A DNA stretch of 64,000 nt from an uncultured Methanomassiliicoccales archaeon. GTDB lineage: Archaea; Thermoplasmatota; Thermoplasmata; Methanomassiliicoccales; UBA472. The stretch spans positions 555,818 through 619,817 of the forward strand of contig CAVQBH010000009.1 of assembly GCA_963710685.1 (NCBI GenBank), given 5' to 3'. Each line of letters begins with the position of its first letter. The stretch's first letter is position 1. This document shows positions 1 through 64,000 of the stretch, one piece after another. A program made the translations under genes and the position numbers. The notes under the pieces are model-generated. The model was not told the DNA's origin and ran no database searches. It was given only the letters and a program-made list of their open reading frames with translations.

Positions 1-25
1 GTCGGGTTCATGATCGGATGAGAAC

Positions 26-637
26 ATGAAAGGCTGCCATTTCCAAGATGTTCCGGGAAAGAAGGGCATATGCCTCAGGGCCCCTGGCCGGCCGGGGGTT
101 CGCCAGCCCCATCACTGGACCTGTGACGAGCACCGGGAGGAGAGATGTCAGTACCGGGCATGGGATGTCGAAACGAGACTGCAGGTGGTCCGGCAACGGT
201 CTGAGCTGACGGACACCTGTCCCGCATGCCAGGATAGGCACGGCAGCTTAGCCGAGCTGTACGCCTGCGTTTGCCGTCATCGGATGGAGGCTGCTTTCAA
301 GACCGCTCCCGACTTCCTCGAAGAGGGAAGCCTCGAGGACCTTTTCGAAGGGGCACCGCTGATGATAAGGACCAACATGTGGAGAAAGCTGAGGGCAGCG
401 ATAGTGGAACGCGACCGCGCCGCCTGTCAGGACTGCGGAAGAGAATTGGCACGCCTGCCGAAATGGTACACCGAGGTGCATCACATCATCCCCCGGGTGC
501 GTGGAGGCGGCGACCATCCAGCAAATCTGAAGACGCTTTGCGTCGAGTGCCACAGGAAGTACACCGACGAGATGCTCCTGTCCCGCATCCAGCGCACCGA
601 TGAAGCCTACCAGGCGGCCATCCTCTTCAAGAAGTAG
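26..637 (+). CDS. HNH endonuclease domain protein
   Basis: C-terminal HNH signature EVHHIIPRVRGGGDHPANLKTLCVECH preceded by CQDCG. N-terminal part is Cys-rich. Start uncertain (alternative ATG at 284). Confidence 0.7.
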   Translation: MKGCHFQDVPGKKGICLRAPGRPGVRQPHHWTCDEHREERCQYRAWDVETRLQVVRQRSELTDTCPACQDRHGSLAELYACVCRHRMEAAFKTAPDFLEEGSLEDLFEGAPLMIRTNMWRKLRAAIVERDRAACQDCGRELARLPKWYTEVHHIIPRVRGGGDHPANLKTLCVECHRKYTDEMLLSRIQRTDEAYQAAILFKK

Positions 638-653
638 ACCACGAGGAACATGG

Positions 654-2078
654 CTATTTGGACCGTTCCCCGAACGCCTTCAGGCCGGTGCTGACGACCT
701 CCCGGGCCCGGGGGTTGAAGATGTTGCTGAACACGACGTGGCGCGCGGTCTTGTTGTGTGCGAGTAGGGACATGAGCTCCACCACCCCGGACATGTTCTT
801 CCAGGCGTTCAGGTAGGCGTCGTAGCCCTGCTGCACCAGGCCTTCCATCTTGTCCCGGTCCTTATCTCTGATGTATTCGTAGACTCGGTGGTTGCGTTTC
901 CATTCATCCGGTCCGATGATGCCATCGGCCTCCATCTGCTTCCACAACGGTGTGCCGACCAGGTAGTCAAGTATGTTGATCTCGACGGCGTGAGGCCTTA
1001 TCCGCGAGATGAAATCGATGGTCTTTCTTATCTCATCGTCGGACTCCACCGGCGCCCCGAGTATGAACGAGGTCACCACGATCATGTCGGCCTCCTTGGC
1101 GTTCTCCACCGCGGAGACGATCTGGGCTGGCCTTATCTTCTTGTTGTAGTAATCGAGCACCGTCTCCGAGGCTGATTCGGCACCGAAGTACATCACGTCG
1201 AACCCGGCCTTCTTCATGGTCCTGAGCATCTTGAGTGAGGCGTTGTTCACCCGGCCCTCGCAATAGAACTGCATCCTGATGCCCCGTTCACGGATCAGCG
1301 AACAGATCTTTTCCACCCTCTCTTCCCGGTGGGTGAAGTTGTCGTCGACCAGGACCGCGCTCTTGTAGCCTTCATCGTAGAGCATCTGCATCTCTTCGAC
1401 GACGTTCTCCGCGCTCCGGTATCGCCACTTCCTAAGCGAGAAGGCCGCGCAGGAACAGTAGGAACAGTTGAAGGGACATCCCCGAGAGGTGGAGATGGTG
1501 GTGAACTTTCCGAACGTCAGTGGGATGCCCTGCATGGTGTAACCGTAATCGACCCCCGAGAGCAGTTTGCGGTCCGGCATCGGCAGCGCGTCAAGGTCCT
1601 CGACGATGGCGATCTGGTTCGAAATGAGCCTGCCCTCGTCCAAGTAACTTATACCCGCCACCCGATCGGGCTTGGCCCCGGATTCTATGCAGTTCAGCAG
1701 GTCGATCATAGCCTCTTCCGCCTCGCCCTTTATGATGTAATCGATGAACGGATATCCACGCAGGATCTGCTCCGCGGCGAAGGTGGCATGGTAACCTCCC
1801 AAGATGATGACCGTTTCCGGCAGGCGTTCCGATATCTTCCGGATCGTCTCGATGGCCTGTAGAAAGGTATGGGTCGAACAGTTCATACCGAACACCTCCG
1901 GCCTCTCCTTGGCTGCGAGCTCGACCAGCTGATCGCCGTCCATGTTCAGGCAGAAGGCGTCCACGACCGTGATCTCGTCATTCCGGTGCTTTTTCAGATT
2001 AGCCGCTATGTAAAGAAGGCCAAGCGGAGGCCATAGCTCCATTGTCTTCGCCGGCGGCGTGGTTATCATTATCTTCAT
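654..2078 (-). CDS. B12-binding-domain radical SAM protein
   Basis: Uninterrupted 474-aa ORF. N-terminal B12-binding-like region followed by the radical-SAM cluster motif RGCPFNCSYCS (CxxxCxxC). Confidence 0.85.
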   Translation of the reverse strand: MKIMITTPPAKTMELWPPLGLLYIAANLKKHRNDEITVVDAFCLNMDGDQLVELAAKERPEVFGMNCSTHTFLQAIETIRKISERLPETVIILGGYHATFAAEQILRGYPFIDYIIKGEAEEAMIDLLNCIESGAKPDRVAGISYLDEGRLISNQIAIVEDLDALPMPDRKLLSGVDYGYTMQGIPLTFGKFTTISTSRGCPFNCSYCSCAAFSLRKWRYRSAENVVEEMQMLYDEGYKSAVLVDDNFTHREERVEKICSLIRERGIRMQFYCEGRVNNASLKMLRTMKKAGFDVMYFGAESASETVLDYYNKKIRPAQIVSAVENAKEADMIVVTSFILGAPVESDDEIRKTIDFISRIRPHAVEINILDYLVGTPLWKQMEADGIIGPDEWKRNHRVYEYIRDKDRDKMEGLVQQGYDAYLNAWKNMSGVVELMSLLAHNKTARHVVFSNIFNPRAREVVSTGLKAFGERSK

Positions 2079-2203
2079 GAGGTCTCAGATCCATTTGACG
2101 AAGGATTGGATGGAATAATAGTGAGACTTCCAGACTAAATCATTTTGCCTCCCCGGTACCGGCCCAGAAATAGATTAATATCGAACAACGACGAAATACC
2201 AGC

Positions 2204-2647
2204 ATGGAGGCTCGGAGGCCATTGATAAGGAGAGCCGGACGGGAAGACTATGAGGGCATAATCACCCTCTGGAACCGCGCCGGACTGCATCATCAACCTG
2301 AGGGGAGGGATTCCAGGGCAAGTCTGGAAAGGGAGATGGAAGATCCGGACGTGGACTTCCTGGTGGCGCTGGCCGGGGACAGGGTCATCGGTTCGGTCAT
2401 CGGCACCAACGATGGCAGGAAAGGTTGGGTGAACCGCCTGGCCACCGACCCCGACCGCCAGGGAGAAGGTGTCGCGGCCGAGCTGGTGGAAACGGTCGAG
2501 CTTCTTTTCAAAGCCCGTTCCCTGAAGATCTTCAGCTGCCTGATCAATGCCGAGAACATGCCGTCCCGGGCCCTGTTCGAAGGGAACGGATATGTCCTCC
2601 GTACGGAGGTCTTGTACTATTCCAAAAAGGTCGACCCCGACGTATGA
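2204..2647 (+). CDS. GNAT family N-acetyltransferase
   Basis: 147 aa. Acetyl-CoA motif A RKGWVNRLATDPDRQGEGVAAELV (Q/RxxGxG/A). Confidence 0.8.
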   Translation: MEARRPLIRRAGREDYEGIITLWNRAGLHHQPEGRDSRASLEREMEDPDVDFLVALAGDRVIGSVIGTNDGRKGWVNRLATDPDRQGEGVAAELVETVELLFKARSLKIFSCLINAENMPSRALFEGNGYVLRTEVLYYSKKVDPDV

Positions 2648-2716
2648 TCTTTTTATTATCATCTGCTGGAAAAGGACGGAACACTATATCTCAGGACAAG
2701 GCAAATCAGGCCTTGA

Positions 2717-5458
2717 ATGGCGGAACCCCCGGAATCGACCATAAGAGTTTTGGTCGTCGATGATGAGACGACCCTTCTAGAGATAGCCAGGGATTTCCTG
2801 GAGCAGGTCCCTGGCATCGTGGTCGATGTGGAATTGTCCCCGTTCAATGCGCTTCAGATGCTATCGTCACATGATTATGACGTGGTGGTCTCCGACTATC
2901 AGATGCCAGGGATGGACGGCATCCAGTTTCTCAAGCGTCTCCGCTCCCGGGGCGATGACATACCTTTCATTCTGTTCACTGGAAAAGGCCGGGAAGAGGT
3001 GGCCATGGAAGCCCTCAATAACGGCGCGGACTATTATATCCAGAAGGGAGTGCAGGTCAGACCGATGTTCGCGGAACTGGCCAACATGGTGCGGCGGAGC
3101 GTCGAGCACAAAAGGATCCTCCGGTCGATCAAGGAGAACGAGATCAAGTACCGCAAACTGTTCAACAGCAATCGGGACGCCATACTGGTCTGGAAGCTGA
3201 ACGGGGAAGGCCGTTTGGTCGATGTCAACGACAAGGCCTGCTCGCTGCTTCACTACTCCCGCGAGGAACTTCTGGGAATGGACAAGAACGATCTCCTGGC
3301 CCCTGGGCGCACCAGCGAGAATTTCGTGGTAAAGGACCTGCGCACCAGCGAGGGCGAGGAGTCCGTCGAGCTGACCTTGTTCTCCAAGGCCATGGAGGAG
3401 ATACCCTGCCTGGTCACGACGAATGCCATAGAGATAAACAGGGTCGGACATGCCATCTCCATCGTACGGGACCAGAGGGACAAGCACCGTTCCGATAAGG
3501 AGGCCGAGGAAAGGGAGGCGAGGTTCCATGCGATCTTTGAGAACTCGGCCACCGGCATCGCCCTGGAAGACTCGGACCGCAGGATCTTGGAATGCAATCC
3601 GGCGTTGGCACGGACATTCCATAAAAAGTGCGCCGAGCTCCGGGGGACCATAGCCTATGACCTCATGGACCCGGAATGTGCGAAGGACCGGTCCGAGTTC
3701 GCCCGCCTGATGAGCGGCGAAATAGATCAGTTCACGAAGGAGAACCTGTATCGTGATGCGGATGGCCTGCCCATATGGGGCAACGTGCACTTCTCACGAA
3801 TTCAGGATGACGGAAGGAGCCTGGCACTGGCCATGGTGGAGGACGTGACCAAGAGAAGGCAGACGGAGAACCTCCAGACGTCGCTCTACCAGATTTCGCA
3901 GGCGACCGTGTCCTCGCCCAATCTGGATGTCCTTTACGGCAGGCTGCACGAGATACTTTCCGGGCTGATGCCGGCCAAGAACTTCTTCATCGGTCTGGTC
4001 ACCGATGACGGCGAATCGATGGCCTTCCCCTACTTCGTGGACGAAAAGGACCCCAACCCCGGCAGCGTGCGCAGGTGCCGGACCACATCGAACTATGTTA
4101 TCAGGACCGGTAAGCCCCTGTTCATGGACAAGCCTCTGTGGGCCAAGCTGATCGCCGAAGGAGAGATCGTCCCATCCGGCACCCTGCCCATCCATTGGAT
4201 GGGAGCCCCGCTGAAAGTGGGGGGGAGGACCATAGGGGTGATGGCGGTCCAGAGCTATACCGGAACGGTCAGATACAGCGAGATGGACCAGGAGATTCTC
4301 ATGTTCGTCTCCGACCACGTGGCTCTGGCCATAGACCTTAAGAGGTCGGAAGAGGCGCTGAAGGAAAGCCAACGCACACTGTCCACCCTGATGGGGAACC
4401 TGCCGGGCATGGCCTACCGTTCCCGCAACGACGAGCGTTGGACCATGGATTTCATTTCCGAAGGTTGCCGCAGCCTCACCGGATACTCTCCCCAGGAGAT
4501 CATCGGTAACAGTCTCATCGGCTACAATGACCTGATCCATCCGGAAGACCGGAAGTTGGTCACGGAGGAGATAAGAAAGGCCATAGAGGGGAAGAACCAG
4601 TTCCATGTGGAATACCGTTTGATAGCCAGGGACGGGACCGTCCGATGGCTCTGGGAACAGGGATGTCCGATATACGGCACGACAGGGGCAATGGTCGGAC
4701 TGGAAGGCTTCATCACCGATGTTTCAATGCGAAAAAGGGCCCAGGAGAACGTTAGACTGGCGAATCGGAAGCTTACCCTGCTCGGAGACCTCACCAGGCA
4801 TGACGTGCTCAATCGGGTCACCATGCTCTCCGGTTATCTGGAACTGATCGACAAGAACGCCAAGGACGAGAAGGTCCTCCGCTATGCGGAGAAGGCCATG
4901 ATGGCCGCCCGATCCATCGGGGAGCAGATGGAATTCATTCGGGAATATCAGGGGGTGGGTATCGGAGAACCGGAATGGTTCGACATGGACCAGCTTGCAA
5001 GCCGGGCCATCTCGAAGACCGATTTTGGAAGCATCGGCATCAGTTATGAGCTGGACGGGCTGTCCATATATGCCGATCCGATGATAGAGAAGGTCTTCGG
5101 CAACCTGATGGAGAACTCCGTCAAGCATGGCATGACCGCGTCCAACATCACGATCTCCTATCTCAAAGGGAAAGACTCCCTGGAGATATATTTCAAGGAT
5201 GATGGGACGGGGATTCCCCCAGATTCGAAGCTGCAGCTCTTCGACAGGAGCTACAAGCATCGGTTGGGCCACGGCATGAACTTCATACAGGAGGTGCTGC
5301 GCATCACCGGGCTGGAGATAGACGAGATCGGACTGCCCGGAAAAGGGGCCCTGTTCCGCATCAAGGTGCCGACTGGATGCTATCGGATGAAGGAGGGCCT
5401 GGGTAAAAGCTTTATGAACGACGCTTTCGTTACTGGAGAAGAGAGGGCCGTGAAATAA
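2717..5458 (+). CDS. hybrid sensor: receiver domain + PAS/GAF/PAS + histidine kinase
   Basis: N-terminal receiver (VLVVDDE...VVVSDYQMPGMDG). PAS-like repeats and a GAF-like segment. Phospho-acceptor region LTRHDVLNRV. HATPase_c motifs (ENSVKHG, DDGTGIP, GHGMNF). Confidence 0.85.
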   Translation: MAEPPESTIRVLVVDDETTLLEIARDFLEQVPGIVVDVELSPFNALQMLSSHDYDVVVSDYQMPGMDGIQFLKRLRSRGDDIPFILFTGKGREEVAMEALNNGADYYIQKGVQVRPMFAELANMVRRSVEHKRILRSIKENEIKYRKLFNSNRDAILVWKLNGEGRLVDVNDKACSLLHYSREELLGMDKNDLLAPGRTSENFVVKDLRTSEGEESVELTLFSKAMEEIPCLVTTNAIEINRVGHAISIVRDQRDKHRSDKEAEEREARFHAIFENSATGIALEDSDRRILECNPALARTFHKKCAELRGTIAYDLMDPECAKDRSEFARLMSGEIDQFTKENLYRDADGLPIWGNVHFSRIQDDGRSLALAMVEDVTKRRQTENLQTSLYQISQATVSSPNLDVLYGRLHEILSGLMPAKNFFIGLVTDDGESMAFPYFVDEKDPNPGSVRRCRTTSNYVIRTGKPLFMDKPLWAKLIAEGEIVPSGTLPIHWMGAPLKVGGRTIGVMAVQSYTGTVRYSEMDQEILMFVSDHVALAIDLKRSEEALKESQRTLSTLMGNLPGMAYRSRNDERWTMDFISEGCRSLTGYSPQEIIGNSLIGYNDLIHPEDRKLVTEEIRKAIEGKNQFHVEYRLIARDGTVRWLWEQGCPIYGTTGAMVGLEGFITDVSMRKRAQENVRLANRKLTLLGDLTRHDVLNRVTMLSGYLELIDKNAKDEKVLRYAEKAMMAARSIGEQMEFIREYQGVGIGEPEWFDMDQLASRAISKTDFGSIGISYELDGLSIYADPMIEKVFGNLMENSVKHGMTASNITISYLKGKDSLEIYFKDDGTGIPPDSKLQLFDRSYKHRLGHGMNFIQEVLRITGLEIDEIGLPGKGALFRIKVPTGCYRMKEGLGKSFMNDAFVTGEERAVK

Positions 5459-5847
5459 TGAACGTCATCCTGGCCATCGATGCGCAATCGTTTTCCAGCA
5501 AGACGGCAAAGTATGCCATCGAGTACGCCAAGCGGATGGGAGGGGACCTTGTCATCCTGGCGGTCCTGAGCCGCAAAGAACTGGAGGAAAATCCCCGCCT
5601 GGTCAAGTTCACCCAGATCGTCATGTCCCGCATAAAGACGGAGGCGGGGGACGAAGGAGTGGACGCCAAGACCCTGCTGGAGAGCGGCCCCCCCGTGGAG
5701 TCGATCCTGCTCGAAGCTGACCGGATCAGGGCGACGGCGATAATCCTGAGCCCATCCCTCAAGACCGGCATGGACAAGTTCATGATCGGCAGCGTCTCCG
5801 AGGGCTTGATCAAAGGGGCCAAATGCCCGATCATAATCGTAAAATAA
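5458..5847 (+). CDS. universal stress protein (UspA family)
   Basis: 129 aa. USP C-terminal signature GSVSEGLIKGAKCPIIIV. Its ATG overlaps the kinase stop (TAATG), suggesting co-translation. Confidence 0.8.
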   Translation: MNVILAIDAQSFSSKTAKYAIEYAKRMGGDLVILAVLSRKELEENPRLVKFTQIVMSRIKTEAGDEGVDAKTLLESGPPVESILLEADRIRATAIILSPSLKTGMDKFMIGSVSEGLIKGAKCPIIIVK

Positions 5848-5994
5848 CGTTAGCCACCTCGAACGGCGTGTTCCCATACCGTTTTGAAGCCAGTGAATCC
5901 ACTGAAAGGTTGCTTCTTCGGCCCCTCGCCCAAAGTGTATTTTGAAAAGTTATATCGGAGGGCACGTCGATGGCTTCTAGAGGAAGGTGGGATC

Positions 5995-6384
5995 ATGAAC
6001 ATCCTATTGGCAACGGACGGGAAAGAACACTCGGCCAAGGCCGTCAGATACGCTTTCGATCATGCGAAGGATCATAAGGCTACGCTTTTCGTGGTGTTCG
6101 TGGTCAGCCCCAAGGCGGACGAGGACAAGGAACGCGTCATCAGGATCGGACTGGATGAGTTGGACCGACTGAAGGACATGGCCTCCAAGGAAGGCATCGA
6201 CATCAAAACGATGCTCGAGGCCGGCTCCCCCTACGACACCATCCTGAAGGCCTCGGACCGGGTGAACGCCAACGAGATCGTGGTCGGAACATCTGGAAAG
6301 ACCGTCATAGACCGGGTGCTGATCGGCAGCGTCTCCGAATATGTGGTGCGTAACGCCAAATGCACCGTCATAGTCGTCCGGTGA
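5995..6384 (+). CDS. universal stress protein (UspA family)
   Basis: MNILLATDGKEHS...GSVSEYVVRNAKCTVIVV. ATG at 5995, preceded by purine-rich aggaaggtgg, is preferred over the ORF-track start at 5884. Confidence 0.8.
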   Translation: MNILLATDGKEHSAKAVRYAFDHAKDHKATLFVVFVVSPKADEDKERVIRIGLDELDRLKDMASKEGIDIKTMLEAGSPYDTILKASDRVNANEIVVGTSGKTVIDRVLIGSVSEYVVRNAKCTVIVVR

Positions 6385-6389
6385 GCCCA

Positions 6390-6896
6390 CTAGGACCGCG
6401 GCGCTTCCGCGACCGTGTCCTTCTTCATTTTTGATTCCATGAGGTCCAGCGCCACCATTATGCCCTGGATGATGGCCTGGGGCCGAGGGGGGCATCCGGG
6501 GATGAAGACGTCGACCGGAACCGCTGAGCTGACGCCGTGCGAACAGGCATAGGTGTCGGCGAACAGCCCGCCGCTGATGGCGCACACCCCCATCGCCACG
6601 ACGATCTTCGGGTTGGGCGTGGCGTTGTATGTCCGGATAAGCGCATGCTCCATGTTCCGGGTCACAGGACCGGTGACCAACAGCATGTCGGCAAAGCGCG
6701 GCGAGGCCACGATGTGCAGGCCGAACCGCTCAATGTCGTAGATGGCGTTGGTGAGGGCGTTGACCTCCACCTCGCAGGCGTTGCATGAGCCGGCATCCAC
6801 CTCCCTGATCGATAGCGAACGGCCAAGCACCTTCTTGATCCGCTCGTCCAGCTTCCGACCCAGGACCTCGAAGTTCTGCTCACTGTTTTCTGTCAA
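6390..6896 (-). CDS. NuoB/HycG-type small subunit of a group-4-hydrogenase-like/complex-I-like module
   Basis: The Cys ligands of the proximal 4Fe-4S cluster are all present: GSCNACEVE, GVCAISGG, PGCPPRP. Confidence 0.85.
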   Translation of the reverse strand: MTENSEQNFEVLGRKLDERIKKVLGRSLSIREVDAGSCNACEVEVNALTNAIYDIERFGLHIVASPRFADMLLVTGPVTRNMEHALIRTYNATPNPKIVVAMGVCAISGGLFADTYACSHGVSSAVPVDVFIPGCPPRPQAIIQGIMVALDLMESKMKKDTVAEAPRS

Positions 6897-7215
6897 TCCG
6901 GTACACCACCTTCAGGTCCTGAGCTTCCTTGGCGGCCAGCTCGAACTTCTTTGACATCCTGATCGCCTGCTCCGGACAATGCCGGGCGCATTCGCCGCAG
7001 AAGATGCACAGGCCAATGTCGATGGAGATCGTGTTGTAGCTATCGTCGATCGCACCGGTAGGGCAGACCTGCACACAGGCCTTGTCCATCCTGCAAGCGT
7101 GGACATCGATCTCCGGCATGCCCATATGGCCGTCGTAGGGCTCGTAGGGCCGGTCAGGATAGTCTCCCGTCACCACCCCCTTCTTCATCACTCCCTTGGT
7201 GTACCATCTGAACAT
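6880..7215 (-). CDS. 2x[4Fe-4S] ferredoxin-type subunit (HycF/NuoI-like)
   Basis: Two ferredoxin Cys clusters (CRMDKACVQVCP and CIFCGECARHCP). Overlaps the downstream small-subunit gene by 17 nt. Confidence 0.8.
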   Translation of the reverse strand: MFRWYTKGVMKKGVVTGDYPDRPYEPYDGHMGMPEIDVHACRMDKACVQVCPTGAIDDSYNTISIDIGLCIFCGECARHCPEQAIRMSKKFELAAKEAQDLKVVYRIDRKQ

Positions 7216-7224
7216 GTGCTCACC

Positions 7225-8811
7225 TCACAGATCGTTCCCAGCATAGGAGAGGCTGAGGCTCTTGTTAACCAACGGGAAGTCCGGGACGATGTTACCCAGG
7301 ACTGCGAACTCTATCGCAAGCCAGTTGCTGAAGGAGGGATCCCGGACCTTGTGCCGGAAGGGGACGCCCTGTCCGGCCATGATCCAATGCATCGCTTCGC
7401 CGCGCGGTGTCTCGACCAGGCTCATCCCCACCTTCTTCTCCGGCACTTCCCCCATCTTCACCGCGATATCCGAACCCTTCAACGAGTCCAGCGCCTGTTC
7501 GATGATGCTCACGGACTCGTTTATCTCGTCGATCCTGACCTTGGTCCTTGCCAGAATGTCCCCTTCCCGATAGACCGGTACGGTGAAGCTCATGCGCTTG
7601 TACGCCGCATAGGGATGGTCGCGCCTGACGTCCCGGTCGACCCCGCTTCCCCTGGCGGCCGGACCCACCAGGTCCATGTTCTTGGCGATGTCGTACGATA
7701 TCGTCCCGGTGACCTCGATCCGGTCCATCAGCGAAGGCATGTCCATGATCATCGCCACCCATTCGTCCAGGTCCAGTTTGGTCCCGACAAGGGTCGATTT
7801 GATCTTGTTGGCGTGTTCCCTGCTGATGTCCTTCCTGACCCCGCCCAGCGTGTTCACCGAGCGAAGGAATCGACTGCCAGTCAGCCAATCGTTCAGGTCC
7901 ATGATGCGTTCCTTGAGGATGTAGGCCTGTTGCGCCCCGACATTGAACGCCGTGTCCAGTGCGATGCCCCCCAGGTCGCCGATGTGATTGTATATGCGCT
8001 CCAGCTCCAGCAGCGCGGTCCTGATGTTCTCCGCCCTTTCGGGCACCTGGACATCGGCGATCGATTCCATGGTCTGACAATAAGCCGTGGAATGGGCGAA
8101 TCCGTTGTCGCCGGATATCCGCTCCGCCAGGAACACCCCGCGATGATACGGGGTGGACTCGGACAGCTTCTCCACGCCCCGATGAACGTAGCCCATCCGG
8201 ATCTCGAGGTTGATTATCGGTTCGCCGGCAACGCTGAAACGGAAATGTCCTGGTTCGATGACCCCCGCGTGGACTGGACCGACCGGGATCACGAACACAC
8301 CCTCTCCCTCGACCGGCCGGTAGGGATAGTCGGTCCTGATCCGTTCTATCTTCGACTCTATGTCAAAGTCCTTGCGCAGCGGATAGTAGCCGAGGGGCCA
8401 GTCGTCCCATAGCACCAGCGGCCGCGGGTCCGGGTGTCCCAAGGCGGTGATTCCGAACATGTCCATTATCTCGCGTTCATACCAATAGGCGGCGAATATC
8501 TCCGAGGTCAGCGTGCGGTAGGCCGGCAATGATTCGTCGATCTTTGTGGCCAGCGTCAGGAACAGGTCCTTCCGGGGCAGCGAGAATATGGTGTACAGGC
8601 AGAAGTTCAAGGTATGCTCCCGCTCGTCCGTGGCATGCTGGGAGATGAGGGTCACGTGATAGCGCCGGTTGAGGTGGGCCACCATGTCGGGGAGCGAGTC
8701 CTTGGTCACGTCTATGCGAAGGTTCCGCCCCTCGAACGAGGTCGAGACGACCCCGATGGCCACCTGCGGCGGGAGGTCCTCCAATATTTCCGTCAGATAC
8801 TCCTCGCTCAT
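7225..8811 (-). CDS. fused NuoC/NuoD-like (HycE/HyfG-like) large subunit lacking all four [NiFe] cysteine ligands
   Basis: HycE-type core GPVHAGVIEPGHFRF. The N-terminal ligand motif reads ERISGDNGFAHS instead of RxCGxCxxxH (S233, N236). The C-terminal motif reads SLSLSYAGNDL-stop instead of SLDPCxxCxxR (S522, G525). Confidence 0.85.
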   Translation of the reverse strand: MSEEYLTEILEDLPPQVAIGVVSTSFEGRNLRIDVTKDSLPDMVAHLNRRYHVTLISQHATDEREHTLNFCLYTIFSLPRKDLFLTLATKIDESLPAYRTLTSEIFAAYWYEREIMDMFGITALGHPDPRPLVLWDDWPLGYYPLRKDFDIESKIERIRTDYPYRPVEGEGVFVIPVGPVHAGVIEPGHFRFSVAGEPIINLEIRMGYVHRGVEKLSESTPYHRGVFLAERISGDNGFAHSTAYCQTMESIADVQVPERAENIRTALLELERIYNHIGDLGGIALDTAFNVGAQQAYILKERIMDLNDWLTGSRFLRSVNTLGGVRKDISREHANKIKSTLVGTKLDLDEWVAMIMDMPSLMDRIEVTGTISYDIAKNMDLVGPAARGSGVDRDVRRDHPYAAYKRMSFTVPVYREGDILARTKVRIDEINESVSIIEQALDSLKGSDIAVKMGEVPEKKVGMSLVETPRGEAMHWIMAGQGVPFRHKVRDPSFSNWLAIEFAVLGNIVPDFPLVNKSLSLSYAGNDL

Positions 8812-10280
8812 GGGAACGCCCCCGCAGATACCCCGAACAGGTTCGCGATGTTGACCAGCAGGTCATGCAGCTGGGACGGAATGAATATGCCCATCACCAG
8901 TATCATGATCAGCAGCGCCCCCATGGGCAGGAACCTGGAACGCTCCAGTTCTCCCTTCGGTACCCCTTCCGTCGGCTCACCGAACATCATCTTGCTGACG
9001 TGGTACATGAAAGCTGCGAATATCACCGAGAGCAACAGGATATAGGTGCCGGCCGCGAGATAGTTGGTCGCAGACAGACTCCCGGTCAGTATGGTCACCT
9101 CGGACAGGAATATGCTGAACGGCGGCGATCCGGTGATGGCCAGGGCACCGGCTATGAACAGGACCGCGGTGACCGGCATGAGCGTGGAAACCCCCTTGAT
9201 AGCGGAGATGTCCCGGGTTTTGAACTTCTGCAGGAGATTGCCCGCTCCCAGGAACATCAGGCACTTGGTGAGGGCATGGTTCAACATGTGCAGTAGCGCA
9301 CCGAAGATGCCCAGGAACCCGCCGATTCCGAAACCGAAGGCGATGATCCCCATGTGCTCGATCGAGGAGTAGGCGAGCAGCCGCTTGAAATCCCGGGCCA
9401 TTATGATGAAGGCCGCCGCCACCGCCATCGACACCAATCCGAATATCAGGAGCAGCGTGGACGAGAACCCGGGAACCGTGACCGAGGTGATGAGGTGGAA
9501 ACGGAGTATGCCGTACATCGCACAGTTCAGGAGCACGCCGGACAGCAGAGCGCTCACCGGTGTCGGGGCCTGGGAATGGGCGTCCGGCAACCAGGTGTGC
9601 ATGGGGGCGAGGCCCACCTTGGTACCGTAGCCCACCATGATCAGGATGAAAGATATCTTCAACAGCGTGGGGTCCAGGTGGGAGGCGTTGCTCATCAGGG
9701 TGGACCAGTTCAGGGCATCGGAGGACTCCCCCAGCCAGGAGACCGATGATGCGTAAGCAAGGATCGTCCCGAACAATGCCAGGGTGATGCCCACCGAACA
9801 GATGATCAGATACTTCCAGGCCGCTTCGACGGCCATGTCGTTCTCCGTGAATCCGACCAGGAACGCGGACGCCAGCGTCGTGGCCTCGATGGCTATCCAC
9901 ATTATCCCCAGGTTGTTGCTGATGACCACCATCAGCATGGTGAACATGAAGATGTTGAACAGCACGTAGTAGTATTTGGCCCGGTCCACCGAGAGCTCCT
10001 TCTCCCTGACCTCGTGGCCGATGTACGGTATCGAGTAGATCATCGCCATCAGCCCGATGAAGGTGATTATGAACAGCATGTACGCGCTCAGCGAATCCAG
10101 GTACCATACGCTGTACTCGATGTTGCCGTTGGTCATCACGTCATAGATCACGTAGCAGGCGACGGCGAAGAGTGCGGCGATGCCCGCGGCGGAGATGAGC
10201 TCCATCTGACGGCGGGACCTGGTGAAGAAGACCAGAATCCCGGTGATGATGGGGATGGAGATCATCAGTTCGAGCATCAT
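8808..10280 (-). CDS. NuoM/NuoN/HyfF/MrpD-type antiporter-like membrane subunit
   Basis: 490-aa polytopic protein with typical family blocks (WLPDAHSQAPTPVSALLSG, LAYSSIEHMG). ATGA overlap with the large-subunit gene. Confidence 0.8.
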   Translation of the reverse strand: MMLELMISIPIITGILVFFTRSRRQMELISAAGIAALFAVACYVIYDVMTNGNIEYSVWYLDSLSAYMLFIITFIGLMAMIYSIPYIGHEVREKELSVDRAKYYYVLFNIFMFTMLMVVISNNLGIMWIAIEATTLASAFLVGFTENDMAVEAAWKYLIICSVGITLALFGTILAYASSVSWLGESSDALNWSTLMSNASHLDPTLLKISFILIMVGYGTKVGLAPMHTWLPDAHSQAPTPVSALLSGVLLNCAMYGILRFHLITSVTVPGFSSTLLLIFGLVSMAVAAAFIIMARDFKRLLAYSSIEHMGIIAFGFGIGGFLGIFGALLHMLNHALTKCLMFLGAGNLLQKFKTRDISAIKGVSTLMPVTAVLFIAGALAITGSPPFSIFLSEVTILTGSLSATNYLAAGTYILLLSVIFAAFMYHVSKMMFGEPTEGVPKGELERSRFLPMGALLIMILVMGIFIPSQLHDLLVNIANLFGVSAGAFP

Positions 10281-10939
10281 CAGTCCCTCAGCCTCCTCAT
10301 GAAAGTGGTGTCGACCGTCTCGAAGGTATGGTTGATCTTGAACGCGAATATTCCCATGATGATAGCGGCCACCAGTACGTCAAAGAATATGCCTATCTCA
10401 ACGATCATCGGCATTCCGTAGGTCAGGGATATCGCGGCCAGGAACAGCCCGTTCTCCATCATCAGCAGGCCGACGATCTCGGTCATGGCCTTGCGGCGGG
10501 CGATGATGACGAAGAATCCGATCAGCACCACCGCGAGCGATATCGCCAGGCAGTTCTTGGTGATCGCGCTGCCCTGGGCAATGATGGGCGAGGAGATGTA
10601 GTAGGCGATGAAGGTGAGCGCCCCGCAGATCAGGAGCGACCCGGGAATGCTGACCAGGGGTTCGACCTCCTTCTTGACCTTGATGCGGTCCACGGTGTAG
10701 TCCAGGAACCTCGGGATCACTATCACCTTCAGGACGATCGTCAATATGGCCACGATGTAGATGTGGTCCGCATTGGTGTAATAGGCGACCGCCGCGGCCA
10801 GCAGACCCAACGCCAGCGACCCGAGCGTGTACGCCCTCACTATCTGGTGCATGCGGACGCCCGCCACCAGCACGAATGCGAACAGCAGGATCAGGGCGGC
10901 CAGCCCGTTGATCACGTCGGTCAGAAGTATGTCGCTCAT
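10280..10939 (-). CDS. HyfE-like small membrane subunit
   Basis: 219-aa multi-TM protein with an ...IVGLLMMENGLFLAA... block. Size and operon position match HyfE. 1-nt overlap with the next gene. Confidence 0.6.
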   Translation of the reverse strand: MSDILLTDVINGLAALILLFAFVLVAGVRMHQIVRAYTLGSLALGLLAAAVAYYTNADHIYIVAILTIVLKVIVIPRFLDYTVDRIKVKKEVEPLVSIPGSLLICGALTFIAYYISSPIIAQGSAITKNCLAISLAVVLIGFFVIIARRKAMTEIVGLLMMENGLFLAAISLTYGMPMIVEIGIFFDVLVAAIIMGIFAFKINHTFETVDTTFMRRLRD

Positions 10940-10949
10940 CTCGTTCGCC

Positions 10950-11897
10950 TCATAGAATGTAGAATGACATCACCGCCAGCAGGGCAAGCGTGAACGACAC
11001 GGTCAACAGGTTGGGCAGGCGGAACAGGCGCAGCTTCGATATCGATGATTCGATGATGGCGACGATCAGGGCCAGGAACAACACCTTCACCAGGATGGAG
11101 ACCAGACCGGCGCCGATGCTGAACGCCGACAGGTCGTTGGCGATCCCCCAGGGAAAGAACACGTTGGACAGAATGGTGAAGTACAGGACCAGCCGGGTCA
11201 TGCTGGAAAGTTCCATGAGCCCCAGCTTCTTGCCTGAATACTCGAGGATCATGCCCTCGTGGATCATGGTGAGCTCGAGGTGAGTGGTGGGGTTATCGAC
11301 AGGTACCCGGGCGTTCTCCGCTATGGTCGAAATGAAAAATGCGGCGGATGCCAGGAACAAGGCCGGACGGACCAGGTCGATCCCGGAGACGGAGAGCGCA
11401 CCGGCGATCGTGCCCAGGCTGGTGGTGCCGGTGATGAGCCCCATGGCGAAGATCGAGAGCAGCATCGTGGGCTCGACTATCGACGAAACCATCATCTCCC
11501 TGCTGGAGCCCATCCCGCCGAACGCACTGCCCGCGTCCAGGGCGGCTAGGGCGGTGAAGAACCGCACCGTGCCCAGCAGGTAGACCACCACGATGAGGTC
11601 GCCGACGAAGCCCAGGGTCCGGGTGACGAAGACCGGGACCAGGAGGGCGGCGATCAGCACCGCGGCCATTGAGATGTAGGGCGTGACCGAGAATATCCAC
11701 GAGGTGTCCCTCGAAACGACCGAGTCCTTGCGGAAGTATTTTGCTATGTCTCGGTAAGGCTGAAGAATGCTGGCACCACGCCGCTGTTGAGCGTACGCCT
11801 TGATCTTCCTGATGATGCCGGTGACCAGCGGTGCTATGGCGAGCAGGAGAAGGGCCTGCAGGACGCTCAGCACGATATCGATGTATATCTGGTCCAT
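10950..11897 (-). CDS. NuoH/HycD-type membrane subunit
   Basis: 315-aa polytopic protein with a HEGMILEYSGKKLGLMEL block typical of HycD/NuoH. Confidence 0.8.
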   Translation of the reverse strand: MDQIYIDIVLSVLQALLLLAIAPLVTGIIRKIKAYAQQRRGASILQPYRDIAKYFRKDSVVSRDTSWIFSVTPYISMAAVLIAALLVPVFVTRTLGFVGDLIVVVYLLGTVRFFTALAALDAGSAFGGMGSSREMMVSSIVEPTMLLSIFAMGLITGTTSLGTIAGALSVSGIDLVRPALFLASAAFFISTIAENARVPVDNPTTHLELTMIHEGMILEYSGKKLGLMELSSMTRLVLYFTILSNVFFPWGIANDLSAFSIGAGLVSILVKVLFLALIVAIIESSISKLRLFRLPNLLTVSFTLALLAVMSFYIL

Positions 11898-11902
11898 TCA
11901 CA

Positions 11903-13922
11903 TCACCTGAATATTATCAGCAGGAACACCAGCGTGGCAAAGATGTAGGCCAGATAGGCTTGGATGCTGCCTGCTTGGATCTTGGTGGCCCTGCTGGCGA
12001 TGGCGACCATGACGGCCACTACCGGCTGGTACAGGTATTTCTCGAAGACTGGGACGACCACGAAGACGTAGGATACCCGCTTTTTCACGTAAGGGGAGGA
12101 TGTCGATTCGGTCTTGACCTCTGGCTTTGGCCGATAGATGTAGCTGAAGACCCGGACCAGCGGGTTGGAGTAAGCGGTGCCGGTGTATTGGTTGCGAGCG
12201 GTGAGCGGGGTGCCGCAGTCCCAGGTGTCCTCGATCACGGTCTTCCTCTTTCCGCCGTAGCGTTTGGAGATCACGATGATCAGCGGGACGGTCACGGCGA
12301 TCAGGATGGCCAGTATGAACGGTGACATCGCCGAGAACTGCTGGTTCGTGGGGCTGATGACAAAACCGTTGACGATGGAGGATGCCGCGGACACCCCTAC
12401 CAGCGGGGTGGTCACCTGGTCCACGTAAGGGATGATGGCGAAGGACATGACCCCGGTCGCGATGCACAGGAAGGCCGCTATCCCGGAACCGACCAGCATG
12501 GTCCGGGGCACTTCCTTGGCGTGCTCAGCGTGCTCGCTCCGAGGCTTGGCCAGGAACACGATGCCGAAGAGCCTGACGAAGCAGACGGCGGCCAGTGCCC
12601 CGGTCAGCGCCAGGATCGCGATGGACACCGGCAGCAGGACCTTGACCGTCACGTCCGGTATCTGGAAGGACTGCAGCAGCGATTGGAATATGAGCCACTC
12701 GCTGACGAACCCGTTGAACGGGGGGATGGCGGCGATGGACAGAGCGCCGATGAAGAATATGATCCCGGTCCATTTCATCCTCTTGGCCAGCCCGCCGAGC
12801 TTCTCCATGTCCTTGGTGTGCGTCGCGAACAGTATGGACCCGGCGCCCATGAAAAGTGCGCCCTTTGAAGAGCGCGTGGTTCATGACGTGCAGCAGGGTG
12901 GCGATGAGCGCCAGTCCGGCTAGCAGGTTCAGATTGTATGACTGGAAGACCATGGCTGCGCCGAGACCGATGAGGATTATGCCCACGTTCTCGACCGTGG
13001 AATAGGCGAGCACCCTCTTGATGTCCGTCTCCATCAGCGCGTACATCACCCCGAGCAGTGCGGAGATCGAGGCCACCAGCAGGACCAGGAGACCCCACCA
13101 GGTGTCGGTGACGCCGAGGAAATCAAAGAAGGTTCGGATCATCATGAAGATCGCGGTCTTCACCATGACGCCGGACATGAGCGCCGAGACGTTGGATGGG
13201 GCGGCAGGATGGGCATAGGGCAGCCATACGTGCAGGGGGATGATCCCGGCCTTGGTGCCGAAACCGATGAAGAGAAGGACAAAGAGCGTGCTCTTGAGGG
13301 CGCTGGGTATCACTGCCCCGACCCCCGAGTAGGATGAGAAATCGAACGAATGGGCGTAGATGCCCATCATGATCAGCGCCACCATGATCAGGGCGGTGCC
13401 GAGATGGGTCATGACCACGTAGAACAGACCGGAGGAGGCAACCCCTTCCTTGCGGTTCTCGTACACGACCAAAAGGTACGAGGTGAGCGACATGGCCTCC
13501 CACACCACCAGGAAGAAGATGGCGTTGCTCGCCGAGACGACGAAGGTCATGGAGAGCAGGAACAGGTTGAACAACAGCCCGAGCAGGCCGACGCTGTATT
13601 TGCCGTCGTATTCCTTTGAGTACCCGATCGAATAGATCGAGACCGCGAATGAGACGACCGAAATGACCAGAAGGAAGAACGCCCCAAGCCGGTCCAGCGA
13701 GAAACCGAAGTGACCGAACGGGGTGTCAAATGGCAGCTGAATGCTCATCGGCGAACCGGCCAGCACCAGAACGGACACGACCGTTCCGAAGAGCGCGGTG
13801 AGCGCTGCGGCGCTGAAGGAGACCGCCGCACATTTCCGCTCCCATTTTCTGAGGGCCACGGCGGATACCGCGCCGACAAGACCGGTTATCGTAAGAAGGA
13901 TGAAGAACAGATCAGCGTCCAA
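11903..13922 (-). CDS. NuoL/HyfB/HycC-type antiporter-like subunit, frame-interrupted as assembled
   Basis: ORF pieces 12525..13922 and 11903..12850 join as ...LLHVMNHALFKG|ALFMGAGSILFATHT... if one base of the CCC run at 12861-12863 is removed. Confidence 0.8.
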
Positions 13923-14233
13923 TGGATGCCCCCGGTGCTCTCGTCACGCTCTTGCTCGGCGGATCCAACGTCCCATTGCAGTTCGTGCTCGTTGTGAAGA
14001 CCTTCCGTGCTTTTTAGGGCAAAATCAATACTGACCTTTAACCTTTCGTTAATGATTTGACCTGGTCATGCATCCATCATCGATGAGGAAGGATCACTGA
14101 CGGATCGATCTTCGCTTCACGAGCGTAGAGACCCAGAAATCCCGATGGCAAATGACCCTTTCTCCAATAGAAAGGGGATCATAGGCCGTCTTCATCTGGC
14201 CGTTCCAGGGAGTTGCCCTTCGATCCTACTCGG

Positions 14234-15615
14234 TCAGATTTCCGACAGTGACAAATCAGCCATCGGCGGCTCCCACGACCATATCGTGCCTCCCGGTCCG
14301 TTGCCCCGGTCATCCACCGGATTTACAGCATCTATCGAACGACCTTCCCCTAGGCCGACCGGCCCTGGGCCTTCCTGGTCGATCCGCGCCACAGCGAAAA
14401 GTAGGCGAACAATGAGGCGAGCAGGACCAGATGAACCGATGAGCCATGCGGCTTCGATGGAATAGAGCCCGGAGACCAAGCCTAGGGTGACGTGAGGCGA
14501 TGACCCCACCCAGTTGGGCGACCAGCGAATCGAAGGACATCAGCGTCGAGCGCTTCTCCGATGGAATCCCCGCGTTATAGGCCGCCGCGTGTGGCGAGCC
14601 CATAAGCCCGATGAGCAGGTAGACCACGAAATAAAAGGCTATGAACCCCCAGGACCGTGCTCTGGATCGCCAGGAGGGCGATCGACGCGGATATGCAGAC
14701 CGCAACGACGACGAGGGCAAGGTACAGATTGCCTTTGAAAAGGTCGACCATCTTTCCTGAAAGGGCGCTGCCCGCGGAGGCCATGAAGAAGTAACCAGCG
14801 GCGACCAACCCGAATATCCAGGACTGGGAATCTGAACCGATGATGCCCTCGAGCTGCGGTTGCCATAACAGCTCCAGACCGAAGAGGGAGAAACCGAGCG
14901 CGAGGGTGGCGGCGAGGAGAAGGCGGGTGTTCCGATCTCGGATCCCGAACTCAACCGCATCGTGCAGTACCTTCGGGACGTCTTTGAACCCCTGGGCCAT
15001 ACCCTTCCGTCCTTCCTTGCCGATTTTCTCATGTATCATGACGGAGGTGAGCGCGAACTGCAGAGCGACCATTGTCATCATGGCGATGAGGTTCGCCGAA
15101 TATCTCCCCATGCCGGTAAGCTGGGCGGCGGCCTCACCGAACAGCATGGGAATGAGGCCGCCGACGAGCGCCCCCAATGCCAGACCTATGGGGATGTATG
15201 TGTTGGCCTTGCCGAGGGCTTCCTGCAGATTCCCGCCCGGGTGCTCCGGATTGAACCCGTCCACGAACCAGGCGTCTATGGAACCGGAGGAAAGGGCACG
15301 CGCCACCCCGTAAACGATGAATCCGACGGCGAAGAACAGCACGTCCCGACCGACGAGGATGAATGAGAGGGCCAGCATAGATACGCATAGCGATGCCAGA
15401 TAGACCCTCTTCCTCCCGACCGCATCGGCCAGTCCGCCGGTGGGCAGCTCAAGCACTATGACGGTGGCCGAAAATAGGGCCAGCACCGTACCCACCTCGA
15501 CCAGGTCCAGCCCTTTGTCCAGCAAGAGCAGCACCATCACCGGGGTGAACATTCCGGGGATGAACCAATGTACCGCCTGGTTGATGATGTAGGTCAAGAG
15601 GAGCCTGTCTGTCAA
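14234..15615 (-). CDS. MFS transporter, frame-interrupted twice as assembled
   Basis: Multi-TM MFS-like sequence runs through three frames. The junctions are ...QSTVLG|FIAFYFVVYLL... at C-run 14646-14650 and ...AQLGG|SSPHVTLGLVSG... at C-run 14504-14507. Confidence 0.7.
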
Positions 15616-16010
15616 CTGGAATACCTCTGTCTCTTTTTAGATGACCGAAATCCCTGGTGCCGTAATAAGGCTAACTGCCGTTCTGCACATGATTCGCATC
15701 CCATAGGGCCTGGTCGGAAATGTCACTGGCGTTTCGGCCGAATGGTGCCCCTGACGAGGAGGCCGTCGTTCGTTCTCTAACCATGATCGTAATGCCAGAT
15801 TGTGGTCATGAGGATGCCGTTGAAATCTTCCGTCTGTCAGTACGAAATCGTGTGCTCCGAACCAGTCGTCCACGTGATGGACCACGTGGTACTGCTCGAT
15901 TAACAAGAGCCTCCTGGCCATGTTTTGGCCCGGAGGAGACAGGAGCAACCCCAAAACGGTTCGTGTACCGACCCTGAGTTTATCCGAACCCACGCCTGTC
16001 CCGATTTTCC

Positions 16011-18542
16011 TCAGAACCCCCTTTTACCGTAGTACCGATAGAAGAAGAACTTGACCACCTCTACCAGGACCAGGTAGGCGGCGATGATGCCGACCAGCGC
16101 TAGATAGAACTCCAGAGGAGGTGTCACGAACTGGAACAGCGGGCCTATGGGTGTGTAGGGGATAAGGAAGCCGATCACGACGATGGTAAGGCTGCTGATG
16201 GCGAGCAGGCGACTGGGTTTGGACCGATAGAAAGGTGTGACGCGGGTCCTGATGACGAAGATGATCAGCACCTGGGTCGCCAAACCTTCGATGAACCAGC
16301 TCGATTGGAACTGCTGGGGCGTGGCATTGAAGATGAACAGCAGCACTGCAAATGTGATCAGGTCGAAAGCAGAGCTCACCAGACCGAAGACGATCGTATA
16401 GTTCCGAATGAACTTGACACTAAGTCGCCGGGGCTTCTCGATGTATGACTGGTCCACATTGTCGGTCGGTATGGTAAGTTCCGAAATATCGTACATCAAG
16501 TTTCCTAGAAGTATTTGGATCGGCAGCATCGGCAGGAAAGTAAGGAACACTGAGGCGGCGGCCACCGAGAACATATTGCCAAAGTTGCTGGACGTTCCCA
16601 TCATGATGTACTTCATCGTGTTTCCATGGGTCTGGCGTCCCTCCAGTACGCCGTCCTCCAACACCTTCAGGTCTTTCTTTAGCAGAATGATGTCGGCCGA
16701 TTCCTTCGCGACGTCGACCGCGGTGTCGACCGATATCCCCACGTCTGCCGCCTTTAGAGGAGGGGCGTCGTTGATGCCGTCACCGAGATAGCCGACCACA
16801 TGCTTGTTCGCCCGCAGGGCCTTGATGATCCTCTCTTTCTCGACCGGGTTCATGCGGCAAAATAGATTGGCCTTCTCCACGATGATGGCCAGTGCCAGAT
16901 CCGAGACGTTGGCGATCTCGCTGCCGAGGACTATGCCTTTCACCTCGACCCCGATGGATTCGCAGACGTGCTTGGTGACCAGCTCATTATCGCCAGTCAA
17001 CACTTTTAGGTCAATTCCCGAATCGCGCATCAACTTGATCGCCGCGGCGGCGCTCTCCTTGGGAGGATCCAGGAATGCCAGGAACCCTATGAAGGTCATT
17101 CCGTTCTCATCCGCGGGCTGATAGGTGGTACGGCCACTGTCCAGCGCCTTCTCCGCGATACCCAGAACCCTGAAGCCTTTCATGCCCATCTGCTGGAACT
17201 TTTCCTGGGCCGAGGCCATGGCAGTGACCATATCTACGGTTCCGGACTTCAATCGGCACTTCGAGCACGCCTTGAATATCTCTTCCGGAGCCCCCTTGGT
17301 GATCAGTATTCGTTCGGCACCTTTCCCCACCACCACTGAAAGCTTCTTTCGGACGAAGTCGAATGGAATCTCGTCCACCTTGGTAAAGGGAGAGGTGTCG
17401 ATCTTACGATACACCAATAGAGCGGCATCCAGAGGGCTCTTGATACCGGTCTCGAAGACGCTGTTGAGGTAAGCGTCAAGGAGCACAGAGTCGTCATCGT
17501 TGCCCTCCGGGTCGACATGCATTATGAGCTCGATCCGGTTCTCGGTGAGGGTCCCGGTCTTGTCGGTGCATAGAATATCCATCGAACCCAGGTCCTGGAT
17601 CGAGGAGAGCTTCTTGACGATCACGTCCTTTCCGGCCATCTTGATCGCGCCCCTTGACAGGACCACGGTTATGATCATTGGCAGAAGTTCCGGAGTGAGA
17701 CCAACGGCCAGTGCCAGAGCGAACAGCAGAGATTGAAGCAGGTCCCGGTTGAACGCCGCGTTAACGACAAAGACGAAAAGCACGAGGAAGATCGTCAGTT
17801 CCGTGATCAGGTACCCGAATTGCCTGATCCCCTTCGTGTACTCGGTGTCTGTCTCCTTGCCCATCAGCTTCTTCGTTATTTGACCGTAGAGGGTCGATGC
17901 CCCGGTCCTGACGATCTCGACGGTTGCGCTTCCAGACACCACGTTGGAACCCATAGAGACGGCGTCTTCATCGGGGTCGCCTTGCTTCTGTTTTTGCGAA
18001 GGCGTCTTTTCAACCGGGAACGCTTCACCGGTCAGGGAGCTCTGGTCGACGAAGAAGTCCTTGGCCACAAGAACCCGCCCATCCGCAGGAACGATATCCC
18101 CTGCAGAAAGCAGGACCGTGTCTCCTGGAACGATCAATGATATCTTGATGTCCTGGGGTTCGCCGTCCCTTATCACCGAAGCCGTGTTAGTGACCTTTTC
18201 CCTGAGCCTCTGGGCCGCCTGGTTGGACTTGTTCTCCTGGTAAAAGTCCAACGTGACGGAAACGAAGACGAGGAAGAAGATTATGCCGGCCTGAACCCCT
18301 TGCCCGGAAAGGCCGGAAACAAAACCGGCGATAAGAAGGATGATAACCAATGGATTCTTGAAATACGAAAGATACTGGAATATTAGGTTCTGTTTCTTCA
18401 CCGCGATCTCATTCGGACCGTGCTCTGCCAACAGCCGACCGGCCTCTTGAGAGGTCAAGCCTGAAAGTCTAGCTTCCGTTCCTTCCTGTCCCTTGGCCGC
18501 TTGGGGTCCCGCAGGAGGAAGTGTGTCCGATCCATCCATCAT
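16011..18542 (-). CDS. mgtA: P-type ATPase, Mg2+-transporting (MgtA-like)
   Basis: 843 aa. Motifs DKTGTLT, TGDN, GDGINDAP. M4 segment TPELLPMIITV resembles the MgtA subfamily. Confidence 0.8.
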   Translation of the reverse strand: MMDGSDTLPPAGPQAAKGQEGTEARLSGLTSQEAGRLLAEHGPNEIAVKKQNLIFQYLSYFKNPLVIILLIAGFVSGLSGQGVQAGIIFFLVFVSVTLDFYQENKSNQAAQRLREKVTNTASVIRDGEPQDIKISLIVPGDTVLLSAGDIVPADGRVLVAKDFFVDQSSLTGEAFPVEKTPSQKQKQGDPDEDAVSMGSNVVSGSATVEIVRTGASTLYGQITKKLMGKETDTEYTKGIRQFGYLITELTIFLVLFVFVVNAAFNRDLLQSLLFALALAVGLTPELLPMIITVVLSRGAIKMAGKDVIVKKLSSIQDLGSMDILCTDKTGTLTENRIELIMHVDPEGNDDDSVLLDAYLNSVFETGIKSPLDAALLVYRKIDTSPFTKVDEIPFDFVRKKLSVVVGKGAERILITKGAPEEIFKACSKCRLKSGTVDMVTAMASAQEKFQQMGMKGFRVLGIAEKALDSGRTTYQPADENGMTFIGFLAFLDPPKESAAAAIKLMRDSGIDLKVLTGDNELVTKHVCESIGVEVKGIVLGSEIANVSDLALAIIVEKANLFCRMNPVEKERIIKALRANKHVVGYLGDGINDAPPLKAADVGISVDTAVDVAKESADIILLKKDLKVLEDGVLEGRQTHGNTMKYIMMGTSSNFGNMFSVAAASVFLTFLPMLPIQILLGNLMYDISELTIPTDNVDQSYIEKPRRLSVKFIRNYTIVFGLVSSAFDLITFAVLLFIFNATPQQFQSSWFIEGLATQVLIIFVIRTRVTPFYRSKPSRLLAISSLTIVVIGFLIPYTPIGPLFQFVTPPLEFYLALVGIIAAYLVLVEVVKFFFYRYYGKRGF

Positions 18543-18649
18543 GCATCAATTGATGGGCACGACTAATCAAACTTCCGAGGTGCCGTAATATTCCGTCGAC
18601 GTTCTAAAGCTAGAAATATGACGAGCCCAAATGATACCTCACTGAGCAT

Positions 18650-19168
18650 ATGGCACCATCCAAACCGATAAGCGCGCTTTCTATACTGGCGGCCGCGAGG
18701 CAGATCGAGATATTCGGAATCCAGTTCTACTCAAAAGTTGCGACCTGCGTGGAGGATGAGAACGGCAAGGCGCTGATGAGGTCGCTCGGCGCGGATGAGC
18801 GCATGCACAAGGAGACGATCGAAGAGGTGATGGAGCACCTCTCCCCAGGCCTGGACCTGGACAGCATTGAACCGGAAAAACAGTTCCTGGACATCCTCCC
18901 GGAGAAGGTGTTTCCGTTCCCTCCGGAGGGCGCCTGCCTGACCGTCGCGGACGAGATCCGGGCGGTCAACATCGGACTGGACGTGGAGATCGCCTCGGTG
19001 AAGATGTACCAGGAAGCCTCGGCGATGGTGGACGACCTGAAGATCAAGAACATCCTCATCACCCTAACTCGTATCGAGGAGAAGCACAAGATCCTCCTCG
19101 AGTCCTCGCTCATGCTGTTGAAAACAGACGGCAGCTGGTACGCGTACACGCCGATCTTGGAGGGGTAG
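18650..19168 (+). CDS. ferritin-like/rubrerythrin-type diiron domain protein
   Basis: 172 aa with two EXXH-bearing helices (DERMHKE, IEEKHKI). No rubredoxin domain. Confidence 0.6.
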   Translation: MAPSKPISALSILAAARQIEIFGIQFYSKVATCVEDENGKALMRSLGADERMHKETIEEVMEHLSPGLDLDSIEPEKQFLDILPEKVFPFPPEGACLTVADEIRAVNIGLDVEIASVKMYQEASAMVDDLKIKNILITLTRIEEKHKILLESSLMLLKTDGSWYAYTPILEG

Positions 19169-19337
19169 ACGGTCTCGGGCTCCGCCCGCGGCGGGAGAAG
19201 CCATATGCCACTTAACAAGGGTATAAGTGGGCGGTCCGTCAGCAGATTTTTATATCCGTCTTCCATGCTTAGTTACCAACCTACCAACGGCTATCGGCTC
19301 TTCATCTGATACCGACCGGTGTTCAAGAGGTATTTCA

Positions 19338-20570
19338 ATGGTCAAATTACCAAAAAGCCTTGAAAGGGATATGGCTGCATGTCTTCAGTGCGGATACTGC
19401 GTCCAGGTCTGCGATACCTACAATCAGAACCGATGGGAGTCGAACTCGCCGAGGGGCAAGGTCTTCTATCTGAACCAATTGGCAAAGAGAAACGCCCTGG
19501 ACACGCTCTTGGGAAGGAAAGTCGTTCTTGATCAAGAGTTCATCGAAGCCCTGTACCAGTGCACTGGATGCGCCAGGTGCTGGACGGTCTGTCACGTCAG
19601 CATAGAGTTCGCAGAGTTCTGGGAAGTGGTCAGGGAATGGGCCGCCGAGCAGGGTCATGGACCTCTGCCCGCCCACATCAAGATCAAGGAAAGGCTGGAA
19701 GAGAAGCGCAACCCGTACGACGAGCCTATGGAGAAGCGCGGGGCCTGGTTCCCCAAAGAGGTGCCGCGCGCCCAACAGCCCGACATCCTGTTCTTCGCCG
19801 GATGCACGGCGTCCTATAGGGCGCCACAGCTGGCCAAGGCCGGAGTGACCGTACTGAGCCGCGGAGGTGCCTCCATCAACATCCTGGGAGAGGACGAATG
19901 GTGCTGCACGTCGCCGGCGCTCAGGACCGGACAGACCAAACTGACCGCCAGGTTCGCCGAGCATACCATCACCCACACCGAGACGATGGGTGCAAAGTCC
20001 ATGGTCATGACCTGTGCTGGCTGCTACAAGACCACCTCGCACGACTATGGCAAATATTACTCCAACCCGGCATTCCTGGTCCAGCACTTCTCTCAAACCG
20101 CCGAGAAGATGATCAAGGACAAGAAGCTCAAGTTCACCAAGGAGATCAAGGCCAAGGTCACCTACCACGACCCATGCCATCTAGGACGGCATGCACAGGT
20201 GTTCGATTCGCCCCGTGAGTGCATCAAGGCAATCCCGGGCGTCACCCTGGTAGAGATGAAACACGTCCGCATGGATTCCCGTTGCTGCGGGGCAGGTGGC
20301 GGCTACAAATCGGCCTTCAATGACATGGCGGTAAACATCGCCGCGGAGAGGGTCAAGGAGGCAGTGGAGACCGGAGCGGACATCCTGGCAACCTCTTGCC
20401 CGTTCTGTGTGGTCAACCTGCAGCAGGGCGCGAAGAAGATCGGTGCCAAAATCAAGGTCATGGACATCTCCGAGATGCTCCTTGAGGCCACCGAGCCGTT
20501 GCCACCGGCGGCCCCAGCGGCTCCGGCCGCCGCACCGGTAACCCCGGCCGCGCCGGCGGAGAAGAAGTAA
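19338..20570 (+). CDS. HdrD/GlcF-like Fe-S oxidoreductase with two CCG domains
   Basis: Two CxxCxxCxxxC motifs (CLQCGYCVQVC, CTGCARCWTVC) and two Cys-rich CCG-type regions (EWCCTSP; CCGAGGG...SCPFC). ATG at 19338 chosen. Pro/Ala-rich C-terminal tail. Confidence 0.8.
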   Translation: MVKLPKSLERDMAACLQCGYCVQVCDTYNQNRWESNSPRGKVFYLNQLAKRNALDTLLGRKVVLDQEFIEALYQCTGCARCWTVCHVSIEFAEFWEVVREWAAEQGHGPLPAHIKIKERLEEKRNPYDEPMEKRGAWFPKEVPRAQQPDILFFAGCTASYRAPQLAKAGVTVLSRGGASINILGEDEWCCTSPALRTGQTKLTARFAEHTITHTETMGAKSMVMTCAGCYKTTSHDYGKYYSNPAFLVQHFSQTAEKMIKDKKLKFTKEIKAKVTYHDPCHLGRHAQVFDSPRECIKAIPGVTLVEMKHVRMDSRCCGAGGGYKSAFNDMAVNIAAERVKEAVETGADILATSCPFCVVNLQQGAKKIGAKIKVMDISEMLLEATEPLPPAAPAAPAAAPVTPAAPAEKK

Positions 20571-20578
20571 ACTCTAGC

Positions 20579-20616
20579 GCCGGTCAAGGACCGGCCTTCA
20601 TTTCCTATTTTCTCAC
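20579..20616 (+). terminator. candidate terminator: 7-bp hairpin + T-rich tract
   Basis: gccggtc-aag-gaccggc (20579-20595), a perfect stem, followed by cttcatttcctattttctc. Lies 9 nt after the stop of the HdrD-like gene. Confidence 0.4.
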
Positions 20617-20841
20617 CTTTGTTAAAGAGGTCCCCGCCGACCTAGGTATTTTCTCTCGTTCTACATCATGATTTCTCCCTCGATCCGTCTCTGCCTCGAA
20701 CCAGTCTCGATCGCGACGATCTGACAACCACCTTTCCACGGTCAAAGCCGTATGATGACACGTCCGTCGTCATTTTCTCATCGACCTGCCACGATCATTT
20801 TGGGGCACTCGCTGGCGCAGAGAAAAACGGGTGGTCTCGAG

Positions 20842-21843
20842 TCAATGAGCGTGAAATACCTCTTTCCTGGCTATCATGAAGTACAACGCCTCCAGCAGCT
20901 TGCGGCTGGAGGCTACGACGGCCTTCTTTTTACCGATCCTCCCCTGCTTCCGCAGATAGTAGCTGGATATCTTCGAGTCGGGACAGTAATGGTAATGGAA
21001 CAGCGTCGCCTCGATAAGAACGTGTTTGACCCGATCGTTCCCATGCCTGGTCGGTCCGCCCCAGGTTTTCTCGCCTGACTGGCAGGTCGTAGGAGATACT
21101 CCGACGTAGGCTGCCAGGTTCTCCGCCGTCTTGAACCTGGATATGTCGCCGATCTCTGCCTTGACCACGGCGGCGGTGACCAGGCCGATGCCTGGCACCG
21201 TCCGCATCAGCTGGACGTCCTCGTCCTTGCCATATTTCTCCTCGATCATCTTCTCCACGTTGCGGATCTTCGTCAATAACAGCTCAAGAAGGTCCAGTTT
21301 CTCGTTGATGACAAAATCGTTCTGCGACCTTGCCCAGACCTTGTACTTCTCCGTGAAGTTCGTTCTAAATTCCGAAGGAACCTTGAGGCCGCGCTGGTCC
21401 AGCGCGACTATTATCTCCCTCTTCGCATCTCCTTTCTTTCGGGCCAGAGATTCCCTGTGCCTGGTCAGTTCCCTCATTTCCCGAATTTCCAGAGAAGGAA
21501 CGTAGATGCCTTTCAGACGATCAAAGCACAGGAGTTCTGCGAGCATGAAAGCGTCGTTCTTGTCGGTCTTGGACATGGATTTCATCATCTCCTTCGCCTT
21601 GGTCGGATGCACGACCATGACATCGTGGCCGCGGGCCACGATGAGGTCGTAGATCCAGAAGTAGAAACCGGTGGCCTCCATGACCACTGCCAGTTTATCC
21701 TTTCCTTCCTCGATTATCCCAAACAAATGACCGATGTAGGAGACATCGGTCCTTACCCGTTTGATGAGAATAACTTTCCCTTTTTCGTCCAGAACGCAAG
21801 CCTGGGTCTCCTTTTTATGTATGTCCAATCCTATGTACTTCAT
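20842..21843 (-). mobile_element. IS110-family insertion sequence (transposase ORF; element ends not resolved)
   Basis: 333-aa ORF with N-terminal YIGLDIHKKETQA (DEDD-type) and a C-terminal TVPGIGLVTAAVVKAEIGD...LAAYVGVSPTTCQSGEK block. Sampled GC is 47% (21241-21300) versus about 60% in flanks. Confidence 0.8.
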
Positions 21844-21998
21844 TGGTTCTCCCGCCTTGGATTTTGTTGCTATTGTCCATATTGGCGGGGAACCTCTTTA
21901 ACACGCCATCATTTTCTAGATAAGAGCATTTACGGTGCTGTTTCGCAAAGATTCAAGTATCGTTTCACTTACGTTACCAGGTCATCGGACAAATCGCC

Positions 21999-24740
21999 AT
22001 GGTATTCGAACTTCTGGACGATAGAATCAGAAAGGTCCTTTCGGACAAGAACATCAGCATGCCGACCGGCCCCCAGACGGAGGCCATACCGCACATACTG
22101 GCCGGAAGGAACATTCTTCTCGTCGCACCGACCGGTATCGGAAAGACCGAGGCGGCGATGCTGCCCATCTTCAACAAGCTGATCTCTACCGAGGGAAAGG
22201 GGATACGGTGCATCTATGTAACGCCGTTGAGGGCCCTCAACCGGGATATGCTGCGGCGGCTGGAAGAGTTCGGCGATGCGCTGGACCTGCGCGTGGCCGT
22301 TCGTCACGGGGACACCACCCAGTCGGAGCGCACGCACCAATCCAAGTACGCCCCGGACGTGCTCATCACGACCCCGGAAACGCTCCAGATCATGTTCACC
22401 GGCAAGAACCTAAGGCAACACCTGGCGAACGTGAAGTTCTTCGTGGTGGACGAGATACATGAGCTGGCCAACGATGAACGGGGTGCGCAGCTGGCCATCG
22501 CCATGGAACGTCTGGTCTTTCTGGCGGGGGATTTCCAGAGGATCGGACTGTCGGCCACCGTGGGTAGCATCCAGGAGGTGGCGAACTTCCTGGGCGGTTC
22601 CAAGCGTCAGGTCACCATCGTCAAGGCCCAGATCGCCAAGGAGATGCGGCTGTCCGTACAGTATCCGGAGGTAACGGACGAGGACCGGGACCTGGCGGGA
22701 ACGTTGCAGAGCGACGCCCAGTTGACGGCGTGCATGAGGCGCTGCAGGAAGATGATAGAGGAACACCGGTCCACTCTGTTGTTCGTCAACACCAGGGACA
22801 CGGCGGAGGCGCTGGCCGCCCGCTACCACATCTGGGATGAATCGTTCTCGGTGGGAGTGCACCACGGCTCGCTTTCCAAGGAGACCCGCATCGAGATGGA
22901 GGAGAACTTCAAGGCGGAGAAGCTGAAGGGGCTGATCTGCACCTCCTCCCTCGAGATGGGCATCGACATAGGTTCGGCCGACTACGCCATCCAGTACAAT
23001 TCACCAAGGCAGGTGGCGAGGCTCATCCAGAGGATGGGGCGGGCCGGGCACCAGGTGGGCGCGTACTCGGAAGGTGCCATAGTCGCCTCCTCCCCGGACG
23101 AGATCGTGGAATCGCTGGTCATCACCCGCAAGGCGTTGAACGAGGAGCTCGAACCATTGCTCGTCCGCCCCTGTCCGATGACCGTCCTGGCCAACCAGCT
23201 GGTGGCCATGACCATGCAGGGCAAGGTCAACAAAGATGACGCCTATGCCGCCTGCGTGCGCACCTACCCGTTCCGGGACCTGACCCGGGAAAAGTTTGAC
23301 GGGATCCTGGACCAGGTCGCCAAGATCGGGCTGGTCTTCGTCGACCGGGACGACTACCGGAGATCGGCCCGGGGCCGAAAATATTTCTACGACAACATCT
23401 CGATGATCCCGGACGAACGCACCTACATGATCCGGGAACTGTCCAGCCGCAAGATAGTGGGTACGCTGGACGAGTCTTTCGTGGTCTCTTTCGCGGAACC
23501 GTACGCCACCTTCATCACCAGGGGAAGGACCTGGCGCATCGTCGAGGTCCGCGAGGACGAGCTGCTCGTAGAACAGGTGCGGGAGATCGGCTCCATCCCC
23601 TCCTGGGTGGGGGAGGACATCCCAGTCCCGTACGAGGTGGCCCAGGAGGTCGGCAGGCTGCGCAGGCGGGAGAACTATTCCGAGTACAACGGTGACGCGG
23701 CGTCGGTGAAGGCGGTCACCGATTATTTCATCGAGCAGAGGGCCAAATCCCCCATGCCCACCGACAAGAAGGTGACCCTGGAGATCGGGAAGCGCCTGGC
23801 CATCCTCAACATGTGCTTCGGCACCAAGGTGAACGAGACGCTTTCCAAGATGCTGTCGATCCTGCTGACCGCCCGCCTGGGCGAGTCGGTGGCGGTGACC
23901 ACCGATCCGTACCGCATCATACTGGACCTGCCCCGGGACATCAAGCCGGACATGATCATCGAGACGCTGAAAGGCATCCGCTCCGACACCGTGGAAGCGC
24001 TGGTCCGCATGGTCATCAAGAACTCGAGCCATCTGCGCTGGCGCTTCGTCTACGTGGCGAAGAAGTTCGGCGCGGTGGAGAAGGACGCGGACTACAAGAG
24101 CGTGAACTTCGGCAGGCTGGTCGAGGCCTACGAGAACAGCCCCATATTCGACGAAGCCATCGCCCGGGTCCTATGGGAGGACTTCGACCTGGACGGAACG
24201 GTGGAGGTCGTACGCCGGATCGAGTCCGGGGACCTGGAGTTCCAGGTGTGCGGACTTACCCCGATCGGGCGGGCCGGGCTTTCCCATTCGAAGGAGCTGA
24301 TCACGCCCCAGCGCGCCGACCACTCCATCCTGATGGCGCTCAAGAAGCGACTGGAGGAGGAACAGATGCACATGTCCTGTCTGAGCTGCGCATCTCAGTG
24401 GCGTCTCCGCGTTCGCGAGGCGCCGAGGACACTGACATGTCCCAAGTGCGGAGGGCACATGATCGCCGCACTGAACCCGTACAACAAGGACCTGGTCAAG
24501 CTGGCGAAGAAGAAGAACCTGACCGAGGAGGAGGAAAAGGAACTGCGCAAACTGTTCAAGAACGCCAGCCTGGTCATGAAGAACAGCAAGAAGGCCATGA
24601 CCGCCCTGGCCGGACGCGGGATCGGACCGGACACCGCCTCCAGGGTGCTGGCCGGGTTCTTCGACAATGAGGACGACTTCCTGAGGGAGATCCTCAGCGC
24701 CGAGATAAACTACGCCAAGACCAAGCGTTTCTGGGATTAG
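21999..24740 (+). CDS. lhr: Lhr-type ATP-dependent DEAD/DEAH-box helicase
   Basis: 913 aa. Motif I VAPTGIGKTEAA, motif II VVDEIHEL, motif VI QRMGRAGH. Large Lhr-like C-terminal region with a CLSC...CPKCG zinc ribbon. Confidence 0.85.
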   Translation: MVFELLDDRIRKVLSDKNISMPTGPQTEAIPHILAGRNILLVAPTGIGKTEAAMLPIFNKLISTEGKGIRCIYVTPLRALNRDMLRRLEEFGDALDLRVAVRHGDTTQSERTHQSKYAPDVLITTPETLQIMFTGKNLRQHLANVKFFVVDEIHELANDERGAQLAIAMERLVFLAGDFQRIGLSATVGSIQEVANFLGGSKRQVTIVKAQIAKEMRLSVQYPEVTDEDRDLAGTLQSDAQLTACMRRCRKMIEEHRSTLLFVNTRDTAEALAARYHIWDESFSVGVHHGSLSKETRIEMEENFKAEKLKGLICTSSLEMGIDIGSADYAIQYNSPRQVARLIQRMGRAGHQVGAYSEGAIVASSPDEIVESLVITRKALNEELEPLLVRPCPMTVLANQLVAMTMQGKVNKDDAYAACVRTYPFRDLTREKFDGILDQVAKIGLVFVDRDDYRRSARGRKYFYDNISMIPDERTYMIRELSSRKIVGTLDESFVVSFAEPYATFITRGRTWRIVEVREDELLVEQVREIGSIPSWVGEDIPVPYEVAQEVGRLRRRENYSEYNGDAASVKAVTDYFIEQRAKSPMPTDKKVTLEIGKRLAILNMCFGTKVNETLSKMLSILLTARLGESVAVTTDPYRIILDLPRDIKPDMIIETLKGIRSDTVEALVRMVIKNSSHLRWRFVYVAKKFGAVEKDADYKSVNFGRLVEAYENSPIFDEAIARVLWEDFDLDGTVEVVRRIESGDLEFQVCGLTPIGRAGLSHSKELITPQRADHSILMALKKRLEEEQMHMSCLSCASQWRLRVREAPRTLTCPKCGGHMIAALNPYNKDLVKLAKKKNLTEEEEKELRKLFKNASLVMKNSKKAMTALAGRGIGPDTASRVLAGFFDNEDDFLREILSAEINYAKTKRFWD

Positions 24741-25366
24741 AGCCTGGACCGGACCGGGTTGGTGAGCGTCCGGACCCCTTCGATCCTCATCTCGATGAGG
24801 TCCCCCGGCACGATCGGGCCGACGCCGCTGGGCGTACCGGTAGCGATGATGTCCCCTTCCTCCAGGACCATCCATTTGGAGATGAACGCTATGATCTCCT
24901 CCGGCGAATAGATCATCATGGAGGTGCTGCCGTGCTGCCTGACCTTGCCGTTCACGCGGCAGGATATCTCCAGGTCGTGTATGTCGTGGGACGGGGCGAG
25001 GACCTTGGGCTCGGACATCGGCGCAAAGGTGTCCATGCCCTTGCTCAGGGTCCAGGGCAATCCATCCTTGCGGTATGCGGTCTGGACATCCCTGGCGGTC
25101 ACGTCGTTGAAAACGGCCAGACCGGAGACGTGGGACAACGCCCTTTCCTTCGGAATGTTCTTGCCGGTCCTGCCGATGATCAGAGCCAATTCGACCTCGT
25201 GGTCCACCCTGCCAACGCCCTCGGGAATGAGGATGGCCCCCTCATTGCCGATCAGGGAGGACATCGGCTTCAGGAATATGACCGGCTCCGCAGGGACCTC
25301 GTTCTTGAGCTCCTTGATGTGCTCCCGGTAGTTCTGGCCGATGCAGACAATCTTGCCGCCTCTCAT
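24737..25366 (-). CDS. fumarylacetoacetate hydrolase (FAH) family protein
   Basis: 209 aa. GKIVCIGQNYREHIKE... and a C-terminal GDIIATGTPSGVG block typical of FAH-fold hydratases/decarboxylases. Confidence 0.85.
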   Translation of the reverse strand: MRGGKIVCIGQNYREHIKELKNEVPAEPVIFLKPMSSLIGNEGAILIPEGVGRVDHEVELALIIGRTGKNIPKERALSHVSGLAVFNDVTARDVQTAYRKDGLPWTLSKGMDTFAPMSEPKVLAPSHDIHDLEISCRVNGKVRQHGSTSMMIYSPEEIIAFISKWMVLEEGDIIATGTPSGVGPIVPGDLIEMRIEGVRTLTNPVRSRL

Positions 25367-25394
25367 TCAGACCATCCTACTCGAAAGGATCCGA

Positions 25395-25643
25395 TCATTC
25401 TTCCTGGGCCACGTGGCGATCGGATACGGTCTCGAACTTCATGAGCACGTTCATCCCCTTCAAGGTGGCATGCACCTTGTCCGCAAGGTAGATCGTGTCG
25501 TCAAGGGTGGCGTTCTTGTCCCATTTGTAAATGCCATCATAATTGCCCTTGGTCGGTTCAAAACCCAGGTTCCGCAGCGCGTCCAGTATCTCCGAAGGGC
25601 GCTTACCCTCGGAACTGAACGTGACGGTTATGTACGTCAACAT
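25395..25643 (-). CDS. small hypothetical protein
   Basis: 82-aa ORF with balanced composition sitting in a compact gene gap. No motif recognised. Confidence 0.4.
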   Translation of the reverse strand: MLTYITVTFSSEGKRPSEILDALRNLGFEPTKGNYDGIYKWDKNATLDDTIYLADKVHATLKGMNVLMKFETVSDRHVAQEE

Positions 25644-25683
25644 GAAGGGTGATACCTAGCTCCCTCGCTATAATCGTTATGGA

Positions 25684-26328
25684 TTAGTCCTCATCCTTTG
25701 CCTTGGCTAGGATGACGTGGCCTTCTCCGCGGTATCCGCGGGCGATGATGTAGACCTCGGAGGAGCTGTCCCGGGACGCCTTGGGCGCGTACATCCGGAC
25801 GTTGTCGAAGTGCTTCTTCACCTCGACCAGGAACTCCTTGGTGTCCTTTCCCTCGAATATCTTCATGACCAGGGTTCCGTTGTCGACCAGCGTCTTCTGG
25901 GCGAAGCTGAGCGCATACTCGCACAGTTCGACCGAACGGGCCTGGTCGGTGTCATAGGCCCCGGAGATATTGGGGCTCATGTCGGACAGGACCACGTCCG
26001 CCTTGCCGGCGATCATGTACAATAATTTCTCGATCGTCTCCGGCTTCCTGATGTCGCCGCGGATCGTTTCGACCATGCCATCCACCGGTGCGATGCTCTG
26101 CAGGTCCACGCCGACCACGTGGCCAGTCTCCGTGACCCTCTCTGAGGCGACCTGGAGCCAGCCTCCGGGTGCGGCCCCCAGGTCCACGACCACATAGCCA
26201 GGTTTCATGATGTGGAAACGGTCATCGATCTGAATGAGCTTGAAAGAGGCTCTGCTGCGATAATCCAGCTGCTTCGCCTTACGGTAGAAGAAGTCCTTGC
26301 GACGGGCCGAGAGCCAGTTCTTCGACAT
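25684..26328 (-). CDS. rlmE: 23S rRNA 2'-O-ribose methyltransferase RlmE/FtsJ
   Basis: FtsJ family: YRSRASFKL, SAM motif VVDLGAAPGGW, DVVLSDMSPN. ATG at 26328 preferred over the ORF-track start. Confidence 0.85.
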   Translation of the reverse strand: MSKNWLSARRKDFFYRKAKQLDYRSRASFKLIQIDDRFHIMKPGYVVVDLGAAPGGWLQVASERVTETGHVVGVDLQSIAPVDGMVETIRGDIRKPETIEKLLYMIAGKADVVLSDMSPNISGAYDTDQARSVELCEYALSFAQKTLVDNGTLVMKIFEGKDTKEFLVEVKKHFDNVRMYAPKASRDSSSEVYIIARGYRGEGHVILAKAKDED

Positions 26329-26435
26329 AACGTGTCGTTCGATGCAATCCCGAGATAAAACGTTTGTCATTGCACGCCCGACATCCGACCGGCGTTATCG
26401 GCGAGCACCATGAGGAAACGGTTTCGCCCGTTTTC

Positions 26436-27116
26436 TTACCTAATGCAGTAGAAACCGGCCTGCATATAGGAATACCAGAAAAGCTCGACCGTCCGGAACC
26501 CCGCGCCCCGGTAGAGCTCCAGGTGCTGTTCGACCGTTATCGGAAAATATTCGATGTCGAACCTGGCGATGTGCGCCTTCGCCTCTGCCTCGGTCTTGCC
26601 GTTCTCGGTCTGAAAGCGCTCCCATCTCCTCTTTCCGATCTCGATGCCCCGCTCGGTGAGCGGTCTTACGTTCTCGAAGGTGATGTAAGCCCCATCCGCG
26701 GGCAGCATGTCATAGCATGCCGCCACCGCCCTCTTCCTCTCCTCCTTGGAAAGATAATGATGGCACTGGACCGCGGTGATCAGGTCGGGTTTATCGTTGA
26801 CCGGGCCATCCAATTCCTGGGAGCAGGTCGGCCTCAGGAACGTGACCCTCTCCCGGCCCTTGAGCTTGATCCGCGCCTGTGCGAGCATCGTCTCGGAGGG
26901 ATCGGCGAGCATGAAATGGGTGCCTGGAAACTGGTCCAACGCCCTCTTCACCAGTGTGCCGGTTCCGCAGCCAGTATCGAGCCATAGCCTAGGAGGCCTG
27001 TTCAGGGACAACACCAGGTCGATGATTTCCCGATGTATCTGATCGTAGTAAGGTATCGTTCTGGCGATATGGCCGTCGTAGTCGCCGGGAAGATGGTGTC
27101 GGGGACCGCCGTTCAT
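26436..27116 (-). CDS. class I SAM-dependent methyltransferase
   Basis: Motif I WLDTGCGTG. N-terminal YDGHIARTIPYYDQIH resembles CmoA-like enzymes. ATG at 27116 chosen. Confidence 0.7.
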   Translation of the reverse strand: MNGGPRHHLPGDYDGHIARTIPYYDQIHREIIDLVLSLNRPPRLWLDTGCGTGTLVKRALDQFPGTHFMLADPSETMLAQARIKLKGRERVTFLRPTCSQELDGPVNDKPDLITAVQCHHYLSKEERKRAVAACYDMLPADGAYITFENVRPLTERGIEIGKRRWERFQTENGKTEAEAKAHIARFDIEYFPITVEQHLELYRGAGFRTVELFWYSYMQAGFYCIR

Positions 27117-27222
27117 CCGGGCGGAAATGGGGCAATACCATAATAAGACCTGCGAGCTCGGAACGAACGGTGGTGATGAAAGACTATTTAGACGCCGGAC
27201 CGATTTACCTCCGGTGCCCTCC

Positions 27223-28248
27223 ATGACCCAGAACGACTGGACGTACGCCCGCGCGGGTGTCGACATCGAACAGAAGTCCCGCTCCATCGCATCGCTCGTC
27301 AACCGGCTCACCTATCGCAGGACCGGCAAGGGCAGGGTCATCGACATCAAGGGGCAGTTCACCAGTCTGATCGATTTCGACGGAACGGTGCTTACCCTGT
27401 GCACCGACGGTGTCGGGACCAAGCTGCTCATCGCCGAGGCGCTGGACAAATGGGACACCGTGGGCATCGACTGCATGGCCATGAACGTCAATGACACCAT
27501 CTGCGTTGGGGCCGAACCGTTCGCCTTCGTCGACTACATCGCCATCGACCGTCCGGACGAAAGGATCACCGAGCAGATCGGCATCGGTCTGGAGAGAGCG
27601 GCGGAAGAGTGCAACGTGGACATCGTCGGGGGAGAGATCGCGGTGCTTCCGGAGATCGTCCGGGGCGTGGACCTCTCCGGGACGGCGCTGGGATGGCTGG
27701 AGAAGGAAAAGATCGTGGACGGCAGCAAGGTGGGGATCGGAGATGCCATCATCGGACTCCGATCGTCGGGCATCCATTCCAACGGCATGACGCTGGCGAG
27801 AAAGGTGCTGGAATCCGTCGAGATCAAGCTGGATGAAAAGTTCGACCGCTTGGGAAAGACCATCGGCCAGGAGCTTCTCACGCCGACCGAGCTCTACGTC
27901 AAGAAGGTCGTGGAACTGGTCGACAAGGTCAAGATCCATGGCATGGTGGACGTGACCGGCGGCGGACTGAAGAACTTCGTCCGGCTGAAGAAGGATGTGC
28001 TGTTCGAGATCACCGAGCCGATCCGCCCTCAGCCGGTCTTCGAGATCATCGCCGAACTGGGCCACGTTAACCCGACGGAGATGTACAAGACCTTCAACAT
28101 GGGCATGGGCTACGGGATCGTGCTGCCACGGGAGAACGTCAAACGGGCGCTTCAGGTCCTCGGCGAGGGCGCAAAGGTGGTCGGCCAGGTTTCCCCGGGC
28201 AACGGGGTCGGGATCCCGTCGTTGGGCGTACACTACGAGAACTACTGA
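27223..28248 (+). CDS. purM: phosphoribosylformylglycinamidine cyclo-ligase (AIR synthetase)
   Basis: YARAGVDI, DGVGTKL, and the overall PurM N- and C-domain pattern. ATG at 27223 chosen. Confidence 0.9.
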   Translation: MTQNDWTYARAGVDIEQKSRSIASLVNRLTYRRTGKGRVIDIKGQFTSLIDFDGTVLTLCTDGVGTKLLIAEALDKWDTVGIDCMAMNVNDTICVGAEPFAFVDYIAIDRPDERITEQIGIGLERAAEECNVDIVGGEIAVLPEIVRGVDLSGTALGWLEKEKIVDGSKVGIGDAIIGLRSSGIHSNGMTLARKVLESVEIKLDEKFDRLGKTIGQELLTPTELYVKKVVELVDKVKIHGMVDVTGGGLKNFVRLKKDVLFEITEPIRPQPVFEIIAELGHVNPTEMYKTFNMGMGYGIVLPRENVKRALQVLGEGAKVVGQVSPGNGVGIPSLGVHYENY

Positions 28249-28250
28249 CC

Positions 28251-29573
28251 ATGAAACGAATCTCGCTCAATTCCCGTTCGCTCGGCTCCGAGTTCGCTGG
28301 CTTTGAGAGGGAGCTGATGCGGCCCGACCGGCATGCTGGCTGGGTCAAGTTCATGGCCGCCAATGTGATCAAGCTCAGGCGTTCGCCATTTTCCGAACAC
28401 TATTCCGACTGTTTCTATTACGTCCCGGAGGACATCCGCCTGAACGAGGGCGACCTGATCGACCTGAACGTGGGACCTTTGCGATGGGCGGGGATCAAGA
28501 TCGAGGAAGGGTCGGTGTTCCCTTCATACAAGGCGTGCTATCGCGATGTCCGCAGTGCGGAGAAGGGGGCCCTCCATCTTCCCCGGCCGAGGATAGACTC
28601 CAGGGACTTCCAGTACTTTCTGACCGAACAATGGAGGGACGCGGAGTATGACGATCTGGGCAAATCGCTGGCGCTGCAACTGCTTTCCTGCCCCTCCGAT
28701 GTCTATGGCAACGGCGGCATAGGGGCCCAGTCCATATGCCTGTCGACCCGGAAAGGCCCGCTTCTGGACCTGCGGTCGACGATAAGGAACAGCCTCCCGG
28801 TCGAGTTCACCGGCAAGAGCGAGCGTTACCGGTTCGACATCATCGAGAAGGACGAGCAGACACAGGCGCTCCAGAGGAACCTCGGTGTGACGTCGTCCAA
28901 GGAGACCTCGTTCAACTTCCTCATGGTGATGAACCCGGTCGCTCAACCACTGCCTGTCCAGGTGCCCACGACCATCGTTAACGCCCACAAGATAGGGGTG
29001 GAAAGAGAGCCGAACCTCGATGTCCTGGAGTACCTGCTGTACGCCCTTATGCTGCGCCCGGTGGTCAGGCGCTCGGCCATCAACGAGATCGAGGCGGGAA
29101 TGAGGCTGGTGAAGGAGCAGGTAGAGCCGGAATCGGTGGAGTTGGAACTGCCCATCGACCGCTATGCCATTACCAAGCTGGCCATGGCCATCTGTCGCCT
29201 GGACGGTAAGGACGAGATCGACGATTCCGCGTTCTCCAAGAGCAAGGAGACCTTCTTCGAGCTGTACCGGGAGTTCCTGGACACCCGCAGGGACCATTTC
29301 AAGCCGGGGAAGGGCTCCTACGGCCGCAAGGGGGTCCGTTCCCAGGTGAGCGGCCAGCTCAGCGCCAACGACATGATCCTGCTCTCCTACGTGCGCAAGA
29401 TCTCCAGGCAGCAGGGCAAGGAATACGTCACCGTCCAGGACCTGAAGAACGAGCTGGGTAAGAAACGGTATCAGCGTTATGACCTGGACCGTGCCTTGGA
29501 AAGGCTCAACAACTTCGGTCGGGTCATCCGGAGCGAGAACATGAGCGCTTTCAAGCCGATAGACCTGGAATAA
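28251..29573 (+). CDS. uncharacterised protein, possibly a degenerate MCM/AAA+-like core with a C-terminal winged helix
   Basis: 440-aa clean ORF starting 2 nt after the purM stop. Weak MCM-like blocks (LALQLLSCP...GGIGAQS; ITKLAMAICRLDGKDEIDDSAF) but no Walker A. C-terminus is wHTH-like. Confidence 0.35.
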   Translation: MKRISLNSRSLGSEFAGFERELMRPDRHAGWVKFMAANVIKLRRSPFSEHYSDCFYYVPEDIRLNEGDLIDLNVGPLRWAGIKIEEGSVFPSYKACYRDVRSAEKGALHLPRPRIDSRDFQYFLTEQWRDAEYDDLGKSLALQLLSCPSDVYGNGGIGAQSICLSTRKGPLLDLRSTIRNSLPVEFTGKSERYRFDIIEKDEQTQALQRNLGVTSSKETSFNFLMVMNPVAQPLPVQVPTTIVNAHKIGVEREPNLDVLEYLLYALMLRPVVRRSAINEIEAGMRLVKEQVEPESVELELPIDRYAITKLAMAICRLDGKDEIDDSAFSKSKETFFELYREFLDTRRDHFKPGKGSYGRKGVRSQVSGQLSANDMILLSYVRKISRQQGKEYVTVQDLKNELGKKRYQRYDLDRALERLNNFGRVIRSENMSAFKPIDLE

Positions 29574-29585
29574 GCGCCAGATTAC

Positions 29586-30155
29586 CTAGTCTCTCTTCGT
29601 TCGGTCGTGGACCTTGTGGGCAATGACCGCCACGCACGCGCCGAGCGCAGTGCACGTCTCCATCGAGTATTCGCCGAAGGTGATGTCCATGTGGTGCGCC
29701 GCCATCTCGTGGATGTCCTTGGGCACACCCTTCGGGCCGGCTCCGAACACCAGGCAGACACTCCTCCCGTTCAGCAGCATGTCCACCACCTCATCGACCG
29801 ACCGCCTCTTCTTTTTGTCCGGGTTGCAGGTCGTCAGGACGACCTCCCCCAACTGCGGCTGGAAACCCTTGCCCGGATACGCGAAGGTCGAGAACCGTCC
29901 CTTCGAGGTCACATCCTTCAGGTAGCTGCCGTCCTCCCCGATGGAGGTCGTCGTCGACACCCAATCGGCGATCTCCTGCGGCGTGGTCAGGTCCTGGGGG
30001 AAAGGGAAGCCGAGCGTTACCAGGTTGCAGTCGAAGGCCAAGGCGAGCGGGCCGGCGCGGGCGAGGATGCGGCGATGCGCCTCCCGGAAGTTGTTCGGGT
30101 CGTAAGAGTTGTAGATGGCGATGGTCGCCCTGCCTAGCCGCCTTGGATCTCTCAT
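29586..30155 (-). CDS. conserved archaeal protein, possible SPOUT-fold (COG4080/DUF531-like)
   Basis: 189-aa ORF. The block CLVFGAGPKGVPKDI...AHHMDIT resembles the SPOUT knot region. Family assignment is from memory only. Confidence 0.35.
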   Translation of the reverse strand: MRDPRRLGRATIAIYNSYDPNNFREAHRRILARAGPLALAFDCNLVTLGFPFPQDLTTPQEIADWVSTTTSIGEDGSYLKDVTSKGRFSTFAYPGKGFQPQLGEVVLTTCNPDKKKRRSVDEVVDMLLNGRSVCLVFGAGPKGVPKDIHEMAAHHMDITFGEYSMETCTALGACVAVIAHKVHDRTKRD

Positions 30156-30204
30156 GGTTTGTCCGTGGAACGATAAAAATTAACAGGCCGAGGCCTGAAG
30201 GTGT

Positions 30205-31284
30205 TTATTTTTCGATGTTGAGCGGGACCTGCTTCACCGACGTGAGCATATCCTCGTCCCAGGTGTTCTTCAGGCGCTTCCGGCCTTTCCAGGCCCCGGA
30301 CTGGAGGATGTAGCCGACCAGGAGGGAAAGTCCGATGGACGCCTCAACGTAGGCGACGGATTTGTTTGCGTCCCGGTTGATCTTTCCCCAGGACTGCGCC
30401 TCCTCGAACGTGCAGCCCGACAGTCCGCCCCACTGGGGTGCGTCCATGGTGATCTGGATGGCGTAGTGGTGGCCACCCTTGTCGTAGCCCAGTGTCTCCG
30501 CTATGACCTCGGTCTGCTGGATGAAGTTCTTGGGAACCCCGCCGCCGATGTAGATGACGCCGGTCTTTTCCGCCTTGATCTTCATCTGGGTCAGCTCCCA
30601 GTTGTCACGGATGGAGTCCATGTGCATGAACGGCTTCTTGGCGGCGCGGGACCTCTGGTAGAGGCCCGTGAGCCCGATACCGATGCTCGAATCGTTGAGC
30701 GCCGGCACGAACATCGGGACCCCGTACTTGCGGCAGTTGTAAAGGATCGAGTTCTTGTCCTTGACGTGGTCGCCGAGGATCTCCATGAACTCCCTGGACG
30801 AGTAACCACGGGGTTCCAGCTTCTCCGCTATGTCACCGATCACCGCGTCGGTCTCGCGGAACTTGTCCTCGTCGACCAGCGTGTCGTATATTCGGTCCAC
30901 GAAGAGCTCCCTGAGCGCCAGGTCGTCGACCCGGGGCGAGGTCTTGTAATGCGAATAGCCCTGTGCCTGGTAGAAGTCCTGGTAGGGGATGGCGCCGATG
31001 GTCACGATGCCGTCGACGATGCCGAACTTCACCATGTCTGCGATCACCTTTCTCAGGCCGGCCGCCACCAGCGGTCCTGCCAGACCGAGGATGATGGTCG
31101 GTCTTGCGGGGTCCTTCAGCGCCTTCTCGTAGGCGATACCACAGGTGGCCAGGGCGCGGCTTTGGATAGAGCTGTCCTTGTAGGCTTCCATCAGGTCCTT
31201 GACGGTCGAAATGTTGTCAAAGTCAATCTGCTTGACCTTCTCCTTCATCACAGTCTTCTTGGACAGTTCGCTTTTCTTTGCCAA
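30205..31284 (-). CDS. dys: deoxyhypusine synthase
   Basis: 359 aa. DHS family blocks including IYIGGGVPKNF and ...AYVEASIG.... Confidence 0.9.
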   Translation of the reverse strand: MAKKSELSKKTVMKEKVKQIDFDNISTVKDLMEAYKDSSIQSRALATCGIAYEKALKDPARPTIILGLAGPLVAAGLRKVIADMVKFGIVDGIVTIGAIPYQDFYQAQGYSHYKTSPRVDDLALRELFVDRIYDTLVDEDKFRETDAVIGDIAEKLEPRGYSSREFMEILGDHVKDKNSILYNCRKYGVPMFVPALNDSSIGIGLTGLYQRSRAAKKPFMHMDSIRDNWELTQMKIKAEKTGVIYIGGGVPKNFIQQTEVIAETLGYDKGGHHYAIQITMDAPQWGGLSGCTFEEAQSWGKINRDANKSVAYVEASIGLSLLVGYILQSGAWKGRKRLKNTWDEDMLTSVKQVPLNIEK

Positions 31285-31349
31285 AGTTTAACCCCCGGTT
31301 ACATATGAATCTAGTATATCAAACTTAAAGAATGACATAGGCCGATGGG

Positions 31350-31523
31350 TCACTCTTGCTTTTCCGGAGCCTTTCTGGGCCGGCTGCATATGGCGTAATC
31401 ATCGCCGTCAAAAAAGACATCCAACTCCGGGTGTTCGGCCTGGATCTCCTCGATCTTTTTGAGCACCTCTCGCAACGTAAAATCGCTGTTGCGGTCCAAC
31501 TTTACGTGCACGGTCTTCTCCAT
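31350..31523 (-). CDS. small hypothetical protein
   Basis: 57-aa ORF from ATG 31523 (MEKTVHVKLDRNSDF...). No motif recognised. Confidence 0.3.
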   Translation of the reverse strand: MEKTVHVKLDRNSDFTLREVLKKIEEIQAEHPELDVFFDGDDYAICSRPRKAPEKQE

Positions 31524-31640
31524 CTCACCACACCTGGCCAATATCCCGATTCCCTCTAAGATAGGTCGGAGAATATATATCCTTTTTTGGAGGCCGACCG
31601 ATAGTGGGGCCGTTCTCCGGTCCGGCCAGGGCAAGCGGCA

Positions 31641-33695
31641 TCATATCCTGGCCCGGTACATGTTCTTGGGGATCCGGATCTCGAACCTGACCCCTTGGCC
31701 TTCTTTGCCTTTCTCCGTGATGCTCATGCCGGTAATCGCCAGTATCTCTCTTGTCAAATACATGCCCAGTCCGGTGTTCTTGCCGAACCCCCTCTCGAAT
31801 ATCCTCGCCTTATCGGAATCTGCTATGCCCACCCCATCATCGAAATAGACCAGGGTGGCCCCCAGGTCGGACTCTTGGAACTCCAAGCCCAGGCGGGAGA
31901 CGTGGCCGCCATGCCTCAGTGAGTTGTCGACGAGATTGTAGAAGACCCTCCCCACCAGCCGGTCGCTGAATATCTTCAGGCCCTCAACGCTGGCGGTGGC
32001 TTTGACGTCCACCAGCTTGAGCTGGTTGACCGCTTCCTCGAACATGTCCCCGACCCGGTACCAGCCCGGTGGTTCGTTCCCGAGGCTCTCATAGGTCTTG
32101 GCGAACTCGATCAGGGAGTCGATGCGGGCCGAAGCCACCTTGATCTTGGCCAGGTGCCCTTTCAGTTTCGATGGGTCATCCTCTGATTCGGCCAGCTGGG
32201 TATGGCCGTTGATCACCATCAGGTCGTTCCGGATGTCGTGCCTGGTGATGGTGGACAGCAAGTTCAGCTTCATGTTGACGGACTGGACCGAGGCGCTGAG
32301 CCGTTTCATCTCGCTGATGTCGTTGTATTCGGCAAAGACCGCGTTGGCACCGTGGTAATCGACCAGGATGGCGGAGGTGGAGGCCCAGAACGTCCCGCCC
32401 TCGGCATCCCTCATCATGAGCTCGAAATCGTCCATGTGACCGTTCTCGTCGATGGACCGAAGGACGCTTCTCCTGAGGCCCGGATCCTCATAGTAGTCCT
32501 GGATGCAGGTCTTGAGGGCCGCCTCCTTACCGACCTTGAAATGGTGCTCCGCCCTCCGGTTGACGAAAAGCAGTCTTCCGTCATCCTTTCTGGCGATGGT
32601 GATGGGAAACGGGGAGGAGTCCAACAGTTCCCGATATCTTTCCTCGCTCAACCTCAGCTCGTTCTCGGCCTTCTTTCTCTCGGTTATGTCCCTCAGGAGG
32701 ATCAGTTTGTTGCCTACCGGTCCGGCCCGGGAGAGACCGATCACGGTCGCTTCGTAGATCAGACCGTCACTTTCCACTATTCCTTCCAGTTCCTCGACGA
32801 AATCGGATTGGCCTCCCAGCTTGTCATAGAACGCGGGGCCTGCGGGCATGATCGCGCTCAGCTCCGAACCGACGCTGCGGGTCCCGCTGAGGCCGAGCTT
32901 GACCGCCGAGGCCTTGTTGTAGTCGACCAAACGGTCCTTCTCATCGACGACCAGGTAGAGGTCGGACAGATTGTCGACCACCTCGGACCGGGCAACCGGC
33001 CTTAGGTCCATTATCCGGTAAGAGAACAACGCCCAGAAGAAGAGCATCCCGGTCACGATCATCGAACTGGAGGCAAAGCTGTAGCCTTGGATGGGCGTGA
33101 TGCCCAGGTTGAAAAGGAGATCGATGGCGGTGGGGATCAGGGTCCCCAGGATCAGGATCGCCGCCTGTTTCGAATAGATCGCTCGGGCGCCCTTGGTCGA
33201 CCCGATGAGGATGGCGATGGTGGCGATGGACAATAGATAGCTGTAGACCACGTAGATCCAGTACCAGGGGCCGCTGCTGAAGGTGAGGACGCTGAAGTCA
33301 CCAACATCGCGCAGACCGAAGTCATAGCGGAACAGATGGGTATAGTCAGACGTGAGCATGACAAGGACGGTCAGCGTGGGCACCATCGAGAGCAACAGGA
33401 TGTTCCTCTTGGTCAGCCAGAGCGCTTTTCCCGCGTAACTGGCCGACATCAACAGGTAGGTCAGCATGATGAACGGGAGGAAGATGAAGCGGATCCTTTC
33501 GAACAACACCTTGTCAGAAAGGAGGCCGGCGTTGAGCTCCAGACCGTACAGCAGGGCCCAGATCATCCCGATCGCAATGGCCGCCCGGAAGAATCTGGCC
33601 TCTGGAACGTCCCTGAAGCGCAGGCTGAAAATGAACACCGCGGCCAACATCATAGTGGCGATGATCTGCGGCAACAGTATCGTGCTGACGGCCAT
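31641..33695 (-). CDS. membrane-bound sensor histidine kinase (multi-TM + 2 PAS)
   Basis: About 7 N-terminal TM helices, two PAS-like regions, phospho-acceptor ITRHDIRNDL, HATPase_c (DNSLRHGG, DDGVGI, GLGMYL). Confidence 0.8.
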   Translation of the reverse strand: MAVSTILLPQIIATMMLAAVFIFSLRFRDVPEARFFRAAIAIGMIWALLYGLELNAGLLSDKVLFERIRFIFLPFIMLTYLLMSASYAGKALWLTKRNILLLSMVPTLTVLVMLTSDYTHLFRYDFGLRDVGDFSVLTFSSGPWYWIYVVYSYLLSIATIAILIGSTKGARAIYSKQAAILILGTLIPTAIDLLFNLGITPIQGYSFASSSMIVTGMLFFWALFSYRIMDLRPVARSEVVDNLSDLYLVVDEKDRLVDYNKASAVKLGLSGTRSVGSELSAIMPAGPAFYDKLGGQSDFVEELEGIVESDGLIYEATVIGLSRAGPVGNKLILLRDITERKKAENELRLSEERYRELLDSSPFPITIARKDDGRLLFVNRRAEHHFKVGKEAALKTCIQDYYEDPGLRRSVLRSIDENGHMDDFELMMRDAEGGTFWASTSAILVDYHGANAVFAEYNDISEMKRLSASVQSVNMKLNLLSTITRHDIRNDLMVINGHTQLAESEDDPSKLKGHLAKIKVASARIDSLIEFAKTYESLGNEPPGWYRVGDMFEEAVNQLKLVDVKATASVEGLKIFSDRLVGRVFYNLVDNSLRHGGHVSRLGLEFQESDLGATLVYFDDGVGIADSDKARIFERGFGKNTGLGMYLTREILAITGMSITEKGKEGQGVRFEIRIPKNMYRARI

Positions 33696-33943
33696 TGTCC
33701 TGGTCTCGGATTCGAATCATGGACCAAGCTATATAATCCATCTGGACAAAGAACGAAGGTGGAGAATCTGCCCGAAACCGTTTTAAGACCACATCGTCAG
33801 TGGATCTCCGGCCGCTCTTGTACATTGAGCTTGATGATCGAGTCTCCAACCCCATCCAAAGGGACGATTCCGCGACTGACTGGCTAACTTAATATCCATT
33901 CGAAGAACCACTCGGAACATCTTATATAGATGTCTGGTCGGTC

Positions 33944-35920
33944 ATGAATCGTCTTAATCTCACCGTACAGGAATTAACAATGGCTGCTAGTAAGAAATTG
34001 GACGCCCCTCCACCAGAGATCCGCTTGGAGCCCGGGCCTGTCAGCGACGACATCAGCATCGCTTCCAAGGCCAACGAGAGCGCGGGCCTCAAATCCTGGC
34101 TGGAAGGCGGGGACGATTTCCTGACCTGGCTCAACGAAGGGGCCGAAGATCATCAGGCGGCCGCCAACGAACCGGGGACCGGGGTCGAGGCCAGCTCGGA
34201 TCTCATCAACGAGCTCAAGGACCGGCTGAAGAAGTACGAGGATGAACTGCGCCTGCTGAAGCAGAAGCTGGCCGAGGCGTTCATGGAGAACGCTTCGGAT
34301 TCGGCGAGCAAGGACGTGGAGGTCGACCTGGGCCGGAAATTGCAGGAGCTCATCGAGGCGAAGGACCGGCTGGGGCTCGAGGTGGACCGGCTGCAGACCC
34401 TGAACGACGAGATAAAGCAGCATTTCCAACAATCACTGGCCAATGTTTCGGAGGACAAATCGTCCCTGCTCATGAAAGAGATAGAGCTCAAGGAGAAGGA
34501 GTCGAAGCTCCTGACCCGGGTGAGGGAGCTCGAGCTCAGGCAGCGTGACGCGTCAAGTTACACATCGAAAGAGGTGGAGGCGAACCTGGAGGAACGGTTC
34601 CACACCGAGCTCAGGCAGAAGGAGACGGAGTGGAGGTACAAGGAACAGCAATTGCTCAACCGCATCCAGGACATGGAGAAGGAGCTCCTCCGGCTCTCGA
34701 TGGACCTCAAGCTGAAGGACGACAAGCTGAAGATCTCCAATCTGGGAAAGCCGGACATAGAGAAGGCCGTTTCCCAGAAGTACGAGGAGATGATGGCCAA
34801 GGAGAAGGAATCGGCCATAATGCAGAGGGAGCTGGACCAGATGAAGATCCAGGTCCGGGAGAAGGACGACGAGCTGAAGAAGATCAAGGACGTCGTGACT
34901 TACAAGGAGGACGAGCTCAACCGCCGCGAGGAGGACATGATGTACCGGGAGAAGGTCCTCTCCGGGGAGAAGCTCAAGTTCGAGGAGACCCGCAAGGAGC
35001 TCAGCGGCACCGACGAGGTGGAGCTCAAGAAACGCATCGAAGAGCTCCGCAACGAGGTCCAGAAGAAGGAAGAGGACCTGCGCGCCAAGGAACGGTTCCT
35101 GAACACCAAGGCGGAGGAGATCCGGTTGCGCGAGTCCGGCATCATCGAGGACGAGATACTGGCCCGTGAGAAGGACCGGATCCTCGAAGCGACCCAGGCC
35201 AAGGTCAAGACCGGCAACACCAGGTTGGACGACCTGCTTCTCGGAGGCATACCGTTCGGTTCCAACATCATGGTCCACGGCCCGCCCTTCGTGGGCAAGG
35301 AGGTCATGGTCAACTCGTTCATCGGGGAAGGCCTGAAGAAGGGCATCCCGGCGCTGTGGGTGATCACCGACAAGACCCCCAAGGACATCCGGGAGGAGAT
35401 GAAGTTCGTGCTCTCCGGCTACGACGAGTATGAGAGGAGGGGGCTGGTCCGGTACATAGACGCCTTCTCACGTTCGATGGGTGACGAGTCCAAGGACGAG
35501 TTCACGGTCTATATCGACGAGCCGACCGACCACGAGAAGATATCCGAGGCGGTGGAGACCATCACCAAGTCGTTCCGGGAGAGCCACGAATACTACCGGA
35601 TGGCGTTCCGTTCCATTTCCACGCTGATAGCGTATTCGGACCCCAACACCGCGTTCCGGTTCCTGTCGCCCCTGTGCGGCAAGCGGAAGAGGGACAAGGC
35701 GGTCTCGATGTTCACCGTCGAGAAGGGCATGCACGGGGAGCAGGAGATCCAGATGCTCGGCTCCATCATGGACGGCATGATCGATTTCAAGGTCGACCAG
35801 CTGAAGACCTTCTTCTCGGTGCAGGGCATCAGCGAGGTCCAGTCCCGTGCCTACATCAGGTACACGGCATCGAAGCATGCATTGCAGATCGGCTCGTTCG
35901 CCCTGGACCACATCCGGTGA
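33944..35920 (+). CDS. long coiled-coil protein fused to a C-terminal KaiC/RecA-like (FlaH-like) domain with deviant Walker A
   Basis: Residues ~85-415 are heptad-rich and E/K/L/R-biased. The C-terminal ~240 aa is KaiC-like (RLDDLLLGGIPFGSNIMVHGPPFVGKEV). The Walker A Ser/Thr is replaced by Glu (35279-35302). Start is 33944 or 33980. Confidence 0.7.
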   Translation: MNRLNLTVQELTMAASKKLDAPPPEIRLEPGPVSDDISIASKANESAGLKSWLEGGDDFLTWLNEGAEDHQAAANEPGTGVEASSDLINELKDRLKKYEDELRLLKQKLAEAFMENASDSASKDVEVDLGRKLQELIEAKDRLGLEVDRLQTLNDEIKQHFQQSLANVSEDKSSLLMKEIELKEKESKLLTRVRELELRQRDASSYTSKEVEANLEERFHTELRQKETEWRYKEQQLLNRIQDMEKELLRLSMDLKLKDDKLKISNLGKPDIEKAVSQKYEEMMAKEKESAIMQRELDQMKIQVREKDDELKKIKDVVTYKEDELNRREEDMMYREKVLSGEKLKFEETRKELSGTDEVELKKRIEELRNEVQKKEEDLRAKERFLNTKAEEIRLRESGIIEDEILAREKDRILEATQAKVKTGNTRLDDLLLGGIPFGSNIMVHGPPFVGKEVMVNSFIGEGLKKGIPALWVITDKTPKDIREEMKFVLSGYDEYERRGLVRYIDAFSRSMGDESKDEFTVYIDEPTDHEKISEAVETITKSFRESHEYYRMAFRSISTLIAYSDPNTAFRFLSPLCGKRKRDKAVSMFTVEKGMHGEQEIQMLGSIMDGMIDFKVDQLKTFFSVQGISEVQSRAYIRYTASKHALQIGSFALDHIR

Positions 35921-36070
35921 ACGGACCGGGTTTCGGAAAGGATCGGCCAGTCCAAACAACGCATCCGAAAAATCATCAGACCGCACAGCGACGCCCTTAC
36001 ATCGTCAGGTGGACGAGTTCAATGACATCCTGAACGGTACTGACCCGAAGTATCGGGAACGTTCCAGGTC

Positions 36071-36535
36071 TCAACTGTACCCGACGACCCCGGTTCCGGG
36101 CTTGATATCCCCTTTCTTCTGCACGTTGATCTGCGGGAGCGGGAAAGGCGGCGGGAGCTTGATGTCCCTGGCGACCAGCAATGCCGTCGGCAGACAATTG
36201 GAAACGACGGTGTTGTGCACCACGTTCGCATCGTCCACCGGCATCGAGCCGTCCTTGGTCCATTCCGTCATGATGGCGTCGGCGTTCCCGTCACCGATGA
36301 GCTGGCCCTCGATCTTGATGAAGCCCATCCCGGAATAGTTAGCGGTGAACCGGAAATCAACGGAAACCGACTCGTTCGAGATCCTCACCACCTGGGTGAT
36401 GCTGCTGTTCTGATCGATGCGGATGTTGGCCACGCGCTCCCCTGATCTGGAGAATCGTTTCGCCTCGATGACGCTCATCTCGAAGGATTTGACCTGCATA
36501 TTCACCGTGCACCCTATCGGTGCAAGCGATATCAA
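36071..36535 (-). CDS. hypothetical protein with SecB-like sequence pattern
   Basis: About 142-154 aa. The C-terminal NCLPTALLVARDIKLPPPFPLPQINV resembles the SecB block CPNILFPYARE...FPQLNLAPVNF (recalled). The start may be ATG 36499. Confidence 0.35.
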   Translation of the reverse strand: MISLAPIGCTVNMQVKSFEMSVIEAKRFSRSGERVANIRIDQNSSITQVVRISNESVSVDFRFTANYSGMGFIKIEGQLIGDGNADAIMTEWTKDGSMPVDDANVVHNTVVSNCLPTALLVARDIKLPPPFPLPQINVQKKGDIKPGTGVVGYS

Positions 36536-36571
36536 ACTTTGTTATTCTTCCTAGAAGAGAAGGATAAGAAG

Positions 36572-36644
36572 TGCCGCAGGCCGGGCTCGAACCAGCGACT
36601 TCAAGGTCTTCAGCCTTGCACTCTCCCAGCTGAGTTACTGCGGC
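36572..36644 (-). tRNA. tRNA-Phe (GAA)
   Basis: Reverse complement folds by eye as a cloverleaf: acceptor GCCGCAG/CTGCGGC, anticodon arm CAAGG-CTGAAGA-CCTTG, T-arm GGTTCGAGCC. CCA is not encoded. Confidence 0.9.
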
Positions 36645-36670
36645 TTGGCGTTCAGAGAAAGTGGAATACC

Positions 36671-36678
36671 ATTATAAA
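36671..36678 (-). promoter_or_regulatory. candidate archaeal TATA box for tRNA-Phe
   Basis: TTTATAAT on the minus strand, beginning 27 nt upstream of the tRNA 5' end, within cCTTTATAATGg. Confidence 0.5.
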
Positions 36679-36870
36679 GGTTGGCATGTCCGCGGTCCAG
36701 CGGGATAATGGCGTGCTTGCCCGTTCGAATGCCTTTCTCCGTGCCCCAAACATGCACCCGAGGACAGATACATCGTAGACTAAACCTTAATTTCGCAAAT
36801 GGCCAGACAGCTCAGAATGTTTAAATACTCACGATTAACTGCTTTCACGATACGATTTTGAGGCTCCAGT

Positions 36871-37815
36871 ATGGTCAAAGTTGCCTTTCGAAAGAGCATT
36901 CTGAGCAGATCGAGCCGGGCTCGATGCATACGCCGGGACGAAGAAGGGATAGCCTCGGTAATAGGCACCATCATGGCCCTCTTAATCTTCATGACCTTCA
37001 TGACGATGTTCGTCAACACCTACATCCCGATCTGGATGAAGGAGAACGAAAGACTCCACATGAACGACGTACAGGATCAGATGGGCGAGATCAAGGGAAA
37101 GATCGACAATCTGATCGTGGGCGCAGAGATCACCGGCACCAGCACCATCAACACATATCAGACCCTAACCATGGGAGCGGACGGCATACCGATCTTCGCC
37201 TCTCCCACCGCAGGGGCAGTCATCCTGAAACCAACTGGCGTCTCCGGCAGCGGGGTCAATGTGCAATTCAATTACACGGTGAACAACCAGAAGGTGCCGG
37301 TCAACGAGAACGGGGGCGGTAAACTGGAGTTCTACGCTCCGAACCGCTACTATGTGGAGCAATGGCTGGCCTACGAGAACGGTGGCCTGATCGTGAAGCA
37401 GGACCAGGGAGAGGCCATGAAGGCCATGCCCTCGTTCGGACTGACCAAGTCTGGAAATAACGTCAACGTCGATTTCACCCAGATCGACATCGTCGGCACG
37501 AACAGCACCATGGCCGGTACCGGGGTGGCCGGCGTCAACATCGACCTGATCTATCTGGATGCCCAGAAATACACGCCGCATTTCGGGACCGGGGCCGATC
37601 AGAACACGACCATGTTCAAGTTCACCACGGTATATGGGGTGTCGTTCATGAGCTTCATGAACAGCACCATAAAGAATGCGAACCTCCAGCCCAGCGATTA
37701 CAAATTGACCGAAACCGTCAACACAGACAAATCGAACACGATTACCCTGAAGATAATCAACACCGGAACGTTAACGCTCAACCGGGCGTTCGTCAAGATT
37801 GATATCGGTGTGTAA
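36871..37815 (+). CDS. archaeal type IV pilin-like protein (class III signal peptide, Pilin_N/DUF1628-like N-terminus)
   Basis: A basic N-terminus followed by EEGIASVIGTIMALLIFMTFMTMF, which is the (A/V)S(P/V)VIG hydrophobic-helix pattern of archaeal prepilins. A TTTAAATA box lies about 45 nt upstream. Confidence 0.6.
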   Translation: MVKVAFRKSILSRSSRARCIRRDEEGIASVIGTIMALLIFMTFMTMFVNTYIPIWMKENERLHMNDVQDQMGEIKGKIDNLIVGAEITGTSTINTYQTLTMGADGIPIFASPTAGAVILKPTGVSGSGVNVQFNYTVNNQKVPVNENGGGKLEFYAPNRYYVEQWLAYENGGLIVKQDQGEAMKAMPSFGLTKSGNNVNVDFTQIDIVGTNSTMAGTGVAGVNIDLIYLDAQKYTPHFGTGADQNTTMFKFTTVYGVSFMSFMNSTIKNANLQPSDYKLTETVNTDKSNTITLKIINTGTLTLNRAFVKIDIGV

Positions 37816-37827
37816 GGGCGATTTGAC

Positions 37828-39555
37828 ATGACCAAAGAAGCAGACCCGATGGCCCGAGAGAACAGGAAAAAGGGAGACCAAGCCAAGGACAGCTCCATGC
37901 TTCGGGCTAAGGAGGGCTACATCCGATTCCTAAAGCGGGTCGCACCCAACCGGGGCATACGCGTATTACTTCCCTCAAAGACCGTGGAACTGAAACGCAT
38001 CCAGAAAGGTTCACACGTCACCGAGATCTCGGTGAACAAGAACCCCAACATCGAGATCCTGGAGACATATCCGGTCCAGGAACCGTACAGTTACGTCCGG
38101 GTCTCCTTCAACAACGAGAACAGCGAATATCTCTACGAGGTGATCGAGCCCGAATTGAACCGGGAGGAGAAGGATCTGCTGGCCCTTATCAAGGACACCT
38201 TCCAGCGTACTCTCGGCTACGAGTGGGAGAAGCTCACCTCATTGGACAAGGAGGAGTATCTGAGGGAGAGCGTGGACTCCTTCATCCAGACCAGGGGCAT
38301 CAAGGTCGAGCCGATCGCCAAGAAGAAGCTCGGCTACTACATCATCCGCGATTTCATCGGCCATGGGGTCATCGACGTGATGATGCGCGACGACGATATC
38401 GAGGACATCTCCTGCGACGGGTTCAACATCCCCATCTTCGTTTCGCACCGCAAGTACGAATCGGTGCGGTCCAACATCATCTTTGACAACGAGGACTCCC
38501 TGAACAACTTCGTGGTGACGCTATCGCAGAGAAGCGGGAAGCAGATATCCGTTTCCAGCCCGATCCTGGACGGGACCACCATCGAAGGGCATCGTATCCA
38601 GGCAACATATTCACGTGAGGTGACCACCAGGGGTTCCACGTTCACCATCCGGCGGTTCAAGCACCGCCCGTTCACACCGGTCGACCTGCTGAAGTACAAG
38701 ACCGTCTCCCCGGAGATGATGGCCTATCTGTGGCTAGGGGTGGAGAACGGGGAATCGATGATCCTGTGCGGCGGCACGGCCTCCGGCAAGACGTCGGCGC
38801 TGAACTCGCTGGCGCTGTTCATCCCGCCGGGGGCGAAGATCGTCTCCATGGAGGATACCCGCGAGATCAACCTGCCCCATGAGAACTGGATACCGGGCAT
38901 GACCCGCACCGGGGTGGGGGAGAAGGACCGGGACGGCAAGTCGGCCGGGGAGATCGACATGTTCGACCTGGTGCGTGCCGCCCTCAGACAGCGTCCGAAC
39001 TACATCATAGTCGGTGAGGTCCGGGGCAAGGAGACGTACATCATGTTCCAGGCGATGGCCACGGGGCACTCGACCTATTCCACGATGCACGCCGACTCGG
39101 TCAAGTCGATGGTCAACAGGCTGGAGAACCCGCCCATCAATTGTCCCAGGATCCTGCTGACCGCCCTGCGCAATGTGCTCATCCAGGCCCAGGTGCGGGT
39201 CGGCAACGACCTGGTGCGTCGGATGAAGCAGGTCATCGAGATCGTCGGTTTCGAGCCGGAGACGAACGAACTGATCACCAACACCGTCTATGAATGGGAC
39301 CAGGCGACGGACCGGTTCATCTACAAGGGCCACTCGTTCCTGTTCGACAAGATCATGGAGATGAAATCGCTCACCCACGACGAGATGATGACCGAATTCC
39401 AAAAACGGATTGAGATCGTCAATTACATGGTGTTCAAGGACATGACCGACTACCGTAAGATCTGGGCCATCACCAATGCCTATTACAAGGATCCCGAGAA
39501 GACCCTCGCCCGGGTAAGGAAGGAAACCGAGGAGGAGAGCAAGAATGTCGCCTGA
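37828..39555 (+). CDS. FlaI/ArlI-type (VirB11/GspE superfamily) type IV pilus assembly ATPase, paralog 1
   Basis: 575 aa. Walker A CGGTASGKTSALN, Walker B NYIIVGEVRG, His-box region ATGHSTYSTMHA. Confidence 0.9.
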   Translation: MTKEADPMARENRKKGDQAKDSSMLRAKEGYIRFLKRVAPNRGIRVLLPSKTVELKRIQKGSHVTEISVNKNPNIEILETYPVQEPYSYVRVSFNNENSEYLYEVIEPELNREEKDLLALIKDTFQRTLGYEWEKLTSLDKEEYLRESVDSFIQTRGIKVEPIAKKKLGYYIIRDFIGHGVIDVMMRDDDIEDISCDGFNIPIFVSHRKYESVRSNIIFDNEDSLNNFVVTLSQRSGKQISVSSPILDGTTIEGHRIQATYSREVTTRGSTFTIRRFKHRPFTPVDLLKYKTVSPEMMAYLWLGVENGESMILCGGTASGKTSALNSLALFIPPGAKIVSMEDTREINLPHENWIPGMTRTGVGEKDRDGKSAGEIDMFDLVRAALRQRPNYIIVGEVRGKETYIMFQAMATGHSTYSTMHADSVKSMVNRLENPPINCPRILLTALRNVLIQAQVRVGNDLVRRMKQVIEIVGFEPETNELITNTVYEWDQATDRFIYKGHSFLFDKIMEMKSLTHDEMMTEFQKRIEIVNYMVFKDMTDYRKIWAITNAYYKDPEKTLARVRKETEEESKNVA

Positions 39556-40585
39556 AATCTCAGACCTGTTCTCGAAGGTGGATTCGGGTAAAAGCACCTA
39601 CATGAAGACCAAGAAGATAGGCGAGCACAAGAAGGAGCTGGGACCCCGGGTGGTCCGGCTGCCTCACGGCGTCGTCCCCGACTACGTCAAGCTCACCAAG
39701 TACCAGGAGTTCTGCTGGAGAACGATCGGGAAGATCGTCCATCTCCGGGCCAAGCCCAACCCCAAGCAGGAATCGCTCCTGCTCCAGGCGCACATGCGGA
39801 TGCGGCAGGAGGAGTTCGTCGCCTATGTCTGGATGACGACCCTGCTGGTCGGCATCATCGCCGCACTGATCAGCGTCTTCTTCGGCACCGTTTTCATCGC
39901 CTTTCTCCACATAAGTCCGGCGCTGGCCATATTCTTTTCAGTGCTGGTGGTGATCATACCCACCCTGATGACCTATGTGCTCATCAACGGGACGCCCGGT
40001 TCGAGGGCCAAGGCGCGCAAACGGGACATCGACAAGCGGATCGGTCCAGCGATGTCCTTCATCTCGGCCATGGCGTCCGCCGATGTCAACATCGACGTCA
40101 TTTTCAAGGAGCTTTCCCGCCAGCCGATCTACGGGGAGATCCAGAAGGAGTCGGAGTGGATCACCCGGGACACGGAGCTGCTGGGCATCGACATCCTCAC
40201 CGCCATCAGCAAGGCGGCGCAGCGTACCCCGTCGCAGCGATTCCAGGAGTTCCTGCAGGGAGTGGTCACCACCTCCACTTCCGGCGGTCAGCTGAAACCC
40301 TACTTCCTGCAGAAGGCGGAGCAGTTCGAGAAGGAGCACAAGCTCGAGATACGCGGCCAGCTGGAGACACTGGGCCTCATGGCCGAATCGTTCGTCACCG
40401 TGGTGGTCGCCTTCCCGCTGTTCCTGATCGTCATCATGGCCATCATGGCCATCGTGCCCGGCGGCGGCGGGAGCGCCAGTACGACCATAACCCTGCTCTA
40501 TGCGGTCGTGGGCCTGATGGTGCCGATGTCGCAGTTCGGTTTCATCTTCTTCATCTGGAACATCACGAAGGAGTCAACGATGTGA
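39545..40585 (+). CDS. type II secretion system F (FlaJ/TadB-like) platform protein, single-domain, part 1
   Basis: One T2SSF-like domain (IDKRIGPAMSFISAMASADVNIDVIFKEL...GGQLKPYF) flanked by TM helices. 11-nt overlap with the upstream ATPase gene. Confidence 0.8.
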   Translation: MSPEISDLFSKVDSGKSTYMKTKKIGEHKKELGPRVVRLPHGVVPDYVKLTKYQEFCWRTIGKIVHLRAKPNPKQESLLLQAHMRMRQEEFVAYVWMTTLLVGIIAALISVFFGTVFIAFLHISPALAIFFSVLVVIIPTLMTYVLINGTPGSRAKARKRDIDKRIGPAMSFISAMASADVNIDVIFKELSRQPIYGEIQKESEWITRDTELLGIDILTAISKAAQRTPSQRFQEFLQGVVTTSTSGGQLKPYFLQKAEQFEKEHKLEIRGQLETLGLMAESFVTVVVAFPLFLIVIMAIMAIVPGGGGSASTTITLLYAVVGLMVPMSQFGFIFFIWNITKESTM

Positions 40586-40594
40586 GGTGCTTCA

Positions 40595-41512
40595 ATGGCC
40601 ACTGACAAGAACCTGGACATAATGGACCTTAAGCAGCTCAGGAACGAGAAGAGCGACCTCACCAAGACCATGCTGGCGGTCGGCATCGTCATCGGCGTGA
40701 TATTCCTGATCATCGGCTTTCTGGACGCCATCGGTGGCCTGGAGACGCCCCTTAACTGGATAGACTATGTGGCACTGGCCCTGATGGGCTTCTCCGGGCC
40801 ATACGGTTTCTACAGCACTTACAGGCACAAAAAGGTCTGCAACATCGAGGCCCGTCTTCCCGACTTCCTTCGGGACGTCGCCGAGGCCGGGCGTTTCGGC
40901 ATGACCCTGGCTGAAGCGATCAAAGTATCGTCCCGGGGCCGGTACGGGCCGCTGACGCCGGAGATCCAGCGCATGGCGGCGCAGATCGAATGGGGAGTGC
41001 CCGCGGCGGAAGCGCTGAAACTCTTCGCTGAACGCGTCAACACCCCTCTGGTCAACCGGATGATCTCGATCATCATCAAGGCCAACGACGCCGGCGGGAG
41101 CGTTGCCGACGTCCTCACCATGGTGGCGCACGACGCCCGGGAAAGCATGCTGGACCAGAGCGAGCGGAGCCTGGAGATGTCGACCTACACCGTCGTCATA
41201 TATGTGGCGTTCGCGGTGTTCCTGGCCACCATCTTCATTCTGAACGCCACCTTCCTCCCGAAGATGGCGGAGGCGGGCGCGCAGGTGTCCGCAGGGGCGG
41301 CAGCGGCGGGCATCACCAACATGCCAGCCACCATCAAGACCGCGGTCATCCCGCAGATCCAGTTGATCTTCGTCATTTCGGTGGTCATCCACGCCTTCGG
41401 GGATGGCATCCTTGCTGGAGTGTTGCAGGACGGCCGCATCGCCAACGGACTGAGGCATTCGTTCATCATGCTGCTGCTGGGCCTCATCGGCATCAAGCTG
41501 GGAGGCACCTGA
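40595..41512 (+). CDS. type II secretion system F (FlaJ/TadC-like) platform protein, single-domain, part 2
   Basis: One T2SSF-like domain (LPDFLRDVAEAGRFGMTLAEAIK...AGGSVADVL) plus TM helices. In the same frame as the previous gene, separated by one TGA and three codons. Confidence 0.8.
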   Translation: MATDKNLDIMDLKQLRNEKSDLTKTMLAVGIVIGVIFLIIGFLDAIGGLETPLNWIDYVALALMGFSGPYGFYSTYRHKKVCNIEARLPDFLRDVAEAGRFGMTLAEAIKVSSRGRYGPLTPEIQRMAAQIEWGVPAAEALKLFAERVNTPLVNRMISIIIKANDAGGSVADVLTMVAHDARESMLDQSERSLEMSTYTVVIYVAFAVFLATIFILNATFLPKMAEAGAQVSAGAAAAGITNMPATIKTAVIPQIQLIFVISVVIHAFGDGILAGVLQDGRIANGLRHSFIMLLLGLIGIKLGGT

Positions 41513-41513
41513 G

Positions 41514-43245
41514 ATGGAAGCTTCGAAAGAGCCGATGGACGAGGTAGAGGAGGTCCTGAAGAGGAATCGTCGAGCCCGAGGGCAAGAAGACCTCCCAGAA
41601 GGGCTTGGGCAGCAGGTACCTGGGGTTCATGCTGAAGATAAGGAACCGGCCCATGAAGGTCATGCTTCCCTCCGAGTCGAAGTTGCCGGAGAATGAGTCG
41701 GGCGTGATCACTGAGGTTCCAAAGATCGCTGAGAACAATGTCGATGAGGTGGAAATAACACCGGTGCTCAAACCGTACTCCTTCGTACGGATCAAGTTCG
41801 ACAATACCTCGTCGGAGTACATCTACGAGGTCATCGAGCCTCACCTATCCGACGACGAGATGTACCTGCTGGACATGCTCAAATCGTCGCTTATCCTGAC
41901 CCTCAACCTGACCATCAAGAAGAACGGAAAGGAAAAGATGGACATCCTGCGGAAGGCCACCGATGAGCTCCTCAAGGTCTTCGCCGTCAATCCGAACGCG
42001 CTTTCCAAGGAGCGCATCCTCTACTATCTGCGCCGCGACTTCATCGGCTACGGAGCGATCGACGTCATGATGCTTGACGCGAACGTGGAGGATTGTTCCT
42101 GCGACGGGGTCAACATCCCGCTCTACATATTCCACCGCAAGTACGGTTCCATCAGGTCCAACGTCAAGTTCGAGAAGGAGGTGGAGCTAGATTCGTTCGT
42201 GGTATGGCTGGCCCAGAAATGTGGAAAGCACATCTCAGTGGCCAACCCAATGCTGGACGCGACCATCCCGGACGGCTCCAGGCTGAACGCCACCCTGGGA
42301 ATGCACGTCACCAAGAGAGGCTCATCGTTCACCATAAGACGGTTCAAGGAGAACCCGTTCACGCCCATCGACCTGCTCAAGTTCAAGACCATGAGCACCG
42401 AGATGATGGCCTACCTGTGGATATCCACGGAGTTCGGCTCGTCCATGCTGGTGTGCGGCGGTACCGCCTCCGGAAAGACGACCACTCTGAACGCAGTCTT
42501 GCTGTTCATCCCGCCCCAGAAGAAGATCATCAGCATAGAGGACACCAGGGAGCTCAACCTGCCCCACGAGAACTGGATCCCCGGCCTGACCAGGGAGGGT
42601 TTCGGCGGCAAGAAGGCGAACAGCACCGGTTCCGTCGATATGTTCGACCTGCTGACCGCGGCGCTGAGGCAACGCCCCGACTACCTGATGGTCGGTGAGG
42701 TCCGTGGCAAGGAGGCGTATGTCGTCTTCCAGGCCATGGCCACTGGTAAGACATCCTACTCCACGTTCCATGCTGAGGATGTCCAGTCGATGGTGCACAG
42801 GATGGAGAACGACCCGATCAACCTGCCCCGGGCGCTGATGACCGCCTTGGACATCGTCATGCTGCAGGCCCAGGTCAAGGTCGGCACCAAGATGACCAGG
42901 AGGGTCAAGTCGCTGACCGAGATCGTCGGCATGGACGCGGAGACGGGCGAGCTGATCACCAATGCGGTATTCAGCTGGAACCCGGCCGATGACACCTTCA
43001 ACTATTCCGGTCATTCGTACATCTTCGAAAAGGTCAGGACCATCAAGTCCTGGTCGCCTCGGGAGATGGAGCGAGAGGTGAAACGCCGCGTCGAGATACT
43101 GGAGTACATGAAGAAGACCGGTGTCGACAACTACAAGCAGGTGGCTAGAATCATCTCCGCCTATTACAAGAGCCCGGAGAGGGCCATCAAGGAGATCCGG
43201 GAGAAGATGACCGTGGCACAGCTGGCACCTCCCCCGGTGAACTGA
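41514..43245 (+). CDS. FlaI/ArlI-type type IV pilus assembly ATPase, paralog 2 (5' end frame-interrupted as assembled)
   Basis: Walker A CGGTASGKTTTLN, Walker B DYLMVGEVRG. The N-terminus reconstructs as MEASKEPMDEVEEVLKRN...|...GKKTSQKGLGSRYLGFMLKIRN, which parallels paralog 1 (MTKEADPM...KEGYIRFLKRV). The frame change is near 41565-41580. Confidence 0.85.
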
Positions 43246-43669
43246 GGGTGCGAGTCGCCTTTTCTCATTCGTTCTCATCGAGGTATGGCAAATTGGGTCT
43301 TCACTGGAGTAGCGGGACATCGCGCATCAGGCAACGCCTGAAGGTCCCCGCTCCGGTTAAATGGACTGATCATCGCTGTGGGCCGATGGACAGACCAGCT
43401 TCTGAAGCCTTGTCAAAGCCGCCGTGAACGTCCAGAACTTCGGGTAAAACATTCATCAGTGGCCAGGGAATCGCCCAGCACATCTCTGTGGCCGGGGCGG
43501 CCATTTCTATGCCGGTCATGAATGATTCCGAATCGAATGACGCTCCCTCGATGAGACAGGTGCCCCATAGAATACCCTCGCCCGGGCCACCGCTGCCACT
43601 GTCCGAAGGGTCCGAAAAAATGGGTAAGGCGTTTGGAAGAGGTTTCCGGCGGGTCCCGGCTCACTTCTT

Positions 43670-46600
43670 ATCTTCTTTGGCCGTCTCCGATGGCTCGGTC
43701 TGTTCGGGGCTGTCCTTGACGACCTTCTTCGGGACCATCTTGCGCTCGGACGAGCGCTTGACGATCTTGCGGAAGGGCTTGGCCTGTATCCACGGCCTCT
43801 CCGGCCTGGGGAACCTCGGGGGCCTTTTCGAACACGGTGCCGCACTTGGAGCAGATGGCGGCCCCCTTCGGGTTGAGGGTGCCGCATGCCGGGCAGGGCA
43901 TGGAGCCGGCCTTGCGGTCCTCCTCCTGCTTGGCCACCCAGGCCTCGAAGGTCAGGTATGCCGGCTCGGTCTTGAGCCAGTCCATGAACTTGTCCTCCGA
44001 GTACTTCTTGCCCAGGGCGGCCTTGGCCTGCTCCCGGAACCCGTTGACATACTCCTCGTACTGGCCTCCTCATCGACGTCATATAGTCGTCCTCGGAAAC
44101 CACCTCCATCGGCTCGGTCATGAACTTCGCGCCGCACTCCGGGCATTCCTTCGACCTCGCCGGTATCCAGGTACCACACTCGGAACACTTGGCCGTCTCC
44201 GTCTCGAACTCGGTGCCGCACCGGGGGCAGCGTTTGGAGCTCTCCGGGATCAGGGCGCCGCATTCACCGCACTCCACCATCTTGCTCAACCCGTGCTTGT
44301 ACAGGTAGACGGAGAAGACCAGGATGATGGCCAGGACGATGACCGCTATGAGGATGAATATCCAGAATGGCACCGACTGGGGCTTGAATATCTCCACGAT
44401 GTTGATCGGGATGAGCAGCGCTGTAGGTCGGGCCGGAGTTCAGCGTCACGCTGACCGAGTGTGAACCGGACCGGTCCGTCGGTATGAAGAGGTAACCGCG
44501 TGTAGGCGCCAGTGCTGTCGGTCTTGGTCGTCATCGCCTGCCCCACCGGCAGACCCGCGGCGTCCAAAAGCCTGATCGTTATCGATTGGTTGGCCAGGGG
44601 GTAGCTGCCGTCGACGTTGGTGATCATTCCGGTGACCAGTATCGAATCTCCCGGCTGGAAGTCGGTCTTCGACCCCACGTTGATGACGATCAGTGGGTTC
44701 GGCGCGTTGATGGTGAAGTACCTGGCTGTCGATGTCGTTGGTGTAGTTCGATTCGTCGATCGCTTGCCGGGAATTCATCTCCACCACGAGAGTCATAGAC
44801 CCCGGAGGTGACGTTCACCACCCACGGGAAAGTTATCTCGGTCGATGCTCCGCCGGCCAGGTCCTTGGTCATGTTCGTCAGGTATTCAGTGCCGTTGTCG
44901 TTCTTTGACATAGATGCTTACGACGACGCCGTCCGCCGGCTTCAGGCCTTCATTCGCAATGGTGAACGTGATGTCGATCGTCTGCCCCTGAACCGCTTCG
45001 GAGGTTGTGCTCGCCACTCCGGACGGTGCCACGGAAACACCGCCCAGGAACTGCAGGTCGGCCCGGTTGTCGACCACCAGGAGTGAACTGGAGACCACGT
45101 TGTTCTTGTAGTTCATCTCCGTGATCGGGGTGTCATTACCATGGGTGAACGGGTTCACCTCGACCGTTATCAAGCGGCTTTGGTTGTTTCCCGATCCCTG
45201 CAAGGTGCTGGCGATCCATGGGAGCTGGATCTCGGCGGTCGCCCCGGAGGCGATGCTCGGTACCATCACATCACCGATCTTCGTACCGGTGCTGGTCGAT
45301 CCGAGCCAGAAGCGCACCATGAAGTCCGTGGCCACGGACTCACCGGTGTTCATAACGGTGGCGGTCAGGATCGACCGAATCGCCTATGAACACCTGTGTC
45401 ACCAGGGAATCGGACAACTTGAACTGCAGGCTCGTCGCCACCAGATCTGGATAGCCCAGTACATTACCATAAGGCTGGCCAGGTTGTTGTCCTTGGAAGA
45501 TTCCAGGAGCAGGTTCTTCTCATCGATCACGACCGTTATGTTGTGGTCCCCGGGAAGCATGTGCTGCCATGTCGCCAAGGCCACGCCGGTCTGACCGCTC
45601 CGGATCGCAGGCAGGGTGAAGTTCCCGATGAGGGCCTTCACACCCTGGAACGTATCATAGAAGCTGATCACGACCGACTGGTCCATGTTGTCGCCGCTGT
45701 TCGTGATATCGGCCCGGATCGATAACGGTGGAATTGGTCACCGGTGTCGCCGGATTAACCACTATTTCGTTGGTGAAGATGCTCAGGTCAGGGACTCCCT
45801 CGACCGAAATGGTCGTCTGGTTCCAGTTGTCGGCGCGGCTAATCTGCGGTATGGCCATGAACGGGTCCACGGTCACGTTCAGTGTGTGAGCGCCCACTGG
45901 ATAGGTCGCTGCCCAGGGAACGGTAATGTTCGAGTGTGCACCGGGCGCGATCGACTGGATAGTGCTGTCAGCGATTATCGAGTCCGTCGTCAGGTCCTTG
46001 AAGCGGACCAGCACATTGTAGGCGGTCACGACCCCGATGTTCGTTACGTTGGCGGTCAGGTTCAACGATTGACGCCCCGAGCCGGTGTGTATGTGGACGC
46101 CCAGAAGGGCGGGTCCAGCTCCGGCAGCGCTCCCAGCACGTTCACGCTGGTCACGATGTCGCTTCTGGCTATTTGGGTCCCATTGTTGATCAATGGGTCT
46201 GGAGCGACCTGCGTGTAGACGCCGAGTATGCCCCCGCTGCTCTGATAGGCATGGCCGTTGAACCAGTAGGTGGCGTTTACCCGATAGTTGTCGAAATGGG
46301 GTGCGCCGGTTGAACTGATCGTGTCCGAAAGCAGTTTGATCGTGGCAGTTCCCATCCGCCCCGGTCTTGGCGGTGGCGTATTTCGCCCCGACCGACCGGT
46401 CGACCTCGACATAGGCGTTGGGTATGCCGTGCACCAATGTTCCATCCATCACGGATACCGTCAGCCAGCGGTAGCTCCAGGCCCTGGCCTGGTCTTGCAG
46501 CACGATCGACGGTATCGACACGGATGTCAATACTGCGGTCGCTTGCCCGCCGAAATTGGCCACGTTGGATTGGAAGGTGACGTTGGTGGCGGTCAGGTTC

Positions 46601-47733
46601 CCGAATGAAGACGAGGGAGCGGTGAAGTTCGCGGCCACGACACTGTCATTTGCCAGGACCACCTTGGAATGGCCGTCGATGATGACCTTTATCGATCCGG
46701 GCAGAACCGATCCGTCGCGGGCCGAAAGAACGGCGTTGTCGGTCAGGAAGATCTGCATCGAATTGGTCGAGGTTATCGCCCCTGAGTCCATCACGATCGA
46801 CCCGTTGCCAGACACAGTTATCTTGAACTGGTTTGGAAGGTCGTTCAGTATCTTCAGCGTGCCGTTGGTGATGATCAATTTGGCGTTGTCCTTGATCAGG
46901 ATGTCTCCCTTGACCTGGTACAGTCCACTTCCGCTGATGGGGAGGACGTTAGTTCCGGAAAGGATCACCGATCCGTAGGCAACTGCCAAGGTCGGGAATA
47001 CGACCGTCCTGACGTCGACGTTCTGGACCATGTTGGGGAAATGGGCAAGGTTGGTCGATATTCCACCGTTACTGTCATCCAGTACATACAATCCGTTCGC
47101 ATTCCGGTAACTGAAGGCGAGATTGTAGTCGAAAGCCTTGCCGTTCCTCAGGTTCGAGCTGTTCAGCACATCGCTGAGCAGCGGTATCTTGACCATCCCG
47201 TTAGTCGCTGTCCGGTTGTAATTGGATGCGGTCTTGCCGAGGTAGGTAAGGATTGCCTGCGGAGGGGTTGCTACTGGTCCGGTCTGGCCCAGGTAGAATG
47301 CGGCTGCGCCCGTACCGAGATTGGTGGGCGTCACGCCGACGTTTCCGACCGGCACGTTCTGACTGTCGGTCACATCCAATGAGGACCAGCGGTAAAGGGC
47401 CACTTCTGGTTGCGTTTGTATATTGAGTGACAATCGATCAAAGTGAATCGTTGCCCCTCCAATATTGGTGAAAGACAATGTTAAAGTCTTCAGTTTGCTT
47501 ATTGTATTAACGCCGTTAGCATACAAATCAAAAGACCCACTTTGTGTCTGACCAAGATTCTGAGAAGGTCTCAAGTTTGTATTCTTCAATGGTGAACCAT
47601 CAACTGAGTATTGAAGATAGTTCGTTGTTGAATATCCGCGTTTCTGTATAGTAAACAAATGAACTGTAAGACTACTGATTGAGCCTGTCAAATCTCCGAG
47701 ATTATAGCTCACAATATTCATTGTTTTGTCCAT
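43670..47733 (-). CDS. large surface adhesin-like protein: CARDB repeats + Ig-like domain + TM helix + cytoplasmic zinc ribbons (about ten frame changes as assembled)
   Basis: CARDB-type blocks (LNLTANVTNIGVVTAYNVLVRF...GAHTLNVTVDPF...NWNQ; GDHNITVVIDEKN...DNN). ITIRLLDAAGLPVGQAMTTKTDSTGAY. TM helix FWIFILIAVIVLAIILVFSVYLY. Then CGECG..CPRCG, CSECG..CPECG and CPACG..CSKCG. Lys-rich tail ...TAKEDKK with a reconstructed stop at 43670. Confidence 0.65.
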
Positions 47734-47780
47734 TCAGCAACGTTATAGACCAACGCGTCACCTTGAGCATACAAGTCCAT

Positions 47781-49269
47781 TCAACATTCTGTCCAGTCGC
47801 GTCGCTTGTCGCATCGGCTGGTAATCACTTTGGCCAGATTCTTGGTCTTGAACACGTTGGTGCCGGAATAACCACCGGTGCTGTTGTTAACGGTCAGACC
47901 ATAGAGATTGGCGACCGATTGATCAAGTGCTACCAATTTGTGGTAAGCGCCCTTTGCCGCATTCAACCCGTTGTTCTCATTGATGTTGTTCAGCGGGATG
48001 TACGAGTCGGCAGCCACAAAGTTCGTCGATCCGCCGATGGTGATGTTGCGGTATGTCGGCAGCCTCATGTCGATCGTGACCCAGATCCTGTCGATGTAAA
48101 CGTTTCCAGACCTCGAGTTGGTGTAGTTCAGTACCAGTTTGCCCAGGCTCTGGGCCGACATCTTCGGCAGAGGGAAACTCATCGTCGTGTTCACGTTCGT
48201 GCCCGAGGGGGAGCTGGGATCATAGGTGGGGTCAGTCGTCAAGGTGGTGACATTTGTCGTTCCGAACTGCTGGGTGTAGTAGAACGCGTCATTCGTCCCT
48301 GCGATCGCCATGGTGGTGCTGGTCTTGTAACTTACATGCAGAATGATGCTCGATATGTCAGCCGCTTCGAAGACCAGTCCGCCCATGTCGAAACCGGTCG
48401 TGTAGAGCTTCTGGTTCGGAGCAACGGTCACGTTCTTGGTGTCGTTCATGGTCATTGACAGTGCCTTTTGACCGCCGTATCACCGTGCTCAGCGGGCCGA
48501 ACGCGGCGTTCACGTCCCTCTCCAGGTAATAATCAACGTACTGCCGGGCCCGGGTGTCCGAGGCGAACTGGTAGTTGTTGCTGTAGGGAGCGGTCGGCGC
48601 CGCAATGGAGTTGTAGGTGCCATTGTCGTACATGTTGAGGACCCTGGAGCCGATCATCGTCACATCACTGGACATGAAGAGCATGACCGGTGAGCTGCTG
48701 AACGCCAGGGTCGGGAAATAGGTCGAATTGAACACGGTGGTCAATCCGGACACCGTGGAATCGATCAATGAGAATTTTGCGTCATCGACCAGGATGTGTC
48801 CCGAGAACGATATGTTCGACGTTCTTGACTCGAGGTAGCCGCCGTGCCTGACCACAACCCCAAGTGCTGGGATGAGGTTGCCTCCTAGAACGTCGACGGT
48901 CAGTGTCGAGTTGTCAAGGATCAGTATGCCGCCATCTTCAACGGTCAACGTCAGTGCCTTTACGCCGGTGCCTATCGGGACATTACCGGTATAGGTAGAA
49001 CGGAAGACCAGGGTCGAGTTCACTATCTGGACCACTCCGCCGGCCCTGATTGTCAGGTTTCCATCGAACGGGAATGAACCCTGGTTCTGAACCGTCAGGT
49101 TTTTGGAATAGCCAGTACCTATGATCGTGTCTCCGTACGGGATCTCTCCCTGGGCAGATACCCCCACCGGGGGGACCGCTATCAGCAATACCCCCAGGAA
49201 AGATGATATTACCATGCACCAAACGATTGCGAAGCTAACAAGCTTGTTGAATCCAGCACCCAGCCTCAT
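47781..49269 (-). CDS. secreted beta-helix-like adhesin module (may be the N-terminal part of, or a partner to, the downstream CARDB protein; one frame change)
   Basis: Signal/anchor VSFAIVWCMVISSFLGVLLIAVPPVGVSAQG. Repeated NSTL/DSTV/SSDVT turns typical of right-handed beta-helices. Pieces 48358..49269 and 47781..48455 join at about 48470 (...AFGPLSTV|YGGQKALSMTMNDTK...). Confidence 0.6.
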
Positions 49270-49363
49270 TATAACACCCGATAAATGACCATTTTGATAT
49301 TTTGGAAAATAACGTTTGACTCTATAAATAGATGGGTACTTCTATCACACTTAGAAATTAAGA

Positions 49364-49383
49364 ATATGCTGTTTCCAGCATAT
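49364..49383. repeat. perfect 8-bp inverted repeat in the AT-rich adhesin upstream region
   Basis: ATATGCTG-tttc-CAGCATAT read directly. Lies between the stop of the coiled-coil gene (49460) and the adhesin start (49269). Confidence 0.6.
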
Positions 49384-49459
49384 CGCCAACAAATGGAAAA
49401 ATAATTACCAAAATGCAAAAAATAGGAGCATAAAAATAAGGATAGGGAGGGGGCCGCCC

Positions 49460-50639
49460 TCACTTCCTCTTGATTATCTTTCTTATCGAAACGGAACGCT
49501 TTACTTCCGATTTCTTCTCCTCTTCCGGCTCCTTGGGCTTCTCTTCCTCGGCCGACGCTTCCTCCACGTGCTTCTCTTCTTCGACCGTTTCCTCCTTCGG
49601 TCTCGGCTCGGGCTCTTCCTTCTTCGGTTCGGTACGGCGGGAGTCCTTCTTCTTCGGGGCCTCGATCATCTTGCCGTCCTTGAGCTTCGCATCGCAGGCC
49701 CAGCAGCGCTCTGACTTGGAATCGATGATGGTGCCGCAGTTGGGGCACTCGAACTCCTCCTTCTTCTCTTCGGCCGGTTCTTCCTCTGCGATCTCCTCTT
49801 CCTCGGCCGGCTCCTCTTCCTCCTCTTCGGGTTCATCCATGGGTGCCGGTATCGAGTTCATCTGGGGGGCATCATCCTCGACGCTGGCCTCCATCTTGGC
49901 CGCGTTGTCCTCTTCCATGATCTCCTCAGGCTTGGTCGCCTCGAAGACCGGTTCCGGGACGTGGGGCTTGACCGGGGCCCGGGCGTGGCGCCCTTCCACT
50001 CGCCTCCCTCTGGGTGAGGGCCTTTTCCCTCTCCGCCAGGGTGCGCTCCCATTCCACGAAGCGCTTCTGTTCCTCCAGCACGATCTTCTTGCTGTTGGCC
50101 AGCAGATCGTTCTGCTCCTCCACGACCTTGATCTTGGCCAGGAGGTCCTCCCTCTTGGCGCTGAGGGACTCGACCATCTTCTTCAGGTCCGACTCCTCGG
50201 CGAGCATGCGCTCCTCCATCTTGGTGATGCGTTCCCCGGAATCGCGGAGACGCTTCTCGTAGGCGGTGGTGAGCTCGGTCAGGCGGAGCAGTTCGGACTC
50301 CTGCCGGGCGATCTCCCCCTGGCGCTTGTCCAGGTTCTCGCGGCCCGCCTGGATGTCGTCCTCCCTGGCCTGCAGGTCGGCCTGCATGCCGGGACAGCTC
50401 CTCCTGGAACTTGTTGGCTCGGTTCTCCCTCGGGGCCAGGTCGCCCTCGCGCTTCTTGATCTCGTTCTCCTTCTGCCAAGATTGCTCTCCTTCTCGGCCA
50501 GGTCGCGCTGGTCCGAGCGCAGCCTGGGCTCCATCGAGTCCAGGTCCTCGCGGCGCTTCTTTATGTCGGTCTCTTGGCTCTTGATCTTGTCCTTGAACTC
50601 TTCAATGACTTGCCAAATCGGTACTGAATCATCTGCCAT
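49460..50639 (-). CDS. coiled-coil protein with acidic tract and C-terminal zinc ribbon (frame-interrupted as assembled)
   Basis: Heptad-rich E/K/R/L sequence (…ERITKMEERMLAEESDLKKMVESLSAKREDLLAKIKVVEEQ…). EEEEEE tract. FECPNCGTIIDSKSERCWACDAKL. Basic tail. At least three frame changes (about 50480-50400 and about 49990). Confidence 0.6.
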
Positions 50640-50665
50640 TGGTATCTTCCCTCAAGCTGTCAACT

Positions 50666-51487
50666 CTAGGCCAACGTTGGCCCCAGAATAGTAAGCCCAT
50701 GATCGCCCACCTCCATGGTGTGGCGTTCCATCGAATGCTCCGTGGCCCTCATCTTCTCCACCCGCATGTACCGCACCAGCTTTCCCCGGGTACGGTCCAG
50801 GCCGAGCTCGATGATGCCGTCCACCAGGAACCCTTCGTTCCCGAGCAGGTCGGAGGGCGAGCCCGGATTGCGCTCCATGACGATGAACGACATCAGATTG
50901 TAGTCCCTCAGCGTCTTGAAGAAGTAGAACATCTTTTTGCGCATGCCCTTCACGTCGTCCATCAGGGAGTACAGCGCCCCCAACGAGTCCAGGCTGAAGA
51001 CGGTGAACCGGTCGCCATGCTTCTTCTTGTAGTATCCGATGGTCTGGATGATGAACTGGAGATAGTCGGTGGGTGAATCGACCTCGACGATCTCGTCCAG
51101 CTCGCGCAGGTCGGTGAAATCGGAGATCTCCAGGTTCGAGGTGAGCTTGAGGTTCAGGGACCTCATGTTCCGGATGTGGCTGTCCGCCGTCTCCTCCAGC
51201 GTGATGTACAATCCGAACTCGTTGGTCTTATCCAGATAGGAAGACATCATCGAGTAGCAGAACGAGGTCTTCATCGAGCCTGGAGGTCCGGTGATCAGCA
51301 CCACCTTGGGGACCTCGATGTCCGTCCTGAATACCTTGTCCAACCCTTGAATGGAATTCCTGAACACTTTATCGCACCGCCCGGATTTCCTTATTTTATC
51401 GGCGGTCAGGTAATAAACCTTTTCGAGCTGGGCACCGTAGTTTCGATAATTTGAACGGCGGTCCAGACGGCGGTGCATGCTGGCCAT
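50666..51487 (-). CDS. KaiC/RecA-like ATPase-fold protein with deviant Walker A
   Basis: 273 aa. KVVLITGPPGSMKTSFCYSMM (51266-51289), where Met replaces the invariant Gly before Lys. KaiC-like C-terminal RYMRVEKMRATEHS block. Confidence 0.7.
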   Translation of the reverse strand: MASMHRRLDRRSNYRNYGAQLEKVYYLTADKIRKSGRCDKVFRNSIQGLDKVFRTDIEVPKVVLITGPPGSMKTSFCYSMMSSYLDKTNEFGLYITLEETADSHIRNMRSLNLKLTSNLEISDFTDLRELDEIVEVDSPTDYLQFIIQTIGYYKKKHGDRFTVFSLDSLGALYSLMDDVKGMRKKMFYFFKTLRDYNLMSFIVMERNPGSPSDLLGNEGFLVDGIIELGLDRTRGKLVRYMRVEKMRATEHSMERHTMEVGDHGLTILGPTLA

Positions 51488-51535
51488 GATGGAAAAAGGG
51501 CCTTGTGAGGGCCGCCGGGCCGGTGCGGAAACGGG

Positions 51536-54500
51536 TTACTCTTCCCCTTCCTCGCTGCCCTCGGCCCGGAGCGAGTCGCCCTTGGCCTCGGTCTCTTCCA
51601 CCATGCGCTCCTCGCCCTTTCCGATGAGGCGGGCCACGGCTATGACCTTCTCCCCCTCCTCCAGCCGTTTCGCCCGCACGCCCATGGTCACCCGACCCAG
51701 GACCCGGAAGTCGGACGCCGGGAAGCGGATGATGTTGCCCTTGTTGCTGGCCAGGATGATCTCGTCCTCCTCCGAGACCTCGAGCACCTGGAGTACCTTG
51801 CCGTTCCGCTCGCAGACCTTGATGGCCTTGACGCCTTTCCGCCCCGGTGGGTCTTCCGGTACTCGTCGCGCTGCTCGGCGCCGGGGAGCTCCTCCTCGCA
51901 GATCTCCTCGGTCTCCTCCGGCCTTCTCGATCTCCTCTTCGGCCAGCTCCTCTTCCGCCTCGTCCTCCGGGGAGCCGGAGCCTCGTCCGATTCCTCGGCG
52001 GTGCCGCGCTTGCCGACGATGGATATCTTGCCGTAGCCGTTCTCGGTGATGGTCAGCAGCTTGGCGTCCTGGGTGACGATGGCCATGCTGACCACCCTGT
52101 CGCCCTCGCCCAGCCGTATTCCGCGCACGCCGTGGGCCGGTCTGCCCATCGGCCGGACGTCCCGCTCGGAGAACCGTATGGCCCGGCCGTTCGACGTCGC
52201 CAGGATGATCTCCTTGGTGCCGTCGGTCATCTTGGTGTCGACCAGCTCGTCGCCCTCTTCCAGGCCGACCGCGATGATGCCGCTGGAGCGCACGTTGATG
52301 TACGCCTCCAGCGGGGTCTTCTTGATGACTCCCTTCTTGGTCGCGAACACCAGGTAGCTGGCGCCGCCGATCTCCTTGACCGGCATGGTCTTGACCACCT
52401 TCTCGCCCTCCTCCAGCTTGGGCAGGAGGTTGACTATCGGCTTGCCCTTGGAGTGCCGGCCGCCGACCGGCAGCTGCCACGCCTTGAGCACGTAGACGCG
52501 GCCCGAGGTTCGTGATGAACATCAGCTTGTTATGCGTCAGCGTGACGAACATGTCGGTGACGTTGTCCTCCTCCTTCGTCTCCATGCCGATGAGGCCGAT
52601 GCCTCCGCGCTTCTGCTGCTTGTAGGTGTCCAGCGGTATCCTCTTGATGTACCCGTCCGACGTCCCCATGACCACCATGTCCTCGTTCGGGATCAGGTCC
52701 TCGATATCGAAGTCCAGCGCGTTGGCCACGATCTCGGTCTTGCCGTTCGTCGCCGTACTTCTCCCGAAGGTCGAGCTCCTCGCTCTTCACGATGCCGATG
52801 ATCCTCTCGGTGGATGCCAGTATCGCCTCCAGTTCGCGGACCAGCTTCTCGATCTCCAAGTACTCCGCGCGGAGCGCCACCAGTTCCAGGCCGGTGAGCT
52901 TCCTCAAGCGTCAGGTCGAGGATGGCCTTGGCCTGTTCCTCGTCTATGACCAGGAAATCGATCAGGCCGTGCCTCGCCTCCTCCGGCGAGCTTGCCGCAC
53001 GGATGATGCGGATGGTCTCGTCCAGCGCGTCCACGGCCTTGATCAGGCCCTGCAGGATGTGGTCCCGCTTCCGCGCCTGGCCAGGTCGAACTGGGTCCTT
53101 TCGTGACGACGCTGACCCGATAGTCCAGGAAGTGCTGCATCATCTCCTTCAGCGTGAGCACCTTGGGCTGGTTGTCGACCAGCGCGATGTTGATGACGCC
53201 GAAGGTCACCTCCATCTGGGTATGCTTGAACAGCTGGTTGAGGACGACCTCCTCCATGACGTCCTTGCGCAGCTCGATGACGATCCTCATGCCGTCCCGG
53301 TCGGACTCGTCGCGCAGGTCGGTGATGCCCTCGATCTTCTTGTCCTTGACCAGTTCGGCGATCGCCTCGATCAATGTGGACTTGTTGACCTGGTATGGGA
53401 TCTCGTTGACGATGATGCGCTGCTTGCCCTCGACCTCTTCTTTGATGGTCCGGGCCCGCACCTTGATCTTGCCCCGGCCGGTCTGGTAGGCTTCGATTAT
53501 GCCGTTGATGCCGTAGATGATGCCGCCGGTCGGGAAGTCCGGACCCTTGATGAACTGCATCAGGTCCATCACCTCCGCCTCCGGGTGATCGGCCAGATAG
53601 ATGATGGCGTCGACGACCTCGCGCAGGTTGTGCGGCGGTATGTTCGTGGCCATTCCGACCGCGATGCCGGACGAGCCGTTGATCAACAGGTTCGGCAGTT
53701 TGGACGGCAGAACGGACGGCTCCTTCAACGAACCGTCGAAATTGTCGACCCAGTCGACCGTTTCCTTGTCCAGGTCGGCCAGCATATCCTCGGCTGTCTT
53801 CTGCAGACGGGCCTCGGTGTACCTCATGGCCGCGGCAGAATCGCCGTCGACCGAACCGAAATTGCCTTGCCCGTCGATCAGCGGGTAACGCAGCGAGAAC
53901 GTCTGGGCCATGCGGACCATCGAGTCATAGACGGCCATGTCGCCGTGCGGGTGATATTTCCCAAGGCAGTTCGAAACGACCATACCAGCTGCAACAAATT
54001 CGTGAGCGACAGCGACCTGGAGATCATACGTATGTTCTGCTGGCGCAATTCTAATTTCCTTCACGCTGAGGAAGTAGATGTTCTTCTCAGCGATCTCCTC
54101 GATGATTGGAGCAAGGTCCGAACCGATCCGCTCCAGCTTAGATTGAATTCCCCAATCCATTATTTGCGTACGACCCAGCCGATGTTCTTTGAGGTCTGAA
54201 GAATAGCGTATCTTTGAACCGCTTGGATATGTTATTCCACAACGGAATTTGGTACCAGCATTATCCTCATACCAGCCTCCACCTCTATGATGTTCAGAAA
54301 GGTCATTGAAAATCGCCGTTGAAGCAAAGGGAATCCGGTCGAATGACGAAATCATCTTTGGAGAGTCTTCGATTCTTTCCAACCTTTCTTTCCGGACCTC
54401 ATTGTGCAAGTCGAGAAACTTCGCCAGTTCCTTTGCGAATCTACCCCGAACCTCAATCGAATTCAAAGGCAGGTTGTGACGAACAATGCTTCCATTCAAC

Positions 54501-55708
54501 ATGCTGAATTCATTTGTCGAGTCCTGAACATATTGATGCCCCATCACTCCTAGTTGTTGCATCAGTAGCTGGGTTTCGTCAGCCATTCGTTTGGATATTG
54601 TACCGTAATGGACGATGTTTCTATCTTTGTGAACGGATCCATCACCATCGATCATTCCCGAAAGTAAGGCTCCAATTACAGATTTCGGGGACTGGTAAAA
54701 GGCTTCTGGAATGTGCTTGCTCTCGGCTCTCCAAGTGACATCGATTCCGAAATTTTCGGCCAGATAATCGTTCAGTTCATTGTCGGTTATCCTGATCTGA
54801 TGCATTATCTTGTCGAGGTTGTATGCATCTTCCTGATTGGTGCTCCTGCACTGAATCGAAACATCCAAACCAAACTCAGCTTTCAATGCAGCTTGTACAT
54901 GCTCGATAACGCCAGGAGACGCCGAGAAGAAGTTGAAGACCCCTTTCTTGATGTCGTTACCATAGCGCTTTTCAATGTGCCCGTCCGACAAGAATTGACC
55001 AATCAAATAGGCGATGTTCTCATTGAGTTCTTTGGGCTGACCCTGCCAGTCTGACAATTTGACATTGGGCAGATTGTCTGGATACTCCAACCGCATGACC
55101 ACGCTGTCACCAGAAGAAAGATCCTTAGCCTGTTTCCATTCATATTTCAGGTCACGATTAAGGACCTTGAATGGTTGTGATGGGGTTGATGTTACCGATA
55201 TTCCATTCTCAAGTGTTACTTTAATGAGTTCCTTTTCCGGCATCTCATACAATTCGGTGACCGGACACTTGCCTGACTGGGTGTAGACCATGTCCCCGAT
55301 TTTGACGTTCTCGATCGGGATCAATCCCTTCTCCGTGAGAACGCGGGTTCCTGGAACGAAACATTCTCCGACCACCCTGGCGCTCTTCTTGGGAGCGGAT
55401 TTCGCGGTGATCCCCATGTCGTTCATGGCGTAGAGGATCCTCCGGTGCACCGGCTTGAGACCGTCGCGCACGTCAGGTAAAGCCCTGCCGACGATGACGC
55501 TCATGGCGTAGTCGATGTAGCACTTCTTCATCTCGATCTCTATCGATTTCGGGACCACCTGGAAGCCAGCGTTCTTGTCCTCCGGCACGAACGTTGGGGC
55601 CGCCGGCGATGCGGACTTGCTCCATGGCACCGGTGTTATCTGCTCCTCCGTCTTCTCCGGCACGTTCTCTTCGGCGGGCTTGTCGTTGTGTTCTTCGTTA
55701 TCTGCCAT
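51536..55708 (-). CDS. gyrA: DNA gyrase subunit A, containing an intein; C-terminal half frame-interrupted about 6 times as assembled
   Basis: [36 protein letters not shown], active-site [13 protein letters not shown] beta-pinwheel blocks ([45 protein letters not shown]) are spread over three frames. Confidence 0.9.
53969..55363 (-). mobile_element. GyrA intein (465 aa) with a double-LAGLIDADG homing-endonuclease domain
   Basis: Interrupts ...SARVVGE|C...N|[10 protein letters not shown]. Starts CFVPGTRVL and ends [12 protein letters not shown], followed by Cys+1. LAGLIDADG-like [14 protein letters not shown] and [15 protein letters not shown]. Sampled GC is 40% (54181-54240). Confidence 0.85.
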
Positions 55709-55718
55709 TTAGCTCACC

Positions 55719-58247
<2,529 letters not shown>

Positions 58248-58423
58248 TTATATAAAACAGAATGGCTTCGCGGTATTTAAACAATGCCCTCATCTGGCTA
58301 TGGTATGAAAATATGGTGCTGGTTTGAAGGCTCTTGCGCGGCCCCGTTTCGGCACGGTTGCGACGCCGGTTTGCGAAGGGTCCGGGGAAATGTCTTTTAG
58401 ACCGGAGCGGGTTTGCCCGGAAC

Positions 58424-59705
<1,282 letters not shown>

Positions 59706-59716
59706 ACGGGAGAAGA

Positions 59717-59791
59717 TGGAGCCACCGAGGGGAATCGAACCCCCAACCTATTGATTACGAATCAATCGCCCCGCCATTAGGCTACGGTGGC
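59717..59791 (-). tRNA. tRNA-Thr (CGU), CCA encoded
   Basis: Reverse complement: acceptor GCCACCG/CGGTGGC, anticodon arm ATTGA-TTCGTAA-TCAAT, T-arm GGTTCGATTCC, 3' TCCA. Confidence 0.9.
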
Positions 59792-59820
59792 GTACTGGTC
59801 TCCCAACAAATGTTCCCATC

Positions 59821-59827
59821 ATTTAAA
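59821..59827 (-). promoter_or_regulatory. candidate archaeal TATA box for tRNA-Thr
   Basis: TTTAAAT on the minus strand, beginning 30 nt upstream of the tRNA 5' end, within aCCTTTAAATGa. Same flanking pattern as the tRNA-Phe box. Confidence 0.45.
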
Positions 59828-59939
59828 GGTTTCTTACGAGCCTCCCGGTTGCCGTGACGCGACGACGCTCGGGCACGACGACCGACTGAACTCGGCGGCA
59901 TGGCAAAACGATTTAAGCGTTCCGGCTCATGGTTCCCCG

Positions 59940-60991
59940 ATGCAATTGCAGCCTCAGTTCGGTATCTCGCCTGGCGTCCTGGTGGAACAGCGGCGCGGGG
60001 GCCAGACCTCCTTACGGTCGCTCCTGGACTGCATGAGGGACGGGCATTTCACCGGATACCTGATGACCGGGATGACGCTGGACGGGGATACTACGCACGG
60101 CGTCATCGCCGTCGAATCGGGAAAGGCGGTCCTGGCCATGTACGCTTTCCGGCCGTCCGGCAACAACAGCGTGGAGATGACCTACCGGGGCGAGAGGGCG
60201 GTCGAGTTCACCTGCGGGGACGCCCTATGCCCCGAATCCCAGCTCGAACTGCACGCGCTGAACGACTTGAGGGAGATCAGGAAGATCGTCGGGCGAGACC
60301 AAGGACGGGGTCGACCTTCCGCGCGTTCCTCGAGAACTTCTACCATGACCGGCTGGAGGCCCCCGTGCACCAGCCTGAGCCGATCGCCCAGCCGGTCCAA
60401 AAGGAGACTGCCCGCCATTGCCGCCCGCGGACACCCTCGATTCCATCAAGGACATGATCGTCCAGCACCACAAGAAGAACGCCGAGCGTGGCACCCGGAA
60501 GGCCGGGTACCATGAGCTGGAGATCGACATCGTGGAGGGCGAGTCGTACCTGGTGGAGGAGCAGAGCCGCGAGATTCTCCTACGGGATCTTCGCCTCGAT
60601 GGTGGAGGACAATTACAAGGGCATCGGCATCACCCGGATCAATCCCCGGCTCCTCCGCTCGAAGATCGAACGGGGAGAAGCCCGCGGATGCTGTGGCTCA
60701 CCGACCACGAGTCGAGCCTGCGAGGAGACCATCCCCCCGTCGCTGGAGAAGATCATGGTGATACTGGAGGAGTTCATCCTCAAGAACGACCTGAGCGTGG
60801 TCCTGGTGGACGACCTGCAATACCTGATAAGCTGCAACACCTTCGAAGGGGCGGTCCGCTTCATCCGCAACCTGGTGGACAAGATATCGGAGCGTTCGGC
60901 GGTGTTCCTGCTGTCGGTTGACCCGAACTCGTTGAACCCGCAGGAGCGCTCGGTCCTGGAACGGGAATTGCGGGTGGTCCGGGACCGATGA
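59940..60991 (+). CDS. DUF835 (KaiC-derived) domain protein with uncharacterised N-terminal domain, about six frame changes as assembled
   Basis: C-terminal DUF835-like pattern: GESYLVEE..., GIGITRINP, MLWLTDHES, ETIPPSLEKIMVILEEFILKNDLSVVLVDDLQYLISCNTFEGAVRFIRNLVDKISERSAVFLLSVDPNSLNPQERSVLEREL. Confidence 0.65.
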
Positions 60992-61009
60992 AGCGATCGG
61001 ATGGACGCC

Positions 61010-62089
61010 TCAGATCCGCTTCATCTCGGCCTTGAACTCGATCAGGCGGTCCAGGGTCTCCTCGTACTTCTCCCGCTTCATCGCCATGCCCGCGTCCTTC
61101 AGGATCTTGACCATGATGGTGACGTCCTTGCCGTCGGCCTTCGAGTCGAGCAGCGTGCTCTTGGCCTTTCTCATCTCGCTCTTGAGCACTTCCGGCAGCG
61201 TCTTCATGATGTCCTCGCGCCCCTTCCGGGACAGGATGCCCATCATGCTCCAATCGCCCCGCTCCCCCGCCTCCTGGGCCTCCTTGAGCAGGCTCCGGGC
61301 CTCCCTGACGTCCACGTAGAACCTTTCCGAGTTCTGCACCAGCTTCGCCAGCGATTCGCAGATGTCGTGGGCCTCGACGTACTTCCCAGTTATCTTCTCG
61401 GCGGTCTTGCGGCCGATTCTTCGACTCCTCAAGGGCCGCCAGGAGCTCCCCGTTGGAAATGTTCTGCCGCATCCGTTCGATCGACTCCGTCATCCCGGAC
61501 GTGTCGCCGCCCATGGACCTGGCCACCACCAGTAGCTTTTCCAGATGTTCGAAGTCCCGGGTGAGCCTCTCCTCGATCGCGAACCGCACCGACGAGCGGC
61601 ATTCCTTCACGCACTGGACGGCGGTGGCGATGTCCTTCTGTTTGCCTGCCCGCACCGCCTTGTCGATCATCCTGCGGCACTCCGACGTGTCAATGTCAAA
61701 ATCCTTGGCCATCGCCATCAGCGGCTTCACTTCGGCCACCAGCACCGGGAACTGCTTCTTCAGCTCCTCGTTCTGTTCCGCCTCGAGGCGGGCCAGCTCC
61801 TTCTGCTTCTCCAGCTCCCTCTCCCGGTCCTTCTCTTCCTGCGTTCGACTCTTCCTCGCCCTCGGTGACGACCTCGAACTTGGTGCCGCAGAAGGGGCAT
61901 TCCTCGCAGTCGCTGGGAATCGATCTTCCCGCACTCCGGGCATTCCGATTCCGAGACCTCCTCGATGACGAACTCGACCCCGCAGTGGGGGCACTTCGAC
62001 GAATCACCCGAGATGTGCGTTCCGCACTCTGGGCAGTCGAACTCGAACGATTCATTTTCCTTCTCTTTGGGTGAACTAGAACCTGCCAT
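61010..62089 (-). CDS. double zinc-ribbon + helical/coiled-coil protein (frame-interrupted as assembled)
   Basis: N-terminus FDCPECGTHISGDSSKCPHCGVEF...ECPECG...CEECPFCGTKFEV. Then an E/K-rich coiled segment (EKDRERELEKQKELARLEAEQNEELKK) and helical repeats ending ...IEFKAEMKRI. Spread over three frames. Confidence 0.55.
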
Positions 62090-62147
62090 CGAATCACGAC
62101 TCGACTGCTATTCTCTGTCTCATTAACCTTAGGTTATTTATTGCTAC

Positions 62148-62975
62148 TTACGTGGGTGCCCTTCCTGAGAATATGCCTGGCCATATTCCGACGCTCATCG
62201 CCAGGGCGTCCTGGACGGGCAGGGGCGTCTCGCATATGATGGTGCATTCCCGCGACAGTCCCCGCAGTGAGGGGACCAGGTGGGAGAAGTCTGGGTCCTT
62301 GGCGCTCAGCGGCAGGTGCCGTTTCTCGCCCGCCCCGGTGTACTCGATGCAGCTGTAGTGGCAGTGAAGCGTGCCTGGGCATATCGAGACCAGGTCGTCC
62401 ACCACCCGATGGAAGTCGTCCGGGGTGCGCAGCGACCCGCCATACCGGGCATGGATGTGGGCGAAGTCGAGCACCGGCTGCACCCCCTTCAGCGCGCGCA
62501 CCACGGAACCTATCTCCTCCAAGGTGCCCCAGCTGCTGCCCCGGCCCATGGTCTCCAGGCCCAGGACGACCTCCAGGCCTTCCTCCCGCATCTGGTCCAG
62601 GCATTCGGCGAGGCCGCGCAGCACCGCCCCGGTGGCGATCTCCGGTTCCCGGCCGGCGTAGGTGGCGGCGTGTATCACGATGATCCAGGCACCGGCCTTG
62701 GAGGCCACCCGGGCGGTCCGCAGGACCCACTCCTTGCTCTTCTCGTACGTTTCAGGGACCGAATTGAAGCTGATGTAGTACGGGGCGTGGGCGCTCAACC
62801 TGACGTCCAGCTCCTCCGCCTTCCGCCGTATGGCGATGGCCCGCTCGTCGCTCAGGTTCACCTGGCGCCCGAACTGCAGCTCCATCGCGTCGAGACCTTT
62901 CTTCCTGACCAGCTCGACCGCGCTCACCCCGCCCTTCGCGCCCTCCGGATAACCCGCTGGTCCGAACCTTATCAC
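62148..62975 (-). CDS. AP endonuclease family 2 / xylose-isomerase-like TIM-barrel protein (endonuclease IV-like)
   Basis: VIRFGPAGYP start (GTG at 62975), SAHAPYYISF, LGLETMG, VLDFAHIHA metal-ligand-like blocks. About 276 aa. Confidence 0.65.
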   Translation of the reverse strand: MIRFGPAGYPEGAKGGVSAVELVRKKGLDAMELQFGRQVNLSDERAIAIRRKAEELDVRLSAHAPYYISFNSVPETYEKSKEWVLRTARVASKAGAWIIVIHAATYAGREPEIATGAVLRGLAECLDQMREEGLEVVLGLETMGRGSSWGTLEEIGSVVRALKGVQPVLDFAHIHARYGGSLRTPDDFHRVVDDLVSICPGTLHCHYSCIEYTGAGEKRHLPLSAKDPDFSHLVPSLRGLSRECTIICETPLPVQDALAMSVGIWPGIFSGRAPT

Positions 62976-63072
62976 GGGTCGGCATAGCCTCCGGCCGATA
63001 TATGGTTTGACCCAACCCGGTACGCTGGGCTCAAAAAGGCTATCTATTCGGTAAGCCCCTTGTATCCATGGA

Positions 63073-63562
63073 GTGGAAATGGAGACCGAAGGAGTGCCGG
63101 TGGAGATACCGCCCGACTGCAACATCATAATCGGGCAGTCGCATTTCATCAAGACGGCGGAGGACCTGTACGAGGCCATGGTCAACTCGACCCCGTCGGC
63201 GAAGTTCGGGATCGCCTTCTGCGAGGCGTCCGGCCCGCAGGCTGGTGCGCGTCGAGGGCAACGACGATGAGCTGAAACGGGTGGCGGCGGAGAACGCGAT
63301 GCGGATAGGCGCCGGACACACGTTCGTGGTGCTGCTCAGGAACGCGTTCCCGGTGAACGTGCTCAGGGCCATCAAGGCCGTCCCCGAGGTGTGCTCCATC
63401 TTCTGCGCCACCGCCAACGAGCTGCGGGTCATCGTCGCCAAGGACGGCGAGGGACGCGGTGTTATCGGAGTTATCGACGGCAAGCCGCCAATGGGAGTGG
63501 AGAACGATGAAAACGTCAAAGAAAGAAGGGAATTCCTCCGCAAGATCGGATACAAGCGCTGA
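63073..63562 (+). CDS. adenosine-specific kinase family (Pfam Adenosine_kin-like) protein, one frame change
   Basis: [18 protein letters not shown]...[12 protein letters not shown]|[11 protein letters not shown]...[37 protein letters not shown]...LRKIGYKR. An extra G at about 63240 (caG|Gctg) breaks the frame. Confidence 0.65.
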
Positions 63563-64000
63563 CGATGACTATCTGGACCAGTACGAGGTCACCGCCAAGT
63601 ACTATGATATTTGGTATGAGGACTCCAACGAGGACGTCGAGTTCCTGAAGCGCATGGCGGAACGTACCGGGGGTCCGATACTGGACTGCATGTGCGGCAC
63701 GGGCAGGACACTGCTCCCGCTGGCCAAGGAAGGGTACGAGATCTCCGGGTTCGACGCGTCGGAGGCGATGCTGGACAAGCTGACCGCGAAGATCGAGACA
63801 GCTGCCCGAGATCGATGCAGGAGAACGTCCACATCGGGCACGGGGACGTCCGGAACTTCGTGTGCAAGCAGAAGTTCAAGCTGGTCATCATCCCCTTCAA
63901 TGCGTTCCTGCACCTGCTGGAAACGGAGGAGCAGGAGGCGGCCCTGAAGAACGTGGCCGACCACATGGCGCCGGAGGGGCTGTTCATATTCAGCATATTC
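63507..64000 (+). CDS. class I SAM-dependent methyltransferase (partial, runs off window; one frame change)
   Basis: Motif I ILDCMCGTGR, then EISGFDASEAML. After a frame change near 63800 it continues ...VRNFVCKQKFKLVIIPFNAFLHLL.... Start uncertain. Confidence 0.6.

Follow-up and report, generated by a model that had tools for sequence, protein, structure and literature searches.

[quoted passage not shown] Published Ehr complexes comprise NuoL-like, NuoH-like, HyfE-like and NuoM-like proteins together with a large and a small subunit (PMC7894505). The family has been placed beside hydrogenase group 4f (PMC10284858), and an Ehr complex has previously been noted in one Methanomassiliicoccales MAG (Speth & Orphan 2018, PMC6147122). 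The function of the published family is unsolved, and the literature that we searched holds no biochemical or genetic data on the function of any cysteine-free Ehr. Two further types of system invite comparison. E. coli HycE and HyfG (group 4a; PDB 7z0s) are fused NuoC-NuoD proteins that work with HyfB-, HyfE- and HyfF-type membrane subunits, while the Mbx/MBS complex of Pyrococcus furiosus (PDB 6u8y) and the Fpo-like complex of Methanomassiliicoccales are hydrogenase- or complex I-derived ion translocators that oxidize ferredoxin and pass the electrons to a non-proton acceptor.

In the 64,000-nucleotide stretch of Methanomassiliicoccales DNA analyzed here (the window), seven tightly packed minus-strand genes at 6390-13922 very probably encode a cysteine-free Ehr complex. 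Their open reading frames and Pfam and NCBIfam matches bear out the order given in the initial annotation (HyfB-, HycD-, HyfE- and HyfF-like, NuoC-NuoD, ferredoxin, NuoB-like). EhrA (11903..13922) is a HyfB/NuoL-like antiporter-type membrane subunit, matched in both halves by NCBIfam hydrogenase-4 subunit B. It is followed by EhrB, a NuoH/HycD-like membrane subunit of 315 aa (10950..11897; Pfam NADHdh, E=3.5e-44) whose position is identical across all related loci, and by EhrC, a HyfE-like membrane subunit of 219 aa (10280..10939; NCBIfam NF008556 hydrogenase-4 membrane subunit, E=1.7e-32, below cut-off). Then come EhrD, a HyfF/NuoM-like antiporter-type protein of 490 aa (8808..10280; NCBIfam hydrogenase-4 subunit F, 543 bits), and EhrL, the fused NuoC-NuoD/HycE-like large subunit of 528 aa (7225..8811; Pfam, NCBIfam and phmmer against PDB). 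A HycF/NuoI-like two-cluster ferredoxin subunit of 111 aa (6880..7215; Pfam Fer4 families and the NCBIfam FHL iron-sulfur subunit) and EhrS, a NuoB/HycG-like small subunit of 168 aa with a TTG start (6390..6896; Pfam Oxidored_q6, E=3.6e-32), complete the set. The overlapping stops and starts described earlier are present, with overlaps of 1, 4 and 17 nt, and the remaining junctions are gaps of 5-10 nt.

The subunits are of the same kinds as in published Ehr complexes, and the large subunit likewise lacks the NiFe cysteines, so the earlier Ehr assignment holds. The seven-gene order is also kept in Methanocella, Methanoperedens and Lokiarchaeia, whose loci have no partner oxidoreductase inside the operon. 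The subtype in the window differs from most bacterial and thaumarchaeal Ehr operons in its separate HycF-like 2x[4Fe-4S] subunit and from published Ehr complexes in the universal stress protein (Usp) genes that flank it. Unlike the E. coli system, the operon holds neither FdhF/HycB partner genes nor a HycI-type protease gene. The Mbx and Fpo-like complexes serve as a working analogy for function, but similarity to them is much weaker (6u8y_L, 129 bits; FpoD, 201 bits, below cut-off) and the membrane arm in the window lacks both their Mrp-type small subunits and the NuoA/J/K/N set.

By sequence, HycE is the best solved relative of EhrL (307 bits, E=1.8e-90, versus 181 bits for Nqo4), and it is also the best fold match (7z0s_E, TM 0.90) of an AlphaFold2 model with pLDDT 87.5 and pTM 0.90, in which the most conserved loop, 179-197, is at low confidence. 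EhrL scores below cut-off with the NuoD (248.7 against 360) and FpoD (201.2 against 600) models, which places it outside Nuo/Fpo. In the phmmer alignment, EhrL ERISGDNGFAHS pairs with HycE DRVCGICGFAHS and SLSLSYAG with SLDPCYSC, so that S233, N236, S522 and G525 occupy the four [NiFe] cysteine positions. The initial annotation had read all four cysteines as replaced, and the alignment agrees: at the L1/L2 ligand positions it places Ser, Asn, Ser and Gly and no cysteine. The codon coordinates given earlier for these residues are arithmetically correct. EhrL terminates three residues past position 525, ending ...SYAGNDL, and thus lacks the 28-37-residue C-terminal extension of HycE and HyfG. 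The absence noted earlier is real, but it does not speak for a loss of function, because the nearest four-cysteine relatives lack the extension as well. These relatives (for example P0121, Thermincola and Desulfotomaculum) are the closest cysteine-containing kin, at up to 48% identity, and share with the window the gene order, an end three residues past the last ligand position and the KSF.L.Y motif context. They differ in that CGxC and CxxC are intact, position 235 is hydrophobic, 286 is Gly, 491 is Ser and the chain ends in Arg. As PMC10284858 places Ehr beside 4f, they probably correspond to the 'Ehf' hydrogenases of HydDB group 4f. The architecture in the window is of the Hyf type, and its nearest kin are [NiFe] hydrogenases whose C terminus is short.

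None of the 120 closest database homologues has a cysteine at the ligand positions; all of them read S-[NSTA]-S-G or something close to it. When the set is widened to 310 sequences, 258 are cysteine free there. The replacement signature SGD[NSTE]...LSYSGNDL-stop is shared by 258 homologues, which argues against local decay. Cysteine-free homologues occur in Methanomassiliicoccales, Methanocella, Methanoperedens, Lokiarchaeia, Nitrospirota, Acidobacteriota, ammonia-oxidizing archaea and CPR bacteria. Those from lineages with reported Ehr (Nitrospira, ammonia-oxidizing archaea, Melainabacteria and CPR; 39-51% identity to EhrL) share the SGDx/LSYSGNDL signature with the window protein. Judged from the sequences, loss of the cysteines reflects neither chance nor sequencing error; it is an ancient trait of the family as a whole, has its own conserved replacement motif and did not arise in this lineage.

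Other changes accompany the loss. EhrL carries D235, D286 and D491, of which D235 is found in 91% of cysteine-free members (Val, Ala or Ile in cysteine forms), D286 in 86% versus 7% of cysteine forms and D491 in 81% versus 0%, while the terminal residue is Leu in 80% of cysteine-free members versus Arg in 90-100% of cysteine forms. E186, D394, R396, D418, E467 and D511 are close to 100% conserved across all groups, and EhrL retains the beta1-beta2 loop GPVHAGVIEPGHFRF, E186 and R490. Three aspartates have thus been gained, and the C-terminal Arg lost, along with loss of the cysteines, and the NiFe site appears to have been exchanged for an acidic pocket.

With the four [NiFe] cysteines absent and their replacement fixed across the family, the earlier statement that this is not a hydrogenase stands. 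Evolution or consumption of H2 at a noncanonical site might be suggested by the retained second-sphere residues of hydrogenases (E186, R490 and an EAPRG-like 'ETPRGE' motif), but no clade member has any of the four metal ligands, we know of no [NiFe] hydrogenase that functions without them, and we regard such activity as extremely unlikely. The complex might instead be a ferredoxin:lipophilic-carrier oxidoreductase, resembling Fpo or complex I without an input module, whose electron acceptor would be a quinone or a compound like methanophenazine. Its complex I-like overall architecture and the genes proposed for liposoluble carrier synthesis in Methanomassiliicoccales (Borrel 2014, PMC4153887) point that way. 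However, the Tyr and His with which NuoD binds quinone have no counterpart (Nqo4 Tyr87 is paired with G234 and His38 with I185), the NuoD and FpoD models stay below cut-off, and the pocket is predicted to be acidic and polar, not hydrophobic. The family is also present in CPR bacteria and Lokiarchaeia, for which we know of no quinone synthesis, and this reading seems quite improbable.

The iron-sulfur subunits point to a retained electron path. The initial annotation was right about two clusters in the ferredoxin subunit, but motif 1 is not all-Cys: it reads C41-x2-D44-x2-C47-x3-C51-P (CxxDxxCxxxCP), Asp44 standing where the second Cys would be, while motif 2 is the canonical CxxCxxCxxxCP. EhrS keeps the four proximal-cluster cysteines reported earlier (C38, C41, C105 and C135), and 53 of 63 small subunits across the family have them conserved. 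A three-cluster Fe-S wire is thus preserved, made up of the HycF-like subunit, with one Asp-ligated cluster, and the NuoB-like proximal cluster.

We lean, at a little better than even confidence, toward ion translocation powered by ferredoxin, with the electrons passed to something other than protons. Reduced ferredoxin would feed the HycF-like subunit and then the proximal cluster; shifts in charge and protonation within the remodeled acidic pocket at the EhrL/EhrS/EhrB interface would drive H+ or Na+ through EhrB, EhrC, EhrD and EhrA, as in Mbh, FHL and complex I; and the final acceptor of the electrons would be something other than H+ or a classical quinone. Consistent with this mechanism are the subunit identities, the fixed ligand replacement, the differential conservation of the three aspartates, the kept cluster cysteines, the channel residues and the spread of the HycF-like module, as are the shared seven-gene order and the transcription of the M. 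luminyensis orthologues WYS_RS12245-12265 (FPKM 19-275; bioRxiv 10.1101/2024.03.29.587405, supplementary file 3). Against it, no electron acceptor can be named, and the pocket has neither NiFe cysteines nor the quinone ligands of complex I.

Among cysteine-free Ehr operons, the HycF-like module was detected only in methanogen, Lokiarchaeia and Firmicutes loci, with no such motif detected in those of Nitrospirota, Acidobacteriota, ammonia-oxidizing archaea and Verrucomicrobiota; it also occurs in some four-cysteine relatives, mostly Firmicutes. A minority of the family (CPR, Methanosarcina, Thermoleophilia) has lost the proximal-cluster cysteines too. With some members lacking the input module and others the proximal ligands, at least part of the family, as far as its sequences tell, cannot be an electron-throughput enzyme, which likewise counts against the ferredoxin-driven mechanism. 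The complex might then be a redox-gated or redox-independent cation or proton translocator, with the former active site as a carboxylate-rich ion or proton site, the clusters sensing, gating or structural, and Usp regulating it under stress. The same losses favor this possibility, as do the coincidence of aspartate gain and terminal Arg loss with cysteine disappearance and the lack of any conserved partner oxidoreductase in the flanks of 91 loci. Usp, moreover, is the sole neighbor common to several archaeal orders, with apparent translational coupling in locus L006. Yet the subtype in the window keeps all 12 cluster ligands (11 Cys and 1 Asp), and the HycF-like module is kept specifically in ferredoxin-using anaerobes, a pattern that is difficult to account for if no electrons flow. 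Mrp antiporters, furthermore, function without a NuoB/NuoD module. We consider a translocator of this kind unlikely and continue to prefer the ferredoxin-driven mechanism.

The earlier identification of a HyfB-like gene is right, but the reading frame is not unbroken: as sequenced, EhrA falls into two ORFs, 12525-13922 and 11903-12850, owing to a single inserted base within AAAGGG (12861-12866), the halves matching positions 8-358 and 357-667 of the hydrogenase-4 subunit B profile. This frameshift could mean that in this strain the operon is no longer active and survives as a relic or a cluster of pseudogenes. However, DNA alignment to the intact 672-aa HyfB-like gene of relative L001 shows one surplus base only, a single indel in 2 kb between halves that are 85-88% identical to that relative. 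The other subunits are all intact and highly conserved, conservation across the family is strong, and frameshifts also affect an MFS gene and the essential gyrA and thiC in the same window. Decay is thus very improbable; the frameshift is almost certainly an assembly error, and the organism itself probably has an intact complex. The EhrA translation shows the channel-residue contexts WEAMS, GTKAG, NHALFK and FVSEW, and alignment of EhrD with MbhH (6cfw_H) conserves those of the TM5 Glu, TM7 Lys, TM8 Lys and TM12 Glu. Both antiporter-like subunits thus retain their Glu/Lys channel residues.

The neighboring genes proposed earlier are all confirmed by Pfam. On the plus strand, a Usp gene (5884..6384; Usp, E=4.4e-29) converges with the operon end, preceded by a second (5458..5847; E=1.3e-17) and by a hybrid sensor kinase with receiver, PAS, GAF and HATPase domains (2717..5458), which is an Ehr neighbor in this genus only (relative L001). 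Usp is the most widely conserved neighbor of methanogen-type Ehr operons. Loci of Methanomassiliicoccales, Methanocella, Methanoperedens and Methanosarcinales all have it beside the small-subunit gene, and the L006 copy is codirectional with that gene and overlaps its stop. Upstream of the operon, also on the plus strand, lie a rubrerythrin gene (18650..19168; Pfam) in a block conserved in L001, L002, L008, L088, L089 and L090 and, 5.4 kb away, an HdrD-like gene (19338..20570) with two CCG domains and a 4Fe-4S dicluster domain (Pfam CCG x2, Fer4_8). The latter is intact relative to L001, and its best NCBIfam match is TfrB (232 bits, cut-off 385).

Docking of this HdrD-like protein would make the Methanomassiliicoccaceae Ehr an energy-converting ferredoxin:heterodisulfide (or other disulfide) oxidoreductase, parallel to, or partly behind, Fpo-like/HdrD activity. 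The block of HdrD-like, rubrerythrin, Ehr and Usp genes recurs in six Methanomassiliicoccales genomes with EhrL 56-61% identical to that in the window; the HdrD-like gene is apparently absent from the hdrD1-3 listed for M. luminyensis; and in M. intestinalis hdrD1 (AGN25510) adjoins echA1 (AGN25511) by accession order. According to secondary sources, ferredoxin:heterodisulfide assays were done on whole membrane preparations, which would not separate Fpo-like from Ehr activity. In M. luminyensis the HdrD-like gene WYS_RS12230 is expressed (FPKM 186-1022). The position given earlier for the HdrD-like gene is correct, but it weighs little as evidence, since gene order including this gene is shared with M. 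luminyensis over >50 kb; this synteny also holds an Lhr helicase, gyrA/B and thiC, and the proximity may be purely historical. The HdrD-like gene is divergent from the operon, with rubrerythrin, MFS, MgtA and other genes in between, no HdrD lies near the Methanocella, Methanoperedens or Lokiarchaeia loci, and the protein falls under every equivalog cut-off. We therefore consider such docking improbable.

Standard models of energy metabolism in Methanomassiliicoccales omit the Ehr complex, which in the window is an ordinary member, of the methanogen/anaerobe subtype, of a known family.

[quoted passage not shown] The initial annotation had described seven Hyf-like genes here, and Pfam and NCBIfam matches to all seven products bear out their order: first the HyfB/NuoL-like (11903-13922), NuoH/HycD-like (10950-11897), HyfE-like (10280-10939) and HyfF/NuoM-like (8808-10280) membrane subunits, then the large subunit EhrL, a 528-residue NuoC-NuoD fusion (7225-8811), followed by a small two-cluster, HycF-like ferredoxin (6880-7215) and a NuoB/HycG-like small subunit (EhrS, 6390-6896), all on the minus strand, with neighboring genes either overlapping (by 1, 4 or 17 nt) or separated by 5-10 nt. 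The same searches of the seven products found no NADH or F420 input module and no NuoA, J, K or N, the membrane arm consisting only of the NuoL-like, NuoH-like, HyfE-like and NuoM-like proteins; in both the HyfF-like and HyfB-like subunits the contexts of the TM5 Glu, TM7 Lys, TM8 Lys and TM12 Glu are kept. By description, this subunit set matches that of the Geobacter cluster GSU0739-45 (NuoL-like EhrA, HyfE-like EhrC, EhrL and EhrS), in which Ehr was first described (PMC7894505).

For the HyfB-like gene, the homology claimed at first holds but the single reading frame does not: as sequenced, an extra base in AAAGGG (12861-12866) breaks the frame just after the conserved NHALFKG, leaving two overlapping ORFs. 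The related locus L001 (OW818644.1), whose large subunit is 91% identical, carries an intact 672-aa gene, and the two DNA sequences align with one 1-nt indel across 2 kb. Frames are also broken elsewhere. An MFS transporter gene between the operon and the MgtA gene (14310-15615, minus) leaves its frame for about 220 nt before returning to it, with one insertion relative to L001 falling in a GGGGG run; gyrA (51536-55708, minus) changes frame at least four to five times between 51.5 and 53.0 kb, GyrA peptide runs of good quality alternating among five ORFs; and thiC (58494-59667, plus) lies in two frames (ORFs 58494-59384 and 59056-59667). Because gyrA and thiC are essential genes, in which multiple shifts are unlikely in a living cell, the assembly is evidently noisy, and the HyfB-like frameshift is therefore most likely an assembly artefact; a pseudogene was rejected on the same grounds. 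As a separate observation, gyrA carries a LAGLIDADG intein, and gyrB (55719-58151, minus) also contains an intein.

The case for an Ehr complex turns on the large subunit. A phmmer search of all PDB chains returned E. coli HycE as the best match to EhrL (7z0s_E, E=1.8e-90, 307 bits), followed by Thermus Nqo4 (181 bits), MbhL (170) and MbsL (129). On the HycE alignment, S233 (codon 8113-8115), N236 (8104-8106), S522 (7246-7248) and G525 (7237-7239) fall on the four [NiFe] cysteines, exactly as had been proposed from the reading of the DNA, codon coordinates included, and the L1 (RxCGxCxxxH) and L2 (DPCxxCxxR) motifs are not present. The protein stops three residues past position 525, also as first described, where HycE-type relatives extend 28-37 residues further. 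A look-up of public assemblies gave no exact match to EhrL, and close relatives were compared instead. Among the best 120 database homologues (52-96% identity), which come from Methanomassiliicoccales including M. luminyensis, Methanocella arvoryzae, Methanoperedens and Lokiarchaeia, none has a cysteine at a ligand position; S-[N/S/T/A]-S-G or a near variant occupies the four sites, within the conserved motifs ERISGDNxxAHS and KSFNLSYSGNDL-stop. Sequencing error as the cause of the missing cysteines was rejected because every homologue has the same replacements.

The complex is not a hydrogenase, and membership of the complex I/Fpo family fares no better. EhrL falls well below the curated models for NuoD (NF004739, 248.7 against a cut-off of 360; TIGR01962, 209.7 against 459) and FpoD (NF040602, 201.2 against 600), and the quinone ligands are absent, Tyr87 and His38 of Nqo4 (2fug_4) aligning with G234 and I185 in a phmmer alignment that is approximate in this loop; placement within the Nuo/Fpo clade, which had been named as grounds for abandoning the Ehr reading, was rejected on both grounds. 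Mbx and MBS differ as well, EhrL scoring 129 bits to 6u8y_L versus 307 to HycE, and Pfam finds no Mrp-type small membrane subunits in the window operon. Group 4a Hyc/Hyf complexes have the L1/L2 cysteines, an extension cut by HycI and FdhF/HycB-type partners, whereas the window complex lacks all three; formate dehydrogenase or HycB-type partner genes are found neither in its operon nor in related archaeal operons.

The cysteine-free signature is widely distributed. When one genome per GTDB species was scanned, the EhrL family turned up at 39-51% identity in Nitrospirota, Acidobacteriota, Verrucomicrobiota, Firmicutes, Rokubacteria and Omnitrophota, as well as in CPR bacteria, Melainabacteria, Thaumarchaeota and Methanosarcinales. 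At the ligand positions most matches read S[NSTE]SG, including homologues 39-48% identical in Nitrospira, ammonia-oxidising archaea, Melainabacteria and CPR, and 12 keep all four cysteines. Ehr has been reported in Melainabacteria and Margulisbacteria (PMC6349859), in ammonia-oxidising archaea (PMC10432482), in comammox Nitrospira, where it is described as close to group 4f (PMC10284858), and in Desulfotomaculum, with the cysteines retained in part of its members (PMC3569383). The subunit set, the absent cysteines and the homologues in Ehr-bearing lineages together support the Ehr-type reading, and on the sequences compared the loss of cysteines is family-wide.

Relatives that retain the ligands help to place this loss. 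The top match in a representative library of 1.84 billion proteins, P0121, has four cysteines at 48% identity and ends three residues past the last ligand position, as EhrL does, while HycE/HyfG-type proteins with extensions of 28-37 residues are more distant (35-37%). A rough neighbour-joining tree, computed with the ligand columns left out, parts Ehr and the short-C-terminus clade from the HycE type and nests the window EhrL within a large cysteine-free clade; at this resolution it does not distinguish one loss of the cysteines from several. The short four-cysteine relatives share clade and gene order with the window complex but have the cysteines that it lacks, and they are probably the group 4f [NiFe]-hydrogenases, a label taken from PMC10284858. 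As P0121 is equally short, the missing extension is a trait of the clade and not a consequence of metal-site loss, and we rejected it as a sign of lost maturation.

What has taken the place of the metal site can be read from a residue comparison in which 258 members without the cysteines were set against 29 short four-cysteine relatives and 9 of the HycE type. In percentages that are weighted towards archaea, the first 120 sequences being close archaeal relatives, the cysteine-free proteins have Asp at positions 235 (91%; Val/Ala/Ile in four-cysteine relatives), 286 (86%; Gly/Leu) and 491 (81%; Ser/Ala), and a C-terminal Leu (80%) where four-cysteine relatives have Arg (90-100%). Position 491 adjoins R490, which we take to be, probably, the active-site arginine of hydrogenases. 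E186, D394, R396, D418, E467 and D511, together with the beta1-beta2 loop, are essentially invariant across all groups. From the gained aspartates and their invariant surroundings, we read the metal site as having been rebuilt into a putative acidic, polar pocket, with the surrounding proton and charge network apparently kept. An AlphaFold2 model of EhrL (pLDDT 87.5, pTM 0.90) has HycE as its best structural match (TM 0.90); confidence is low in loop 179-197 and at the C-terminus, which presumably order only in the assembled complex. The family-wide pattern, with four cysteines and the terminal Arg lost and three Asp gained, offers a specific structural hypothesis of how the site was remodelled. 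The gain of carboxylates would also suit the main rival to an electron-transferring machine, namely that the window complex is a redox-gated or redox-independent ion translocator.

The distribution of iron-sulfur clusters bears on the same choice. The window subtype retains a complete Fe-S wire: all four proximal-cluster cysteines are kept in the small subunit, as the initial annotation had stated, and the ferredoxin subunit is present. Its first cluster motif reads CxxDxxCxxxCP, Asp44 (codon 7084-7086) replacing the second Cys. Ferredoxin of Pyrococcus furiosus also has Asp for the second Cys of its cluster motif. The variant is confined to the window, L001 and one further locus, L008, all of one genus; M. 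luminyensis and other relatives have the canonical four cysteines. Across cysteine-free operons, the HycF-like two-cluster module occurs only in methanogen, Lokiarchaeia and Firmicutes loci, either separate or fused to the small subunit, and most operons of Nitrospirota, Acidobacteriota, Verrucomicrobiota and Thaumarchaeota showed no ferredoxin-type cluster motif; the module is also present in some relatives with four cysteines, mainly Firmicutes. Of 63 small subunits, 53 retain the proximal-cluster cysteines, the losses being in CPR, Thermoleophilia, Bdellovibrionales, Methanosarcina-type loci and a few others; small subunits without them (with, for example, TCDD, DPDN or SEGD) are found at loci L043, L066, L071, L077, L079, L080 and L083. 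To judge by these sequences, such complexes may lack redox cofactors altogether, in which case part of the family cannot carry electrons, and these members speak for an ion translocator.

Among the fused forms, M. arvoryzae (L005) joins ferredoxin and small subunit in one 247-aa protein. Its Ehr operon lies between a divergent frhADGB-like F420 hydrogenase cluster (979-4357 in that locus) and a formate transporter with fdhAB (13486-17756), fdhAB being a few genes downstream, outside the Ehr operon.

A third observation favoring an ion translocator is the link to Usp genes. Clustering the flanking ORFs of 91 loci, with crude ORF calling that is noisy in GC-rich loci, revealed no partner gene conserved across phyla, and no gene from beyond the core operon was shared by more than about 11 of the 91. 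Pfam confirms the two Usp genes and the PAS/GAF hybrid kinase that had been seen beside the operon, and the neighbor that methanogen-type Ehr operons most widely have in common is a Usp gene beside the gene for the small subunit, present in Methanomassiliicoccales, Methanocella, Methanoperedens and Methanosarcinales. It is co-directional with the operon in Methanoperedens (L006, 11910-12829) and in a Methanosarcinales MAG (L010, 2792-3708), and the Methanoperedens gene overlaps the small-subunit stop codon, so that it looks like an eighth operon gene.

Within Methanomassiliicoccales, a block of Lhr helicase, HdrD-like, rubrerythrin, Ehr and Usp genes is kept in six genomes. In four genomes of the order, that of M. 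luminyensis among them, Ehr and Usp are immediately followed downstream by a true six-gene Ech hydrogenase with all four cysteines (L002, 13195-18348; L089, 13426-18458; L090, 12927-17959; and L009, as a second EhrL-like match near 12711); at this place the hybrid kinase is found in the window and L001. Gene order in M. luminyensis (thiC, gyrB, pilus-like genes, an AIR-synthase-related gene and the Ehr block) is that of the whole window. Two KaiC-like ATPases and a type IV pilus/archaellum-like T2SSE/T2SSF cluster (33944-35920, 37828-43245 and 50666-51487) recur in the same order at M. luminyensis WYS_RS12120-12135. Relative to L001, a gene for an MgtA-type Mg2+ P-type ATPase (16011-18542; 877 bits, above cut-off) and an IS110-family transposase gene (20842-21843) are insertions.

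This synteny weakens one proposal for the electron acceptor. The HdrD-like gene noted 5.4 kb from the operon is indeed there, upstream at 19338-20570, with Pfam matches to CCG (two stretches) and Fer4_8/Fer4_17, so that it has the two CCG domains and the 2x[4Fe-4S] domain expected of HdrD. Among NCBIfam models it matches TfrB best (232 bits, cut-off 385), it falls below all equivalog cut-offs, and by accession its counterpart is apparently not among hdrD1-3 of M. luminyensis (Borrel 2014, PMC4153887). Ehr and the HdrD-like protein might together form a second energy-converting ferredoxin:heterodisulfide oxidoreductase in Methanomassiliicoccaceae, or even the principal one, the membrane activity ascribed to Fpo-like/HdrD being partly or wholly that of Ehr. 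The consecutive accessions of hdrD1 (AGN25510) and echA1 (AGN25511) in 'Ca. M. intestinalis' (Borrel 2014, Table 6, PMC4153887) suggest a second case of an HdrD gene beside a group-4-type complex. However, the argument from synteny is weak: gene order shared with M. luminyensis spans the whole window, the proximity may simply reflect long-range synteny, and we have downgraded adjacency as strong functional evidence. We consider HdrD coupling improbable, although, if true, it would give Ehr its first assigned electron acceptor. An RNA-seq supplement for M. luminyensis CZDD1 (bioRxiv 10.1101/2024.03.29.587405) shows the Ehr orthologues transcribed (FPKM ~19-275), at levels ~2.2-2.6-fold higher in Clostridium coculture than on H2, and the HdrD-like gene at FPKM 186-1022; its authors do not discuss either.

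For the window subtype we infer a three-step mechanism as the most economical, in preference to an ion translocator. The parts are those of the operon; the route of the electrons, their coupling to transport and their acceptor are conjectural. Ferredoxin would enter via the HycF-like subunit, with electrons passing on to the proximal cluster; changes of charge or protonation in the acidic pocket would be coupled, by way of the antiporter-like subunits, to the transport of H+ or Na+; and electrons would exit to some acceptor.

The operon adds to a known but functionally unsolved kind of complex, already noted once in Methanomassiliicoccales: Speth and Orphan listed, for a MAG of this order, an Ehr complex whose function was unknown (PMC6147122), a correspondence that we draw by name only. 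Ehr was named in 2005, according to the citation in that paper, and its function was still called unknown in 2023 (PMC10432482, PMC10284858); our literature searches found no functional characterization, and there is no Ehr structure among PDB sequence and fold matches. Energy schemes for Methanomassiliicoccales comprise Fpo-like/HdrD, MvhADG-HdrABC and sometimes Ech, the current model being Fpo-like plus HdrD. Borrel 2014 (PMC4153887) names only Fpo, Ech1 and Ech2, neither "ehr" nor "hyf" occurs in a 243-genome survey, and, PMC6147122 excepted, Ehr as a third complex I-like machine is absent from the main papers on the family that we checked.

Ehr is spread over a very wide range of bacteria and archaea, and the cultured M. 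luminyensis, a biochemically tractable host, has the same operon and transcribes it, which makes a cysteine-free Ehr with a ferredoxin-entry module testable biochemically in that organism. The value of the finding lies in this combination of a cultured, tractable host with a defined set of co-varying pocket residues.

Follow-up and report, generated by a model that had tools for sequence, protein, structure and literature searches.

Organization of the locus

The window (the whole stretch of DNA analysed, 64,000 nucleotides from an uncultured Methanomassiliicoccales archaeon) contains a compact type IV pilus-like gene cluster. Along the forward strand, the order is pilin-like, ATPase-1, T2SSF-1, T2SSF-2, and ATPase-2; this order, proposed in the initial annotation, agrees with the open reading frames and Pfam matches. 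The cluster and its surroundings comprise the following features.

33944..35920, + strand: KaiC/FlaH-like ATPase-domain protein (PF06745, E 1e-19, residues ~420-620)
36071..36535, - strand: conserved small protein, 154 aa, divergently oriented; a 140-148 aa counterpart is equally placed in the related loci L001, L002, and L004
36820..36827, + strand: candidate archaeal TATA box TTTAAATA, ~44 nt 5' of the pilin-like ATG, read from the sequence
36871..37815, + strand: pilin-like protein of 314 aa; its class III (prepilin) signal peptide reads ...RRDEEG/IASVIGTIMALLIFMTF... (slash, predicted cleavage site)
37828..39555, + strand: ATPase-1, 575 aa, secretion-superfamily ATPase with T2SSE and PilB3_C (Pfam), CdiPE1 orthologue
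39545..40585, + strand: T2SSF-1, 346 aa, single T2SSF domain, N-terminal platform half, CdiPFa-like
40595..41512, + strand: T2SSF-2, 305 aa, single T2SSF domain, C-terminal platform half, CdiPFb-like
41514..43245, + strand: ATPase-2, with T2SSE and PilB3_C (Pfam) and a 1-nt insertion at ~41570, CdiPE2 orthologue
43664..49269, - strand: giant surface protein with CARDB repeats, a C-terminal membrane span, and zinc ribbons (tblastn, Pfam)

The locus thus shows an ATPase, an N-half platform gene, a C-half platform gene, and a second ATPase on the same strand with tight junctions. The 11-nt overlap between the ATPase-1 stop and the T2SSF-1 start and the 9-nt gap between T2SSF-1 and T2SSF-2, both given previously, are exact according to the ORF coordinates. 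The 1-nt gap described between T2SSF-2 and ATPase-2 holds once the frame of ATPase-2 is corrected, but not in the deposited letters, where the ATG at 41514 belongs to another frame. In the intact relatives L004 and L005, ATPase-2 has 574 aa and begins 1 nt past T2SSF-2.

The pilin-like gene and its neighbours

The pilin-like protein is the sole ORF in the window with a class III signal peptide (RRDEEG/IASVIGTIMALLIF). Its N-terminus (RRDEEG/IASVIGTIMALLIFMTFMTMFV) combines a basic leader, G/A at position -1, and a hydrophobic helix of ~20 residues, and cleavage is predicted at this site. The motif EG/VA(S/T)(T/V)VGTIMALL..Y(V/I)P.WM is kept in 17 of the 20 listed orthologues, the remaining three having given a spurious upstream motif match. 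A weak match to DUF7289 (Pfam) was obtained with the L002 orthologue only. The gene evolves faster than the machinery genes, with 70% amino acid identity and a dN/dS of 0.13. A GAGG lies 7 nt 5' of its ATG, and TTTAAATA may serve as its promoter. No A24-type peptidase motif was found in the window, and scans for this motif and for class III signal peptides agree with the earlier statement that the window holds a lone pilin-like gene and no prepilin peptidase.

The protein encoded upstream at 33944..35920 has a long N-terminal region of ~400 aa with the look of a charged coiled coil, as judged by eye from the translation. Its similarity to FlaH/ArlH is weak, the KaiC-like neighbours scoring far below the ArlH/FlaH cut-offs, and it is equally placed in L001, L002, L004, and many GTDB loci. 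The small divergent protein has no Pfam or NCBIfam match. The giant CARDB gene is intact in L001, L002, L004, and L005; in the window it undergoes at least seven frame changes, as revealed by tblastn with the intact 1873-aa L004 protein. Further genes in the window are likewise full of frameshifts.

Two paralogous ATPases

ATPase-1 and ATPase-2 align over 536 aa with 51% identical and 73% positive residues (BLASTP), in keeping with the close kinship (50-60%) that had been estimated by eye. CGGTASGKT, VGEVRG, and ST(M/F)HA are found in both. Across 70 ATPase-1 (A1) and 70 ATPase-2 (A2) sequences, conservation is 95% or more for the Walker A (CGGTASGKT), Asp box ((M/I)EDTRE), Walker B (VGEVRG), and His box (ST(M/F)HA), so that alignment and clade conservation confirm the Walker and His-box regions noted before. 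Both proteins are therefore motif-complete and are predicted to be catalytically competent secretion-superfamily ATPases. The core of the initial annotation, a pair of full-length, motif-complete paralogous ATPases inside a single pilus operon, stands. The N-terminal pattern that it described as common to both is present after frame correction of ATPase-2 and absent from the uncorrected ORF.

The label FlaI-type is adequate in the broad sense, but not in the strict one, as the NCBIfam FlaI scores are below cut-off and GspE (2OAP) is closer than FlaI. An identity as archaellum motor FlaI/ArlI was rejected for both proteins, with 413 bits for ATPase-1 and 444 bits for ATPase-2 against the equivalog cut-off of 550. 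No archaellin, ArlF, or ArlG genes occur near the cassette, which does not have an arl/fla operon setting. PilT/PilU was also rejected: the TIGR01420 (pilT_fam) scores of 43 and 49 bits fall short of the cut-off of 319, and neither sequence shows an AIRNLIRE motif. Both ATPases align to full-length A. fulgidus GspE, N-terminal domain included, and thus do not have the short PilT architecture. The closest solved structures are this GspE (2OAP/2OAQ; 2OAP at E 1e-125 for ATPase-1 and 9e-135 for ATPase-2) and S. acidocaldarius FlaI (4IHQ/4II7), which align over nearly the whole chain in both the N- and C-terminal domains, whereas the N-termini of the window proteins are extended by ~55-75 aa of poorly conserved sequence. 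CpaF/TadA is a far weaker match (E ~1e-40). Matches to PilB3_N and PilB3_C in Pfam link both proteins to PilB3 (clade 2). In Makarova 2016 (PMC4858521), euryarchaeal clade 2 corresponds to arCOG01817 (ATPase) and arCOG01808 (TadC).

Reading frame of ATPase-2

The ATG at 41514 (MEASKEPM...) is not in the main ATPase-2 frame and meets a stop at 41696, while the uninterrupted ORF runs from a TTG at 41605 to 43245 (546 aa). Codons 1-19 (41514-41570) lie in one frame and the remainder in the next. Aligned with L003, the closest relative (product P0001, 94% identical), the window sequence shows one extra T at ~41570; intact orthologues have 574-580 aa. This insertion was overlooked in the initial annotation. 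The frameshift is most likely an assembly error, because indels are common in the window (the essential gyrA has at least five frame switches, besides those of the giant gene), because the conserved MEASKEPMDE... can still be read from the 19 codons before the shift, and because the relatives are intact. It is highly improbable that the frameshift is genuine and that ATPase-2 is degenerating or dead in this genome. The insertion does split the conserved start from the gene body, but the body is free of other disruption, with 92% protein identity to L004 and a dN/dS of 0.06, and every motif is intact. Moreover, a downstream in-frame TTG/ATG start would still give a length comparable to that of P0011, a natural orthologue of 548 aa, and the state of gyrA indicates that indel errors are common here. 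If the frameshift were real, the strain would make an N-terminally shortened ATPase-2 or none.

Split platform

T2SSF-1 covers positions 6-243 of the ArlJ profile, which has 555 positions, and T2SSF-2 covers 267-542; they thus correspond to the N-terminal and the C-terminal half of FlaJ/TadC/ArlJ, respectively. In Cuniculiplasma loci, T2SSF-1 matches Fa only and T2SSF-2 matches Fb only. Some other archaea combine a split platform with only one ATPase: the sampled loci of Methanoplanus limicola and Aenigmatarchaeota have two half-size T2SSF genes after the ATPase, as here, but no second ATPase past the platform genes. The Epd system (system 1) likewise comprises a single ATPase and two half-size platform genes (10.64898/2026.04.22.720090), and bacterial Tad systems (TadA/TadB/TadC) have a split platform with one ATPase.

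Conservation and orthology

ATPase-1, T2SSF-1, and T2SSF-2 precede ATPase-2 in the same order in all 73 testable loci of Methanomassiliicoccales/Thermoplasmata, i.e., those with at least 4.3 kb of sequence 5' of ATPase-2. The wider synteny is also common to L001, L002, L004, and L005. Both ATPases are under equal, strong purifying selection, and dN/dS is 0.06-0.07 across the four machinery genes, with values of 0.067 for ATPase-1, 0.064 for T2SSF-1, 0.061 for T2SSF-2, and 0.060 for ATPase-2.

In neighbour-joining trees, the A1 and A2 clades each receive 100% bootstrap, and the deep nodes are unresolved, including the sister status of A1 and A2, with Cuniculiplasma E2 drawn to the base. Orthology with the Cuniculiplasma genes therefore rests on profile scores, best matches, and gene order. 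The A1 profile favours Cuniculiplasma E1 by 49-61 bits over the A2 profile, and the A2 profile favours E2 by 65-69 bits over the A1 profile, against a median A1/A2 difference of 0.4 bits among 199 other ATPases. Best BLASTP matches agree with the clade HMMs on both pairings, the E1-A1 pairing being weaker than E2-A2 (405 vs 400 bits for Tpl_E1). The Cuniculiplasma-type loci L086 and L088/L089 have the order ATPase-T2SSF-T2SSF-ATPase, and the Fa of L088 and the published CdiPFa share 87% identity. Together, these comparisons point to a position-for-position orthology of ATPase-1 with E1, T2SSF-1 with Fa, T2SSF-2 with Fb, and ATPase-2 with E2.

Relation to known pilus systems

The cassette is the Methanomassiliicoccales copy of a known two-ATPase pilus operon. 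Such a locus was reported in Aciduliprofundum boonei (Makarova 2016, PMC4858521) and in Cuniculiplasma divulgatum, with ATPases assigned to arCOG01817 and platform genes to arCOG01808 (Golyshina 2016, PMC5155288); the latter operon was then named cdiPE1-Fa-Fb-E2 and its second ATPase called "enigmatic" (ISME J 2025, PMC12448462). The novelty implied by the initial annotation is consequently lost, the cassette being present in 73/73 testable loci and already described in PMC4858521, PMC5155288, and PMC12448462. By the locus survey and the literature, two-ATPase loci are in large part common and already classified, the very outcome that it had named as refuting it. We consider it very probable (roughly 0.85) that this Methanomassiliicoccales locus is orthologous to the type IV pilus assembly cassette of Thermoplasmatota, known as cdiPE1-cdiPFa-cdiPFb-cdiPE2 in C. 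divulgatum.

The CdiP operon (CSP5_0712-0715; PMC12448462, PMC5155288) has the same gene order and tight or overlapping junctions, two full-length ATPases, and a platform split into N and C halves. At the protein level, the ATPases are only 36-44% identical to their counterparts and the platform halves 29-44%. The window locus differs in the pilin-like gene directly upstream and in the KaiC-like and giant CARDB flanks, which are absent from the Cuniculiplasma loci. One Cuniculiplasmataceae lineage has an E1 with ~300 extra N-terminal residues (840 aa). The A. boonei locus, according to its published description, resembles the present one in having two ATPases and a single pilin-like gene. The haloarchaeal PilB/PilC locus L091 (system 2, Makarova 2016; preprint 10.64898/2026.04.22.720090) shares the PilB3_N/C ATPase, a DUF7289-type pilin-like gene, and a giant CARDB adhesin-like neighbour, but has one ATPase, a fused 785-aa platform gene, and five pilin-like DUF genes. 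Most archaeal type IV pilus loci carry one ATPase, and archaea are devoid of PilT homologues (PMC12448462, PMC11178785). Both general premises of the initial annotation, a single ATPase as the archaeal norm (also seen in 3/3 loci from other groups) and the absence of a retraction ATPase from archaea, agree with these reports.

No CdiPB-type major-pilin gene occurs in the window, and C. divulgatum encodes its major pilins ~500 kb away from the machinery genes (PMC12448462). This distance, together with the single pilin-like gene in the window, would suit two ATPases that alternate on the platform for different cargo (the operon pilin-like protein and remote major pilins) or act as condition-specific isoforms. 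Archaeal ATPase/TadC modules have been argued to share or exchange pilin sets, the A. boonei two-ATPase locus being cited in that context (Makarova 2016, PMC4858521). Separate regulation is not obvious, however, with both ATPases in one tightly packed operon, and such a division by substrate or condition seems unlikely.

Proposed working of the pilus machine

The prepilin-like protein with its class III signal peptide is encoded first, and other pilins are probably encoded elsewhere in the genome. A prepilin peptidase from outside the window would cleave the prepilins, and the pilins would polymerise on a membrane platform formed by the two half-size T2SSF proteins, which match the N- and C-terminal halves of FlaJ/TadC. 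Energy would be provided by two ancient paralogous full-length GspE/PilB3-like ATPases, the genes of which are probably translationally coupled to either end of the platform gene pair. We infer that both ATPases are needed, are non-redundant, and act on the same platform. Most likely, they are two specialised motors serving one platform, whether homo-hexamers that dock in turn or a mixed ring.

An obligate mixed ring would have the ATPases alternating as (A1A2)3 to match an (F1F2)3 platform, where F1 and F2 are the T2SSF proteins and each ATPase type touches one half. Strict 1:1 co-occurrence in fixed order, the tight A1/F1 and F2/A2 junctions, and the presence of all catalytic motifs with equal selection in both ATPases are consistent with it. 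Pairwise distances also correlate more strongly between A1 and A2 (r 0.94; partial r 0.755) than between any ATPase and platform protein, but this may only reflect rate shifts common to two members of one family, and the distance correlations showed no specific A1-F1 or A2-F2 coupling (partial r 0.05-0.13). The metagenomic protein P0144, in which two complete ATPase modules are fused in tandem, also fits, but it was found once, on a single 5-kb contig, and might stem from an indel artefact. We know of no hetero-hexamer in the GspE/PilB/FlaI ATPase superfamily, and split platforms exist with a single ATPase in other archaea. An obligate ring of this kind is thus rather doubtful.

Nineteen positions are fixed differently between the A1 and A2 clades, nine of them in A1 residues 204-267, adjoining the conserved DGSR...RGS.FTIR stretch. 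This suggests a functional difference and would suit a bacterial-style division of labour, in which one paralogue extends the pilus and the other retracts or disassembles it. Both ATPases have the same full-length architecture and neither is PilT-like, which argues against it. Caulobacter CpaF is reported to achieve retraction as a single ATPase. In the S. acidocaldarius Aap pilus, too, one ATPase is enough for retraction (PMC11178785). Two motors on one platform do resemble bacterial PilB/PilT, and the idea was raised for C. divulgatum, but the absence of twitching in this organism argues mildly against it (PMC12448462). A split between extension and retraction appears decidedly unlikely.

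Strict co-inheritance, equal selection, intact motifs, correlated rates, and one tandem fusion are compatible with the wider proposal that ATPase-1 and ATPase-2 form an obligate alternating hetero-hexamer on the two-half platform or, as a variant, that one of them is a dedicated archaeal retraction motor; this proposal is tentative, with the odds somewhat against it. If true, the hetero-hexamer would give the GspE/PilB/FlaI superfamily, to our knowledge, its first heteromeric motor, and the variant would represent the first dedicated retraction motor in archaea.

Organization of the pilus operon

The operon at 36871-43245 on the forward strand consists of five closely packed genes: a pilin-like gene followed by ATPase-1 (A1), the two platform genes T2SSF-1 (F1) and T2SSF-2 (F2), and ATPase-2 (A2). 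The last four are referred to as the cassette. The gene order and junctions of the initial annotation are real, whereas its reading frame for ATPase-2 is wrong.

Genes of the pilus operon
36871-37815, forward strand: open reading frame of the pilin-like protein, 314 aa
37828-39555, forward strand: open reading frame of ATPase-1, 575 aa; Pfam T2SSE and a PilB3-like C-terminal domain
39545-40585, forward strand: open reading frame of T2SSF-1, 346 aa; one T2SSF domain (Pfam); 11-nt overlap with the ATPase-1 stop
40595-41512, forward strand: open reading frame of T2SSF-2, 305 aa; one T2SSF domain (Pfam); 9-nt gap after T2SSF-1
End at 43245, forward strand: ATPase-2; Pfam T2SSE and a PilB3-like C-terminal domain

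The class III signal peptide of the pilin-like protein, RRDEEG↓IASVIGTIMALLIFMTFMTMFV, is a textbook example, and no other open reading frame of the window has one. The pattern EG↓VA(S/T)(T/V)VGTIMALL...Y(V/I)P.WM is kept in 17 of the 20 pilin-like orthologues printed. An A24-type prepilin peptidase motif is absent from all membrane ORFs of the window. Upstream, the TTTAAATA sequence at 36820-36827 is a candidate archaeal promoter element, and a GAGG that lies 7 nt 5' of the pilin-like ATG is a candidate ribosome-binding site.

Identity of the ATPases and the platform

ATPase-1 and ATPase-2 are 51% identical (73% positives) over 536 residues in BLASTP. Both match GspE of Archaeoglobus fulgidus (2OAP) near full length and across both of its domains, with E values of 1e-125 and 9e-135, respectively; FlaI of S. 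acidocaldarius comes next, and CpaF and VirB11 are far weaker. An archaellum motor was rejected for both, their scores (413 bits for ATPase-1, 444 for ATPase-2) lying under the NCBIfam FlaI equivalog cut-off of 550 bits, and a PilT-like retraction ATPase was rejected on scores far under the cut-off of that family. From these scores, both are best classed as GspE/PilB3-like pilus ATPases. On the 555-position ArlJ/FlaJ profile, T2SSF-1 covers positions 6-243 and T2SSF-2 positions 267-542, and the complementary coverage therefore identifies them as one platform protein that has been split. The N-terminal motif [KR][VI]x[LVM]P of A1, A2 and F1 was discarded as a defining feature, being present in about half of the A1/A2 orthologues; it is rare in F1 and absent from the Cuniculiplasma ATPases CdiPE1 and CdiPE2.

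Reading frame of ATPase-2

The ATG at 41514 (MEASKEPMDEVEEVLKRNR...) is not in frame with the body of ATPase-2, a problem that had been overlooked. Translation from this ATG ends at 41696; the long ATPase-2 open reading frame starts at a TTG at 41605. In the closest orthologue (P0001, 580 aa, 94% identical), MEASKEPMDEIEAVLKKNREANTK...YMGFLLK is read in one frame, and in a DNA alignment the window has one additional T, at about 41570. In the relatives L004 and L005, the gene encodes 574 aa and starts 1 nt past T2SSF-2. We think that the extra T is an assembly error, because frame changes also affect the essential gyrA in the same window (at least five), the giant neighbour gene (at least seven) and the 361-aa gene (one), all of which are intact in relatives, because loci from long-read MAGs of relatives (L035, L019, L022) show similar damage within the operon, and because the ATPase-2 body shows no decay (dN/dS 0.06).

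The gyrA gene (51536-55708, reverse strand) contains a LAGLIDADG intein, and its frame is switched repeatedly despite its being essential, which indicates an indel-prone assembly as the source of the window. An intein is also found in gyrB (55719-58151), but this gene is intact. Between 6000 and 14000 on the reverse strand, several ORFs have implausible Arg/Gly/His-rich translations (e.g., 6004-6585 and 11898-12467) and gaps separate membrane-protein ORFs, which suggests more frameshifts in a membrane complex gene cluster. A methylation-linked basecalling error at TCGA was considered as the source of the frameshifts and dropped as too weak: four of eight sites touch TCGA, its density is 8.3 per kb, and 10-25% of equal-sized windows touch it by chance.

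Conservation and selection of both ATPases

Counted over 70 A1 and 70 A2 sequences, conservation is 95% or higher in each clade for Walker A (CGGTASGKT), the Asp box ((M/I)EDTRE), NLPHENWIP, Walker B (VGEVRG), FQAMATG and the His box (ST(M/F)HA). The alignment has 146 columns that are conserved and identical across the two clades and 19 that are fixed differently; nine of the latter fall between residues 204 and 267 of A1, around the conserved DGSR...RGS.FTIRRF stretch. Relative to L004, dN/dS is 0.067 for A1, 0.060 for A2, 0.064 for F1, 0.061 for F2 and 0.134 for the pilin-like gene. Neither ATPase copy is decaying. Selection is equally strong on the two lineages, and the active sites of both are intact. 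The conservation and selection data argue against simple redundancy or decay of the second ATPase.

Distribution of the cassette

Close relatives of each ATPase are abundant: the best 120 matches listed per ATPase are 69-94% identical, and the named ones among them are mostly from Methanomassiliicoccales MAGs. When one genome per GTDB species was scanned, 80 loci with an ATPase-2 orthologue (61-98% identity) were recovered, titled Methanomassiliicoccales, Methanomassiliicoccaceae, Methanomethylophilaceae, 'Thermoplasmata', 'Thermoplasmatota' or unclassified euryarchaeal MAGs. The window, four look-up loci and 68 of the GTDB loci extend 4.3 kb or more upstream of ATPase-2, and all 73 have ATPase-1, T2SSF-1 and T2SSF-2 there in the same order; contig ends cut the others. 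The pilin-like gene is immediately upstream in most loci and immediately downstream in one subgroup. An exact-match look-up of ATPase-1 gave no record, and the best DNA match, L035, is 87% identical. The wider neighbourhood is syntenic within Methanomassiliicoccales, in the order KaiC-like gene with a long N-terminal region, small divergent gene, cassette, giant CARDB/zinc-ribbon protein, 361-aa protein, second KaiC-like gene and gyrA. The cassette is a strictly conserved trait of Methanomassiliicoccales and other Thermoplasmata MAGs, and no Cuniculiplasma curiosity. The 2016 census of Makarova (PMC4858521) recorded no secretion ATPase in the Methanomassiliicoccus genomes then available. It is updated by the many environmental Methanomassiliicoccales MAGs, some labelled Methanomassiliicoccus sp., that have the full two-ATPase cassette.

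Published systems and orthology with Cuniculiplasma

The two-ATPase, split-platform arrangement has been described in three papers (PMC4858521, PMC5155288, PMC12448462), the first of them (Makarova 2016) for Aciduliprofundum boonei. In Cuniculiplasma divulgatum, the arCOG01817 ATPases CSP5_0712 and CSP5_0715 surround the arCOG01808 TadC homologues CSP5_0713-14, an arrangement likened to that of Aciduliprofundum (Golyshina et al. 2016, PMC5155288). The CdiP pilus was solved in a 2025 ISME J study (PMC12448462), which named the operon genes CdiPE1, CdiPFa, CdiPFb and CdiPE2 (here E1, Fa, Fb and E2). It described the presence of two ATPases as 'unique' when set against other archaeal operons reported, and found it 'enigmatic' that a second one should be needed. 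A 2026 preprint classifying archaeal type IV filament systems (10.64898/2026.04.22.720090) does not discuss two-ATPase loci. The arrangement, taken as unusual in the initial annotation, is a conserved Thermoplasmatota trait that is already published, and the locus itself is therefore no discovery. All three loci sampled from other archaeal groups have one such ATPase each. Those of Methanoplanus limicola and an Aenigmatarchaeota MAG share the split platform but have one ATPase, whereas in that of a Halobacteriales MAG the single ATPase goes with a platform encoded as one fused gene, and the locus also encodes a DUF7289 protein and a giant CARDB protein.

The Cuniculiplasma-type loci L086 and L088/L089 have the order ATPase-T2SSF-T2SSF-ATPase with overlapping junctions, and the Fa protein from L088 shares 87% identity with the CdiPFa printed in the supplement of PMC12448462. 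The best BLASTP pairings are E1-A1, Fa-F1, Fb-F2 and E2-A2. The A1-clade profile favours E1 by 49-61 bits and the A2-clade profile favours E2 by 65-69 bits; for 199 other archaeal ATPases, the median A1/A2 score difference is 0.4 bits. In neighbour-joining (NJ) trees built from A1, A2, the E1/E2 of Cuniculiplasma and as many as 150 cluster representatives, the A1 and A2 clades have 100% support each, the deep nodes have 6-35% bootstrap, and the long E2 branch falls at the base. Such support is too low to show A1 and A2 as sisters or to date the duplication; clade HMM scores were therefore used in place of the trees, and the orthology claim rests on profile scores, best matches and gene order. 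By these measures, A1-E1, F1-Fa, F2-Fb and A2-E2 are orthologous position by position. The two ATPase lineages are probably older than the split between Methanomassiliicoccales and Thermoplasmatales.

Possible roles of the two ATPases

The comparisons establish the anatomy, conservation, intact active sites and orthology of the cassette. In the proposed mechanism, pilin precursors would be processed by a peptidase whose gene lies elsewhere and would be assembled into a polymer on the F1/F2 platform, on which both ATPases would work without redundancy. The ATPases may form either homo-hexamers of A1 and of A2 that dock alternately and have different tasks, or a mixed A1/A2 ring. The mixed ring would agree with the strict 1:1 inheritance of A1 and A2, with the tight junctions found at either end of the operon, and with A1-A2 distances that track closer than those of any ATPase-platform pair (partial r 0.755; exploratory). 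The metagenomic P0144, a singleton and possibly an artefact, likewise fuses two complete ATPase modules. Mirror-tree analysis found no specific A1-F1 or A2-F2 coupling. Division of extension and retraction between the two ATPases is unlikely: A1 and A2 do not differ in their full-length architecture and are both unlike PilT, C. divulgatum showed no twitching (PMC12448462), and retraction is performed by single ATPases elsewhere (PMC11178785). The results sharpen the question raised in 2025 of why a non-twitching archaeon needs a second pilus ATPase (PMC12448462), and many orthologous A1/A2 pairs are now available for biochemical or structural work that could tell a mixed ring from two separate motors.

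Variants of the ATPase family

P0144, from one 5-kb ENA contig, has 1154 aa and clusters alone. It consists of two complete secretion-ATPase modules in tandem, and Walker A, Walker B and a His box occur in both. As a natural fusion, it would hint at assemblies of one ATPase with another; alternatively, an indel may have merged two neighbouring genes. Many homologous ATPases have 1000-1500 aa (P0167, P0183, P0195, P0202-P0204, P0208, P0232, P0237, P0241, P0248, P0255, P0257-P0259, P0266, P0269, P0468, P0485, P0489) and their match to the ATPase profile is divided into two or three complementary segments that break near positions 265, 315-336 and 404. Precomputed Pfam matches to inteins exist for P0468, P0485 and P0489, which suggests that inteins have several recurrent sites of insertion in this family.

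Neighbouring genes

Other features of the window
33944-35920, forward strand: KaiC/FlaH-like ATPase gene; charged N-terminal region of about 400 aa, coiled-coil-like in appearance
36071-36535, reverse strand: conserved 154-aa protein, divergent to the operon; no Pfam or NCBIfam match
36571-36644, reverse strand: tRNA-Phe (GAA), between the small conserved gene and the operon promoter region
43664-50639, reverse strand: giant CARDB/zinc-ribbon surface protein (about 1870 aa in relatives), followed by the 361-aa coiled-coil/zinc-ribbon gene
50666-51487, reverse strand: second KaiC/FlaH-like ATPase gene
20842-21843, reverse strand: IS110-family transposase gene (DEDD_Tnp_IS110 and Transposase_20)

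The giant CARDB gene and the 361-aa gene are intact in L001, L002 and L004 and adjoin the cassette across Methanomassiliicoccales. The two KaiC/FlaH-like genes bracket the pilus and adhesin region, keep their position in relatives and may be regulators, a role suggested by Makarova 2016 (PMC4858521) for KaiC-like genes near pilus loci. At the position of the small divergent gene, L001, L002 and L004 have a gene of 140-148 aa.
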